Of a DNA stretch of 64,000 bases, positions 1-64,000 are shown one piece after another. Position 1 is the first letter of the stretch, and the number at the start of each line of letters is the position of its first letter. The notes below the pieces were generated by a model, which had not been told where the DNA came from, made no database searches, and saw nothing but the letters and a program-made list of their open reading frames with translations. The translations under genes were made by a program, and so were the position numbers. This DNA is from Pocillopora damicornis (taxonomy: Eukaryota): assembly GCF_003704095.1 (NCBI RefSeq), contig NW_020845295.1:1-64000 (forward strand), in the 5' to 3' direction.

Positions 1-2539
1 ATCTTCTTCAGGATCAAGCTTAATGAATTATTCAGTGGAGAATAGCAGTGCACACCACAGATACATGCAGATGGTACAACTCAGTAAACCAGACAATGTA
101 ACTCATATCCAAACCCGTCTGACGAACATCATTTCCGATGCAAACAATTCCTCGCTTTCTACCCATAAACTTTCTTTACTGAAGAATAACCTTGACGCTA
201 CGTTGACGAAAAGATCCAATCATTCATCATTTCCATCATCAAACATCATCCAAAATTTCACCTCAGACGTGAGCATCTTAACAGATTCTTCTTCTGATTT
301 TCTACGCGACATATATACAAACAGACTTGCTTTATCCAGTGTACAAAGTATAGATAGAACAATCTTTGCTACTAAAGGTTTCAAGGCCACTATCGCCAAA
401 TTATCATCTTTTTCTAAAGCGTCAGGTAAACGTTCTTATTGTTATTTTATTGTATAGGACAAACCCTTCGAGTACATGAAATCGAGTGTTCTTTGTAAAC
501 TTCTCGAATACAGAAATAAAAAAGTGAGAGAAGTCTGGGCTCTTGGTTTTCACTTCTTCGTTCAGCTTTCAGGCTTTTCTTTCCATTTTTTGAAGTTCCT
601 GTGATAAAATTATTTTCCGTTTTGTGGCGGTACTTTGTAACATCAGTATTCTCCTCAAAAAGTTAGTACTTGAGGCTCAACGTTTGTGTACCAGATGAAG
701 TTTTCCTGACTTAAGGCCAAACGTGTGCTTGTCAACGTTGATTTCTCTCGTTAGGTTGATTCTTTTAAATTTTGGTTGCTCCACAGAATCTGCAGGTTTG
801 GTCACTCTCATTTCTCAGAGAATCCAAGCTACCCCGAGTTTTTCGCTCCCCTCTCGGAAAGACAGCAACACGCCCGTAACTGGAGAGACTTATGCTCAAC
901 CTTCTGGCAGAATGTATTCGTTATCAACTCCAGCTCATCAAAGGCTTCAATCTTCTTCGCCTGTTTCCATTCCAGCGACGGCTCATAACCCTTTATTGGG
1001 AGACTGGACTACTCTGATGAAAACCACGTCATCGCGAAATTTCTTAAGCAAAAAGCCTCATACAAGAGTCGATCCGTCATCGACTCCTCACAGACGATTT
1101 GTTACTGAAATACACGTTTACACTTCGTTTCAAGGCCCTCAATCATCGTCACCAATGTCAACCACCTTTTCAACAATTGTAGGTACGTATGAGGATAACA
1201 ATAGCTTCAAAATAACCGCAGAATGTACAAAAAGCAGTCACATGGCACGTATTACAATTTTCTTAACTTCTTGTTATAAGTCTAGTGGTAATTAGTATAA
1301 ATCAACTGTTGTTCTCTCACAAATGCTGCAATTTGATTTGCTGCTCTACTCGTTAGTCACTCCGTTATAGCTATTTAGTAAAGTGAGTAACTTGATAGTG
1401 TACAGTATTTGAAAAAATGAATGAAAATAAACATATAGGCCTGTCTCGTTAAAATCTGAACAACTTGTAGATTCATACCAAAATGATAAGAGTATTCGGT
1501 CTAGCTTTGTATGTATGATAACGGTCACGCGATAGAAATTTCGAGCTCACCATTTAGTGCGAAATGCAGCGAGCTAATGATTAGCGAACTGAACCTGAGA
1601 TCATAAGTTTCGATCCTTGGTCATCCTTGGCTAGGATCAACGTTTCATGTCAGTTCCTGGGCACTCAAAGAGGTGTAACGTTTACTCTCGCCCCTCTCTG
1701 CTCAAGAACATGAAGCATTGGACAAATTTTCACGATATCACTAGTGGTGGAAATGAACTTGAGACTGATACGAAAAGACATGTACGACCAATTCAGTGAT
1801 GAAAAACGTGAGATGACTTTTAATTGCATTAATCGGACCGGTGTGGAATAAAAATTGGAGCATTTCTAAATTTATTTTTTCTTTAAGCTGGGGTAATTGA
1901 TGGTTCGTTGAAAAATCTAATTTTTCTCCTCCAGCTCAAGGCCCAACGGGTAAACCAGACAGGCCACCAATTTTGAAGTTCCCTTGGCACTTAACACCTT
2001 TTCTGGTCATCATATTTATCATCCTTGTGGTTCTTGCAACTTACTACTTACGTGTTCCTGACATTGTTCAAGCTATCATCCTTGCAGTAAAGGAAAAGAG
2101 GAAAAAAGAGAAGGAATCGAAAGCAAACGACCTTGACCTCGATACCGCAAACCTCGACTTGAGGAAGGGCAACTTCTCCACGGAAGGTTTGCAAACATCG
2201 CACTTTCATTCTTACCAGAGAGAGGTGTTTTACGAGGAGGCACTAAACTACGCATTTTTTGAGATGGCAGCAATGAAAACCGTCGAATTCTCTGTTCGGC
2301 TTGATGATGAAAACCAGCAAAATTCAGAATCGGAGGAATCTGTGGAAATATCTTGTGAAATGGAAGAGGAAGCCGTCAATAAAAAGCAAGGGTCTGATAC
2401 ACTAAGTGAGATGTTCCATGCTTGTGACTCTGATATTGAAACAAACAAACATGTACAAAAACGGTTTCCTTCCGTGGACCTAAGAAGGAGGAGCAACGAC
2501 TTACAACTCCAACATACAGCGCCTTCGTATGAAATGTAG
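1..2539 (+). CDS. 3' part of a Ser/Thr-rich (mucin-like stalk) single-pass membrane protein; 5' end outside window
   Basis: Exons <1-425 (donor G|GTAAAC), 787-1182 (CCACAG| ... G|GTACGT) and 1935-2539 (CTCCAG|, stop TAG). Both introns are phase 1 and join in frame. The S/T/P-rich ectodomain is followed by the hydrophobic segment FLVIIFIILVVLATYYL, a basic stretch KEKRKKEK and an acidic tail ending PSYEM. Confidence 0.8.
1565..1725 (+). mobile_element. Possible decayed tRNA-derived SINE
   Basis: GCAGCGAGCTAATGATTAGCGAACTGAAC ... GTTTCGATCC ... GTTCCTGGGCA ... TACTCTCGCCCCTCTCTGCTCAAG. Confidence 0.35.
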
Positions 2540-3983
2540 GATTAAATTTTCATAATCTTTTACGAGCTGGCAATACTGCTTCTATGAAAATAGTGAATAG
2601 AAACTGTAAAGATAATTTTCGTCCAAATTTAAGCTTGCAAAGATCCTTATATTTATTTGAAGTGATCTTAAAATCTTAGGCTTTATTTAAAATAACAGCT
2701 GACCTATCTATCTTTTGAATCCAAGTTTTTGCAAGAGACATACGTCATTGAAGGTAGTGAACAGAGTCAAGGATATTATTTTCACAATAACTTATGAAGG
2801 TTAGGTTTCCAACGCTGATAAATAAGCGCTTGCTTATGTACAAAGTCAAGGGTGAACCACATCCAAATTTATATTTGTAATACTTTTAATGGTCATAATT
2901 CGACTTAATTTCTGAGACAATCAGACTTCTCCATGATCAGCCATGGTTGCCATTCTTGAGCATAAGGGGTAAAATTATCTCCATTAGATGGAGTTAGATT
3001 TATAAAAACTTTAAACACACACAAACAAGACTCGTAAATTTGATATAATATCACAGGTGGATAATGGCTTCTAAGGCTGTTCCTTCCGTTCATCATAGAT
3101 ATTTGGTTTTCATGTCAACTTTTTTTAACGATAATTGATTAATTTGACAGATTAACAGATTAGCCGTTACTAACCTCATTCCAACAACAACCTCCCTACT
3201 TCAATCTCTTTTTCCCGTATTTAGAGCCAATCATTTCCTTATCTTAAAACCTCTAAAATTCGATTGGTCCAGTACAAGTAATGACCGCGCCCATGATGTA
3301 CACAGGATAGCCATTCGTTCACAATAATCTATAAATATTTCCTCGTTATTTACCCCATTACCCTTCCCTCCCCCACAAACAAAGGAAGTCAACCTTACGA
3401 TTGCCATATTTGTGAAGTCTTCCGGCTAATTAAAAGTCAATTTTATCCCGCCCACTTGGCTATGAGCCGAATTCAAATATTTAACTTGACTGAGCCATGC
3501 ATGTCTGTCTTGCAAGCTTGAAGTCATAACATGACTCTGTCCCAGGCGGCCGCATTTTTCTGCTCCAGTGATGGCCAAGCGATCGAATGACATTTGATTG
3601 TAAGTTTAATTTAGCATAAATAATGTTCTTTATGTGGTTTGAAATTACATCGATATACTTAAGCTCACAAAATCAAGCTGGTGCTTAAAATCATTACTAA
3701 AAATTGTTTTCAAAACAATAACCAATTCATTGGGCGAACTTTTGTTTGTGTATTTACACTGAGCAGGTACTCAAGGAAAATAAAACATGAGAATTACCAG
3801 ACCATTCAGTGTGTCACTGATATATTTTTTTGTGTAAATCTTTCGTCGATGTTGTATTGCAGGACCTACGTTTTCCGTGTTTTTTTTCGAAATATTAGTT
3901 TTTGCTGTTACAAAGAGCAGATTTCACGAAGGATGATGTTTTATGTGATGAAGTTCTATTGAGGGTCGGTCTAACAGGGTCTG

Positions 3984-6900
3984 ATGAGGGTCGACCACGT
4001 TCAAACTGCGTTAACGTCCCTCGTAGTTTTTCTACTCTTTATCCGGTTACATGGAAAAGCTATGAATGGAAGTGAATTCGGTAAGATGCCTTTGACGTTC
4101 ACATATTTTAAGTTTGTGTTTTTGTAGACATAAGAGTAACATTCAAAATTTACGGGTTTCCTAACACTCGTGAGCAATATGATTTGTAATTAACATGTCA
4201 CTGCAACAGCAGGGGTAGTAAAGTTTACAAAGATTAAAGTAACGTGGATTTCATCAAGTGTTTTGCAATTTAAGAAAATCAGTCCATTGAATAATAGGAA
4301 AATAATAGGTTTTTGGGGTTGGGTGGTGCGTAAACTTTGATCTGAAATTTGAGCTAGGGAAACCCTAGTTTTTTAGGGAGTTACAAGGTCAAAACCAAAC
4401 ATGGTGAATATAATCTGTAAGGTTGAAATACGGCTGAATTGGGCGTCGTCTGCATTTCTATAAAGAGGGTCTTGATGGGGTGATGGCTAAAATTTTGGCC
4501 ATTCTTGCGGCTAATAGTTAATTTTTCCGTTATGGTACTCTGATAATGACACTTACTACATTAGAAATGTTTTTACGGTTAACGTTTTTCACGACTACCG
4601 GTTAAATGTTGAATGTGTTCAATTTTTCTGCCAAACGGCTAAACTTTGGTTGTTTCTTTTATTAACGGTTAACCTCGTTGAGAACCTCTGTAGAGGAGGC
4701 GGTCCAGTCACTTTTATTGCTTTAAAAGGACAAATAGTGGTGAACCAGATTCCAAATCTGATTTATAGTTGAGTCAGAAACGATAGTTCATTCAAAACAT
4801 TTTGAAATAGTCAACAGGTTAGAATTTTCAACTCGGTTGGTGGTCAAAAGATTCTAAAAGCAGGTCTTAAGAAAGGACTGACCACTTTTGTAAACATCAC
4901 TGAGTTAAGAACACGCAATTGATCGTCCCACCCACGTGCACATGCACGATGTTCGAGTCACGTGTACCTCGCGACAAATCGTGTAACAGTTGTAAAGGCT
5001 GACCATTAACCAGAATTGATCGACCAGATAAGTCAATTTATGAGTGAAGCATATCCATCAGAATAGTGGTAAAATATAGGCAAACAGTTGCTAAGTAAAT
5101 AATGAAATTCTTGTTATAAATGAACCGAGATGGTCAGCTAGTCCTGATTGATGACCTGAGGCTTTAGTTCATCACGCTGTATGATTGGGCTGGAAAATTA
5201 GTACCAATTTCTCGTCAATCCGATTCCGGGCTAAACCAACTGCGACTTGGTCACTTGCGTTTTCCTGCGCTTCAGAAAGTTTGCTTGTTTTAGTCTCGAG
5301 TTTTTCATTGGCTCCGTATCGTATATATTTTTCTTCTGATTTGAAACTGTGGCCACTCTGATTTTGGTTTACCGAACCTCAAACTTAATGGCGCTTTATT
5401 GCGTTCAATTGGATAGCAGAAAGAAAGAACTTCGCCCAAACTCCTTTCAAGTGCTTCACCCCCTGTAACAGAATGTTTAGTGCCCCCGGGATTTCAGTTT
5501 ATTCTATAATAGTAAATAGAATGCAACTGCTCTTATTTCTCCAATAACAGTTATTATCGAAGGTGACATGATGGTTGATAAGCGCTTTATCGAGCATTAT
5601 ATGAGACGAATAAAAAAGCGTGGTGCCATCCTAAACCGAAGAGTTGGTGCGAGTTATTACTGGCCCGAAACAATAGTAGACGGAAACAAAATTGTGCGAA
5701 TACCCTATACACTGAACATTGGATTCTACAGTAGATTGTTCGGTAAGAAAAGTTATAACACGTAAATGATTCTTTCCCTTACCCTTCCACGTTCATTCCA
5801 TTTTACTGTTGTCAAATTGGCAAATTGATTCCTTGCTGCCATGCGTGTGTTCAATGATAGATCACAGATGATGTCAAGGTGTAATAGGAAAGCGCAGTCG
5901 AGTGTGACACTTATTTTGATGTCTTTTGTGATTTATAACCAAACAGACCAACTGTAATATGGAATCTATTTGTTTTATGCAATAGAGAAGCAAAAAGTGT
6001 TAATGGTGACGTTATATATGCGTCTGTCCTCCAATAGATCATAGCGCTTAGTTCAGCTTATTTACAATTCGGTGTTGTTGATGATAATGATGATGATTTT
6101 CATGAGGAGGGCTTCTGTTTGAAATATATCGCGTGTTTAAAATAGACCTCATCAGGAAATTATCAGCAATTTCAGTCATATCTGGGACTTCCTGCGAAGA
6201 AATATGTTGCATATTCCAAGAGGCTTTGTAATACAGATATACTCTATAAATTGACTATGGGTTGCTCTTGTCGTTCAGACTAATTTTGTTAGCCTGGATA
6301 CTATAGGGTAAGCCTTTAAAAAGCTCTCTTGCCACCGATTTAAAAGAGTTTTAAAGCACTTATTTGATAATTTTCCAAGTGAGGTAACGCTATACGCGAC
6401 ATGATAAATGGTATTATTTGATGTTTTCTTTTCAGGAAATGATATGGTAAATGGTTTTCTAGCAGCCGTCCAAGAATTTGCTAAGCGGACCTGCCTTCGT
6501 TTCGAAGAGAAAGAGGACGAAGACGAAGATTACTTAGAAATTTTCAGTGGTCCGGGGTAAGGAATTGAAAGATTGTAACGATGTTCCATTCTAATTTCCC
6601 CATGCATATGTATTAATCATTTGATGTGGCCTCTATGGAGTCTGATGAAGAAAAGATAGCCCACGTAGGAATGAACTCATTCACGAACGAACGCAAGTGT
6701 GCACGCACGCAGGCATGCACGAACAATGGATGGATGAATAAGAATGGATATTAGACAAGTAACGAAAAAGGATACTTAGAGCTAAGTTTAAAATGATCAA
6801 TCCCTTTCACAGTGTTAAGGTCTCATTCACCACATGATGAAGGGCTAACAATCGAGACGTAAGCTTTAGAGACTCTTTACGGTGGCCAGCTTACATTTTC

Positions 6901-9900
6901 AACTTAGTTGATGGAAGCAAATTATTTTGTAATGCCCTCCGCCGACGCAGTACCACAGTCTTTGTACAAACTTTTCCTCTTTTGATGAAAGTTGAGCCTC
7001 GCGGCTCTTTAAACACCTCGGCATGTCTTGCCTAGCTGATTATTCCCTGATCTGGATTGACAGATGCTTCTCTATGATTGGACGGCGCGGTGGCAAACAA
7101 GAAGTTTCACTTGGTAAAGGATGTGAGACGAAAGGGAAAGCGACCCACGAACTGATGCACGCCCTTGGGTTTTTGCACGAGCAGAGTCGAAAAGACAGAG
7201 ATCGACACGTTACTATCTTAACTCAAAATATTCTGGATGGTTTGTCAGAAATTCAATTATAAATGACACTTTCAATTTGGAATAACATATGACGTCAGAT
7301 ACTGTATGGAACTGCTTTAGAACAGATTTATCCGAACAATTCAGTCAGCCGTCTGGTTCGGTCAGTGAGTCTGATTCGGTCCACGATCAGAGTCAGTCAG
7401 TCAGTAAATGAGTCAAAAGTCAGTCATTTAGTCACGGTCAGTCAGTCAGTCTGTCAGTTAGTCAAGCAGTTGGTTAGTAAGTCAGTTAATTAGTCAGGCA
7501 GTCATTTGAACAGTCAAACAGGTGAATAATACTTGCTAGTCACTTCCGAACCAGCCAATGAGTGTTATTTACCTGTGTGGTACATACTTAGTATCAATAT
7601 TAACTACCTTTAAAAGGTGTTATCTTTTTTTTTTTTTTTTCACTCGGATTAAATGTTTCACAGTTTTATGCTCTGTTTACCTTTAAATTTGATATTTCCT
7701 CTTTCTAGTTGGAGTGTCAGAATTCAAGACGTATAACCAGGACAACGGCAACTTACCGTACGATTTTCACTCTATTATGCATTATAACAACAAGATTTTT
7801 AGCAAAAATGGTGAAGATACAATCCAAGCTCTCATCGACCCCAAGATGACCTTGGGGCAAGAATACGGACTTTCAGCATTGGACGTTGTAAGAGTAAACA
7901 TGTTATACAAATGTCCTCAGCTTCGGACGGATCGTAAGTGAATGTATGTTTTGTAATACACTTATCGTATCTACCTCTAGCTTTGGTGAATGGATTGTTC
8001 TGTCGGTTGAAGATTCAGTCAATCAGTGAATAAATATTCGATGAACGCGCCGATGATTGAATGGATGGATGAAAAAAAGAAGGAATGAAAAATGATTAAA
8101 TGAAGCAAACATTTAAAAAAGGAAGATGTGGGTAAATAAAGGAATCGAGTAGATAATAAATCAGATTGATTGATTGAATGAATGAAAATGAATAAAGGAA
8201 TGAATAGAAAAGTAGATAAATGGATGGATGGATGAACAGGAGGAATGATGGCTGAAATAGTTTCGACATTAAGACATAGAAACAAAAAAATTGCACAACC
8301 AGATATCAGCGTCACGCAAACCAGTTTGTCGTTTTCAAATCTTGACCTTCCGAGATTAATTAACTTTAACGGTATGCTCTTCTTTAAAGTTGCACAACTA
8401 AAAAATTTTTTTAATAATTACATTGTGCAATAGTGGTGCTCTACTTTGTCACTGTTTACACGTCTAATGATTACTGGGCCGGCACCGACTCAAGGGTTGA
8501 TATTGTACTTGACGGAGCGAAAGGGGACTCGGGAGAGATAGAATTGGAATCTCCTGAAGATGTTCCAGACCCATTTGAACGGGGAAGGTAAGAGTACTAC
8601 TTGCTTTATCTGTCACCTTCTAGTTGAACAAACCTGCTGTCTTATCCTTATTTGGCTTCAATCACATTGGTTGTTCCTGGAAGTGATGTTTTCGTATTAG
8701 TCAAAAGAGGATTAATATCCATATGAATAGTGACAATGATAATGATAATCATTTATTTCTAGGACTTTACATCAGTGCTTTTACAAAAATTGTAATAATT
8801 TAGGATCCGGGAACACCTTTACCATAATCATAATATAAAACCAAACAAAGAAGTAGATTGACATGCTCAAAGATTACATAAATAAGCCCTAAGTCTGTTT
8901 TAAAAATATCAACAGACGGGACGCTCCTCACGTCTAACAGAATTGTTCGTAAAACTACAGATGAGTATCGTGGTTAAGCATAAGTCGTTAATAGTGGTTC
9001 ACTTTTCGCCCGATTGTTGACGTCCCGCTCGTCATGAGAGCGGGGTGCTTGCGTACGAAGCTGGAAAATTTGAAGCTTTTTTTCATTTCAAGCTCTCTTT
9101 GAGGCTTGCCTTTGACTTAACAAGTATAGAGAACTGATAAAGAGACATTTTATATGATACTTGTTACCCAAAAAATATTTCTTATGTGATGATTAAATGT
9201 CCCTAATGTCTGAAATCTTATCATTTTCAGTAAGGATACATTTCCCGTAATTTCTCCTGCTGTTGGAGAATTAAAAAGGCTTCGTATCAGGTTGGTCGGA
9301 AGTAGCTGGAGCTGGTTCAATGGTTGGAAACTTGAAAAAGTAAGAAAAAAATTCTTTTCCGTCGTTCATCCTTGGAAAAGCTTTTAGGTCTTTATGACGC
9401 ATAGACAACAATAACTAGGACAACTTGTTAAAGGCGCACAGGACGAGAAAAGAAGCGTGGTTCATTTATACATCGGTGTTACTGTGCTTCTCCAACCCTT
9501 ATTGATATTTAGCACTGAAACGTTTAGTGCCAGCTATTTAAACAAAGTTTTAGACGTCGTGTAGCAAAACCGCGTTCCAAACTATCATGAATTTTGCTCA
9601 ATCTTTCAGCCGAACATTTATTTTTGTGAACTGTGTCAAGAGGTTCAAAAGCTAGCAGTGGAAAGGTATTTATTTCTCTTATAGAGAAAGGCCCACTGCT
9701 TGCGTAAAACTGCGGTTTGGCTTAGACCTCATGTAAATAACCGGCTCTCAGCATCGGTTATTGAAACGAGATCCAATTTTGGCGGCGGTTTTTGACGATC
9801 AATGGACTTTGAAAGTTCCTTATAGGGAGGTTTTGAAGTTATTAGATTTTTCTTTTAGTGTTAAATAGAAGCCCTTTGACAGTTTCGCAGAAACTTAAAG

Positions 9901-10456
9901 TTTTGAGGTTTTTTCCTGCTTGATTCAAGATTCTTTAGAGCGCGGTTTGGATGAAAAAAGTTTAAACTTTGCTTTAATAACTGGCCTTAAGGGTTGAAAC
10001 ATGATTGAGGTTCGCAAAAGTATTGTAGTTTGTGTCTACTTAAAAGAATATTGAGCAGTGGCGTGTAAAGGCCCCCCTACCCTTGATCCCCTACTCAGGC
10101 TTCCTACGGCTTTAGTCTCTTGCTCGAGCTTACCACCAACTAGAGGGGGGTAGAGGTGGATGAACTGCCGATGCGAATTTGGTAAGCTGATGCATCTTTA
10201 GTTCGATGTCACGAAGTTGGCGCGACGCCTTTTTTCTTTTCTTGATGATACAAAATCCTGTGATAACATTTCAGACCAATTGGTGTTCGCATGGAAGACA
10301 ACCTTTTTTTTTCTCTTTCTCTTATAGGTGAAAATAGAAACACCAGATAACAAGAAAATTCATTTCAAATATAATGAGTGGATTTATTCCGGCGATCATG
10401 TAACTTTGTCGCCCTCTACTAGGAGGAAAAGAAAGCGAAAACAGAAGATAGCTTAA
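3984..10456 (+). CDS. Secreted astacin-family (M12A) zinc metalloprotease with C-terminal PLAT/LH2 domain (paralogue A), 8 exons
   Basis: Exons 3984-4080, 5551-5742, 6436-6556, 7064-7239, 7709-7933, 8434-8587, 9231-9339, 10328-10456; GT-AG; phases 1,1,2,1,1,2,0. Signal peptide MRVDHVQTALTSLVVFLLFIRLHGKA. Pro-peptide IEGDM (Asp switch) and RRIKKR processing site. Zinc motif HELMHALGFLHEQSRKDRD and Met-turn SIMHY. PLAT signature YFVTVYTSNDYWAGTDSRVDIVLDGAKGDSG...FERGSKDTF...VGELKRLRI...WKLEKVKI...FKYNEWI. Confidence 0.92.
4461..4692. mobile_element. MITE-like element with imperfect TIRs
   Basis: AGAGGGTCTTGATGGGGT ... ACCTCGTTGAGAACCTCT with internal ACGGTTAA/ACGGCTAA motifs; a similar right end occurs at ~58720-58756. 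Confidence 0.5.
5822..6042. repeat. Palindromic interspersed repeat (copy 1)
   Basis: GATTCC..TGCCATG...ATCACAGATGATGTCAA / TTGATGTCTTTTGTGAT...ATGGAATC inverted arms; homologous to 13650-13945 in the opposite orientation. Confidence 0.6.
6831..6982 (+). mobile_element. Degenerate copy of the hammerhead-bearing repeat in astacin A intron 3
   Basis: ATGATGAAGGGCTAACAATCGAGACGTAAGCTTT...TTTACGGTGGCCAG...CCGACGCAGTACCACAGT aligns with 31531-31690. Confidence 0.7.
7340..7520. repeat. Degenerate (CAGT)n microsatellite
   Basis: GTCAGTCAGTCAGT units; similar tracts at 26575-26670 and 27635-27770. Confidence 0.7.
8040..8250. repeat. Degenerate (GAAT/GGAT)n microsatellite
   Basis: TGAATGAATGAA and TGGATGGATGGATG units. 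Confidence 0.7.
8733..8945 (-). mobile_element. 3' end of a LINE (CR1/L2-like) retroelement
   Basis: Minus strand encodes LLDVRSVPSVDIFK(fs)RLRAYL, typical of an ORF2 C-terminus, then a short UTR, AATAAA and an (ATT/CATT)n tail. Confidence 0.55.
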
Positions 10457-10521
10457 GCTTGTCGTTTACTCGGGGTAGTGCGATATAAGAGAGGAACTTT
10501 TGACCAGATCCCGGACAAAGG

Positions 10522-10685
10522 CGACGCATCCAATCCAATTATCTCGTTAATTTGTCCGTCAAAAAACCGGTCAATGTTCGGTCCACAATCGACCAATTGT
10601 GGTCGACGTATCCAATCCGACAATCTCGTTAACTTATCCGTCAAATAGTCGGTCAATGTTCGTTCTACAGTCGACCAATTGTGGG
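10522..10685 (+). repeat. 82-bp tandem duplication downstream of the astacin A stop
   Basis: CGACGCATCCAATCC...ATCTCGTTAA...GGTCAATGTTCG...TCGACCAATTGTGG repeated at 10522 and 10604. Confidence 0.8.
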
Positions 10686-10789
10686 CTGACTGATGACCGA
10701 CTATGAATCGATTATTTATCGTCTTTCGACCGATTAAAGGCTTTGGTCACCTCTTTTGACAACAAAAGCCTTGAATAAATGAGGAACTG

Positions 10790-10860
10790 CAACCTCGTTC
10801 CTGGGGTCCTCTCTCTTTCCCTCTCGAGTGAGGAAGGGAGAACACCTGAGAACGAGGTTT
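10790..10860. repeat. ~70-bp hairpin mini-element
   Basis: AACCTCGTTCCTGGGGT ... ACCTGAGAACGAGGTT inverted ends with a CT-rich/GA-rich interior. Confidence 0.65.
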
Positions 10861-11386
10861 GAGAAAATAAAGAGCAATATTGTTTTTATTTATTAACGGG
10901 AGGCACCTGTTACCCGTTGTATGAAGGATGGGAAATCTCACTGAAGGAAAAACTTCTTTAGCCTCGGTTGAAGACAACTCACTGCATAGAGTAAAAACTA
11001 TCAATGGTGATCACATGTAAAACAGATTATATATACAACAGTTTTTTGTAATTAAGGCTTTGAAAAGTTTTATTCTGTTATTTTGCCTGCGGGTTATAGC
11101 TTAGCTATTCAGTACTACTCTCTTAGAATTATTAGGAACATGGACTGTAACAAAATTTCAGTATAGTTTCGAGCAATTACGACTTCGTTTTTATTTTTTT
11201 TTGTACGTAGAGTTCATAAGATGAGATGGCTTTTATTTGTTTTGTAGAATACATTTAGCTTCACTTTTCAGTGTATAGTTTCAATTTGTGTACTCTCAAA
11301 AAAAAGCTGTCAATAAACAGTTCAAATTTCTTGTGCCTGAATATTTTATGAGGAGAGAGAAGATCAAAAACCATACAAGCTGACCG

Positions 11387-11451
11387 CTCGCAACAGACAA
11401 TCCTACCCTAAGACTGTGAGTCCGTAGATCAACGGAGGATGCCTGCTGCGA
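11387..11451. repeat. Short hairpin mini-element
   Basis: TCGCAACAGACAATCCT ... AGGATGCCTGCTGCGA imperfect inverted arms. Confidence 0.45.
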
Positions 11452-12140
11452 ACAGATATTTTGTTTAGTAGCAAGCTCATTAACTAGGGAAAACCTCATA
11501 TTTCCAAATTTTGTAACAGTCGAGTTTTACAGAGGGGTACTGGACAGTAGATGATTCGTGTATGCCAGGAGCCTATTACTGAAGTAATGGCCATGGGCTC
11601 CTGTGTATGCACGTATGTCTAGTTACTTCGGATGCAAATGATTTTTCATTGTTTAAGAGTAAAACTTTTGCGGAGTTCTGTTTTGCAGATTTTTTTTCTT
11701 TCTAAATTTTTGAGGATCAAGTGCTATTTTCTATCCAAAAAATTAAAACCCGAAGATATCCATGCCACAAGCAGGAGCTCATACATTCCTTGTATTCTTT
11801 GTTTCAAAACCTTCTTTTTGCGCCTTACTTCTTATCAGCGGACGGTGGATTGATTGAGTGGCACAGTGGAAGACCATTAGATTTTAATCCGATCCCCTAA
11901 GCAATATTATTTCTAAAGTTTCGTTCTGTTTTTGCTTTTTTTTTTCACGGTGCTCTTTTCATTTGGAAAAGACCTACAGAGGTGCGACTGTGTTTGAGCA
12001 TGCAGTTGAGAAGGTCAGCTGACTCTCCTTTATTACGCATGCTAAATTTTGCCGGGGGAAGAATCGCGGGAAGACGAAAATTGCACATGGAGTGAAGAAA
12101 AGAGGTATCCATTAGATCGCCGGCAAAAATATACCTCAGG

Positions 12141-15100
12141 ATGGATATACCTCATTTAACCAACATCTTGTCGAGTACTTTTGACCCAAACTTAAGAGAA
12201 GAAGCAGAAAAAACGTTGAATGAGGTAAAGTTTCATTAATTGCAATTTCTTTCGTGATTTGACCGATCGATTTCGTCAACACGCACATTGTTGGATATTT
12301 GAAACGGATCTAACGAACCGTTCTTCGTTTTTAATCAACAATTACGCCACTAAATCTTATATTTAAGCGAACTCTTAATTTTACAACTTTAAATTGGGCC
12401 AAACTTTTGGAATTTGGAATTGTTTTTCAATTCAAAAGAACTTTAAAATGAATTTTATTCGACTTATTTTTATTTTGGTCATGATTTTGTCACATATTTA
12501 AGATATAAATTCGATGAGTTATTATTACTTTTTTGGTTTCCTTTCTACAGATTCACAAGCATCCAGGGTTCCTCTCGCTTCTTCTTCAAGTCGTTATGTC
12601 TAACGATGTACAAATTCCTGTGAGACAGTCAGGTGCGGAAATTACTATTAATTAAAACTGATAACGTACGTACATTGTTAAATTTTAGCATATATGTCGC
12701 AATTCACAAGTCAAAAGATTAACTTTGGCATTGAATTGTTCTATTAATGAAAGGTCAATCGCTTAATATTGGAAAAGAAAGTTTTTCTTAATAATATCAG
12801 CAGAGTGACTTTTATTTGTGTTGGTTGAAGTCCAACGGAGTTAGTGATGTTCATGTTATTAAAACTATTGTACCAAATTCAAGAGAATGCAAAGTATTCA
12901 AGTTAAAAACTTTGATTTAAATTTAACCTCTACGCAACACAAGAAAACTTTAAAGAATCATTTTTGCCCTAAAAATAAGTGCACAGATAAAATTTTGCAA
13001 GAAGTGCAATTTATTTCTACGGGCCTTTTTAACCTCTTCTCAAGGATTAGTTATTCACCTAATGGTTCACTCAAGAATGATTAAACTTTTACACCCTAAC
13101 ATCAGTATCCACATTCTCTATGCTCTTCTCTATACATTTCTTTTGGTACTGACAAAGAGAGATCATTTAGTAATCAAAGCTTCTTGGGTTGCTGATCATT
13201 TTCTACATTCTCATAATGTTGATAGATTATTTAGCATACTTTTGTGAGGACAACTTTGATGCCGATCACCCTTAGAGTTAAAAGAGTTAAATTTTGCTTC
13301 ACTGAAACAGAAAATGTTTATGCTACATCTAACACCATCCTTGTAAAATGTTTTATTTGCCATCACCCAGTGAACCCGTTGATTTGAAAAGGTTAAAAAT
13401 GAAAAAAATAAAAAAAATAAAAAAAACTTAGTATAAGAAGCAAAATTTTAGTAATCAGTTTAATTGATGTTAACTATTTACTGGTAAATGATAAATATAT
13501 TAATTTAAGTAGAAACCATTTCTTACATATTCTGTAACATGGTTATTGGAAACATTTTGATCAGGAGAACAAAATTTAAGGATGGCCTTTACATGTTCTT
13601 GAAATGAACTTTTTGTTCACATGCCTGTTACTTGTATTTGTCACTATTTCTCTCCCAATAGGCTGGATTAAGCACACATTTTGATTGGTTCTGATGTTGC
13701 TAGCGATAATATTTTGGTTTTCTTATTATTGATTCAACAAATGTAAAACATAAAACTAAAAGATTCCCTGTTGCATTGGGTTTGTATGTTACCAGATTGT
13801 AGAAGAAGTGAAAATGCATTAAGAACATCAGTGACTCACTTGGCTGCATCTCATGTGCCACCTTTTGGTTCTTGCTTCATTTTGACATCATCTACATTTG
13901 TATTACTAAACAGAAGCACAGCAACATGGAATTTAATTGTTTATTTGATGATAGTGACTCATACAGCATGGTGATTTAAGAGTTAGCAAAAAGTTCTTGA
14001 TGAGGCCTATGGTAATGACAAAATGTATATTTGCTCAGCCAAATATTATGCTGTAAGCTATTGACTGCCAATGATTGCCTTTGTAGGTGTAATTTATCTC
14101 AAGAATATGATTGTCCAGTACTGGAAAGAGAGAGATCCTTCAGAACTTGCTGATACTAGTGCTGCATTTGTTATTGTTGAGCAAGATAAAGCTACCATCA
14201 GAGAAAATATTGTGGAGGCAGTTATTCATGCTCCTGAATTAATAAGGTAGAAATCTTGTAAAGCTACAGGTGTCTTTAAGTAAAGCTGAAGACAGGGCCT
14301 TAAGTGTGACTTTCAAATTGAGCTGTTATGATAGCCAGAGGGGAAATTTTTCTTATGATAAAAGAACAATTAAAAAAAAAACTGTGTGCATACTTTGCAG
14401 AATCCAGCTTACTGTGTGCGTCAGTCAGATTTTACGTCATGACTTTCCTGACAAGTGGCCTGGAGTGATTAACAAAGTGAATGGATTCCTGGCAGAGAAT
14501 AGTCAAGGGACATGGATGGGTGCTCTTCTTACCCTATATCAGATTGTCAAGAAATATGAGTAAGTACATGCTGTCTATTGCTATTTTCAAAAAATTCAAG
14601 CATGTGCATGTAACTTTACACTGGCGTGCAGTTGTTATTTTTTCAGAGTTTTTCATGGTTCCACTTTTAGAGCTTAGAAATATTAAATATGTACTGTTGT
14701 TTTTCTTAAAATTTGTGTTTATTTGGACTAGTCCCTTCAGTGATGTCACAGTTTATTAACATGTTTATTTTGTGGGTTATAATTAAGCTTTAATTAAAAG
14801 CTACCTGTTATTCTACACAAGGAGAAACATGTGAAATATGTGATGCACTCTAGAAAGCTCCCTAACCTGAAAGAGAGCTGTGTGCTTGTGTAGAGCTCTT
14901 TGTCTGTTGTGGCGGTTATGTTTGAGAACCAAATAGTATCTTTCTTCCTTTTTTTTTTGTTCACCCCTGATCCAAAGGTCCTTTTATTTTCTTTACAATT
15001 TCACTTTGAAAATCTAAGACTCCCTTTGTCTAATGGCTAGCAAAGGGACAATCCCAAGATGACTTTTAGGGCTACTGAAAATCATTTTTCTAGAAATGAT

Positions 15101-16069
15101 TTCATTGCCTGTTACTGTGCTATTTCTCCTATTCAATTTTGTTTCACTTAAACTCTTTAGGTTCAAGAAGCCAGAGGAACGGCAATTTCTCCATAACATC
15201 ATGCAAGTTCTTTTGCCACAACTCTATGCAAGAGTTGTTGCCCTGATAGAAGACTCATCGGAGATGTCAGTGGAGATCCAAAAACAGATTCTTAAAATTT
15301 TCTTTGCGCTTATTCAGGTTAGTTTCATCAACCTAATGGTAGAGACAATTGTAAACTTATAGATTTCAGCTGTATACACAACATGCACAAGCAAGTTTTC
15401 CTATAGAGAGTACAGTGGGGGTAGAAGAACATGTCATGCATTTTTTAGTAATGGATTTAAACAAGACGGCATGTAACAATCAATCTGACACTCTTAAAGA
15501 TTTGCTGGACACCAAGTCTCCAAATATGTTCCCTTTCTTGAGAGGACACATGACTGACTAAGTGTCCATTTTGGCAAATCAAAGTTGAAGTGTAGTCCAA
15601 TTTTTTTTCCTTATTTGGTGAAAGGATTGGGTGTTAGGTGCTGCTCTGTGTATCAAAAAAAAAAATAGTACTTTTGTGCTTCAGCAGAATGTGTGGCCTT
15701 GAATTTGAGATTTGAGCTTGAAAATATTCTTCTGCAAACTTTTTGCTTTCCCTGTAAATGACATGACAGTGTTCTTTCCAGCTGCATAAACTAATGGAAC
15801 ACACATTCATGAAATAAGTAAGAATCTTTCATTCATTAAATTATTTTTGTCGTGTTAGTATGTCCTTCCCCTTGAACTAATTACAACAGATTTTGGGAAG
15901 TGGATGCAAGTATTCCAAACTGTGGCAAGCAGAGATGTACCTCCGGTAAGAATCTTTTTACTCTGGATCTCATTGCTTGTACTTTGCTTTAAATAAATAT
16001 TCTGCACCCAAACCAAGTGGCCCACTCAGTGTACCCTTTGTGAATGGAATACCATTCTATTCCAAAGTT

Positions 16070-16109
<40 letters not shown>

Positions 16110-19100
16110 ACTCTAGCATTTCTTCAGGCTTCCCTTAAAGCTCATCAGTAATTATTTGTACGCATTGGTGTGGAAAGGATACTATAAAAGAAGTGTCTTG
16201 CAAAGGTGACAACACAGTGTCCAAGCTAAGTCTTAATTTTGGACCTCACGATCTGGAATAAAGTGCATTAACTGTCAAGTCGCCCTGTCTCCCCTTTAAC
16301 TCTTTAACCCCTAAGAGTTACTGGCGTCTCATTTCTCCTCACAATATCACCCTAGAATCACACTTTAATGTCATGATAATAAAGGAAATGACCAACTAAA
16401 GAAGCTCCTGATTTTTAAACAAATTCTCCTTGTTAGCACCTCAGGAAATGTACAGAGAACAGTAAAGAGAAAATGCATAATGATGATAATGGTGTTAAGG
16501 GTTAATATGAGCATACATGTGTGACTTAAAAAGAGAATGAATAGATCAATAACTAATATTTAGATTTAACCAAGCCTAAAAGCGGAGCTTGCATTTTTTT
16601 TTCCCGCACGTCTCAAGGGCACAACACCTTGTCCCAGCAAGGACTAGAACCCGGGTCGTCCAACTTGTAGCCCAGTGCACTGACCACTGGACTACTGAAC
16701 AAAGCTGCGGCGTTGGTGTGCCTGCAATACAGTTGACCACACATGTTAAAAGTAGCACCTTGTACAGTCATATGGTCGTACAGTCATATGGTCGTACATC
16801 CAAATTTTTTCAGCTTGATGGGTTACTACTATTTTGTATAGTTATGGGGCTATGCAAGCTCTGCTACAAGTAAACTTGAACACCTTCCCACCATGCTACT
16901 ATGTATTAACTAGTAAGTAAAAATGGAAACATCATGTTAAGGTTCAAATGTGACAACATCAATACATAGCAAATGGTCATGCACGCTCTCTTACCTGTAG
17001 TTGTGTGCTTTTTTTTCTTCTTTTGTACATTTAGGTTGCTCTGGAAGGTGATGAAGAAGAGTTAGCTAGACTACCCTGGTGGAAAGCTAAGAAATGGGCT
17101 CTGCATATTTTGTGCCGGTTGTTTGAGAGGTAAACCTGTCTTTTAGTACAGCACTAAACCCACTTGCATACATGTACCTGAGCATGTCAAAAAATTATAA
17201 TTTTGTACATAGTTTTGAACCAGGAAGAATAAGGAAACATCATCTTTCGTTGTGTTAGTGGTTTTCATTTTTGTTTTTTCTTTCCCCCTTTTACTCTTAT
17301 ATCAACATTTTGGTTGTCACCATTACTTTAATGTCCATAAAGAAATATTTAGGTGTTAGTCCTAAAAAGGGGTTTAAAGGGGAATATTTTTCTTTTTCTT
17401 TTTGCCTATTTGTGGGGCAGCTAACAAAGATGATGCTTTCATGTTTAAATGAGTCCTTTTGGTTTTCAGATATGGTACTCCAGGATCAATAACAAAAGAA
17501 TATGAGGAGTTTTCTGAGTACTACTGTAAACATTTTGCAGGTAAGTAAGCAAAGAGACTTTAGGTTTATCCCTTCAGTAAAAATGTTGCAAGGTTGTATA
17601 TTGAATTTTTTTATTGGGCTCACTTTCTGTGTATAGGTTTTTTCATCAAGGTTTCCTAGCATTTTTTATTTCTTGAAGTCAACCATCAAAGGAACCTCCA
17701 CCATAACATTATGGCCCATCCCAGAAGAAGTTAATACTGTGCTTTAGATTAGTTAACTTTGGGCTGAGTTTCAAAAAAAGGCAGGATTTATTTATTTAAC
17801 TGAGAACTTGTCTTTTCTCACAGTAAGTGTGACACAGATTCTTCTGAGAGTACTGGATCAGTACAGACGAAAAGTGTTTGTAGCTCCAAGAGTACTTCAG
17901 CAAACCATAAACTACTTGAAAAATGGGTGAGTAAATTTCTTTCACGTTGTTATAACGTTATGGGGATTACATTGATGCTGGTCTCAGCTTTGTAAATGCA
18001 GTTTGTTTGGCAATGATAAGTAGTGATATTCACCTGCTGTACAAATGGTGCTTCAAAGCATATTTTAAAGTGGTATTGATTTTTTGTCAAAAAAATATAC
18101 TTGTTTATTTTCCAGAGTTTCAAATTCACTTCATTGGAAAATAATGAAGCCCCATATCCAGGTAAAAGAGCAAACATACAAACAGAAAAGAGTTTTAAAG
18201 TTCAACTGAAGTTAGCTAGCAGGGATCACCCAGGCAGCTATAAATTAGTGTAATGAACACGCATAGTAGACAAACAGTAACAGACTCTAAGTTACCATAC
18301 TGGTATGTACAGTAACAATTGGAAATCTGTGGTTTGCAAAGTTTTTTTGATAGACAAACATTATGTGCAGTGCTTGGAATGGCAGTAGATTCCCTAAGAT
18401 GGAAGCCTGACTGTTGTTGGTTACCCTTTTTAAAAGCATTCAAGGTTTCTTTCCAGATCTGGATTTTAAAGGTTGATTGGAAAGGCCTAGTTGATGCTAT
18501 GGGAGTTAAGGCAATAGAATTGTCTGAAAAATGTTATGATGTTATATTTATAGGCAATAATCCAGGAAGTTGTGTTTCCTTTGATGTGTTACACGGAAGA
18601 GGATGATGAACTCTGGCAAGAAGATCCATATGAGTTTATAAGAGTTAAATATGGTGAGAAAGGGAATAATATACTTAAGTCCTAACCTGGAAACAGCTAA
18701 AGGGGCTTAGGCATGTAAACTTTAACAAATTTCTTAGAAAATATGTATATCCACTTTCCTGAATTGAGCTGAAAACTAGCATGTGGCAAACAAATTTCAA
18801 AAGCCAATTTTTTTTTTTACAGGATTGCAATAAGCAAAGATTTAATGGAATGAATATTTTTAAATGTTAAAAGATTGGCAGTTAAGTAACATCTTGCACA
18901 GGAATAACTAGGCACGTGTTTAAAAACTCAACAAAAAATTGAGGTGGCATTCACAAATTTTCTTCATATTTGAACTTTGAGTAGTCCAGTACTTTTAAAT
19001 AACCTGAAGCTTTGTCTCTTATTGACAGATATCTTTGAGGATTTTGTCTCCCCTGTCACTGCAGCAGCCACGCTTCTTCACACTGTAGTTTCAAAAAGAA

Positions 19101-22100
19101 AACAAGTTCTTGACCCTACCATGGTATTCTGTGTCCATGTCCTCAACCTCCCTCCTGAACAGAGGGATCCTCGACAGAAGGATGGAGCTCTTCATATGAT
19201 TGGCACATTAGCTGATGTGTTGTTAAAGGTTTCTTGTCTTTTCTTTTTCATTTTGAATTGTCTTTTTAATGGGTTTGTGTCTGTCAGTGCATAACTACTG
19301 TTGTTCTGCAGGCTTGCATAGGTGGATGCTTCTCAAACTTAATTTGTAATACGGCAAAACTATGTTAGGAGTCAAGAGATCAAGAGATCAGGGGCTCAGG
19401 AATGAGGATTTATTCTGGTTCCAATAGATAGAGAAACTTTTAATTTAGCATAGAAAGTAAACTTGGATTGCCTTGGTTTTGCTTTACTGGCCCGGGTTGT
19501 TCAAATCTGGGTTAAGATAACCCAGGGTTAGCATGGAATTTGATTTCAGGTCTGAAAGCTTTAAAAGAAAATTCAGTTAAAATCTTTTTGCTTGCAATTT
19601 GATCACTGGATGTTCTAAAAAGAATAGGGAAAATTTTCTCTAAAAGGCTTTGGAGAAAAGAAATATAGAAACCTGCATTAAAATTTAACCATGGGTTAGC
19701 GCTAATCTGCCTTTGAACAACTGGGCCCTGAGCTTTAACCCTTAAATCACAAGAGTGACCAAGAAATCATTTCTCCTTACAATATCAATACAATATCAAG
19801 CAGACAAGTGATGAGAATAAAGACAAATGTTTTGAATAAGGGGATTATTAAAGGATCCAGTGCCAAATTCTCCAAACTATCATCATAAGAGTTGTAGGGC
19901 ATACAGCAATGAGAGTTACCAATGAGATCTTGAGAGTGAAGGGTTTAGATTGCTGTGGAAAACTGGCACCACCCTATCAACCAAGGAGAGTCTTGTTCTC
20001 TTACAATCTTGTAGTTTTAAAGCAGTGTACTGTTTATGACTTTTAGAACTCACAGGCACCTTGTGACTGGTGTTAAAGATTACTCTGGTTTTTGTGTTAC
20101 AACACTTGGACAGATTGCACTTCAAATGTTAACCGCAAGCAACCCCATTTCCTCCGCCTTTTTTTCTGTTAAGGAGCTTTTATTTCATCCATGTAAAGAG
20201 CTGTAATTCTAGATAGGAATCCTTATGATAATGTAAGATTCTTTTGTATCAGCTATCATAATGCTTTCTTATTAATGATTTTGTCTTAAATTGTGTTGTG
20301 TCCTCTTGTTACAGAGAAAAATGTACAAAGTACAGTTGGAAAACATGTTAGTGCAACATGTTTATCCTGAGTTTAAAAGTTCATTAGGATATCTTAGAGC
20401 CAGGGTAGGAACAGTTTTTTCATTGATTCATTGATTGTTTTGTTTGCCAGTGAAGTAACTGACGTTTTATTTGATTGAAATATTAAACAAAATTTGCATC
20501 AATAACAATAAAAAACATAATTTTGCATTAAAGCTAGTTGGTACATCATTTTTGTGTAAAAATCCAGACATATTTGGGACTTGAACATACAAATTTGTTA
20601 TTAATAGCTCCCAAACTTAATCTGACTAGGAATGAAATTACAAAGCATTGCACTGGAATTTTCCTTACTGTTTTTTTTTTTTTTTGCATTGGTTGTTTTC
20701 AGAAAAAATAACAAAACAAATCTAATTCTCTTGTTAGTGTCTTCTAAAAGATCCTGATGATAAACAGAAAACACAAATCTCTATGTTGAGGGGAAGATTA
20801 GAGCAAAGGGGATATTGATATAGTAGAGATTATTTTCATCTAACCCTTTGATTCCCTTACTGTGTGTGCTGCCCACCTAATGTATAGACTTTTCTTTAGG
20901 CTTGCTGGGTCTTGCACAGTTTTGGTGACATAACCTTTAAAGAAGAAAGAAACCTTGCCACAGCAGTGAATTCTGCCCGCATCTGTTTAACTGAAGACAC
21001 TGATCCTCCAGTCATTGTGGAGGCAGCCATTGCTTTACAGTTTCTTATAGAGAAACAAGAGGGATGTGAGTTTTTTTTTTTCAATTTTTTTAGCACTTAA
21101 AAGAAGTTACAATGCATAAAAACACCCTTTGAAAAGAGAAGATTTCTTATTTCATGAGTTGTTTTGTCAATGGTGCGGCAGAGCAAAAGAAATAAAACTT
21201 GATAATTTTTTTCACCCATTGCCTTCCATCAGTCAAGTGTCCAATAGGTAGGTAGAAAATAAGGAAAATGTAATTGCAAAAATGTGAGATTTTTTTCATT
21301 TTTATTTTGCAGCCAAAAAATATATTGAGCCACATGTGCGTCCAATCATCCTACGTGAGTATTCTTTATCTCATTTCCAGNNNNNNNNNNNNNNNNNNNN
21401 NNNNNNNNNNNNNNNNNNNNNNNNNNNNNNNNNNNNNNNNNNNNNNNNNNNNNNNNNNNNNNNNNNNNNNNNNNNNNNNNAGGTAAATTATATATTATTC
21501 TGGCTGCCCTTTGGTGAAGTATTTCCAAAGATTGTAGAAGGTCCGTATTTGGATGCCTTGGCCTCTAAGAGTTAAATTAAGAGCATGCAGTTTTGTAAAG
21601 AATTTCGTATGAATGTTTTGTCATAAGGGCTTACATGTACATGTGTTGTGCTCATTTTATCTTTGTCCCCTCTGACTAACCATGCAGCCTTCAGTGTGAT
21701 AAAATTTTTGTTTGTACTCCTCTAGAACTGCTGAAAGTTATTCGTGAAACAGAGAATGATGATTTGACAGGAGTGATGCAGAAACTCATCTCAACATATG
21801 GACATCAGGAACAAGTGGCAAGCATTGCAATAGACATTGCCAGAGATCTGGTAGGACAAATTGAAATTTAGTTATGTGTTGAAGAAAAAATTGTTTGCCT
21901 TGGGCTTGTAAAACATCCTTTTAACTTTTGAATTAGACTGTATTCCGTTAAAATCAACATGTAATCCTGGAAAAAGGCATCATTTAAGTGTTCATAAGTA
22001 TGATATTTTCTGATAAAATTGTCTTCTTTCCACAGGCAAGCACTTTTGTTCAGTTGTTGGATGGGGAGGATAGTGATGAGAAAGCTGTTACTGCCATGGG

Positions 22101-25100
22101 AATTCTGAACACTCTGGAGACAATGTTGAATGTGATGGAAGGATCTAAAGCTGTAAGATGAATTTAATGTCATTGATTTGGTGAAGTTTTTATTTGGGTA
22201 CCTAGGTAGCTACTATTTTAGAGGAATAGTCCTTTGGTGACAAAGATTATTGATTGACTAAAATGTAAATTTTCTTAACACAGTGATATCATTTTTCAGA
22301 TTGTACTTCAACTGGAACAAGTCGTGATTTCTTTAATAGCCAAGGTTCTAGAGCTGTCTGTAATGGGTAAGGAGTAGATATTTTTTCTGGCTTACTACAT
22401 TTAAGCTATTCTCTCATTAATAGTGTTACTGTATTTCTGCGCAGAGTTCTATGAAGACATTCTGTCCATTATCTGCACCTGTACATGTTTTGAGATCTCG
22501 CAGTCCATGTGGGCAGTCTTTTACATGCTTTATGAAGCTTTCCAGAGGGATGCCTTTGACTACTTTGCAGGTATTGAGTCGTAATTTACTTTATGTAACC
22601 GTTGATGACTTGGAGTCCATGACATGTTGAGAAATGATTGCTTTAGGTATGTGCATCCCTTTCTACTTTGGAGTACATTTTTGAGGGAACCTTGCATAGT
22701 GAACTCTGAAGAATTACCTGCTATTTCAGGGTTTTTACTTGGCGGAAATTCAGCTGCGTGATTTTTACTCATCCAAAATGTATCATTTACTGTACGTTAG
22801 TCGCAGGATATGCTACTAGTAAAAAATTCATGAAGCTTAAACTGTATGCATTTTTGCCCCCCAGAAATGATGCCATGTTTACACAACTACATCACAGTGG
22901 ACACACCTGCCTTTCTAGCAAATTCAAAGAACCTTGAGATAATCTACAACATGTGTAAAAAGGTATGCCATATAAACATGTCGCTAATATTGTCCTTATT
23001 AAATTTAAAATTATACCTCTACGTGTTCACTTAATGGTCAAAGAATACGCATTTAAAGTATCCTGGCTTTTTACCCTTTAACTCCCACAACTGATTAATA
23101 TGAAACTTCTCCCTATTATATTCATACATTATTTAGCAAAAAGGCATTGAGAATACCCAAACATATCAAGTTGTAGTTATTATCTTGATCCGAGGCCAAA
23201 TTCTCAGGACTAATTTACAAGATAATTTATGGAAGCCAGAGGGGAGAATCGACAATCCCATTGTGGGAATTAAAGGGTTTACACTCAGGATTCTTTCCAT
23301 TCGTCATTAGATGTTAACAGATTCGTCAGCAGCAGAAGATCAGCAGTGCAATGCAGCAAAGCTGTTAGAAGTAACAATACTTCAATGCCATGGACAGATA
23401 GACCAGGTAAGGTAATTAACTGAATGGTTGTCAAATACAATAATTATTTAAATGACCCAGTGCTCGACGCTGCGACCGTTTTGGTCGCCGTGGCGAGCAG
23501 GGGAATATTTTAGCGACTGAATTCGCAACAGAAGTCTCCAATTTGACAACTTGGGCGCTTTTGTAGCAAGCTGTAGAAGTAACGAATAAAAGGGGTAAAT
23601 TTCTAAAGAAACTGTGGTGTTGCGTCCATGGGAGAGTATAACAGGGTAATTTCGTATTATCGACTGAGTTCATGACGTAAATTGGCCACCGTTAAGAGTT
23701 TCAAAGCTGACGTTTCGAGCGTTAGCCCCTCGTCAAAGCGAGGTTGCTCTGACGAAGGGCTCTGATAAAGGGCTAACGCTCGGAACGTCAGCTTTAAAAC
23801 TCTTAACAGAGGCCAATTTACGTTATAAACTTAGTTGATAACACCAAATTACTTTGTAGAGCTAACGGTTTAGAGACAGTTATACAATAAGCTGTAAATA
23901 TGGAATTCTGCGGTCCAACATTAAGCTCTAGCCCACACAGAGATTTCTTTGTTCTTTCAGTGGCTTCCGTTTTACATTGAAGCAGCGCTGGAGAGATTGA
24001 CAAGGGAGGTGAAGGAGAGTGAACTAAGAACTATGTGCTTACAAGTGGTAAGGGAGATCACAACAACACATAGTTTCAGTAGAAACGAGCAGTAAACGTC
24101 CTCAAGCAGTATATTTCTCAGGGACTTGTGACATAAAGCTTTCTTTTTGCATCTCAGTGAAATGTTGATGGAATCGATCCATCAAAGTTTTGAATGTACG
24201 TTTCAAGTTTCCCAAAGTCGGTTTTTTTTTTAAAGATAGAGAATTAAGGAGGTGAAAACTTCGTGACAAAAGTGAAACACGTAGCTGCAACTTCGTTGTT
24301 TGTTTTTGGTTTTTTTTGCTGGCCTGTCACTTAGTTATGGCTTCATTGAAACTTTTGTTTCAGAGCTTACTAACTGCGTTTGTTTTGTGATTCCAGGCTA
24401 TCGCGGGGTTAATATACAATACTCCCCTCCTATTAAGTATTCTGGACAAACTCCATTTTCCAAATACGAACGAAACTGTGACGGCGCAGTTTTTTAGTCA
24501 CTGGGTTAGTGACTACGACTGTTTTTTCGGGTAAGCGGAGACAAAATATTTTGATTTTGGTACTTTTAGCGTTTTGAGACAATCGAGAACATGATATTTG
24601 GCGCTGTTGCTCCAGATGACTTCGTTCGGTCCGATTTGGTTTTTTCCGACATTGTAATTACCAACTTGCACTGGGAAACTTACTCATTTCCTGGGGAGGA
24701 ATCACTTGGTTTTCAGGGAGGGATGGATGGGGGATCAGTCGTCGATAACAGAGTATAAATGAGAACTATAAAAAAGAGACTACCAGTGGGGGTGGGAAGG
24801 AGGAATCGTGAGAATACAAAAGAGCCTTAAGGGGGATCAGGTAAATTTTATCGAAACACAACTTAAGTCCTCCGACCCACCCTCCCCTCCCTGCTGGCGA
24901 AAAAAAAATGAGCAGTTCTTAGGGATCCCGTATTGTAGCATCATTTAGGGTAACTTTTGATTTTCCTTGTTAATCTTTCCAACTTCTGAGTTCTCGTGTG
25001 TTGTACCTGCAACTGGTCAACAGGTGTCTTCCTATTGTCTCATTGCATATACTGATTGCTTGAACTTAATTCTAACATTCATTAGATTTTAGACTAAGGA

Positions 25101-28100
25101 GTAGTGAAGATTTATGTCCTCGATTAGCCTAGCTGTTACTGATGAACTCTGGCTACTCTTTTCTGTTGTAGTATTCATGATCGCAAGATGTTTGTGTTGG
25201 GTTTCTGCGCACTCATGGATCTTCCAAAACAGATGAGACCACAGGCCCTCCTTCAGTGCTCGCCCCAGATTCTCCCGGCCTTGTTAGTGTTATTCCAAGG
25301 ACTCAAAAGAGCGTATGAAAGTATGGGCTATATTTCCACATAGTGAAATGTTGACTTTACTGTATATTTCTCGCTGGTCTCCTTAACAACCGTTGTTTAG
25401 TTGATAAGGAAACAATTTTTCAACCTTAACACTGTAAAATACATTTATTCAGAAATTTGAACAATGATTAAAGCCTGCTGTTGCTGCCGGTTTTCTTTTT
25501 TAAGTTAATTTTGGTTGTACAACTGAGTTTATAATATAAATTGGCTACCGTAGAGAGTTTCTAAAGCTGAAGTCTTTAGCGTTCGCCCCTCGCCATTCGC
25601 CCTGACGCAGGGGTAATGGTCGAAACGTCAGTTTTAAGAAAGTTTCTACGGTGACCAATTTACATTTTAAAGTCAGTTGGTAAAACGCTATTATCTCGTT
25701 ATGCCCCCCTCCCCTCTCCTCCCCTCCCCCACTGACATTGCACCATACTTTCTTCAGGAACTTACCCCCTTTATTCATTTGTTTCTTCTTCGTGATGCCA
25801 ATCATATTCAAATCAACGTGATATTTTCATTTGTTATTTGATTGTTTTAGACCGAGGTGAAGGCGAAGGTGAGAATGAAGATGACGAGGAAGGGGCATCT
25901 GATGAAGGTGAGCCTCCGTCTCTTGGCGATTTTCCCGTTTGTCTTGGGGTTTATCTTTTCTCTTCTTTTATTGGCACTGAGGCGTCGTGGCTTAATTTTT
26001 TTAGAAGCTGGATTTGAAATCCAAAGGCCATGCATTTAATTCCCTAGCTCTGCTACTCAACTCTAATTTATATCTCGCAAGTGCAGACTTCAGTCTTCCA
26101 CGGCCATTTATCAGGTGTCAACAAGTTTCTCTTCTCTTAGTTGGAATTCTTGATGATTTACTTTCTCTATACTCTACTCACACTTGCGTTGCATCTAGAT
26201 GCTAATTTTCACGTCTTTTGGTCTTGTCGTTTCGAAAATACAGGCTATGAGATTCAATTGTTATTTCAAGACAGTATTCGGCAGCCTCTACATTTTTCAA
26301 CGATTAATTTTGGATGGAGAAACAACGCCAAAAAACCTTGTCGCACGGACGACTATTTTTGCTCCATTTGTGAGAGTTTTGACTCATTTTTATTCTGTAC
26401 TTTTTCTTAGATGAACTAGCGAGTGACGAGGATGAAATAAACGAAGATGACATTCAGTATATTGAAAATTTGGCGAAAAAGGTAGAAATATGTCTTACTG
26501 ATGCAAGGTTTTAACAGATAACAAACTAAATGAAAAATTGACTTGCCGACCTTAAAACGAATTGATGTCAGACAATTGATTAATTAACTGACTGATAAGC
26601 TGACTGGCTGAATCTATACTCAACGAACGACTGGATCGACCGACCAGTTGATTGACTGACTACAAATTGGCTGGTCTTTAGGCTGAGAAATAATCGGATC
26701 AAAAAAGATACTAGCACAATATTCCGGAAAGTAAGTGCTCAAGGTAGCTCGTTCGAAACGCCGAATACACTATCTAGATTTTTGCCAGTTTGGCTGCAAT
26801 TGATAATAATGCATAGTTCATGTTTTGAAGGGGGAATCATTGCGGTTTTTATCGCCTTACATGCTCATTATTCTGAGCGTTCCTTAGTGAACTGCACGGG
26901 TGATGCGCTGAGCTTGAGTAACCGGAAAACGTGATTACATATTGAAACTAAATTCTGTTCGTGTAGATTTGAAAAAATCGTGGACAAGGCCATGTTAACT
27001 TATGGAATTTTACAGGTTCGAAATAATACGAACCGTACGTACAAAAGCAATTTGTCAAGGTGAATGACCCCTTGTGAAAATGGATCAATGCTAACAGTGA
27101 GCACCATCATTATCTTAAGAACCTAGCGTGTTAAACTCTTATATTTACAACCGTGAAATCCTATTTTTGCCCTCTTGCAGGCCGCTGACCACTTAGATGA
27201 TGAAGATGATGTGGAAGATGAGGAGACAGCTCTGGAGAATTTTACTACATCTGTGGATAACGAAGAAACTGATGAATATATTGCGTTTAGGAATTCACTC
27301 CAAGGTGAGTACAGGGTTGGCGTCGTGTGATTTGCATGCGTTTCTTTTGCGTCGGCAAAAGCAATAGAAGTATTAAATGTTAGTGTTTTGTCCGTATCGC
27401 TCATGTTAATGTTATGTGTGGGTTAGAGTAAATGTGTTCAACTTTTAGCCCTTCAGGCCAATGACCCAGAATGGTATTCTGCTTTGACAAGTGTGTTAAC
27501 AGAAGAGCAGGGCAATTCACTACAGGAAGTGCTTGTACTGGCGGAACAGAAGAGAGCTTCACTAGGTGAGAACTGTGCCAATTATCAACCAGCCAAAAAG
27601 GGTGAAATAGTAGAATAGTCGAACGTAACTTTTAGGTCAGTCATTTTTATGTCAGTTGGTCAGTCTGTAGGCCAGCCAATTTGTTGGTCAGTCTGTCGGT
27701 CAATCGTTGGGTGAGTTATTTAGCGAGTCAGCTGATCTGTCAGTTAGTTCATCAACTGCCAGTCATCAATTCATTTTAACCCTTTAAACCCTTAGAGTGA
27801 CCAGCATTTAATTTCTCCCTGCAATATCTGCCCGAATCACACATTAAGGTTATGAGAATAAAGGAAATGGTCACCGGAGAACGAACCTTTTGATTGGCAA
27901 ACGAATTCTCCTTGTTAGCGCCTTAGGAAATGTATAAAGAACAGTGTGCAGAACACGCATTCTAATGTTAGGGTGGAAAGGGTTAAAGGTTGGCCCGCGG
28001 GAAAGTGTGAGGCTTTGAGCAGCGCGAGCCGCCAATCTTCCCACAGGCGGAGAAACGTGCTTCCTGCAGTGCAAAGTTAAGGGCGTGCTTACAGGCTGTT

Positions 28101-28426
28101 GAGGGTCAGTGGTAACAAAATTGTTTAGAGGATTGGTCAGTTATTGTCATAAACGGTTTGGTTAAAGGATTTTATCGATCAATGGCTCATCGATTGATTT
28201 ATCATCTCTGGATGATGTATTGAGCAGTAACAAAGGTAAACTACACGACTTAAAATCCAGTGCACCAATCCTCTTCATTTCAACCTTAGCCAGGCTCTCT
28301 GTGTTTAGTTCTTGGGTTAGACTCTCGGCTATTTTCTATCCCACAGAGTCCAGGCGAATTGAACAGCAAGGAGGATACATGTTCACCAACATGGCTGTGC
28401 CAAGTACCTTCAACTTTGGACAGTAA
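12141..28426 (+). CDS. IPO7: Importin-7 (importin-7/8 family karyopherin-beta), 29 exons
   Basis: Exons 12141-12224, 12551-12632, 14087-14246, 14401-14559, 15161-15317, 15859-15945, 17035-17129, 17470-17540, 17824-17926, 18116-18161, 18554-18653, 19029-19228, 20315-20404, 20900-21065, 21313-21354, 21726-21850, 22036-22152, 22300-22366, 22445-22570, 22865-22962, 23311-23406, 23961-24047, 24397-24530, 25172-25320, 25851-25907, 26411-26481, 27181-27304, 27449-27565, 28347-28426; all join in frame. Recognisable IPO7 peptides: [99 protein letters not shown], an acidic loop, and C-terminal [13 protein letters not shown]...VPSTFNFG. Confidence 0.96.
13081..13290 (-). mobile_element. ~210-bp TTAA-flanked MITE (piggyBac-like ends)
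   Basis: TTAAACTTTTAC...TAAAAGAGTTAA; its reverse complement aligns with the copies at 16296 and 27776. Confidence 0.75.
13650..13945. repeat. Palindromic interspersed repeat (copy 2)
   Basis: AGATTCCCTGTTGCA ... TTTTGACATCATCT...AAACAG...GCAACATGGAATT; related to 5822-6042. Confidence 0.6.
16011..16293 (-). mobile_element. Decayed tRNA-derived SINE containing a 38-nt poly-C run
   Basis: Minus strand starts GGGAGACAGGGCGAC...GGACACTGTGTTGT...GCAAGACACTT...TCCACACCA; same layout as 36170-36473. Confidence 0.5.
16296..16505 (+). mobile_element. ~210-bp TTAA-flanked MITE
   Basis: TTAACTCTTTAACCCCTAAGAG...AAACAAATTCTCCTTGTTAGCACC...TAAGGGTTAA. Confidence 0.8.
16568..16870 (-). mobile_element. 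Interspersed element with tRNA-like Pol III head
   Basis: Minus strand: A box TAGTCCAGTGG (16684-16694) and B box GGTTCTAGTCC (16641-16651). Internal 16-bp tandem duplication GTACAGTCATATGGTC. Ends AGCGGAGCTTGCAT / ATGCAAGCTCTGCT are inverted. Confidence 0.6.
19490..19727. mobile_element. MITE with 16-bp TIRs and 3-bp TSD (PIF/Harbinger-like)
   Basis: CTG|GCCCGGGTTGTTCAAA ... TTTGAACAACTGGGCC|CTG. Confidence 0.75.
19735..19947 (+). mobile_element. ~210-bp TTAA-type MITE, divergent subfamily
   Basis: TTAACCCTTAAATCACAAGAGTGACC...ATTTCTCCTTACAATATC...CCAAATTCTCC...GTGAAGGGTTTA. Confidence 0.7.
21381..21480. other. Assembly gap (100 N)
   Basis: N run in IPO7 intron 15; the flanking exons join in frame ([17 protein letters not shown]), so no exon appears lost. 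Confidence 1.
21481..21560 (-). mobile_element. LINE ORF2 fragment abutting assembly gap
   Basis: Minus strand encodes [25 protein letters not shown], resembling the post-RT LExLxxRAARII motif of CR1/L2-clade elements. Confidence 0.6.
23070..23281 (+). mobile_element. ~210-bp TTAA-type MITE, divergent subfamily
   Basis: TIRs TTTACCCTTTAACTCCCACAA / TTGTGGGAATTAAAGGGTTTA. Confidence 0.7.
23584..23852. mobile_element. Head-to-head inverted pair of the hammerhead-bearing repeat in IPO7 intron 21
   Basis: Full minus copy 23584-23740 (core TTGACGAGGGGCTAACGCTCGAAACGTC). Partial plus copy 23746-23852 with a 13-bp duplication and a mutated core. Confidence 0.8.
24671..24921. mobile_element. Decayed MITE-like element
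   Basis: G-rich left end GGGAAACTTACTCATTT...GGGGAGG mirrors the C-rich right end CCTCCCCTCCC...AAATGAGCAGTTCTT. Confidence 0.35.
25543..25776. mobile_element. Degenerate inverted pair of the hammerhead-bearing repeat in IPO7 intron 24
   Basis: Short minus piece ~25543-25595, then plus copy CTGACGCAGGGGTAATGGTCGAAACGTCAG...TACGGTGACCAATTTAC...GAACTTACCCCCTTTATT. Confidence 0.65.
27776..27986 (+). mobile_element. ~210-bp TTAA-flanked MITE
   Basis: TTAACCCTTT...AAAGGGTTAA ends; interior matches the 16296 copy. Confidence 0.85.
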
Positions 28427-29987
28427 CTGTGAAAGATTTCTGTGTTGCCTAGCTCTTTCACGAAGGGACTACAAATGAAAGTGTTTTTTTTACGAAATTA
28501 AGGAAGTAACCTTCGAACATAATTTATATCGTCAGATTGAAGAGACATTTACCTTCTGACTATTGACGTCATGTGAGTGACTTTGTGATTGCATGACTTT
28601 TCTGTTATGTTGGAAGCGTAATTGGTGACATACAGCAGATCACGCAACACCGCAATTTCGCGTTTCTGCCGTACTTGTTATCTTGCTCGCTTTCTTCTTT
28701 TTTACACAATAACATCAATTTTATTTGTTAAGGGTCGATTTTGCTGACCTTACGTCGAATTATTGTTTTCGGCAAACATTTTGATAATGATATACCTTTG
28801 CAAAGTTCTATATCAAATGAAAAATATTGCAACCTCAAACCCGCCACAGCAGGTGTCACGCTAGCTGTCACGTTGGCAGTCGTGCCCTCGCGATACATGA
28901 TGTCGTTTGGCAGCTCGAGAAGCGTCAAAGGACTTAAAAAAACTTTAGGAAAATAGAATTAAAAAAGATCCGGCGTCTTACTTACAAAAACAATCAAAAG
29001 TGTCGTTTATGGTTGAGAAAATTCTAAATTTTGACGTGCCAGTCTTATTACGGAGGGGGTTTCAGATTTGGAACAGTGGTATTCCATAACGAACTGTTCT
29101 CATTGTGATGCAAAATATCACTTTCAATACCGGAATCCGATCTTGAGACGGAAATTCGCAGTTTTAGCACAACGGAAAAAAGGTAGAAAAGCGCAGAAAA
29201 ATCCATTTTTTCTAATCATTTTTGAGATCCTATCTCGGAAAGATACAAATAACAATCGCGCACTTTTCGTGGTGGAAACAGAAACAGTCGAAAAGTATTA
29301 TGGATAGCTGCCGGTTGGTAACGGGTTCGTTACCAAGAATAAGACTGACTGTTAAAATGACTTGAAAGTTCAGACAGCAAAGCTATTTTAATAAAAGAAC
29401 AAATCAAGTAAGAGGTTGTTCGGTCGTTATTGCAGACGGTTGTTGCATGGTCGTCGCTTTGCGAGAAAAAAATGCTACCACCAACGCCAGCCTTTGTTAA
29501 TATACAGCTGTTTCGAGAAAGTGTCGGGAAAAAAAAAGCCAAAAGTGCACGAAACAATCTCGAAAGGTAATCTGGGTGTCCCGGTACTCAATGAATTTAA
29601 ATAAGAAATAAAAAAATTAGTTCATTAAACCTGCGATGCCTCGTCCTTACAGTGTCGTATTTTCAGATTTTACTAGCATTCAAGGAACCGTGACTTGAAA
29701 CCTCCCACAATACCTTTCGGGGTTATCACTTGCAATGTTACACTTTTTTCACAACAACTATTTAAGCCAAAGGCTCGCCATTATCTGCTTTTAAATTGAT
29801 CCTTTCAAACTGAGTTTACTTTCATACGATAGCACAGGTCATGGAAGTTCACTTGTTGCACTTTAATTTCATTTACATGGGGGTTCGTGACATCAAACTA
29901 CATCTGCATTGGTATCTAACCTTCATTTTGTTTATCATAATCAACAGAACGATTAAATTAAACCCATAAATGCCTGGAATATTATGT

Positions 29988-31636
29988 TTAGGAAGCATTT
30001 ACAGTAACAGTCTCTCCAGGATAAACATCTCTTTCGCCGAAAATGTAAGTTTTGTCTCCGTCTTTGACGGTGATCTACAGAAGAGTAAAAGATTCTTATG
30101 ATAAGTGCTACGATAAGGTACTTAAGATCACTTTTAGCTTTTTAAAGTGGGTTCGTTAAGTAACATAAAAACCTTGCAGTGATCGTTTAACATCCGGCGT
30201 AGAAAAACGATTAGGTGGTAAGAATAAACAAAAAGTAACGGGAATGGTTATAGAAGGTAAAGATTTACACGGATTGCAATTGAAGGAGACAAAATAGTTT
30301 CCAAGATTCACCAGTGGTGACGTAGCTTCTTTGAAGTAACTTTTCCCAGCTTGCTGTAACTGTTATTAATCGATGCAACTCCATTTTATTGGAAAAAGAC
30401 AAGAACGTGATGTGATACGAGTTAAAAGCCTAAACAGAGGGGAACATTTTATGATCAAGGTGGTACAGTTTTTAGAGCGTTTTATTTGGCTCTAAATTAA
30501 AGCGCTCACCTTAAAATACATGTACGTTCCCTTGATTTTAACATCAAGTTCCTCTAAAACTTTCCATGTTACATGGAAAGTTGTTGAAGAAATGTGATTT
30601 TGCTTGCCTGAAAGGCCAGATTCCGAGACAAACGCGCCAACTATTACCTAGACTTTTCTTCGAGTATACTTTATGAAATTTAGTTCTTGCATGTTTGTCG
30701 AGCGATTTGTTAAGTGCACAGTTGTTTCAGTAAATCTTACCTTAGCAACAGTCCACCCGTCAAAATAACTTCCGTCAGGGTTTTCTTGTAATCTGATCTT
30801 CAGCTTTCGAATAGTGCCCACGTCTTTAAATGCCACAAGGTAGTTGTCTTTCCTGAAATAAAAAAAACAAAACAAAAAACTAGTCAGTCCTCACATGTGC
30901 TTGTCAAATTAAATTTCTTAGACACCCTTAGTGAATTACTCAAACATCACCAAATACGGTCATTTTGATCTAATCAGAGATATTTTGGGTCTTCTCCGCC
31001 ACTGAAAAGTAACTTGACTTTTCGAAAGTTGTCTCCAAACATGCTAAAATAGTCCTATTATGGACGCTACCATTGAAAAACAGCTTAGTGACCTGGCGAT
31101 AGATGCGATACCATAAAACGTGGTCGAAAACAGCTGCGTCACTGGTTATCACACGAAAAAAAAAATTTTAGGCAAATATGCCTTTCGCTATGGCTCCTAA
31201 TTGTTCGAACTGATCATCAAGAGGTTGAAAAAATGGAAATGAGGCTCTGTTTCGTCTTAGATAGCGGCAACGCAAGACTCAAAATATCAGCGTCCTACAT
31301 AAAATTTTCACCACGTTCAAAGACAATCTTCGAAAGGTTGGGTTACTCTCTGAGATTTCACAAAGCAGCCAGTGTTATCATTTTACCAATACTTTTTAAT
31401 GACAGAGATAGAAATTACACGGTTCTGGAGTATAATACTCCGATCCTTTGAAGGTTTGATTAAAGTCCTTGTGTGTGACTAACCAAACGAAAGCTGATGG
31501 TGCACTTTTAAAATATTTAACCGTACTTTTAATTGCTCTGACGAAGGGCTAACGCTCGAAACGTCAGCTTTTTTACCCTTTACGGTGGCTAATTTACGTT
31601 TTCAACCCAGTTGTTGACACTAAATTACCTGCTATA

Positions 31637-31681
<45 letters not shown>

Positions 31682-34600
31682 TTTATTTTTAACTTACTGC
31701 ACAGGGTAGTCCAGCGTTTAAATCTGTCATTAGATAAGGTAGACCTAACCACTTTTAAGTTAGATCAGATTCCAATCTTTCCTTTAACTTCACTTCAAAT
31801 TTCTAAAACTAATTTTCAGATAGATGAGATCCTCAAAAAGACAAAATCTTAGAAATACCGCGTATTTAAAGATGCAGGTTTAATTTTGATTATGGCAATA
31901 AACGACATCGGTTTTTTTTTAATCAATATATAACGTAGATGTGACTTACAAAAATACTTAACTTGTCTTGACTGTATCGTAAGAATGTTAGTTAAGTTTA
32001 ACAATTCGCTCTAATCGCAACTCACGCATTCCCCTCAAAGTCGTCGTAAAGGCCGCCTTTTGCAACACTACTCTCCCCAGAGCTCCCCTTATCACCGATC
32101 AGCTCGAGGTACAAAAAGGCGTCGGAACCATCCCAATATCCATCACCAGTTTGCACCATTACCTCCATGTTTTTATCTGAAGAATAAAACAAAAGATCAG
32201 ACATAACTCCATTCCGTTACGTGTCTCGAATAACGTTATGAAAAGCAAGGCAACCGCAGCTCTGAACCATAGGAGTGACCAGCATTTATGATCTTTCACT
32301 ACAGAAGTACTACTGAATCATTCATTAGGGTCATGATAATGAAAGAAGTGATAGCCAACTTAAGAGGCTTTGATTTTAAACAAATTCTCCTTGTCAGCAC
32401 CAAAGGAAAAGTATAGAGAACAGTAAAGAGAAAATAGAGACTGATGTTAGGGCGTAGAGGGTTTAAGTTTGAAAAGAAAGAGTAGCTTTTCAACAGATGA
32501 TTGTTACGGCTCCCAACAACATACACAATGACGAATACACATAAGTTAGAGTGAACGCTCTTTGGAGCTCTTCGTGATTCGATAACGACAAAAATATATC
32601 TTATTTAGGACACTTGATCGACGTAAAGTGCGTCACGATGTCAAATCGGTCTGCTTACCGGACCTGTTAACCGATCATGTCTACGTGGGATATTTATTTA
32701 ACCTTAACACTCGAGTGAGAAAGGAGGAATTCTTCTTCATGGTGTCAATACATTTTCAAGCAGAAGGGTAACGGGAAGAAAAATTAGGTCTATGTTTGAT
32801 TTCACGCCAAATTTCTCGCACGAAAATTTCAACAAATGTATGGTAGAAAATGTAAATAATTTGATTTCTTGATCTTGAGAGTGAAAGGAGTAATTGCTTT
32901 CAGATTGGCAATAAAATAAAAACCCTACTTATGAAGTTATCAATTGTGTTTACATTTGCAACTTAACATAGTCAGATTGTTCAATAGTTCTATTGCCTTT
33001 TCCACTTACACACGTCGTTTTTCTGTAGGCAGTTGTAAAACTTGTTAATCTTCATGATATCAGCCGCGGACATGGCGTTTTCGTTGCCAAGCTCCATATT
33101 AGGATCCGACCTCGCTTCCATGGTGACCAGGCCTGATGACTTAGCAAATGTGGTCTTGCTGTATTGCATGATGGACTTGAAGTCGTAAGCAAAGCCCAAA
33201 TTGTCCATGTCAGTTTTCTTCATGACTTCGTCCTTAACAGCTATTAAATAAAGAAGATGCCTTTCAGGTGATTCATAACTACCTTAAATAGCTTTTACAA
33301 AACAATCTTAAATTCTCTTGTCGGAGACTTTGTGATTCGTGCGTGATACATGTCAGATGACGAGTGTGAACATTATGTCAAGAGCTAGAAGCATCACCTT
33401 TAGTGATTTTGGGACATTGATCGGCTTACATGATCAACATAACCTTGAATGACCTTCTAAATCATTACTTAGCAACAACAAATCACAATATAAAAAATAT
33501 CGTATAAGAGAGTGATTTCTTTCAAATTTTGCAGAGTAGCTGTTTACACGCCCGTTNNNNNNNNNNNNNNNNNNNNNNNNNNNNNNNNNNNNNNNNNNNN
33601 NNNNNNNNNNNNNNNNNNNNNNNNNNNNNNNNNNNNNNNNNNNNNNNNNNNNNNNNNNNNNNNNNNNNNNNNNNNNNNNNNNNNNNNNNNNNNNNNNNNN
33701 NNNNNNNNNNNNNNNNNNNNNNNNNNNNNNNNNNNNNNNNNNNNNNNNNNNNNNNNNNNNNNNNNNNNNNNNNNNNNNNNNNNNNNNNNNNNNNNNNNNN
33801 NNNNNNNNNNNNNNNNNNNNNNNNNNNNNNNNNNNNNNNNNNNNNNNNNNNNNNNNNNNNNNNNNNNNNNNNNNNNNNNNNNNNNNNNNNNNNNNNNNNN
33901 NNNNNNNNNNNNNNNNNNNNNNNNNNNNNNNNNNNNNNNNNNNNNNNNNNNNNNNNNNNNNNNNNNACATTAAGGTCACGAGAATAAAGGAAATGTTCAT
34001 CAACTGAGGAAGCTCTTGATTGTTAAACAAATTCTCCTTGTCAGTAACGTTCGAAATGAACAGAGAACAGTATGGAGAATATGCATACTGATGTTAGGGT
34101 GTAAAGGGCTAAGCTTGTACCTTTCATCTAATTTCTCTTGTTTAGAAACCCTGATGAAACACGATGCACGAGTTTTGAAATAGTAGATCAGAGTTTACAG
34201 GGACATGAGTACTTTATTTGTGATATTTCTGCCTTGACTTGACAAGGGTAAAAGAGATAAAAATAAGAGGGGGTTGAAAAGGTCACTGAGTCAACAATTT
34301 TTTCGCCAACTGTAGATTACAGTAAGAAAAAAAGTAAAGCATAATTGAACAAGGCCTACCTGGATCAAGATTGTCTTCATAAATTTTCAAGTATGAATCT
34401 CGATCCTTTCGGTTGTGTTCGTGATAAAACCCCAGCAGATGAACGATCTCGTGTAAAATTGTTCCTTTGTATTCGCAGCCTGTTCCAAGAATAACATCTT
34501 GCTTTCCTGAGCGTTTCCCAATTTTGGCAAAGCATCTAAAAATTATCAATAAAGTTACTAAGAACCCTATGAAAGAATAAAATTTAAATTAGGACCAAAC

Positions 34601-37118
34601 TGTAGACTACAGCCTCGAGCTTGTTAGCCCTGCGGGTCGTCTACACATGTGCATACTTCTTGGGCGTTCCCATAGACTCTGAGTGATGCTGCTTTTACAT
34701 TTGGTCGATCACAGAAGGTTTCACCAGTCTGTTAGTTTCCCCATAGCTGCATTCTCAAGGAAAAAGGGAACGACCTCTCGTTTCGAGACTAAACTTCACC
34801 CTCCCCCCTTCCTTCCCACCCGGACTCTCTCTCCCCTTCCCGCCGTTTCCGGTTAGTACTTACATTTGGTAGTCAACTGCAGGCTGAAAACTAACATAGT
34901 CGGTCTCTCTCTTTCGAGCCTGAAACTTCACACAAGTAGCTTCGTGTACATCTTGAATAGCACGCTGCAACTCAGTTTTAGCTTTGGAGTGAAGATCTGT
35001 ACAAACAGATCATATGGGTAAAACCATGTAATTTATTGTGGAATAAAAAGATGAAGGGATAAACTAAATGTAATGACTGGGAAGTTACCTCGAAAAACAC
35101 GTCTTTAAAATATAAAAGGTTTTCCAACTATTCCGATGTATTATTTCTCAACTAAGGTCTTTTCGTGCGCCTTTGAGTGTTTTCTTTAAGGCAGACAAAC
35201 ACCTTGAAATAAGAAAGGGATGATTACTCAATCAACTACTGTATCAATGAAAAAAGCTAGTCACACACCATCTTGAACCACATAGGGAATCTTGACGACT
35301 GTTTTGCCATCTTCATCAGAGGTGGGCCATTTATATAGGGAGGAACGTACAGCTCCCCTCTTTGAAAGTGCTCTGTTGTCTTCAAGCAGCGACTCTTTCG
35401 CATCTATGAAAAAGAAATAAGAAAAAAAAATGGATGTAAACCATTGAGGCGGAGCGGAGCTCGAGCGCGCAAAACAATCAAGCGGAGTCCTATACGTCGG
35501 TGTCTAGACTCGAGTGTTTTGCGCCAAAGTGTTCTGTGCAAAATTCTCAAACATGTATTCAGCACGAAAATCCTTATGATTTAGCATGAAATACTAAAAC
35601 TCAGGCCGTTTATTTGTTGTTCTTCCTTGGTAGCGATTGGCTGATTAAGAAATACATTTGAATCACAATTTAAACTTCTTCTGTCAAACTCTTTAATTCT
35701 TTACAAAATTATCTTTAACCCGTCTATATTGTACAAATAAAATCAGCCTCTATACAAAATCTCACATCTTTTTGTCTCTTTTTGAGATCTCGATGTACCA
35801 GGTGTTGGAATTGTACGACAAAAGAAAAACGTGATCTCTGAAAATAAGCAAATAACATTTACAGCAACAACTATCTTTGTAAATCCTTTGTTTTTTTGAG
35901 ATCGCGGTGAACGACGCCAACCTTAAACTTCTTTAAAATTATTTCTGCCATAATTCCACGATCACAAAAAGCAACGTTTTTTCTGTTTTGCGTTCAGTCA
36001 TTATATCCAACGAAAGAGGAGTCGTGCTTTTTGTGCGGGCGCCCGATAGTGTTCAATGATCAAGCATTGACAAAATCAATCATTTTCTGTTAGTTTTGTT
36101 TGCTTCACTCTCGCCCCACATTGACCCGCTTGACTTTAGAGAGTAAATGGTAAACTCTGTACTCGAGCAAAAAGGCCCATCAAGCCGATTTCTGTAGCAT
36201 GAAGTGACTATGATTGGTGCTACTTCCCTTGGGTAGAAGTCTGGTCTATCCCAAGGCCAACCTCCTACACTTTGTCAGAACTCCCAGAAACAGTTTGCTG
36301 GTATCCATCAAAACTCCTGGGTGGAGGTGGTAGATGTTAGACTCAAGTATGTCAAACATCTCGTCGCAATTAACGTGTCCATAAAGGACACAACTCATTG
36401 ACCTGACAAGGTCTCGACCCTGAACTTCTCGACCTAGAGTCCAACGCAATAGCCATCGGGCGACTGCGTCTCCAACACGAGTCTGGAGGATTGTCACGAA
36501 AACAACCATAACTTAACAAAGAACAACATTCTATACGGAGGGGGGAGGGGTAGGGGGTAGGAGGGGGGCAATCATACTTCTGGACGGAAGCTCTGTTAGT
36601 TAGAACCTGTTAGAGCCTCAAGTTTTGTGCAGAAAAATTTTTTAAATTCAAGTAAACCTCATTCATACCGATTCGAAATCAGCGATTTCAAGTATGCTGA
36701 CAAATTAAGTTTCTAAACAACAGAAAAGGTAATCCTGTTTTACAATAACGAATTTTGACTTTGCACTCCAACCAAACAAATTGTGCACGCAATGGTAAAT
36801 AAACAAAACCTGACTTCCTGCCAACCTACTTCGAGACATCTCCTGGATAAGCCGCAATGAAATTAAATTACTCGATAACAATTTTAAAAGATATCTTTCG
36901 TAAGCTGCCAAATACATTCGTGACGTCTTGAACTAATCCCTGTTCTGAGCTCACGGTATGTTCTTGAACTTTTTTCAACAACTGAATGCATTCTGCCTGC
37001 AACGATAAATAAACAATAAAATTGTCCTCTTACCAAGCATCATCAGGTCATCAACTGGAAAAGCACTAAAGAACTGAAGTGCCGTTGATAACAACAAGAT
37101 TTCTTTCCACAAAAACAT
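29988..37118 (-). CDS. Secreted astacin-family (M12A) zinc metalloprotease with C-terminal PLAT/LH2 domain (paralogue B), 8 exons
   Basis: Minus-strand exons 37118-37034, 35403-35269, 34996-34864, 34535-34360, 33240-33010, 32176-32026, 30852-30741, 30074-29988; phases 1,1,2,1,1,2,0. Signal peptide MFLWKEILLLSTALQFFSA; processing site RALSKR^GAV. Zinc motif HEIVHLLGFYHEHNRKDRD and Met-turn SIMQY. PLAT signature VMVQTGDGYWDGSDAFLYLELIGDKGSSG...FEGNAKDNY...VGTIRKLKI...WTVAKITV. Confidence 0.92.
31531..31690 (+). mobile_element. ~155-bp dispersed repeat headed by a minimal hammerhead ribozyme (Penelope-like pLTR / retrozyme-type); best-preserved copy
   Basis: Homologous to copies at 6831-6982, 23584-23852 and 25543-25776; begins GCTCTGACGAAGGGCTAACGCTCGAAACGTCAGC. 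Confidence 0.8.
31535..31568 (+). ncRNA. Minimal type-I hammerhead ribozyme motif
   Basis: Stem I GCT/AGC; core CTGACGA(A); stem II GGGC-TAAC-GCTC; GAAAC; palindromic minimal stem III (ACGT); GUC cleavage triplet at 31563-31565. Confidence 0.7.
32263..32466 (+). mobile_element. TTAA-type MITE copy with eroded left end
   Basis: GAGTGACCAGCATTT...AAACAAATTCTCCTTGTCAGCACC...CTGATGTTAGGGCGTAGAGGGTTTAA. Confidence 0.7.
32698..32893 (+). mobile_element. Degenerate TTAA-type MITE
   Basis: TTAACCTTAACACTC...CCAAATTTCTC...GATCTTGAGAGTGAAAGGAGTAA; right end matches the 19735 copy. Confidence 0.5.
33557..33966. other. Assembly gap (410 N)
   Basis: N run in astacin B intron 4; the flanking exons join in frame. 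Confidence 1.
33967..34112 (+). mobile_element. TTAA-type MITE, left part lost in assembly gap
   Basis: ACATTAAGGTCACGAGAATAAAGGAAATG...CTGATGTTAGGGTGTAAAGGGCTAA matches the 27776 copy. Confidence 0.8.
36170..36473 (-). mobile_element. tRNA-derived SINE (decayed)
   Basis: Minus strand: GGAGACGCAGTCGCCCGATGG (A-box-like) ... GGGTCGAGACC (B-box-like) ... CTCCACCCAGGAGT...ATGGATACCAGCAAA ... TAGTCACTTCATGCTACAGAAA; related to 16011-16293. Confidence 0.65.
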
Positions 37119-37202
37119 GACAATTTTTCAGAGCAAAAATATATTATTTTGCTTCACTTTAACAAAGGCCAAGAAGACCAACAACTCGTTGGCATCAACC
37201 GC

Positions 37203-37210
37203 TTTTTATA
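37203..37210 (-). promoter_or_regulatory. Candidate TATA box of astacin-PLAT paralogue B
   Basis: TATAAAAA on the minus strand, ~85 nt upstream of the ATG at 37118. Confidence 0.5.
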
Positions 37211-39092
37211 GGCAAAGAGCAGGTGTTCAGTTTACCCTTTGAAAAAACGATAACGACTGTAACAATTGTCATTTATCAATTTCACTCAAGAAACTAAACG
37301 CCGAGACATGGAATTTGAGAACAATTTTGACTCAACGCCCCGAAATAAACTGCTTCAGTTTTCAACAATTTTTAAACAAACCGGAAAAAAATTTAGGGGA
37401 TTAACCAAATTCATCATATGTTTTAAAGCATAAAACGTTTCTAAGATACCACACGGATCTTTATCTCACATCATTAGTACATAAAAGGTGTTAAATCCGA
37501 TGAAAAGACCGTAAATTAAAATTTCTGAGATCTGTCAAAATGTTGTCTCTAGAAAAACGAAAATCACGAATTTATTGCTCTCCTTTTTTTTTCAATGATA
37601 TACTTCAACCTTTAACGAAATAGTCATAACATCAAAGCGACTTCATAATTTTAGTAAATCGTTTATTTGCAAAATTTTCAGTATATAGACAATATCGATG
37701 ATCTATGTTTGCTTTCACACCATGGAAAAACAATCTTAGCAGAATTTAAGTATTTCATTGTTCTCTGCACATTGTTTTTCAACCTGGAACAAGTTCCTAA
37801 GACTCCGTTTTGGCTGATACTACCTCTACATGAACAAAATTCTTTTTTAAATCTCAAAAAAAAAACCTCCAGCCTCAGCCTGTTGAGTAATATGTAGAAA
37901 ATCCCTTCTATAATAGCATTAATTAAAACTTAAAAAAACAAGCAGCCACAAGTTCCGTATTGAGACCGGCAAATACGACTCTGACAGGATTTGCACTCTC
38001 TGCAGCTTCCAGCTAGATTCTAAGAAATATTCTTCGACTAAGAAGTTCTTCTAAAATAAAATTTCACCTTAACGACTACTTAGATTTATTGAGCCCAGCT
38101 ACACAGTCCAATATATAAAATCTTATGAATTACCATACATTTGAAAAACGAAACCAGCTTAACAAAAAATATATAATAATTGTAGTCTTTGTTAATTTCC
38201 GTTTTTCCTTGAAAGCTTTCATTAATAGTAATAGCACTTTTTGCAAAACTGGAATATCATGTTGTTGTCATGCAAATAGTTTTTGTTGTTATTGTGTCTT
38301 TATCTCACTGGAAATCTAACTTTTGTCAACTGCCTTCTCCTTTTTACTGTCAGAATAGATATGTTCTCCTTAATTTGTATTTATTTCCACAATTCTTTTC
38401 CCGTTTTTTTCTCATTTTTTTTCCTTTTTAACAATTGAAACATCCGCTGGGTAGTGTAGAGAACCATGGGAACTTTTGTTTACTCTTTTGGATTTCGGTG
38501 GTGTTTTTCCTTAAAAATAAATAGGAAGTTTGTGTTGAATTGGCAGTCAAAATTGGAATGGTCGCAAATATGCCAGAAAATTTGTGCTATCTAATAGTTT
38601 TACTCTGCAACGAAATAATTATGTATAGTTTACTTATTCATTCGTGCTTATTAACGTTTTGTTTATATTTAAGCTAGATATATATTCGGTTGTCATTAGA
38701 GTAGATCGAAGATTGGGGTAATGAAATGGAAAACGGCTTAATAATTAGCCGTGAGCTAAACAAACGATGATCTCTGATTCAAAACTAGCTTGCAGATTTT
38801 CCATGTACTTGACACCAGCAGGTAGCGAGATAACAGAACAAATCAATGTTTTGTTCTCAACTGGTACCAGTGACGCAAGTTTTTTTTCTTATTTCAGAAC
38901 TAGAAATCAGCCATTGCAGTTGTTTTCAAAATGTCTTCCGATAGTCCAAATCGAACCACGCTTTGAAATCAATTATGACTCGCCCAAGTCAAAATTGAGT
39001 TATTCACAGGAAGGAAAATTTTCGTCGTCAGATGCTTCATTCTAGAACGAAACAAAGGATTTCATTTAGTCAAACGAGATTATTATAGGTAA

Positions 39093-42000
39093 ATGTTTAG
39101 AAGGATTCGCCGTAGATTTTGTCGGCTCTATGCATGTCAATGGCTATTTGGAATGATATACGTTCTCGTGATAGCCCTGGTCGTTCGACACAACAGGCAG
39201 CAGTCGGTGCAGTTTTCAAAGATTTTAATTTCGAAAGACTGGCGAGCGACGGCAAGCAAAGCCCCCAGTGAGCGCACAGACAATGATGGGCGAGTAAAGG
39301 ACTGGGAGAGAGTTAAACGGACCCCTGGAGAAAATGATGTCAGATACCACATCATTGAGAAAATGGAAGATGCACAGTCAGATATCAACGTAATAGAAGG
39401 CGAAATTGCTAACATTGACGCCAATTCAAGAATCAACAGAGGAAATGTTAATGTTCATCTCTGGAGGGGACTGTGCTGTCCCAAAATAAATAGTTTAAGA
39501 CAGTACCCCTTATTTCCAACTCTACCTAAAGAACGTTTGTTTCGTCACACTATCAACTCTGGTCCGTCGGGGACCTGGTACGGGCAAAGAATAATGGGAT
39601 TCGTGTATCCTCCTATCACTGGTAATTACACTTTTCACTTAATTGCACATGTCTTCGCTGAACTATGGCTTGGCAAGGAACAGAACGCGACGGATGTTGA
39701 ATTGATCGCAAAAGTTGCAATAGAAAACAACAAACATTCTTCAGCCAAGTCTGTGAGCCACACGTCCCGGAAAATATATCTCGAGAGAGAAGGGAAGTAT
39801 TTCTTTGATTTGCTTCACGTGATGAATGGAGGAATGATGAGTCGTGATCACGTGAATGTCACTTGGCTGGTTCCCAGCGGTCATGCGTTTACCGAAATTT
39901 CTGCTAAGTTTCTCTCACCCCTATTGCAGGATGATCCTTCTTTTTTTAATCACAGAGAGTTGTCAGAACGTAGTGATATGCTACGAGCATCTCCCAGCGT
40001 TATTGACTCGGAAATCAATGATGCTGACGCTGGGGAAGGCGATGAGGATTACGAAGGAATAGAGATACCTAGAAAACAAAAACTGTCAAAAAAATTTACA
40101 TCGTATTTTGGAGAGGATTTTAACATCGAAAATCATTACGACTTGATGACTTTTGATCAACTTCCGGAGGTATCTCAGGAAATACTATCCATTTTTCCGA
40201 GTTGCCCTTACGAACCAAAATATGTCCAAAAAAGGACTTTCAAACGTTTTGAAGGAATTTGGAAAACACATTTCAGCTCCGTATTCCCAGATGACGGCAC
40301 GAAAGAGTTCATATGCATTGGAAACAGACTGAAAAGAGACTGTCATGGAAACAGTTTAATTACTGCGGATGAAGTACTAGAAATTGTTCGGACTTTTACA
40401 AAGACTATTCAAGAAAAATATCCCAAGTAGGGTCAGAATGTTTAGTTATTTCACTTTTTTCTTAACTCAAAGATATCTTGGCGCAGTTTAAGAGCGCGCA
40501 ATTGTTTACGCTGTAAACATGCAAGAATTTGCGGAATCTTGTCACCAAAATTTTGCAAATATTGCAAATTTGCAGCAAATATTGTACCTGCAAATATTTT
40601 GAGACTTTTAAAGAGCAAAACATTGGGGCCCAGTTGTATAAAGGGCGGATAACGCCATTAAGCGGATAAGTGATAGCAAAACGTATGGGGTTATCCAACG
40701 GATAGAGATTTTTCTAGTGGACAGTGTTATCCGACCTTCGAACAACCGGGGCTTGAAAATTAAGCTTACCTAACCCAACAACTTACTTGAACTAAATTTC
40801 ATAAAGCAGGTCTGTTCATGGCATTTCCTAGATTCAACTGTTACCTCCTGACTCGGTGAACTAACCCGTAAAAATTATTTAGCATAAAACATATATTTTA
40901 AATTTTTGCCTAGTTTAGTTAGTGTGCACTATATGAAATTAAAAATGACTGTCTTTTTCTTTATGCCAGGAAATATGATTTGAAGGCTATCGTTAACGTC
41001 GAAAAGACCCAAGATATCTCGCGTGGAAGTCGATATTTGCTCGAGCTCATTTTCCGAGAAAGGGCTCGGAACAAGATCGTAAAACTATCTGAATATGTGT
41101 ACAAATTCAACAACAGTTCCAGACTTTGTACGCCAGCGGGAATTTCTTGGAATAGGAACGTGACAGTAAATGTAATTCTGACCGTAAAGAACCAAGGAAA
41201 CTGGGCCCAACACTTCATTAACGAGATGTCCCGGATTTCAGAAGAGACGCGTGAAGATCACGTGAACATAATAGTGGTGGATTATGAGAGTAAGGACATC
41301 AATATAGAGGAGTCTTTGAGGCAGTGAGTAGTTGTACGTGATCTTAATAGAAACGAATTACAATGGCAAAATTAGTGTTTAGAAAAACTATTAGGAATCA
41401 GTTTAATTAGACTACGCCGTTGTTTAGAACTATTTTGACAAGTAAAAAGCCTTAAAGGTTGCCACGTGTTGAGGAGCTATTTATGAGGTAAGCAGGCCAT
41501 TTTTTTTTTTTAAATTCTGGATTAGTCAATCTACGAATTAAGAATGCTTTATATTCCTAGGGTTTTATCAAACTTTTTTGTCAAGTTTAAGGAATCTGTT
41601 TCAGCCGCTATTCGCATCTGGCCTGGTTGTTGCCCTTGAAAACCATTCTTGTATTTGCAAGTCCCCAGATACGCTCGTACAAGTCCAGCCTAATGTGAGA
41701 GTGCGGCTTTCCCCTTCCGATCATAATCAAGCTGCTTTGAAATTCACAGATAAATCAGTACAAAGTGTCCTCTCGCCTATTGCATTTAGGTGAATCTCAC
41801 TGCTCTTATTTAACATTGCTATCACTATTTGCATTACCTTATTCAGGAAAATCCTGATTTGCTTTTTCTTTCGACACATTAGTATTACGTTTGCGATTTA
41901 AAAAACTGGTTTCGTTTAAGAACTCGTCATTTGATCGCCATACAAACCTCAATTTTGTTGTACAATCCACTTTTCCTTGTTGTTGAATCATGAATGTGTA

Positions 42001-42880
42001 TGTGTTTTTAAAATTGTTTATGGTTTTTCAAACAGAAGTTCGTTGACAAACTACAAAGTCCTGAAGCGCACTGGCGCGTTCCACAAAACAGAAGCCATTC
42101 AGTCAGCGGTCAGTACCATTACAGATCCACACAGCATTGTGCTGTTGTTTGATCTTCATCTTCTCACACCGAGCACATTCTTTAGCGTTGTCAGAAAGGT
42201 GAGAAAATGGCTCAATGGCCGACACGCAGGGAAGATTTTAAAAGGTTAAAAACAAGACAAGAATCGTAGATATCTTTTTTAAACGTGAACAAACTGCTAC
42301 AGTCCTGTTTAAACAGAGATGCTAGGGAAACTGTCATACATCTACTATCACGGTGACTGATAAAATTTGATTTGGATTTCACTGAATATTTGATCCCATT
42401 TATTGCTCTTCTACAAAAAATTCCGCTTCAGTTACGTCATTTTTACTGGAAGTGAAGCTTTAGTTAAGGCTACAACGAAAACGTCATTATGATGAAATTA
42501 TAAATTATACAAATATTATAGCTTAAATCGCACCCTGCTTAAGAGATTGCCAATGGTGCAACTAAGGGTAAGGGTTCCCAAAGTGCAATTAACCCTTTTT
42601 TGCCTTTAGATTTGAGTATCTTTTAAGGATTGGATTACTGGCATTCAGGAGGGTTGGGCAGCATTTTCCAGTAAGGCGTCGTAGGGGTGTGGGCTTTGGA
42701 TGTCCTATGCTCGTGTCCCATTGGCCTTTGGGAAGGTGTCAGATTTACTCTCATGTCCATTTGGAACTAACACAAAACATATTGCATCATGCACTGTGTC
42801 AATCTTGACTACAACATTCTCTAATGGTAAGAAAGCTCTTGAATTCGCAGTCGAGCATGTGCAAAGTGAACGGTAGTCAA

Positions 42881-42911
<31 letters not shown>

Positions 42912-42956
42912 GCACAATGGAGAATGTGCTTCCGTTTTCAACGCTTTATTAAAGAC

Positions 42957-42988
<32 letters not shown>

Positions 42989-43666
42989 ACGATACGAATT
43001 AAAAGAAATTTAATAAAAGCGCTCTTTTATCACATGCGAAGCACACAGTAGAGGGAAGGATGGCGTTCACCCCAGTCCTCTTCAGGTTAACCTTCTGTGG
43101 AAGACCGCTGACGACGACAACACAATCCAAAGGCTACTGGGAAACATTTGGATTTGGAATATTCAGTAAGAGACACTTTTCAACGTAATTCGATATTATA
43201 TCTAACAATGGGTGTTTTGAAAAATCTACAAAATCCGCCAAAAATTTCACTTTAAACAAATTTAAATCGAGGTAAATGTATCCGTGAAAAATTCAGGCGG
43301 TTGTTTCTGTCCTTGCCATAACCGATTTCGATTAAACTTTTCCTTACAAAATAAAAAAAAAAGGTCACCCATGGGGTTATGAAATAATAACTGCATCATA
43401 ATAAGAACAGTTACGAAGACAAGTATTCGCTTCTCCTCGCTGTGCTAAAAAAAAAAATTATTTGCTCAATCGCAGGTATCTTCAAGTCGGACTGGGACAG
43501 GTTTGGAGGGATGAACGTCCAGGACTTCCGAGACAAATGGGGCGGGGAAGATTGGGAAATGATTGATAGAGTACTGGCTGTGGGGCTAGAAGTCGAGCGA
43601 TTGCGCTTGCCCGGGTTCTATCACTTTTATCACTCGAAAGATGGAATGTGGGACAAAAGCTCGTAA
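39093..43666 (+). CDS. Beta-1,4-N-acetylgalactosaminyltransferase 3/4-like (LacdiNAc synthase; type II membrane, PA14 + GT7 domain), 5 coding exons
   Basis: Exons 39093-40426, 40970-41323, 42036-42198, 43042-43165, 43476-43666, in frame. Basic N-tail plus TM ([15 protein letters not shown]). PA14-like [19 protein letters not shown]...AELWL...[15 protein letters not shown]. Catalytic region [39 protein letters not shown]...[19 protein letters not shown]. Confidence 0.9.
40626..40752. mobile_element. Short MITE with related TIRs (PIF/Harbinger-like)
   Basis: TTG|GGGCCCAGTTGTATAAAGGGCGGATAAC ... GTTATCCGACCTTCGAACAACCGGGGC|TTG. Confidence 0.7.
42880..42988. repeat. Two (TA)n microsatellites
   Basis: Perfect TA runs at ~42881-42907 and ~42960-42988. 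Confidence 0.95.
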
Positions 43667-43692
43667 TTTAAATGAATTATTATATAAACACC

Positions 43693-43985
43693 TATGAAAT
43701 ACCAAGTAAGCTTTTGCGCGAAAACACGACAACTTCATATGTGAAGGTAACATGTTATGTTTACACTAAATAACATGTTACATTCACACGTAAAAAGATC
43801 ACCGTTGCTATGGTTTCATGTGAAAATCTCACCTTTCGAAATGATTAATTATTTCATTGATGTTTATTCAATAAATAGAATATTACATGCCCGTTTGGAG
43901 AAGCAAACTTTCTCTCAAGTCGTGTTGAAAAATATTTCACGAGTTAAGCGAACGAGTTTTAGTGCTATTCATGAAAAAATGCTCA
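43693..43985. repeat. Interspersed repeat immediately after the B4GALNT stop codon
   Basis: Internal reiterated palindromes TAACATGTTA and TTCA..TGTGAA/CACGT; TGAAAAATATTTCACGAG end. Confidence 0.4.
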
Positions 43986-46900
43986 ATACTTATTTAAAAG
44001 GTAATTCGATGGCAATATATTTTATCAAAGCACGGCTTCAATAGAAACAACCTCACCGAGGTATTGGAAATAATCTTTTTATCGCTGTGCTACCGTATTC
44101 TTCTACTGTCGTCTGCCCATTGGATCGTTCTCGATAACATCAATTGGGTTGAACTGCAGGCGAACAAGATATTGTGCCGGGAAGTTTGTGGCTACAGGAG
44201 TGATACGTCAGTTGTTTTGGCTGGAAAGAGCTATGACAACAAACTGACAGCAAGAGATAGCTGTTCATGGGAAAAAATCTCAGATATGAACTTTTAATGA
44301 CCTTGGGGTTTAAAAGTTTCTAAAAAAAATATCTCTTATTTCAGACGAATACGTACGAATTTCACATTTCTCCAAAGAGGAATCGTTTGAGCCGATCATA
44401 AAGTTATGAGAGATCCCTCGAATTTACAGTTTGAAATAAGCAAATTTAAAGTTTCCGACATCCAATTAATTTACTGTGATAATTAAGAAGCAATACTTCT
44501 GAAAAATATGACTCTTCCGTCTGCTATTTCATGAAAGTCACAATGATCTCTGACGAATCTTCGATTAATTAGTTAAGATATAATGCATACAGCTTAAGAA
44601 ATAATTCGTTGCACAAACTGTCTACTCCACGGTGAATCTTAGGTCTTTTGCCCCCTGCCGGTCAAATCAATTAGTATGTACGATCTGGAGTCCAAATTTG
44701 AAACGAAGATAGCTGGTTGGTGTTAAAATAAAATACGTATTCTTTTGGTTTTCAATTTCTCACGCCTTCATTTCATTCTTCTTTGTTTTCAGTGATTATC
44801 ATAATTTTCATTTGTGATGTTCAAAAGCAGAGAGTCACAGATGATATTCGCGACGGAGGAAACCACGCAGCGCTTTATGCAAGAAAAAAAATATAAACTT
44901 ATAGTCACAATAAATATGCTAATCAGGGCTTTTAAGAGTTGCAATACAATCGTACTCTCAAGCGAATTACTAAATATTGAGTGACGGCTTTTTTTCCGAG
45001 GTTTGGCACGAGACTTCTACAATTTTTCGCAACGCTTTCGAAGAGTCGATGATCATCTTTTCCAAACGACGTCTGACAAGCACTTTTTGGTAAGTAGCCA
45101 GTAAAAATATACTTTCAGTTTCTCGATAAATGTGTAAGCAAACTTGAGAAACACCATCAGTAAACTCTACCCAATATCAACTTCCTGCGAATCTTCTTGA
45201 CACGTTTGTTTGCGGTTTTTTGCATCGATCCTTCCTTGCAAGCAATTTAAGTATAATTTCGTTGCCATCGCAAATTATATCTGCTATGTTCAATCTATGA
45301 ACATATTTCGCGAATATAAGTCAATGTTGTCGTCTCTTCGAGATTATTTAGGTTGCAATGAACGAAATTATCGAAAACGTGAATCGTACGGCAGACCTTT
45401 GCTCACTGAACGTTTTCGTATATTACAGCTCTACCATCTTTACTAAATCAACTCATGGTTTGGTTCTAGAATCAGTCTCATGGCTCGAGCTACGCTATAA
45501 CTGTAAGCAACCGAAGCACGAGAAATCGCATTAGATCCTTCGAAAATTATTTCAAGAAAACAAGGAAGTAAATTCGTATAAATAAACTGAGTACTACGGA
45601 AAAATATGTGTTTAACTAGACAGAGATGTTCCTGACATGGTTTTAACTAGACTCAAAAGGAAACGGAATTTAATAGAAGAGCATTTTTAAAACAGAATAA
45701 AAATAACCCTTTTTGAGCCTAACTGGTGTGACCTATAGTTCTCCGAGTTGCCTTGTAAAATTTAAATATCGTAGGTGTTAAATGAGATGTGATTTAGTCT
45801 ATATTTGGCATAAAACCAACGAATAGAGTGCAAACACTTGAAGATAATTGCTCTTATTTGGCATGGCATGATAATATCTACCATACAAATCCGACCAAAA
45901 TCCGCAAGGCAGGGAAAGTGATTTGAAATGTTTTATCCATATTGTAAAAAAAATTGAGTCAAAGACAAAGATCTCTCTCGTGTCTTTGTCAAAGAAAGCT
46001 GCGCTTTTCTTTTTCCTTCCTTTTACACTTGCACCAGATTGAAGTGAAATTCAAGTCGATGCCATTAGCCTTTTAATGGAAACAAGAGTCGAGAAATATA
46101 AATACATCTTTTGAAATAAAGGAGCAGACGAGTCGACGCCGCCATATTGACACCTTTCTGCAGCAGTTCGTTCAATTATCACCACAATGTTCCTCCTTCT
46201 TTGTTTTAACATGAGAAATAGTTTCACTTTTGAGCACCTAAGGGTCATAGAAGAAGTCTGAGTGATAAATCTTTTATTAAATGAACAACTGTCCCTTTTT
46301 TTTTTTTTTTTTGTCTTTGAGGGATTTTAAATACATTTGTCTCAACCATTACTCTGCAGCTTTCGTATGAAATCGATTTGTTCGGAAGGCAAAGTTAGGC
46401 CTTGAGTTTGCCAACGTAAAGGTGTTTCCATCTGTTTGATAACTACACCTTGCGTGACCAGTAATAAGCCTTTTATTCTAGAAAAGCTTGCTCAGTCGCA
46501 TTCTTAGCGTGATACTTACCCTTCTAAACTTATAATCTCTACTTAAATTATATTCTACCATACCAAAAATTCCGTGAGCTGTCCACGGAATTTTTGAAAG
46601 TGAGAAATGTTATTGGGAATGATTGTCAGGTGTTCTCAGTTATCGGATGTTTGTAACTTGAATGTTAATTTTTAGTTAAAGTAGCGGTTTGTTTGACGTC
46701 AGTGAAATTTGGCTAAGCATTTTACGTGGGCTAAATTTCATGAAATTCGACCAAGAAGATTCAGTTCAAATCGCATAAAGGCCTTGTTTAGCATATTGAA
46801 TTTCATTACTGATGGAAACGTTAACATGGGAAAACGAGCAAGCTTCAGGTTTGTTGTCCGTTTGTAACCATAGTGAAATAGATTTTGTGTCTAACGATGT

Positions 46901-49900
46901 CCAGGGATGCGACTAGATCTCTGAAGAATTTCAATGTCTTTAGGGAGTCACCTAATCTAATTTTCATGGTGAAATTACGGGCTCTTTTAGCATTTGTTTT
47001 GTCTTCCTTCAATACCATCTTTTCCGTATCCGAGCGATGGAATAGGTACACAAGGAGTAATATTAATGCTTAATTAAAGCGGCTGGCTAATTTCCTTTAA
47101 AGTCATTTCGTTTTTGCAGCAGATCAATCCACGGATTGATTCTTGAGTATCCACACCACAACTTAGAACACGTCAGTTCTAAAAGCACTATCTGTTAAAC
47201 AATGTTACAAGGTAGGTTCCTTGCAGGAAAGAAGCCTACAATACACGGCGGCAGACATAAAACTAAGTTGACAATTAAGATGATGAAAAGGGAGGTTTCA
47301 GAAAACTTCTTCTTTTTGCCGAAGGTTTCTTTCATCTTGTTTTTTAATCTATAGACTTTGTTCGTTTGATTGTTTGTCTATAGAATTACTGTTTGGCTTT
47401 GCCTACAAACTTTTGCAATTTTTTCTTTTTTTTGCGTTGCAAATCCTTTGTGAGAACGCTTGAAGCGTCGGCTTTGTGTGAAAATTGTATAAATTTTTCA
47501 TTGGTTGCTACTTTTCACGCCGAGATAGTGGTTTAAAGCCACGAGCCGAGAATTACTAAAAATATCTGCAGTAAATTTGTTAGGAAAGTAACCTTTTATC
47601 TGTTAACAATTCCTAGCACTTGAAGGAGTAATTAAAAATACGAGGAACCAGACAAACAAGTATACGTGAGAATTCGAAATATGTCCCAGAAGTTTTCAGG
47701 TGCTTTTAAAGTTTCCCCTGACCATGATTGTTATCAATGACAGCCATAAATAGGAACCGCTTCACTTAGGGAAGTAACAAGCAAACTTAATTACCGTGAA
47801 AACACCTTTTTCATTTCCTTGAAATCTTCCTTGGGATACGTCCCGTTTTTGGCCTAGAATTGAGGCGAGGATTCGATCTGTGCAATCTCAGAAAAGAAAT
47901 TTCAAAAGTCAAACTAACAAAACACGTTCCTTTATAGTGGAAGCATGCAATTTGTGTTAAATATTTGTCGGAAATGAAGCGCGCAATTGTTGATGTGGCG
48001 TAGATTCAAATTGTCATGACAACAGAAGTTAACCCCTCTTTAAACGTTCAGTAATCGTGTGGTCCAAATTTCTATGTGTGATCCTAATTCGTTTCCACAT
48101 TTCGCTTTCAAAATCCTGAAAATAAATTTGCAAAGATTCATGAACGCCGCATTCTGATAATTCTTTTTTTGTCGAGAGCCTTTTTACCATCCGTCAGAGT
48201 AATTGTTTCAGTACAATAAAATTTTCCTGTACTTGTAATGATTGGCTGTCTTTGTTTCACAAGACGCTTAGCTTCCAGTGCAGAACGAAGTCGTATAATT
48301 AGCAGAGCTGTTTTGTCTGCCTTCTTATTGTTTATTGGTTTGAATGTTATTCACTTTTCACCAATAAAAGCTTGTTAAGTTTGCCGTGTGATAAAGTGTT
48401 GGTGTGAAAAATGTGTTTGTTTTAAAGCAATTTTGAAAGCGTACGCGGAAATGTAAACTTTGGGAACATAGCGCTAGTATTGTAGCAGGATATGACGAAA
48501 ACTGAGTCTTTGAAGCGTTCAAAATATTAAAATTTCGGTCGCGTCCTGACAGGCCGTTTTGACCTTTTTAAAAATAGAGCACAGTTCTTTAGAGTATTTC
48601 ATGTATTTTGCAAATAGGTTGTAAGATTTCACTGGAGATTGAATGTGAGGAGTTCATTGGCTTTGTTCATGTGATCAAACTATTTCCCGCGAAGAAAACG
48701 CGCGCAATTTATCAGCCATGTGTTCAAAATGATCATAACCGCTTTTTCCTTCAAAACATTGGTATCAACACGTTCGAGCGTGAACAATCTTACAACTTGT
48801 AACCTTTAGGACTTGGAAAATAAAACAAATTAAGCCTGAGAAAGTTGTAGAGTCAAAAATGAAATTATAACAATCTGGTCTGTAATTTTCCTGTTCATCA
48901 GGCCAAGTTATCACGTAGTTAATATCGAGATCATTAATTATGCCTTCATATTTTATGCACAATGGTTTTATGGCATTCAGCTGATTCTTTCAAATACACG
49001 TTACACACTCATTACCGATTTGATCGGCGTCGTCTGATGTAGAGGTTGACTTAGGCCAAGAAAAATACCCCATCACGTTGGTACTGCTGTATTCAAGCTA
49101 CTATGGAGGCGCTTGAGGATCTAATGTGAGTAAAAATTTGGTGTAAATAAATCATAAAAAGTGCCCTGTTTTAAATAGCAAGGTGCTGTATTTGTTTCCT
49201 TGTGTAGATTTTAAACAAATCTCTCAGCGTGGTTCGCAGCACGCTTTTAAAATAAGACAAACTTGACTTTGTATATCTAAGTTTTGTTTAAATTAGAGTG
49301 GCTGATGAAAAGGTATTTTGAATCGTATACGTACGGGCGAATTTACTAAGCGGCTGACAGTGTTGTTAGAAGATTCTGGACGATAAGTACTTAACGCTAC
49401 AACATCTACTTACTGAATGGAAATTAGGTAAACAAAACGTTTCATGATTCTTTGATGTCAAGTTAACGATGCGAGGTTTGTTCGTGGACGTTAGAGAGAC
49501 GTAACTAGCACGACATGAGAATATTGCCTAAATTATCTAAAAAATACTTCACTGGTAACATAATCAATGAGAGCAGTTGTTTTGGGGTAATAATTCGGTA
49601 CATGTATGACTCGTCTGCCGATCATGGGCACAGTTTAACAAATATCGTTTGCTCTTGGCTTATCATGAAATTCGCCGGTTCACGGAATCTGAAAAGCACT
49701 TGGTCATTTTCGAACTTCACTAAAAATTGCATAGAAAGCAAAATTCTCGCAAAACCGGACGCGGCTGACGAAAATTTCTCTCCTTCTCGAGTACTTGACT
49801 TTATGATATGCAAGCAATATTCGATTCGACACGTGACATTTAATCGAACGCTACGCTGTGTTGTCAAGAGGAGTTTGATCAGCTCTTCACTGTAATGATG

Positions 49901-51529
49901 AACAAGAGAAAGCTGAACCACTAGAATAATTTCGTTTGACGTGTCAAGAAGGCGGTTTTAGCGAAAAAATGAGGAAAAATATCAATCTAGGGTCAACACT
50001 GTAGAAAGGCTGAATTGCAAATTCAAAACACATCCGCAATGTTTTTAGCGTTGATTGCATCGCACTTGTAAACGGCGCGTAAAATTTTCGTAGTTTTTAA
50101 GAAACCTATTTATTTTCAAGTGGCCACAAAATGCTAGTTACTCAGGCATTAAGATTTTTATGAGAGAACGGCTCGCTGAAAAGTTTACACTGTGCGACGA
50201 GGGCTGTTGACATATGACAAAGTCTACCTAAAATGCAAAAGACGCCTTCACATAGGTTACAAAAAAATCGACTGTTTCATTGTCTGGCTCAGTAGGTTAC
50301 AGAAGACTGTGAGCTACTTTTAAGATAATGTCAAGCTGCGCAGTCATGAAGGAAAAAATTAAATCTCTAGAAAAACTTCTAAGTGGGGGCTTAATTGCAG
50401 AAGACACAGCAGGTTCGAGGCGGTGTATCTTATGAACAATCTTCCCTAGGAAGAAATCTTATCAAAACATGTAGACAATCGACTTATTCTTACTCCACAA
50501 ATACACATCGTACTTTTTTATTCTTTCGATGTTGGCATAAGCGTTGTTTTTGAAAACCAAACTTCTTTTTCTCTTTTGCACCTTTTCTGAAAGTAGATGA
50601 TTTGTCGCTTCAGTAATCTGATGTTTTGTGATAGAAAAGTTGTCGAACAGGTCATAAAACTCATGATCCATAACAGGTGCTATTTATTGTAGGCGTATGG
50701 CACGGCAACTTCGAAACGAGGAGGCTTCGTTTGGCTAGAAGAAGAAAGCTGAATTACTTCATAACATTTCTCGTCCTCTTTTTACGATCTTCTTGAAAAG
50801 TAATCCCATTAACAAAAATACATTGTGAAATATTAGATTGTAACGAAGATATCAAACAAGGTGTAAACGACAACGATAAAAGATCATAAACAAGTTCGGT
50901 AAAGTGGAGAAACCTTGAACACACTGTTCTTTTAGGGGTAAAGAGCTGTCGACTGCAGGCGACACACCAACAAAATACTGACAATTTTTACGTCTACGGG
51001 TTAATTCACAAGAATAGTAAGGTTGAAGTGATTATCTATGGAACAATGCTGGGCTTTGTTTACGTCTCCGCTATGTTATTGAAATCATAAACTCCTTTTT
51101 TTTATCTCGTCGTTGTTAATTTAAGATTGGCGGACAACTGCGTAGACGGCGGTCAACCTTTTCGTTTGCAATGGTTGACCGCACAACAAGTCTGAGAAAA
51201 TAAAACAATGAACACTTCCATGGGAATAAAGTTTAAAGAGAAAATGCTGCGTTGAAAAGGCAGGAGTATTGTTCCTTTCTAAAACTCCAGTTAGGTCCGG
51301 CGATACTCTCATCTACTATATCAAACGACTTTAAATTATTTGGTCCATTCTCTGTAAAATCAAAACTAAATGAAAAGTAAGTTGTTAGTTTTCATCATAT
51401 TCCTATTTACCTAGAAGATGGTCAACCTGAACTTTCAAATGATATGAGGTCAGCTAGAATGGTACGAAAACCGATCGTTTGTTTTTAATTGATTGAATTG
51501 TCACTCGACAATGGCTGATTTACAATAAA

Positions 51530-51700
51530 CCAGTTATTGACTAAGCACTGTTCCTCCTCTATATTTGGGAGACACGCGGGGTTCGAATCCCGTCGAAGCC
51601 TTACTTTTTTTAAGACTTCGTTTCCTGTAATTGCTAAAATTGCAGCTCGCCCGTGAAGATCGGCGCTCTGCTTGATAATTAACATCTGTAAATTCAGTCA
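51530..51700 (+). mobile_element. tRNA-derived SINE (second family, decayed)
   Basis: Perfect B box GGTTCGAATCC at 51580-51590, followed by GAAGCCTTA-T7-AAGACTTC hairpin and AATTGCTAAAATTGC; no cloverleaf. Confidence 0.55.
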
Positions 51701-52128
51701 GAGCTGGAAAAACAATTGGCACTCGATTCAGGTTATGATGTATACTTCTGATACCGATTTGAATCAAAATATTCGGGTGGACTTGAGGAAGATCTTAAAC
51801 ACTGTCATTAAGTATCTCAATATACGAAAAGTGTTGCGTATCAGTTTACCTTAGTTAGGTTTTCAAAATTGATAAGTCCTTTATGAACCTCCGGACAACG
51901 GGATAAAGGTATCGGCTTAAGCCAAGGAGTTTTCTTATCATAGAAGGTTAAAAATGTAGGGTTTTTACGGCTGGGACCATGACTTTGTTTTTGGTTAGGG
52001 GAGGTGTCTTTCAAAACAATGATCCATTAACTGTAGTCGACTGTAATCGCGAAAATAGAGCTTATCTAACAAGGTTTCCGCACAACCAGAGTTCATTGTT
52101 CACCTTTCTATCTTAATCTTTCACAGAT

Positions 52129-55100
52129 ATGAGCAACCATCGTACTCTGCATGTATTATCCATATCACACGGTCGGGCAATACGACGGTCTCGATCTGAA
52201 GAGCATTTGCCTTCTAGCTACAAAGCCGAAGAAGATCTTAATATAAGGAGGAATTTGGTGACAATCAGGACAATCCCGAGTTTTTGTCCAGTTGGGAAAC
52301 TGACAGTGCAGTTTATAAGCAAAGAACAGCAAGAAGCAAGAAAAATTATAGAAGAATTTTCTGGGAATCAAGAGAAACAAATTAGAAGGAGGAACAGAAG
52401 CGAAGGAGATTTGCAACTAACTGAGAAAGGGCAAACGGATTCATTAGATACCGCAGCTGGTTCACAGCCTTGGTTAAAAATCACAATGTCCTTGGTACCG
52501 GCTGCATCCCCCCTTACAACTGTCCATGGTTTGGAAGAGGCTCGAGATACCATCAAGAAGCTCAACGATAGCCTTCTGAAGGAGAAGAGGCTATCAGAAA
52601 CGAAGGACATGACTATTGAAAATTTGCGACATGAGATAAATCTCTTGGATCAAGAACTTGTTGATAAACGTAAAGAGAATGACAAACACAACGAAGAAAT
52701 GCGGAAATTACGATCGAAAACAACTGCGCTAGAGACGGAGAATAAAATTCTGGAGAGGCAAGTGAAGATGATGAATGAATCGAATAAACGACTTCATAAC
52801 GAGCTACACGAGTTACGAAACAAGCTTCGGATTCAGGAAACCAAAGTCGGAGAGCTTCGGGTGCAGAGGTCGGAAGCCGTTCGGAAGTACGCTCATCTTC
52901 TACAAACAAGCGTTGACAAAGGAACACGGCTACGATATTTTCTGCAGCAATTGCAAAATGAGATTTTGGCTCACAGTGTAACCTCGAAGAAGTTTCATGT
53001 GCAAAAACAAGTGCTGGAAGATCTTATGAAAGAAGACAGCGAAGAAGATCTACGGTTCAAGAAGTACGGGTTAATATCACCGCAAAAGATGAGAAGAGGC
53101 TCATATTTGTTGTCAGAGGAGGAAAAGCAAATCCTGCGCAAAGACTTAGAGGTTGCTTTGGGAAGCAAAAATAACAAAAGACCAGACAAAAGTATCCCCA
53201 TTGAAAAGCTGACGACAGCTACTGAACGAATTGTTACTGAGGGCTTAAAATCTCGGCTGGGGAAAGACAACGAAGAAACCTCGCAAATGTCGAAGTTGAT
53301 CGAGGAGGCGAAGTACCAGATCAAAGGTTTGGACCGGATAGAATCTTCACATGTGGAGACCTCCAAAAGGTTAGAGGACAAAGTTGGAACGCAATTAAAA
53401 GTGCTGGAAGGCGAACTCAAAGATTTGTCCAACGAGCTAAAATTGGCGCAGATCTCAAAGAGAGAAGACGAGGAAAAACTTAGATCTATCAGGAAATTCT
53501 CCGTCGCAGATAAAAAAGTTGACAGTATCATTCTAGCTCGAAGAACATCCCAAATTGAAAAGTTGGAGCTTGAAAGCGTGATAAACAACATGGAGAGAAG
53601 AATGAGCGAAGACACTAGCACTCCTATGTCACCGAGAGAGGCTGAAATGTTGTCAATGAAGCATAAAATGGCTGAAGTGCTGGAGGACAAGCTAATGCTT
53701 TCAGATGAGCTGATTGAGTCTCGTACCAGTCTCTCTAATTTGGAGAATCTACTGGAAAGCAGGGGCCTGGAAAATAAGAAAATGGAGCAAGAACTCGAGG
53801 AAAAAGAACAGCGAATTTCAGTGGTACAGGAACATTTGAGGGAAGCAAGCATTGAAACTTATAATCTTAAGGAAGAGCTAGAGGCCACAAAACAGGAGCT
53901 TTCGGCGAGAAGAAGAGAGGAAATAGCACAACCGGAACTAAAAGCCAAAGATCGACCTCACAGGGTTGAATTAAATTTTACACCTACCAGCCAGCCTGCA
54001 TTGGAACAAAAGGCATGGAACGTAAAGAAGGAGTCATCTAGAGTGAGAAGTAACAGCCCCTCCCTAGAACCAAGCACGGAAAGTTCTCCACTCAAACGAG
54101 AAGACGAAGAAGTACAAGTTGGTAACGAACCACCGAGTCCCAGACCACTTCAGAGAATTCGATCTGAGGAGGATCTACGTAGAAGAACTTTAAGAAGGAC
54201 GTTATCCTTAGATCCTAAAGGATGGGAAAGTTCTCTGCAAGGTTTAGAAAGAAGAAGGTCATTAGATCCAACAGATTTTCGAACTAAACAGGAGCGCAAA
54301 GTTACCACAACAAAGCTGAAGTTGGTACGGCGAGCAGATAAAGCGATTCAGGTAGAAAGTAGCGAACAACTTACCAAGGCGCCAGAAAATTTCACAGATT
54401 TTGAACGTACAAGAGAAGCCTTGAACAGAGACAACCAAGAACTTAGAGTGATTCTCGGAAAGCAAGACGAAGAGATCGCAAGCCTCGTAAATGAGCTCGG
54501 AAAAATACGAGGAGGAACGAAAGATTCTGCCGAGAGTGGAGAAGACAGTATGCCTTTTAACTATCCCAAGAGAGTGTCTGAACTGTGGACGTCCCTTGAA
54601 GGGACTAGGAAGGAAAAAGAAGAAGGAGAAAAAAGGAACAAAGAGCTGCAAGATGAGCTTGAAAGACAACAGCAAGAGATACAAGCTATCATAAGGAATT
54701 TGAAACGAGAGAACCCCCAGTTACCGTTTGAAGCTAGGGACAGTTTCAAAGCAAGCCTACAAACCGAGAGGAAAAATTACTTTAAAAAGGGAAACCCAGA
54801 TTCTCAGCAAAGTCGTAGCTTACAAGAGTTTGTGAGTGAAAATGAAACAAAAAACATGAAACATGAATTCGTTTTCGACAACGAAGACGGCCGACGGATT
54901 CCTAACGAGCTTCAGTTAGAGGTATCATCGTGGGAAGGCGACACGATTTCGACCTTGGAGTCATTTATCAATCTTATGAAGAAAGATCTGGCGACTTCTT
55001 TACAACAGAGTAAAGAATTGGAAACAGAGCTCTATAGAAAGGAAGAAGATTTACGAAAAGCTAGAAAGGAGATAGCGCTGCATGAAGGTAAACCCCCTGA

Positions 55101-58100
55101 ACTGACAGCTCGCTCAGATGAAAGAGTCAATGGGGAAGATAGGGCTGCCAAAGAAGTTATTACGTTACAAACTAAAGTCGCGGAACTGACTGCTTTGTTA
55201 GAAGAGACAAAGAAGGAAAAACTTAAAACAGAAGAAAAATGCGAGAGGTTCACATCACAAATTTCAGAACTGAATGCAGCATTTGGTCAAATAAGGGAAG
55301 AAAATGCTCATTTCGTAAAAAACATTGAACAGTACAAATCTCAAATTAATGACTTACAAATTTCTCTTGAAGATTCAAAGACACATTTACTCAGAGCGGA
55401 GAAGGAGATTCAAGGGTTCAAATCTAAAATAATAGATCTACAAATTTCTCTGGATGAAATAAAGGCAGAAAAAGATGAGGCGAATGAAATTATTGAGCGA
55501 TCAATATCCAAAATTCCAGAGTTAACGGCCTTGCTGGACAATGCTAATGAAGAACTCAGTACTGCTAAAAGGGCAATAGAACTGTACCAAACTGAAAATT
55601 TGGAACTGAAATCACACCTGGAGAACACAGAACATGAAACTCGCAGTTCTCTGGATGAAATTGCTCAATACAAGTCTCAGATTTTGATTCTGGAGGCGTC
55701 GCTTGAGAAAATTAGGAAAGAGAATGCTAGTTTAAGAGAAGAAGTCAGACAAGATAAGTCAGAAATTTTAGATTTGAAAGCTTCGCTCGAAGTTAAAAGG
55801 AAAGAGAACGAGTGGGCAATTGAAGAAATTGAAAGATACAAATCCCGGTCGGAGACCTTGAGAGAGTCGCTTGATAATGTGAAGAAAGAAAACAATGACA
55901 ATTTGAAGGAAATTGACGACTACAAACAACAAATTTCTGATCTGAAGACTTCACTTGGTCGATCAAAGAAAGAGAGCACCAATGTAACGAAAGAGTACGA
56001 GTTGTACAAATTTGAAATCTCCGATTTGCAAACTTGTCTTGATGCTGAAAGAAAGGAGAATCGTGCTGCAGCAGAAAAAATTGATAAACATCAATCCGAA
56101 ATCTCCAGTCTGAAAGACTCTTTGGATAAAGCAAACAAGGAAGTTAATGCCAAACATTGTGAAAGTGAACGCTACAAGAGTCAGATTTCAGACCTGCAAG
56201 CTTCGCTTGAAACAGAACGTGAAGAAAATCTGGCAGCCAGGAGACATATTGTGGAAAATGAATCCGAGATTTGTGATCTAAATAGTTCTCTGCAACAGGC
56301 CAAGAAAGACAAGGAAACAATGGTGAAAGATAACCAACGATGCAAGTTCCAAATCTCTGATCTACAAGTTATCCTTGAAGACGTAAGAAAAGAAAATCTC
56401 GCCTCAGCGGAGAAAATTACGAGGTATGAATCTGAACTTTTTGACTTGAAGAATTCTTTCGAAAAGGCAAAAGAAAAAACCAGCCCCAACGATGACGAAA
56501 TCGAAAGTTATAAGACTCAGATCTCAGATTTGCAAGCTACAATCGAAGATGCAAGGAGCAATAAAGAAAGATGTCAAAATGAACTTCAGAATGAAATAAA
56601 AAAGTGCGACGAGAAAGAACAGGAGCATAAAATGAAGGAAGCAGAAACGCGACTTGAGATGGAACGACTGAAAACTAGTAACTCCAAACTCCAAATTACG
56701 ATCAACAATTTGAAAGCTCAGCTCATGGAAGCCGACAAAAAGGTGAAAGCCTTGGAAGATCAGGTAGAAGAAGACAACAAAACCATTGCACAACTTATGG
56801 AGGAGCAATTAGGAGTTAGTCGATTACAGGAACAAGTTAAAGTTTTAGAAACAAAACTCGGTGTAAGGGATAAGAACTTGGAACATAAAGTGGAGGAAAT
56901 CATAGAGAAAAATAAACTTATTGAGCACTTACAGTTAGAGAAAGACAAACTCGAGCGATCATTCGCAGACGATTCACTGAAACGCGTAGAAGATCCTTTA
57001 TATTTTGACTCTGTTGATGGAGAAATCATAAGCGAAACAGCTGCAGCTCAAAGTTTATCTCAGAGTCCTCCGATAGATGGCACAAATGTTGAAGACATCG
57101 AGGAGATAGGAAACGATGTCGTAGAAGTCAAGGAACAATTACAAACTCTCCAAGTCGAGCTGGACGAAATTCAGAAGGAAAAAGGATATTTAGAAGAAAC
57201 TGTGCGGCGACTTCAGAACGAAAAGATCAATCAAGAAAAGGAATTAGAATTACTAAGGAGACAGGTCCAAATTCTCGAGGATAGCGTAAAGGACACAGAG
57301 AAAACACTGGAAAAGAATGCACAAAAGATGTTAGAGAAAGAAAACGAACTGCTTGAACTCATCAACGAAAAAGTAGTGAAGACGAGTCAGATTGAGAGTC
57401 TAAAAGCAAGCTTAACTGCGGCGCTTCGCGAAAGAGATTCCGCACTGACAGGTAAGCGAGTTTTCATTGATGATTTACCGGTAATGAGCTATTAAAACTA
57501 GAAGTGTTCGGAAAGACTAAAATTAGGAATGTTGTGGCTATGTGTTTGGGAATTGTTTAGGCCTGTTAGATTATCTTGAAATCGTTGTGCGAGTCTTGTG
57601 AGCCTTGGTTTGTCATGTGCTGCAAGACCACACATTTATTTTTACCTTTTGAGTGATGTGTCTTTGTAATAGGGCTCAATTCTCATACAATAATCGTGAT
57701 CGCCAGTCGTGTTTGGGTTTGTCTTTGACCTTGCTTAGAGTCCTAAACGGGAGGTTTTATTTAGGTTTTAGTTCTCGAAGATTGATTGTTTTTCAAGTAC
57801 TTTGTTGTTCATTTCGAATGTTTTGTGGAGTTGTTTGGGTTAACGTTCTAAAAATGTGTTAACTCTGCCAAGGTCAGTTATCCCGTAAGCCCAAACATGC
57901 CTAACGATAGGATATTTAAAAGCGTGTACTTAGGGCTGAATTAGAGAGACTCAGTCATTCCGATGAAGAGCCATTCCGAGTCATTAAGCAGACAGAGAAT
58001 AAAAGTTCTTGGTCAGATTCATGGTTCCTCTGTTTGCGCGAGTTGATTAAGCTAGTTAACCTCAGCAATCCCACAAGATTGAACGAGGATTTCAAGATAA

Positions 58101-61100
58101 TCTAACAGGCCAAAACAATTCCCAAACACTTGACCAGAACATTCCGAATTTTAATAGTTTCCAAACACTACTAATTTTAGTATAGTTCAAAACAATAAGT
58201 GCAAATGATGCTTCGCAAAATCACCTACAAAACTGATTGGATAATAACAGTTTACAGTTTTTGGGCGCCGATGGATCATGACAACAAATTGACTATGCCT
58301 GGTTGTTTTTTTGGCATAACACGATCATCTTTGCAACGTTCCAAATTACTACAGTAATGCAAGACTCCTTTAATTTTTACCTTAAGTTCTACTTACTCAA
58401 AAAGGATGTTCTACACTCTCCGTCTTTCTCATAGCCGGCCGAAATATCAAAATGTCGTTAAAAATTGATATGACCAAATTATTATCAAAATTATTTAAAC
58501 AAAGTCATTTTGAGGTGGGGTTACGCCGAATAAACTTCTCACACCCAGCAGTTATCAATTGTAAATTTCTCCTACAATCATTTATACATTAACAATGAAA
58601 GAGATAACGAGAATTATAAAAGTATTATCTAGGAGATATTGCCTTGATATAAGACCAAATTCTCACGAACAATCAAATAGGAAATGTGTGATCATTAGTT
58701 CGGAGAATTAACTTTTTGACCATTTTACGGCTAACGGTTGAAAATTGAAACCCTCTACAAGGCGGCAGTGCCCGCAAAACCAGAACACGAGCTTAAAGAC
58801 AGCTGTGAGAGATTTATAGGTAGCGGTAGACCGTTAGTGACCGGCTTTTATCAAAACCCCTGTGGAGTCATCCAAATTACAACAAAACTTTGCAATAATT
58901 GTTTAATTTTCACAAATCTCACTAAAACCTATGTATGAAGCTAATCAAGTACAAACGTTTTCAAAATGTACGAATATGTACAACTTTGACTGAAAGTAAA
59001 GAAAAAATTTTAAAAAGGTGGCTTTCATTATGTGCTGATAACCTTGTAAGTTTACAAACATACATTCAAGAACTAGGAATTCCCAAAGGGAATGTCCTTT
59101 TTGTTCAGAGCCTCTCATTACGCTATGTGTGCGAAGCAAAAGGCTAGCGCTTAATTAAAAAGGAAAAAACAACGTCAATTAATGACCACACAAAAAAAAA
59201 ACATTACTTTTGCATTGTCCTAGATATAAGTTCTTGATTCGCATATATCTTAAACATAAGGCAACCTTTGTACGTTATGATAACGTTTGTTGACTAAAAT
59301 CATTAAACAACATTTGCCATTACCACTGCAATTGGGCCTCACAAACGAATTTGATAAGGCCTTCGTGTGTATTCAGAGTGACAAAGAAAGAACAATCAAG
59401 TGTGATTTCTACTCAACTTTTGGCTGCGCTGTCATTCAATTACTAATGACATGCTCCTTGAATCTTTTAATCATTTCAAATATTTTCTTAGCCTAACAAC
59501 TTGAAAACAGTGTCAAGCAAACGGGTCTTGAAGTAAAAAAAAACCTTACCATTAGGCCGATGTTGTCTTCGATTCTTATGAATAACTTACAAAGGAACAT
59601 ATAACCATCTGTTAGGAGAGTAAACTCCCAGATCTTGTTGGAATAGGTAAAACATTTGCAATTACCAGTCTAATTGACTTCTGAAACAAAGCTTTAATGG
59701 AGCTACAATTTCCTTAACAATAAAACAAGCCTCTCACCGAAAGCGTGGGCATTCCAAGGTGGAAAGAAAAAAACATCAATTACGAGCAACTTATAAGGCA
59801 GTTTTCTTGTGCAGACATTCAATTAGTCAATGATAAACTTATGATGTACAGCTTGGAATTTTCTTCCTTTTTTCAGCGGAATACTTTGATCAGAAAAGTA
59901 TTCATTTGTCAAACTATAAAGCGCATCCAAAGTTTACTATCATCTGACTCTGGAATTATCGCGAGCGACTTTTCTGTCCACTGAGGATGTTTTATCAGCA
60001 TAGGGGAGTTCAAAATCTGTTATACTCTCTCGTTTGATTTAATCTTTGGCGGTCTTTTACAACTAAACAAATGTGAACAATAAGTTGCCACTTTTACGTG
60101 TAGCGGAGATCAAAAACAAAGGAAAACTGTAAAATCGTTGTTTAACGGATGGCACGTTTCTGAGAGGTAGAACAAATATCACAGAAAAGAAAAAAAAAAA
60201 TAAAACGATCACGGAATTCTCGATAATTTTTTTCCGTACACAGGATAAACCTATATATAGCCTGATAATCTTTTGACGCAATTACATCGTAATTTGCAGA
60301 ATTTACATTAAATTTTCTATAACTGTTTACGTATAGGAATTTATTGGCTTTAATGAAGATATTGCTAGCTTTGTTCCATCAACCAAACTCTCTCATATTA
60401 GACAAATTTGCCCCGACCGGAGAGAAATTCTTATATCTGATATCTAGTGCAATGTTAATAAAACTGAGTTAGACTTCTCTGGAAAGTTTTTGATAAGATT
60501 TGCGTAAGCGTGTTGAACACTTCGATTACAAACCTTTGTCCATTATAATGCACGCGTTCTCCGTTTGATTCAAATAAGCTTTTGTTTTGTTGAGCGACGC
60601 CGACCTCGTGAACGCAAAGGATCTAACGCTTACTCAAAAGTTATTTAAAACTAACTCGGATATTCATAAACATGAATTAGAAAAAATATTTGGTTCACAC
60701 TCAAAGAAAGGCCCGTTTAATTGGGTGAGTTAAAGTTTACAGTTCACATATTTTTTAATCGGTAATAAAAATGCAAAGAACCCCAATTATTTAAAAACCC
60801 AATTCCCACTTGGATTAAGAGAGAACAATAACTTGTATTTGTAAATTCGGCGTGGACGCGTTGATTTGGCGTTAGCTTGTTTATAGCTAAGGTATAAGTC
60901 AGTTTACTCTTCATATTGTCAAGTGTTTGTTTGTTTGTCTTCTTGCCTATCGTTACAGCCAAGTGTTAAACATTTACGTTTCTTTTTTGTAGCCAAAGAC
61001 GACTCCATCGAGAAGCTGCAAAAAGAAAACAGGACACTGCAAGGCCAAGTCGAGCAGCTTAGAATGGAAGTTCAGAAACAAGCCGTCAACTGGCAACAGA

Positions 61101-64000
61101 AAGCGAAAATGGAAGCTGAGTATCACGGTATTGCTGACAAGCTGAAAGAAGCAGAGCTGAAGTATCTGCTCACCAAAGAAGAGAAGGAAAAGGTTGAAAA
61201 AGATTTGAAGAATACCACCGAACGAATGATCATGCTGCAAAAAGGACTCAGCGATGCGCAAGCCTCGGTTAAAATGAAAGAAGAGAAGATTAAACAGCTG
61301 ACGGCTGAGAATTATGATTTGCGATCACAGATTAGGGATAAAGACGAGAGCATTCATCGAGAGGAGAAACTGCGCATGGAAAACATGAAGTCTTTAGACA
61401 CGCTGAAGATAAGGTTGGAGAAGATGGAAGGAGACGATAAGAAGCAACGAGAAAGATTGTTCAGTTTGAAATCAGCGTGCTCAGAGGCGAACGAAGCGTA
61501 TGAGATCGTCAAGAAACAAAACTACGGGATGAAGCGTGAGATCGAAGAAGTGAAGAAAAAACTGAACGAAAAAGATTCCGCTCTAGAAGTTTCTGAGAAG
61601 GAAAAAGAAAAAATGGAGGAGCAGATTTTAAACGCGTCAAGAACTATAGACGACCTGCGCAAAAGTTTCCGAGGAGATGAAAGCATTTCTCCGGATTCTG
61701 CTCTAGGAGTTTCTTTAACATCTGCTTTTGAGTTCAGCTCTGGCCCAAGCAGCCCCAACTCTGTTGCCTCAGATAATGCATTCTCCGGTGATGGTTTCGG
61801 CCAGGAAACTGGACTTCTATGCAAGATGCCGACCATGATCGAAAGTTTCCGTGCGGTTGTTCGAGATAACGAAGTATTGCGTGGAAAATTGTGCGAATTC
61901 ACTGTCCTAAAGGAGAAACAGGAGAGCCAATTGAAGCATTTATCGCAGATGAATGAAATTCTGCAAAACGACGCTGGCATAAAGGAGAAAAGTCTCATTG
62001 GTCTCGAAGACAAAGTCAAGTCGTTGGAGGCCGAAACTCGAGAAGCTAAAAATAAAGCTGTCGAGCTCGAGCGCAGTTTTGCCGTGGTATCGACGCAGGC
62101 GGACCTCTTGAAAACAACTCTTGAGAATCGCGAGAGGGATTTTGCAGAGTTACACGAGAAAATTGACCTACAGGAAGAGAAAGAAAAAACCTTGGAATTG
62201 TACTCCAAATCTGTGGCAGAGAAGTTTGAGCATGAAAGCAGTGAGAAAAAGAAATACGAGGAACTTTCTCGACAGCTGCTGGATGAAAGTACCCGTCAGA
62301 AAAACCGGTTTCAAATCATAGAAGAAAAGCTTTCTGCTTTGTCAAACGATCATGCTGATATTTTCCTTTCCGCGCCAAGTGGTGTTTCTATGGCAACGAC
62401 AGCTGAAGACAAAGTGGATGTGCTGTTGAAGAAGAAGAGAGATTTGGAGACGTTAGTGAGTAGCCTGCAGGCTGAGTGCGCTGATTTACAACTGGCGAAC
62501 GGCGAACTGCAAAAGGATTTAACACAATACCAGGAATCTGAAAAACGGTGGCAAGAACTCGAAGGCGAACTTAGAGCTTCGCGCATTCGTGACGAGCTAT
62601 CCAATGCTAAAGTCAATAAGCTTGGAGAACAAAAGAGGTCTTTGGAAAATGAAAACAAAGCCATGGAAAAGGATTTGGCCGAGGCGAGGAAGAATGAAGA
62701 AAACTTGAAGATCAAAGTTGACACCATGAAAAAGATCAATTCGGATCTAGAAAACGCCAATGGAAATTTCCAAGCGGAAAACGAAAGTTTGAAAGACGAT
62801 TTACGGCGAGCAGATGAAGAAAGTTCAAAACTGGCAAACGAGCTGAAGTCGTTTGAAGTAAAAATGGCTGAGATTGAGATAACAAATGATGCATTCCAGG
62901 TCGAAAACGAGAAGCTACGGAAAGATATCATGGCGTTAACTGAGGCAAAGTGTGGGGTGGAGTTGACGATTTCTGAAGCTGAAAGACAGATAAAGAAACT
63001 CAAAGAGTCCGCCGACAAGGAGAAAACAGACAGGGAAGCTATGCAAACAGTGAAGAACGAAACTTTGAAGCATTGTGAAGAACTGCAAGATGAATTGAAC
63101 AAAGCGAAAAACCATATCACAGCAATAGAGGGGAAGCAGAAAGAAGTTGAAAAATCAATGGAAGAAATGGAAAAGAGCAAGATCGCTTCATCCTCGGAGA
63201 TAAGAGGGCTTTCCGACGAACTACAGTTAGTCAAGAGAGACTTGTCGGAAATGGAAGAACGGTACAAGAAATCAGTTCAAGAGGAAGAAAATCTGCAGCA
63301 GAAATTAAACCTGGCTAACTTAGATATGGCTAAGCTGACAACTGCGCACCAAGGAAGTCTAAAGAGAAATGAAGCGATGGAAAAGAGCCTCCTCGAGTCG
63401 AAAGGTAAAAATGAAGAGTTGGATATATTGCTGGAAAAAACCCGTTTAGAGAAAGCGAGTGTACTCAGAGATTGCAGCGTGAAAGAAGAAGTCATCCAAG
63501 AGCTGCAAGCAAAGAAACAAGAACTTGAAGATGAAAGGCAGAGTCTAACAAACGACTTGTTCGTTGCCACAAGAAAGGTGTTAGCGCAGCAACAGAATGC
63601 AGAGAGCTTAATCAATGAGATTAAGCAACAGAACCGCGAGATGAAAGGAACCATCAGAAATGCTCTTAACAAAGAAGGAAGAGTCGCAGAGAAAGAAAAT
63701 TTCAGTCAAGCAGAAAGCGAAACTAGTGTTTCAGACAATGAGGCTCTAATGCAGAATTTGCGCCAAAGTATCCGAGCTACAGAACGAAATCTTGATTTCT
63801 TCCGCGCGGAGGCCAAAGTAACCGAACACGAGACGAAGAGCTATCAGCGAGACGTCGATTTTATCAACAAGGAGTTCGCTTTACTTCGAAATCAGCTGTC
63901 CTTGTTTTCAACTACTTCTCAAAAGTTATGCGAAGAGATGAAAAAGCTCAAAGAAGATCTGGCTCAGAAGGAATCTTTGTTGGAAGAAAAGAAAGAACAG
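52129..64000 (+). CDS. Giant coiled-coil protein (>2700 aa, 3' end outside window); family unassigned
   Basis: Exon 52127-57451 (TCACAG|ATATG, donor G|GTAAGC, phase 1) joins in frame to exon 60993->64000 (TTTTGTAG|CC AAA GAC...). That exon stays open to the window end, so the ORF track misses it. E/K/L-rich heptads throughout. The true start may be in an upstream exon, e.g. ATG TTA CAA G|GTAGG at 47202-47211. Confidence 0.88.
55174..56601 (+). repeat. Coding tandem repeat: 17 x 84 bp (28 aa)
   Basis: Units such as QISDLQASLETEREENLAARRHIVENES and EICDLNSSLQQAKKDKETMVKDNQRCKF recur at an exact 28-aa spacing from K(55174) to Q(56518). Confidence 0.9.
57485..58189. mobile_element. ~700-bp non-autonomous element with ~115-bp terminal inverted repeats
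   Basis: Left AAAATTAGGAATGTTGTGGCTATGTGTTTGGGAATTGTTTAGGCCTGTTAGATTATCTTGAAATC is the reverse complement, with few mismatches, of GATTTCAAGATAATCTAACAGGCCAAAACAATTCCCAAACACTTGACCAGAACATTCCGAATTTT. The match extends outward to TGAGCT/AGTTCA. Confidence 0.8.
58530..58720 (+). mobile_element. Degenerate TTAA-type MITE fragment
   Basis: ATTTCTCCTACAATC...GAGAAT...CTTGAT...CCAAATTCTC...GGAGAAT motifs in the same order as the 23070 copy. Confidence 0.45.

What the first reader, a model, noticed from the sequence alone, without database searches (positions are those of the whole stretch)
31531..31690. Dispersed ~155-bp repeat whose head is a minimal hammerhead ribozyme
Seen: GCT-CTGACGA-A-GGGC-TAAC-GCTC-GAAAC-GTC-AGC has all hammerhead core nucleotides, a 4-bp stem II, a GUC cleavage triplet and a stem III reduced to the palindrome ACGT. 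The same head plus a conserved ~120-nt body occurs at four loci in 64 kb (6831, 23584/23746, 25543/25600, 31531). Established: minimal type-I hammerheads with a palindromic stem III occur in the pseudo-LTRs of Penelope-like retroelements and in non-LTR retrozymes, and are thought to cleave as dimers. Inference: this is a high-copy, non-coding, ribozyme-bearing retroelement family. It would usually be annotated only as an unknown repeat.
Basis: partly seen in the sequence, partly recalled or inferred. Interest (0 to 1): 0.8.

Follow-up and report, generated by a model that had tools for sequence, protein, structure and literature searches.

The report
Penelope retrotransposon tail with minimal hammerhead
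The 157-base repeat is the 3' end of a young, high-copy Penelope-like retrotransposon that carries that family's usual minimal hammerhead ribozyme motif: a real and well-supported feature, but an ordinary example of something described since 2014.

Summary
Window 31535-31568 has every hammerhead core base, a 4-bp helix II, the ACGT palindrome in place of helix III, and a GUC triplet ending at 31565.

The unit (about 31531-31686) is a discrete insertion. RNA-library contigs from four runs join 31526 directly to 31687, which is an empty site. The genome holds about 2,000 candidate copies, many 98-100% identical.

In longer copies the unit lies 89 nt after the stop of an ORF with reverse transcriptase and GIY-YIG endonuclease domains, so it is the 3' module of a Penelope-like element (PLE). 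The family also shows these PLE hallmarks:
- variable 5' truncation;
- head-to-head inverted partial copies inside a single 10-15 bp target-site duplication;
- two alternative 3' ends, the PLE "tail".

At least five other motif families in this genome share only the core. Helices I and II covary between families, and the hammerhead is the best-conserved part of the unit.

Rfam models do not detect the motif. The monomer prefers an alternative hairpin, and catalysis is untested.

All of this matches Cervera & De la Peña 2014. It is a new member of a known kind and of low interest. The scan already reached the same reading on another piece of this genome (s1-762920).

The parts
31527..31686 (+). 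Segment absent from the empty-site allele. It comprises one copy of the target-site duplication plus the ~157-nt element (element proper about 31531/31533-31686).
   Evidence: in each of four RNA-library runs one contig joins 31526 directly to 31687. The ends are not GT-AG. One search gives the element ends from 30 genomic copies.
31687..31692 (+). Second copy of the short target-site duplication TTTT(AA). The first copy is at 31527-31532.
   Evidence: Other copies have 10-15 bp duplications.
31535..31568 (+). Minimal type I hammerhead motif: helix I GCT/AGC, core CTGACGA, unpaired A, helix II GGGC/GCTC with loop TAAC, GAAA, ACGT palindrome in place of helix III. The predicted cleavage is between 31565 and 31566.
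   Evidence: It matches the published min-HHR features.
31569..31630 (+). Variable middle of the unit, including the T6 run that is specific to the youngest subfamily.
   Evidence: 24% mismatch to older copies against 10% in the hammerhead. All 10 shared subfamily differences within positions 39-100 lie here; joints skip this part.
31631..31636 (+). Alternative 3' end (unit positions about 101-106). This is the inner reverse-transcription start site inferred from copies that stop here.
   Evidence: 20 of 67 hits at 90% identity or more end at unit 95-110, both as inverted partners and as long copies.
31637..31686 (+). PLE 'tail': an AC-rich stretch and a stem-loop (AGTTTC 31660-31665 paired with GAAACT 31670-31675), ending in CCCCTTTAT. 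This is the outer reverse-transcription start site.
   Evidence: 39 of 67 hits end at 150-157. The concept comes from Frangieh 2024.
23589..23741 (-). Older full copy (unit 3-154, 86% identity). Its hammerhead core is mutated (C3>U).
23759..23852 (+). Head-to-head partial partner of the previous copy (unit 5-98). Core mutated (G8>A, plus a change in GAAA).
25503..25595 (-). Older partial inverted copy (unit 9-100, 72% identity).
25597..25775 (+). Older full copy (unit 3-157, 67% identity, with an insertion). Core mutated (A9>C).
6835..6973 (+). Older solo copy (unit 9-146, 74% identity). Core and helix II have decayed.

Best explanation

Shown:
- The module lies 89 nt after the ORF stop.
- It consists of a minimal type I hammerhead motif, a variable spacer and a conserved AC-rich 'tail' with a stem-loop.
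- Copies are inserted with 6-15 bp target-site duplications.
- Copies end at one of two fixed 3' positions.
- Copies are often accompanied by a head-to-head partial copy inside the same duplication.

Inferred, by analogy with the Anolis element studied in vitro:
- The element's protein nicks both DNA strands and starts reverse transcription internally on the RNA at either of two sites.
- Most templates are short RNAs that begin at unit position 1, just 5' of the hammerhead. A TATA-like box sits 31 nt upstream of that position in long copies.
- The hammerhead is kept by selection in the master lineage and probably cuts the element's RNA after GUC (31565). It would do so only as a dimer or with protein help, because helix III is only the palindrome ACGU.

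Inserted copies then decay neutrally, as the three older loci in the window show.
For: Element identity:
- ORFs upstream of the unit carry RVT_1 with a YIDDC motif (E 1e-6) and GIY-YIG (E 3e-4), with a CX4CX2C linker.
- ESM Atlas look-alikes are RVT_1 + HTH_animal + GIY-YIG clusters of animals, score 0.95.
- Copies are truncated at the 5' end to varying extents.

Insertion signature:
- Inverted partial plus full copy lie inside one target-site duplication in at least 8 loci.
- 3' ends are bimodal.
- An empty-site allele exists for the window copy.

Hammerhead:
- All core bases are present, as are the four non-imposed features listed by Cervera & De la Peña 2014: an unpaired base after A9, G10.1-C11.1, a palindromic 15.2-16.2, and covarying helices.
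- On 32 motifs from 6 families, 72.8% of cells pair, against 55.5% in shuffles (0 of 500 reach it) and 25-42% when the partner is slid. Eight of 9 pairs change on both sides.
- Two other PLE lineages in this genome carry the motif about 100-205 nt after their ORF stop.
- Mismatch to older copies is 10% in the hammerhead against 24% in the middle of the unit (p 1.6e-10).
- The pattern occurs 1,724 times against 24 for the control.

Start of the short RNA:
- A TATA-like box lies at -31 in long copies, and solo copies start at position 1 plus or minus a few bases.
Against: - No Rfam hammerhead model matches any of the families, even at E up to 10.
- The predicted lowest-energy fold of the monomer is a different hairpin, CUGACG/CGUCAG, at -12.3 kcal/mol. 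It buries core bases. The hammerhead fold scores -6.8, and the trans ACGU helix is worth only -3.1.
- No DNA copy class starts at the predicted cleavage product (unit position 36), so cleaved RNA is not the usual template.
- The RNA data were contigs only, so no RNA ends could be read.
- Published minimal hammerheads cleave poorly in vitro, and cleavage is dispensable for insertion in vitro.
- The Pfam scores for family A are just under the curated cut-offs: 28.9 against 29.6 for RVT_1 and 21.4 against 22.6 for GIY-YIG.
- No full-length tandem (pLTR-ORF-pLTR) copy was recovered.
Confidence: 0.85

Rival explanations
1. The motif is kept as a plain structural hairpin, for example a binding or folding element for the element's protein or a transcription signal. 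On this reading its likeness to a hammerhead has no catalytic consequence.
For: The lowest-energy fold is the CUGACG/CGUCAG hairpin. Published minimal hammerheads have very low activity, and the Anolis hammerhead is not needed for insertion in vitro. No DNA copies start at the cleavage product.
Against: The alternative hairpin cannot form in families D and E, which have different helix I sequences, yet the core bases are identical there. What is conserved across lineages is the hammerhead core with covarying helices I and II, not the hairpin.
Confidence: 0.1
2. The unit is a non-LTR retrozyme: a non-autonomous tandem repeat that is cut by its hammerheads into monomers, circularised, and copied back into DNA.
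For: It is short, non-coding, AT-rich and has a type I hammerhead. Retrozymes are known in a stony coral, and a 2026 preprint derives them from PLE pLTRs.
Against: No head-to-tail arrays appear in the window or in 75 loci. The helix I is open, so the loop 1-loop 2 contacts of canonical retrozyme hammerheads are absent. Unit ends are fixed and flanked by target-site duplications. Long copies continue into a PLE ORF.
Confidence: 0.03
3. The unit is a tRNA-derived or Pol III SINE moved by a LINE. On this reading the head is an internal promoter-like hairpin followed by a T-run terminator.
For: The GCTCGAAAC stretch loosely resembles a B box and is followed by T6. Target-site duplications of 10-15 bp fit target-primed insertion.
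Against: ARAGORN finds no tRNA. The T6 run is absent from older subfamilies. There is no A-rich or microsatellite tail. The unit is continuous with a PLE ORF, and its head-to-head architecture is PLE-specific.
Confidence: 0.02

Closest known systems
Minimal hammerhead ribozymes (min-HHR) of Penelope-like elements (Cervera & De la Peña 2014, PMC4209133)
   Same: It is a type I motif with no helix III or loop 3, only a palindrome at 15.1-16.1. It has an unpaired base between A9 and G10.1, a conserved G10.1-C11.1 pair and a short helix I. There are thousands of mostly single copies per genome, and some lie as pairs on opposite strands. It sits in the terminal repeat region of PLEs and was reported from cnidarians to vertebrates.
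   Different: Helix II here is only 4 bp, where the paper notes 6-8 bp in many families; families B-D of this genome do have the longer form.
Poseidon PAc of Anolis carolinensis (Frangieh et al. 2024, PMC11167929)
   Same: It has an RT + GIY-YIG ORF and a hammerhead upstream of an AC-rich stem-loop where reverse transcription starts. Two start sites define an optional 'tail', and both DNA strands are cut and extended, which explains the inverted partner copies.
   Different: In PAc the hammerhead overlaps the ORF start and the tail is 30-40 bp. Here the motif lies 89 nt after the ORF stop, the tail is about 52-56 nt, and no tandem master copy was seen.
Non-LTR retrozymes of metazoans, including the coral Acropora millepora (Cervera & De la Peña 2020, PMC7229834)
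   Same: They are short, AT-rich, non-coding units with type I hammerheads in a stony coral genome. That paper also counts thousands of PLE-like minimal motifs there.
   Different: Retrozymes are tandem arrays with canonical, efficient hammerheads and circular RNAs. This unit is dispersed, minimal and attached to a PLE.

Membership tests
Hammerhead ribozyme, minimal PLE variant | Catalytic core CUGANGA ... GAAA and a cleavable triplet (NUH) in type I order | tested here: met
   CTGACGA, GAAA and GTC ending at 31565.
Hammerhead ribozyme, minimal PLE variant | Helices I and II supported by pairing and covariation | tested here: met
   72.8% of cells pair, against 55.5% in shuffles (0 of 500 reach it) and 25-42% when slid. 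Eight of 9 pairs change on both sides.
Hammerhead ribozyme, minimal PLE variant | Unpaired base between A9 and G10.1, G10.1-C11.1 pair, and palindromic 15.2-16.2 without loop 3 | tested here: met
   In one search the G10.1-C11.1 column reads GC 23 and GU 1. ACGT is present; family E has ACGCGT.
Hammerhead ribozyme (canonical, Rfam models) | Match to an Rfam hammerhead covariance model | tested here: not met
   no hammerhead hit at gathering score or at E up to 10, for any family. This is expected, because the models include a helix III hairpin.
Hammerhead ribozyme (canonical, Rfam models) | Loop 1-loop 2 tertiary contacts | tested here: not met
   Helix I is open and only 3 bp plus 2 bp, with no loop 1.
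Hammerhead ribozyme, minimal PLE variant | Site-specific self-cleavage | not testable with these tools
   Only Logan contigs were available, so no RNA ends could be read. Folding favours an alternative hairpin.
Penelope-like element (EN+) | [quoted passage not shown] | tested here: met
   though family A scores are just under the Pfam cut-offs. Family E GIY-YIG scores 28.2 bits, above the cut-off. Atlas score 0.95.
Penelope-like element (EN+) | 5' truncation, an adjacent inverted copy, and an optional tail at one end | tested here: met
Penelope-like element (EN+) | Partial tandem giving direct pseudo-LTRs around a full ORF | tested here: inconclusive
   No full-length copy was recovered.
Penelope-like element (EN+) | RT groups with PLE/telomerase RTs in a phylogeny; clade assignment | not tested
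   Only the CX4CX2C linker points to a Neptune-like clade.
Non-LTR retrozyme | Head-to-tail tandem arrays of 150-450 bp units | tested here: not met
   copies are solo or head-to-head.

The most novel reading that the evidence does not exclude
In this family the hammerhead may be the first 35 nt of a short, TATA-driven transcript that starts in the 3' UTR of long copies. Cleavage would then remove the capped 5' end. That could act as a switch between a capped RNA and a 5'-OH template or circle precursor. The ~2,000 solo units would be reverse-transcribed copies of the uncleaved short RNA.
Probability: 0.15. Interest if true: 0.5.

Novelty: new member of a known kind. Interest (0 to 1): 0.2.

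Why it matters
The main value is for annotation. Thousands of these units and their fold-back pairs in this genome should be masked as Penelope-like element ends, not reported one by one as novel ribozymes or palindromes.

The family is young (98-100% identical copies, plus an insertion that is absent from other samples). It also shows the two 3' ends and the double-strand priming signature cleanly. It could therefore serve as a natural data set for the PLE insertion mechanism, and for testing whether minimal hammerheads cut in vivo.

Tried and rejected
- **Rfam.** I scanned the window at gathering score, the unit at E up to 10 and four loci of other families. No hammerhead model matched.
- **tRNA.** The ARAGORN scan of the unit and its flanks found nothing.
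- **Full-length copies.** Copies picked from a protein search of the genome were broken, gapped or of another family.
- **Candidate pLTR pair.** A 3.7-kb direct repeat in L041 with a hammerhead-like motif in each arm looked like one. No sense-strand PLE ORF lies between the arms, so I left it.
- **Snap-back synthesis** as the origin of the inverted partner. I rejected this for two reasons. The partner also adjoins long copies whose 5' end lies far upstream (L016, L034). Long copies also exist that simply end at unit position about 101-106.
- **Pol III terminator reading of the T6 run.** Rejected, because the run is missing in older subfamilies.
- **RNA ends.** Read laying gave contigs only, so it shows no starts or ends and gives no support for or against cleavage or the proposed start site.
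- **Species.** The assembly size (234.35 Mb) equals the 234 Mbp quoted for Pocillopora damicornis. That is a hint, not an identification.
Full report
**Observation**

It has the helix I strand GCT, the core CTGACGA, one unpaired A, helix II GGGC/GCTC closed by TAAC, GAAA, the palindrome ACGT in place of helix III, C17 at 31565, and the returning helix I strand AGC.

The 30-nt head occurs three times in the window at up to 3 mismatches, against none expected by chance. Repeat finding and BLAST confirm copies at 6835-6973, 23589-23741(-)/23759-23852(+), 25503-25595(-)/25597-25775(+) and 31530-31687. Only the last copy has an intact core; the others carry core mutations.

**A discrete, young, high-copy insertion**

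The assembly has 234.35 Mb in 4,393 contigs. The 160-nt query gives 2,083 first-look candidates, and all 40 full-length matches among those scored are 98-100% identical.

Aligning 30 oriented copies with their flanks gives these features:
- The 5' end is fixed within a few bases, at (A)ATCGCTCTGACG.
- The 3' end is CCCCTTTAT, often followed by TCAT.
- Target-site duplications are 10-15 bp.

In four polyA RNA-library runs, a contig joins window 31526 directly to 31687. The missing 160 nt do not have intron ends and are flanked by TTTT(AA). This is an empty site, so the window copy is a recent or polymorphic insertion. The same runs hold more than 1,000 contigs with the unit, and these run on into diverse flanks. 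Because they are contigs, they say nothing about RNA ends or expression level.

**What it belongs to**

In 7 of the 30 copies the unit is preceded by a shared upstream sequence. Fetching more DNA showed copies truncated at the 5' end to varying extents.

The upstream ORF has these features:
- a GIY-YIG domain behind a CX4CX2C linker;
- in longer copies, an RVT_1 domain with YIDDC;
- in L037, an open frame through to the stop, with the unit beginning 89 nt later.

ESM Atlas look-alikes are animal clusters carrying RVT_1, HTH_animal and GIY-YIG, with a score of 0.95. RT followed by GIY-YIG is the architecture of endonuclease-positive Penelope-like elements. The Pfam scores for this family fall just under the curated cut-offs. 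The call therefore rests on both domains together, the motifs and the insertion architecture.

**Insertion architecture**

Many insertions have the form: inverted copy of unit positions about 1-101, then a spacer of 4-30 nt, then the direct copy 1-157. The target-site duplication flanks the whole composite (L003, L009, L010, L015, L017, L019, L025, L029).

The outer end of the inverted partner is fixed (about 101-106), while its inner end varies (1, 10, 12, 21, 53). Long copies that simply end at about 101-106 also exist (L035, L038, L042, L044). Among 67 hits of at least 90% identity, 39 end at unit 150-157 and 20 at 95-110.

This is the published PLE signature of 5' truncation, an adjacent inverted copy and an optional "tail". 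In vitro work on the Anolis element explains it: both strands are cut and extended, and reverse transcription starts at two internal sites in an AC-rich stem-loop, the tail being the stretch between them. Here the tail is about 52-56 nt, AC-rich, and holds a stem-loop.

I considered snap-back synthesis as an alternative and rejected it, because the inverted partner also adjoins long copies (L016, L034).

**Is the hammerhead real?**

Rfam finds nothing. This is expected, since the minimal variants lack the helix III hairpin and were originally found with a custom descriptor.

The comparative evidence is strong:
- The pattern CTGANGA-N10-20-GAAACGTC occurs 1,724 times in the genome, against 24 for the reversed control. 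The exact family-A motif makes up 36 of the first 100 rows listed.
- At least five other families share only the core. Families D and E sit about 100-205 nt after the ORF stop of other PLE lineages.
- All of them show three features the pattern does not impose: an unpaired base after A9, G10.1-C11.1, and a palindrome at 15.1-16.1. Cervera & De la Peña list exactly these as arguments against chance.
- On an alignment of 32 distinct motifs, the 9 pairs of helices I and II are paired in 72.8% of cells. Shuffles give 55.5% (0 of 500 reach the observed value), and sliding the partner gives 25-42%. Eight pairs change on both sides.
- In 16 older copies chosen without regard to the motif, mismatch to the young unit is 51/493 in the hammerhead, 214/891 in the middle and 52/381 in the tail (Fisher 1.6e-10 for hammerhead against middle). 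Differences shared by most older copies number 0 of 34 positions in the hammerhead and 10 of 62 in the middle.
- The RNA contigs show the same two conserved blocks, with joints that skip the middle.

**Limits on the catalytic claim**

- The predicted monomer fold is an alternative hairpin (-12.3 kcal/mol) that buries C3-G8. The hammerhead fold scores -6.8, and the trans ACGU helix is worth only -3.1.
- That alternative hairpin cannot form in families D and E, so it is not the conserved feature.
- Published minimal hammerheads cleave weakly as dimers.
- The Anolis one needs protein and is dispensable for insertion in vitro.
- No class of DNA copies begins at the predicted cleavage product.

I therefore regard the motif as a selected hammerhead whose activity is probably conditional. 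I have not shown cleavage.

**An inference of my own**

Long copies carry a TATA-like box whose first T lies 31 nt before unit position 1, and the position itself looks like an initiator. This is also where solo copies begin and where inverted partners usually stop.

This suggests that most templates are short RNAs starting just 5' of the hammerhead. It is untested.

**Comparison and verdict**

Everything matches the minimal hammerheads of PLEs described in 2014, including in cnidarians. A stony coral was later reported to hold thousands of such motifs.

There are no tandem arrays, so this is not a retrozyme. It is not tRNA-derived.

The scan's own notes list 59 hammerhead findings in this genome. 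One follow-up (s1-762920) reached the same reading on another piece; I consulted it only after reaching mine.

This is a new member of a known kind, and interest is low. I built no consensus of the coding element and proposed no repair of it.

Noticed in passing
window 31300-31526 and 31687-31900: The single-copy flanks of the insertion are present in polyA RNA-library contigs of four runs at low depth, with 1-7 differences. The insertion therefore lies in a transcribed region, or the libraries carry some DNA.
   Followed up: partly
window 55324-56559: Eight copies of a 60-nt core recur at multiples of 84 nt (60-73% identity) in a purine-rich stretch (AT skew about 0.3 over 52-64 kb). It looks like a coding 28-residue repeat.
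   Followed up: no
window 16359-16510, 27841-27992, 32378-32471, 33967-34118, and inverted at 13081-13177: A second dispersed repeat family of about 95-150 nt (70-77% identity), unrelated to the hammerhead unit.
   Followed up: no
window 10522-10684: A tandem duplication of an 81-nt unit (85% identity).
   Followed up: no
window 57507-57588 and 58083-58164: An inverted repeat of 82 nt (84% complementary) with 494 nt between the arms.
   Followed up: no
L041:236-1016 and 3946-4715: A 3.7-kb direct duplication (89-97% identity). Each arm carries a further hammerhead-like motif (family F, CTGAAGA ... GAAACGTC) at 339-386 and 4049-4096. No sense-strand PLE ORF was seen between the arms.
   Followed up: partly
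L057 (reverse strand), about 1400-4600 of the stored locus: A nearly full-length PLE of another lineage, with RT motifs and GIY-YIG at 28.2 bits. Its hammerhead has an ACGCGT palindrome and a 5-bp helix I, and lies about 205 nt after the stop.
   Followed up: partly
L045:1806-1849: A histone 3' stem-loop (Rfam RF00032) at 34.7 bits, just above the gathering score. It lies next to an ORF end in a locus fetched for family B.
   Followed up: no
L013, L014 (flanks of the unit): Short extra pieces lie between the target duplication and unit position 1: a 13-nt repeat of the unit's first bases, and an 8-nt inverted piece. They suggest template jumps at the RNA 5' end.
   Followed up: no
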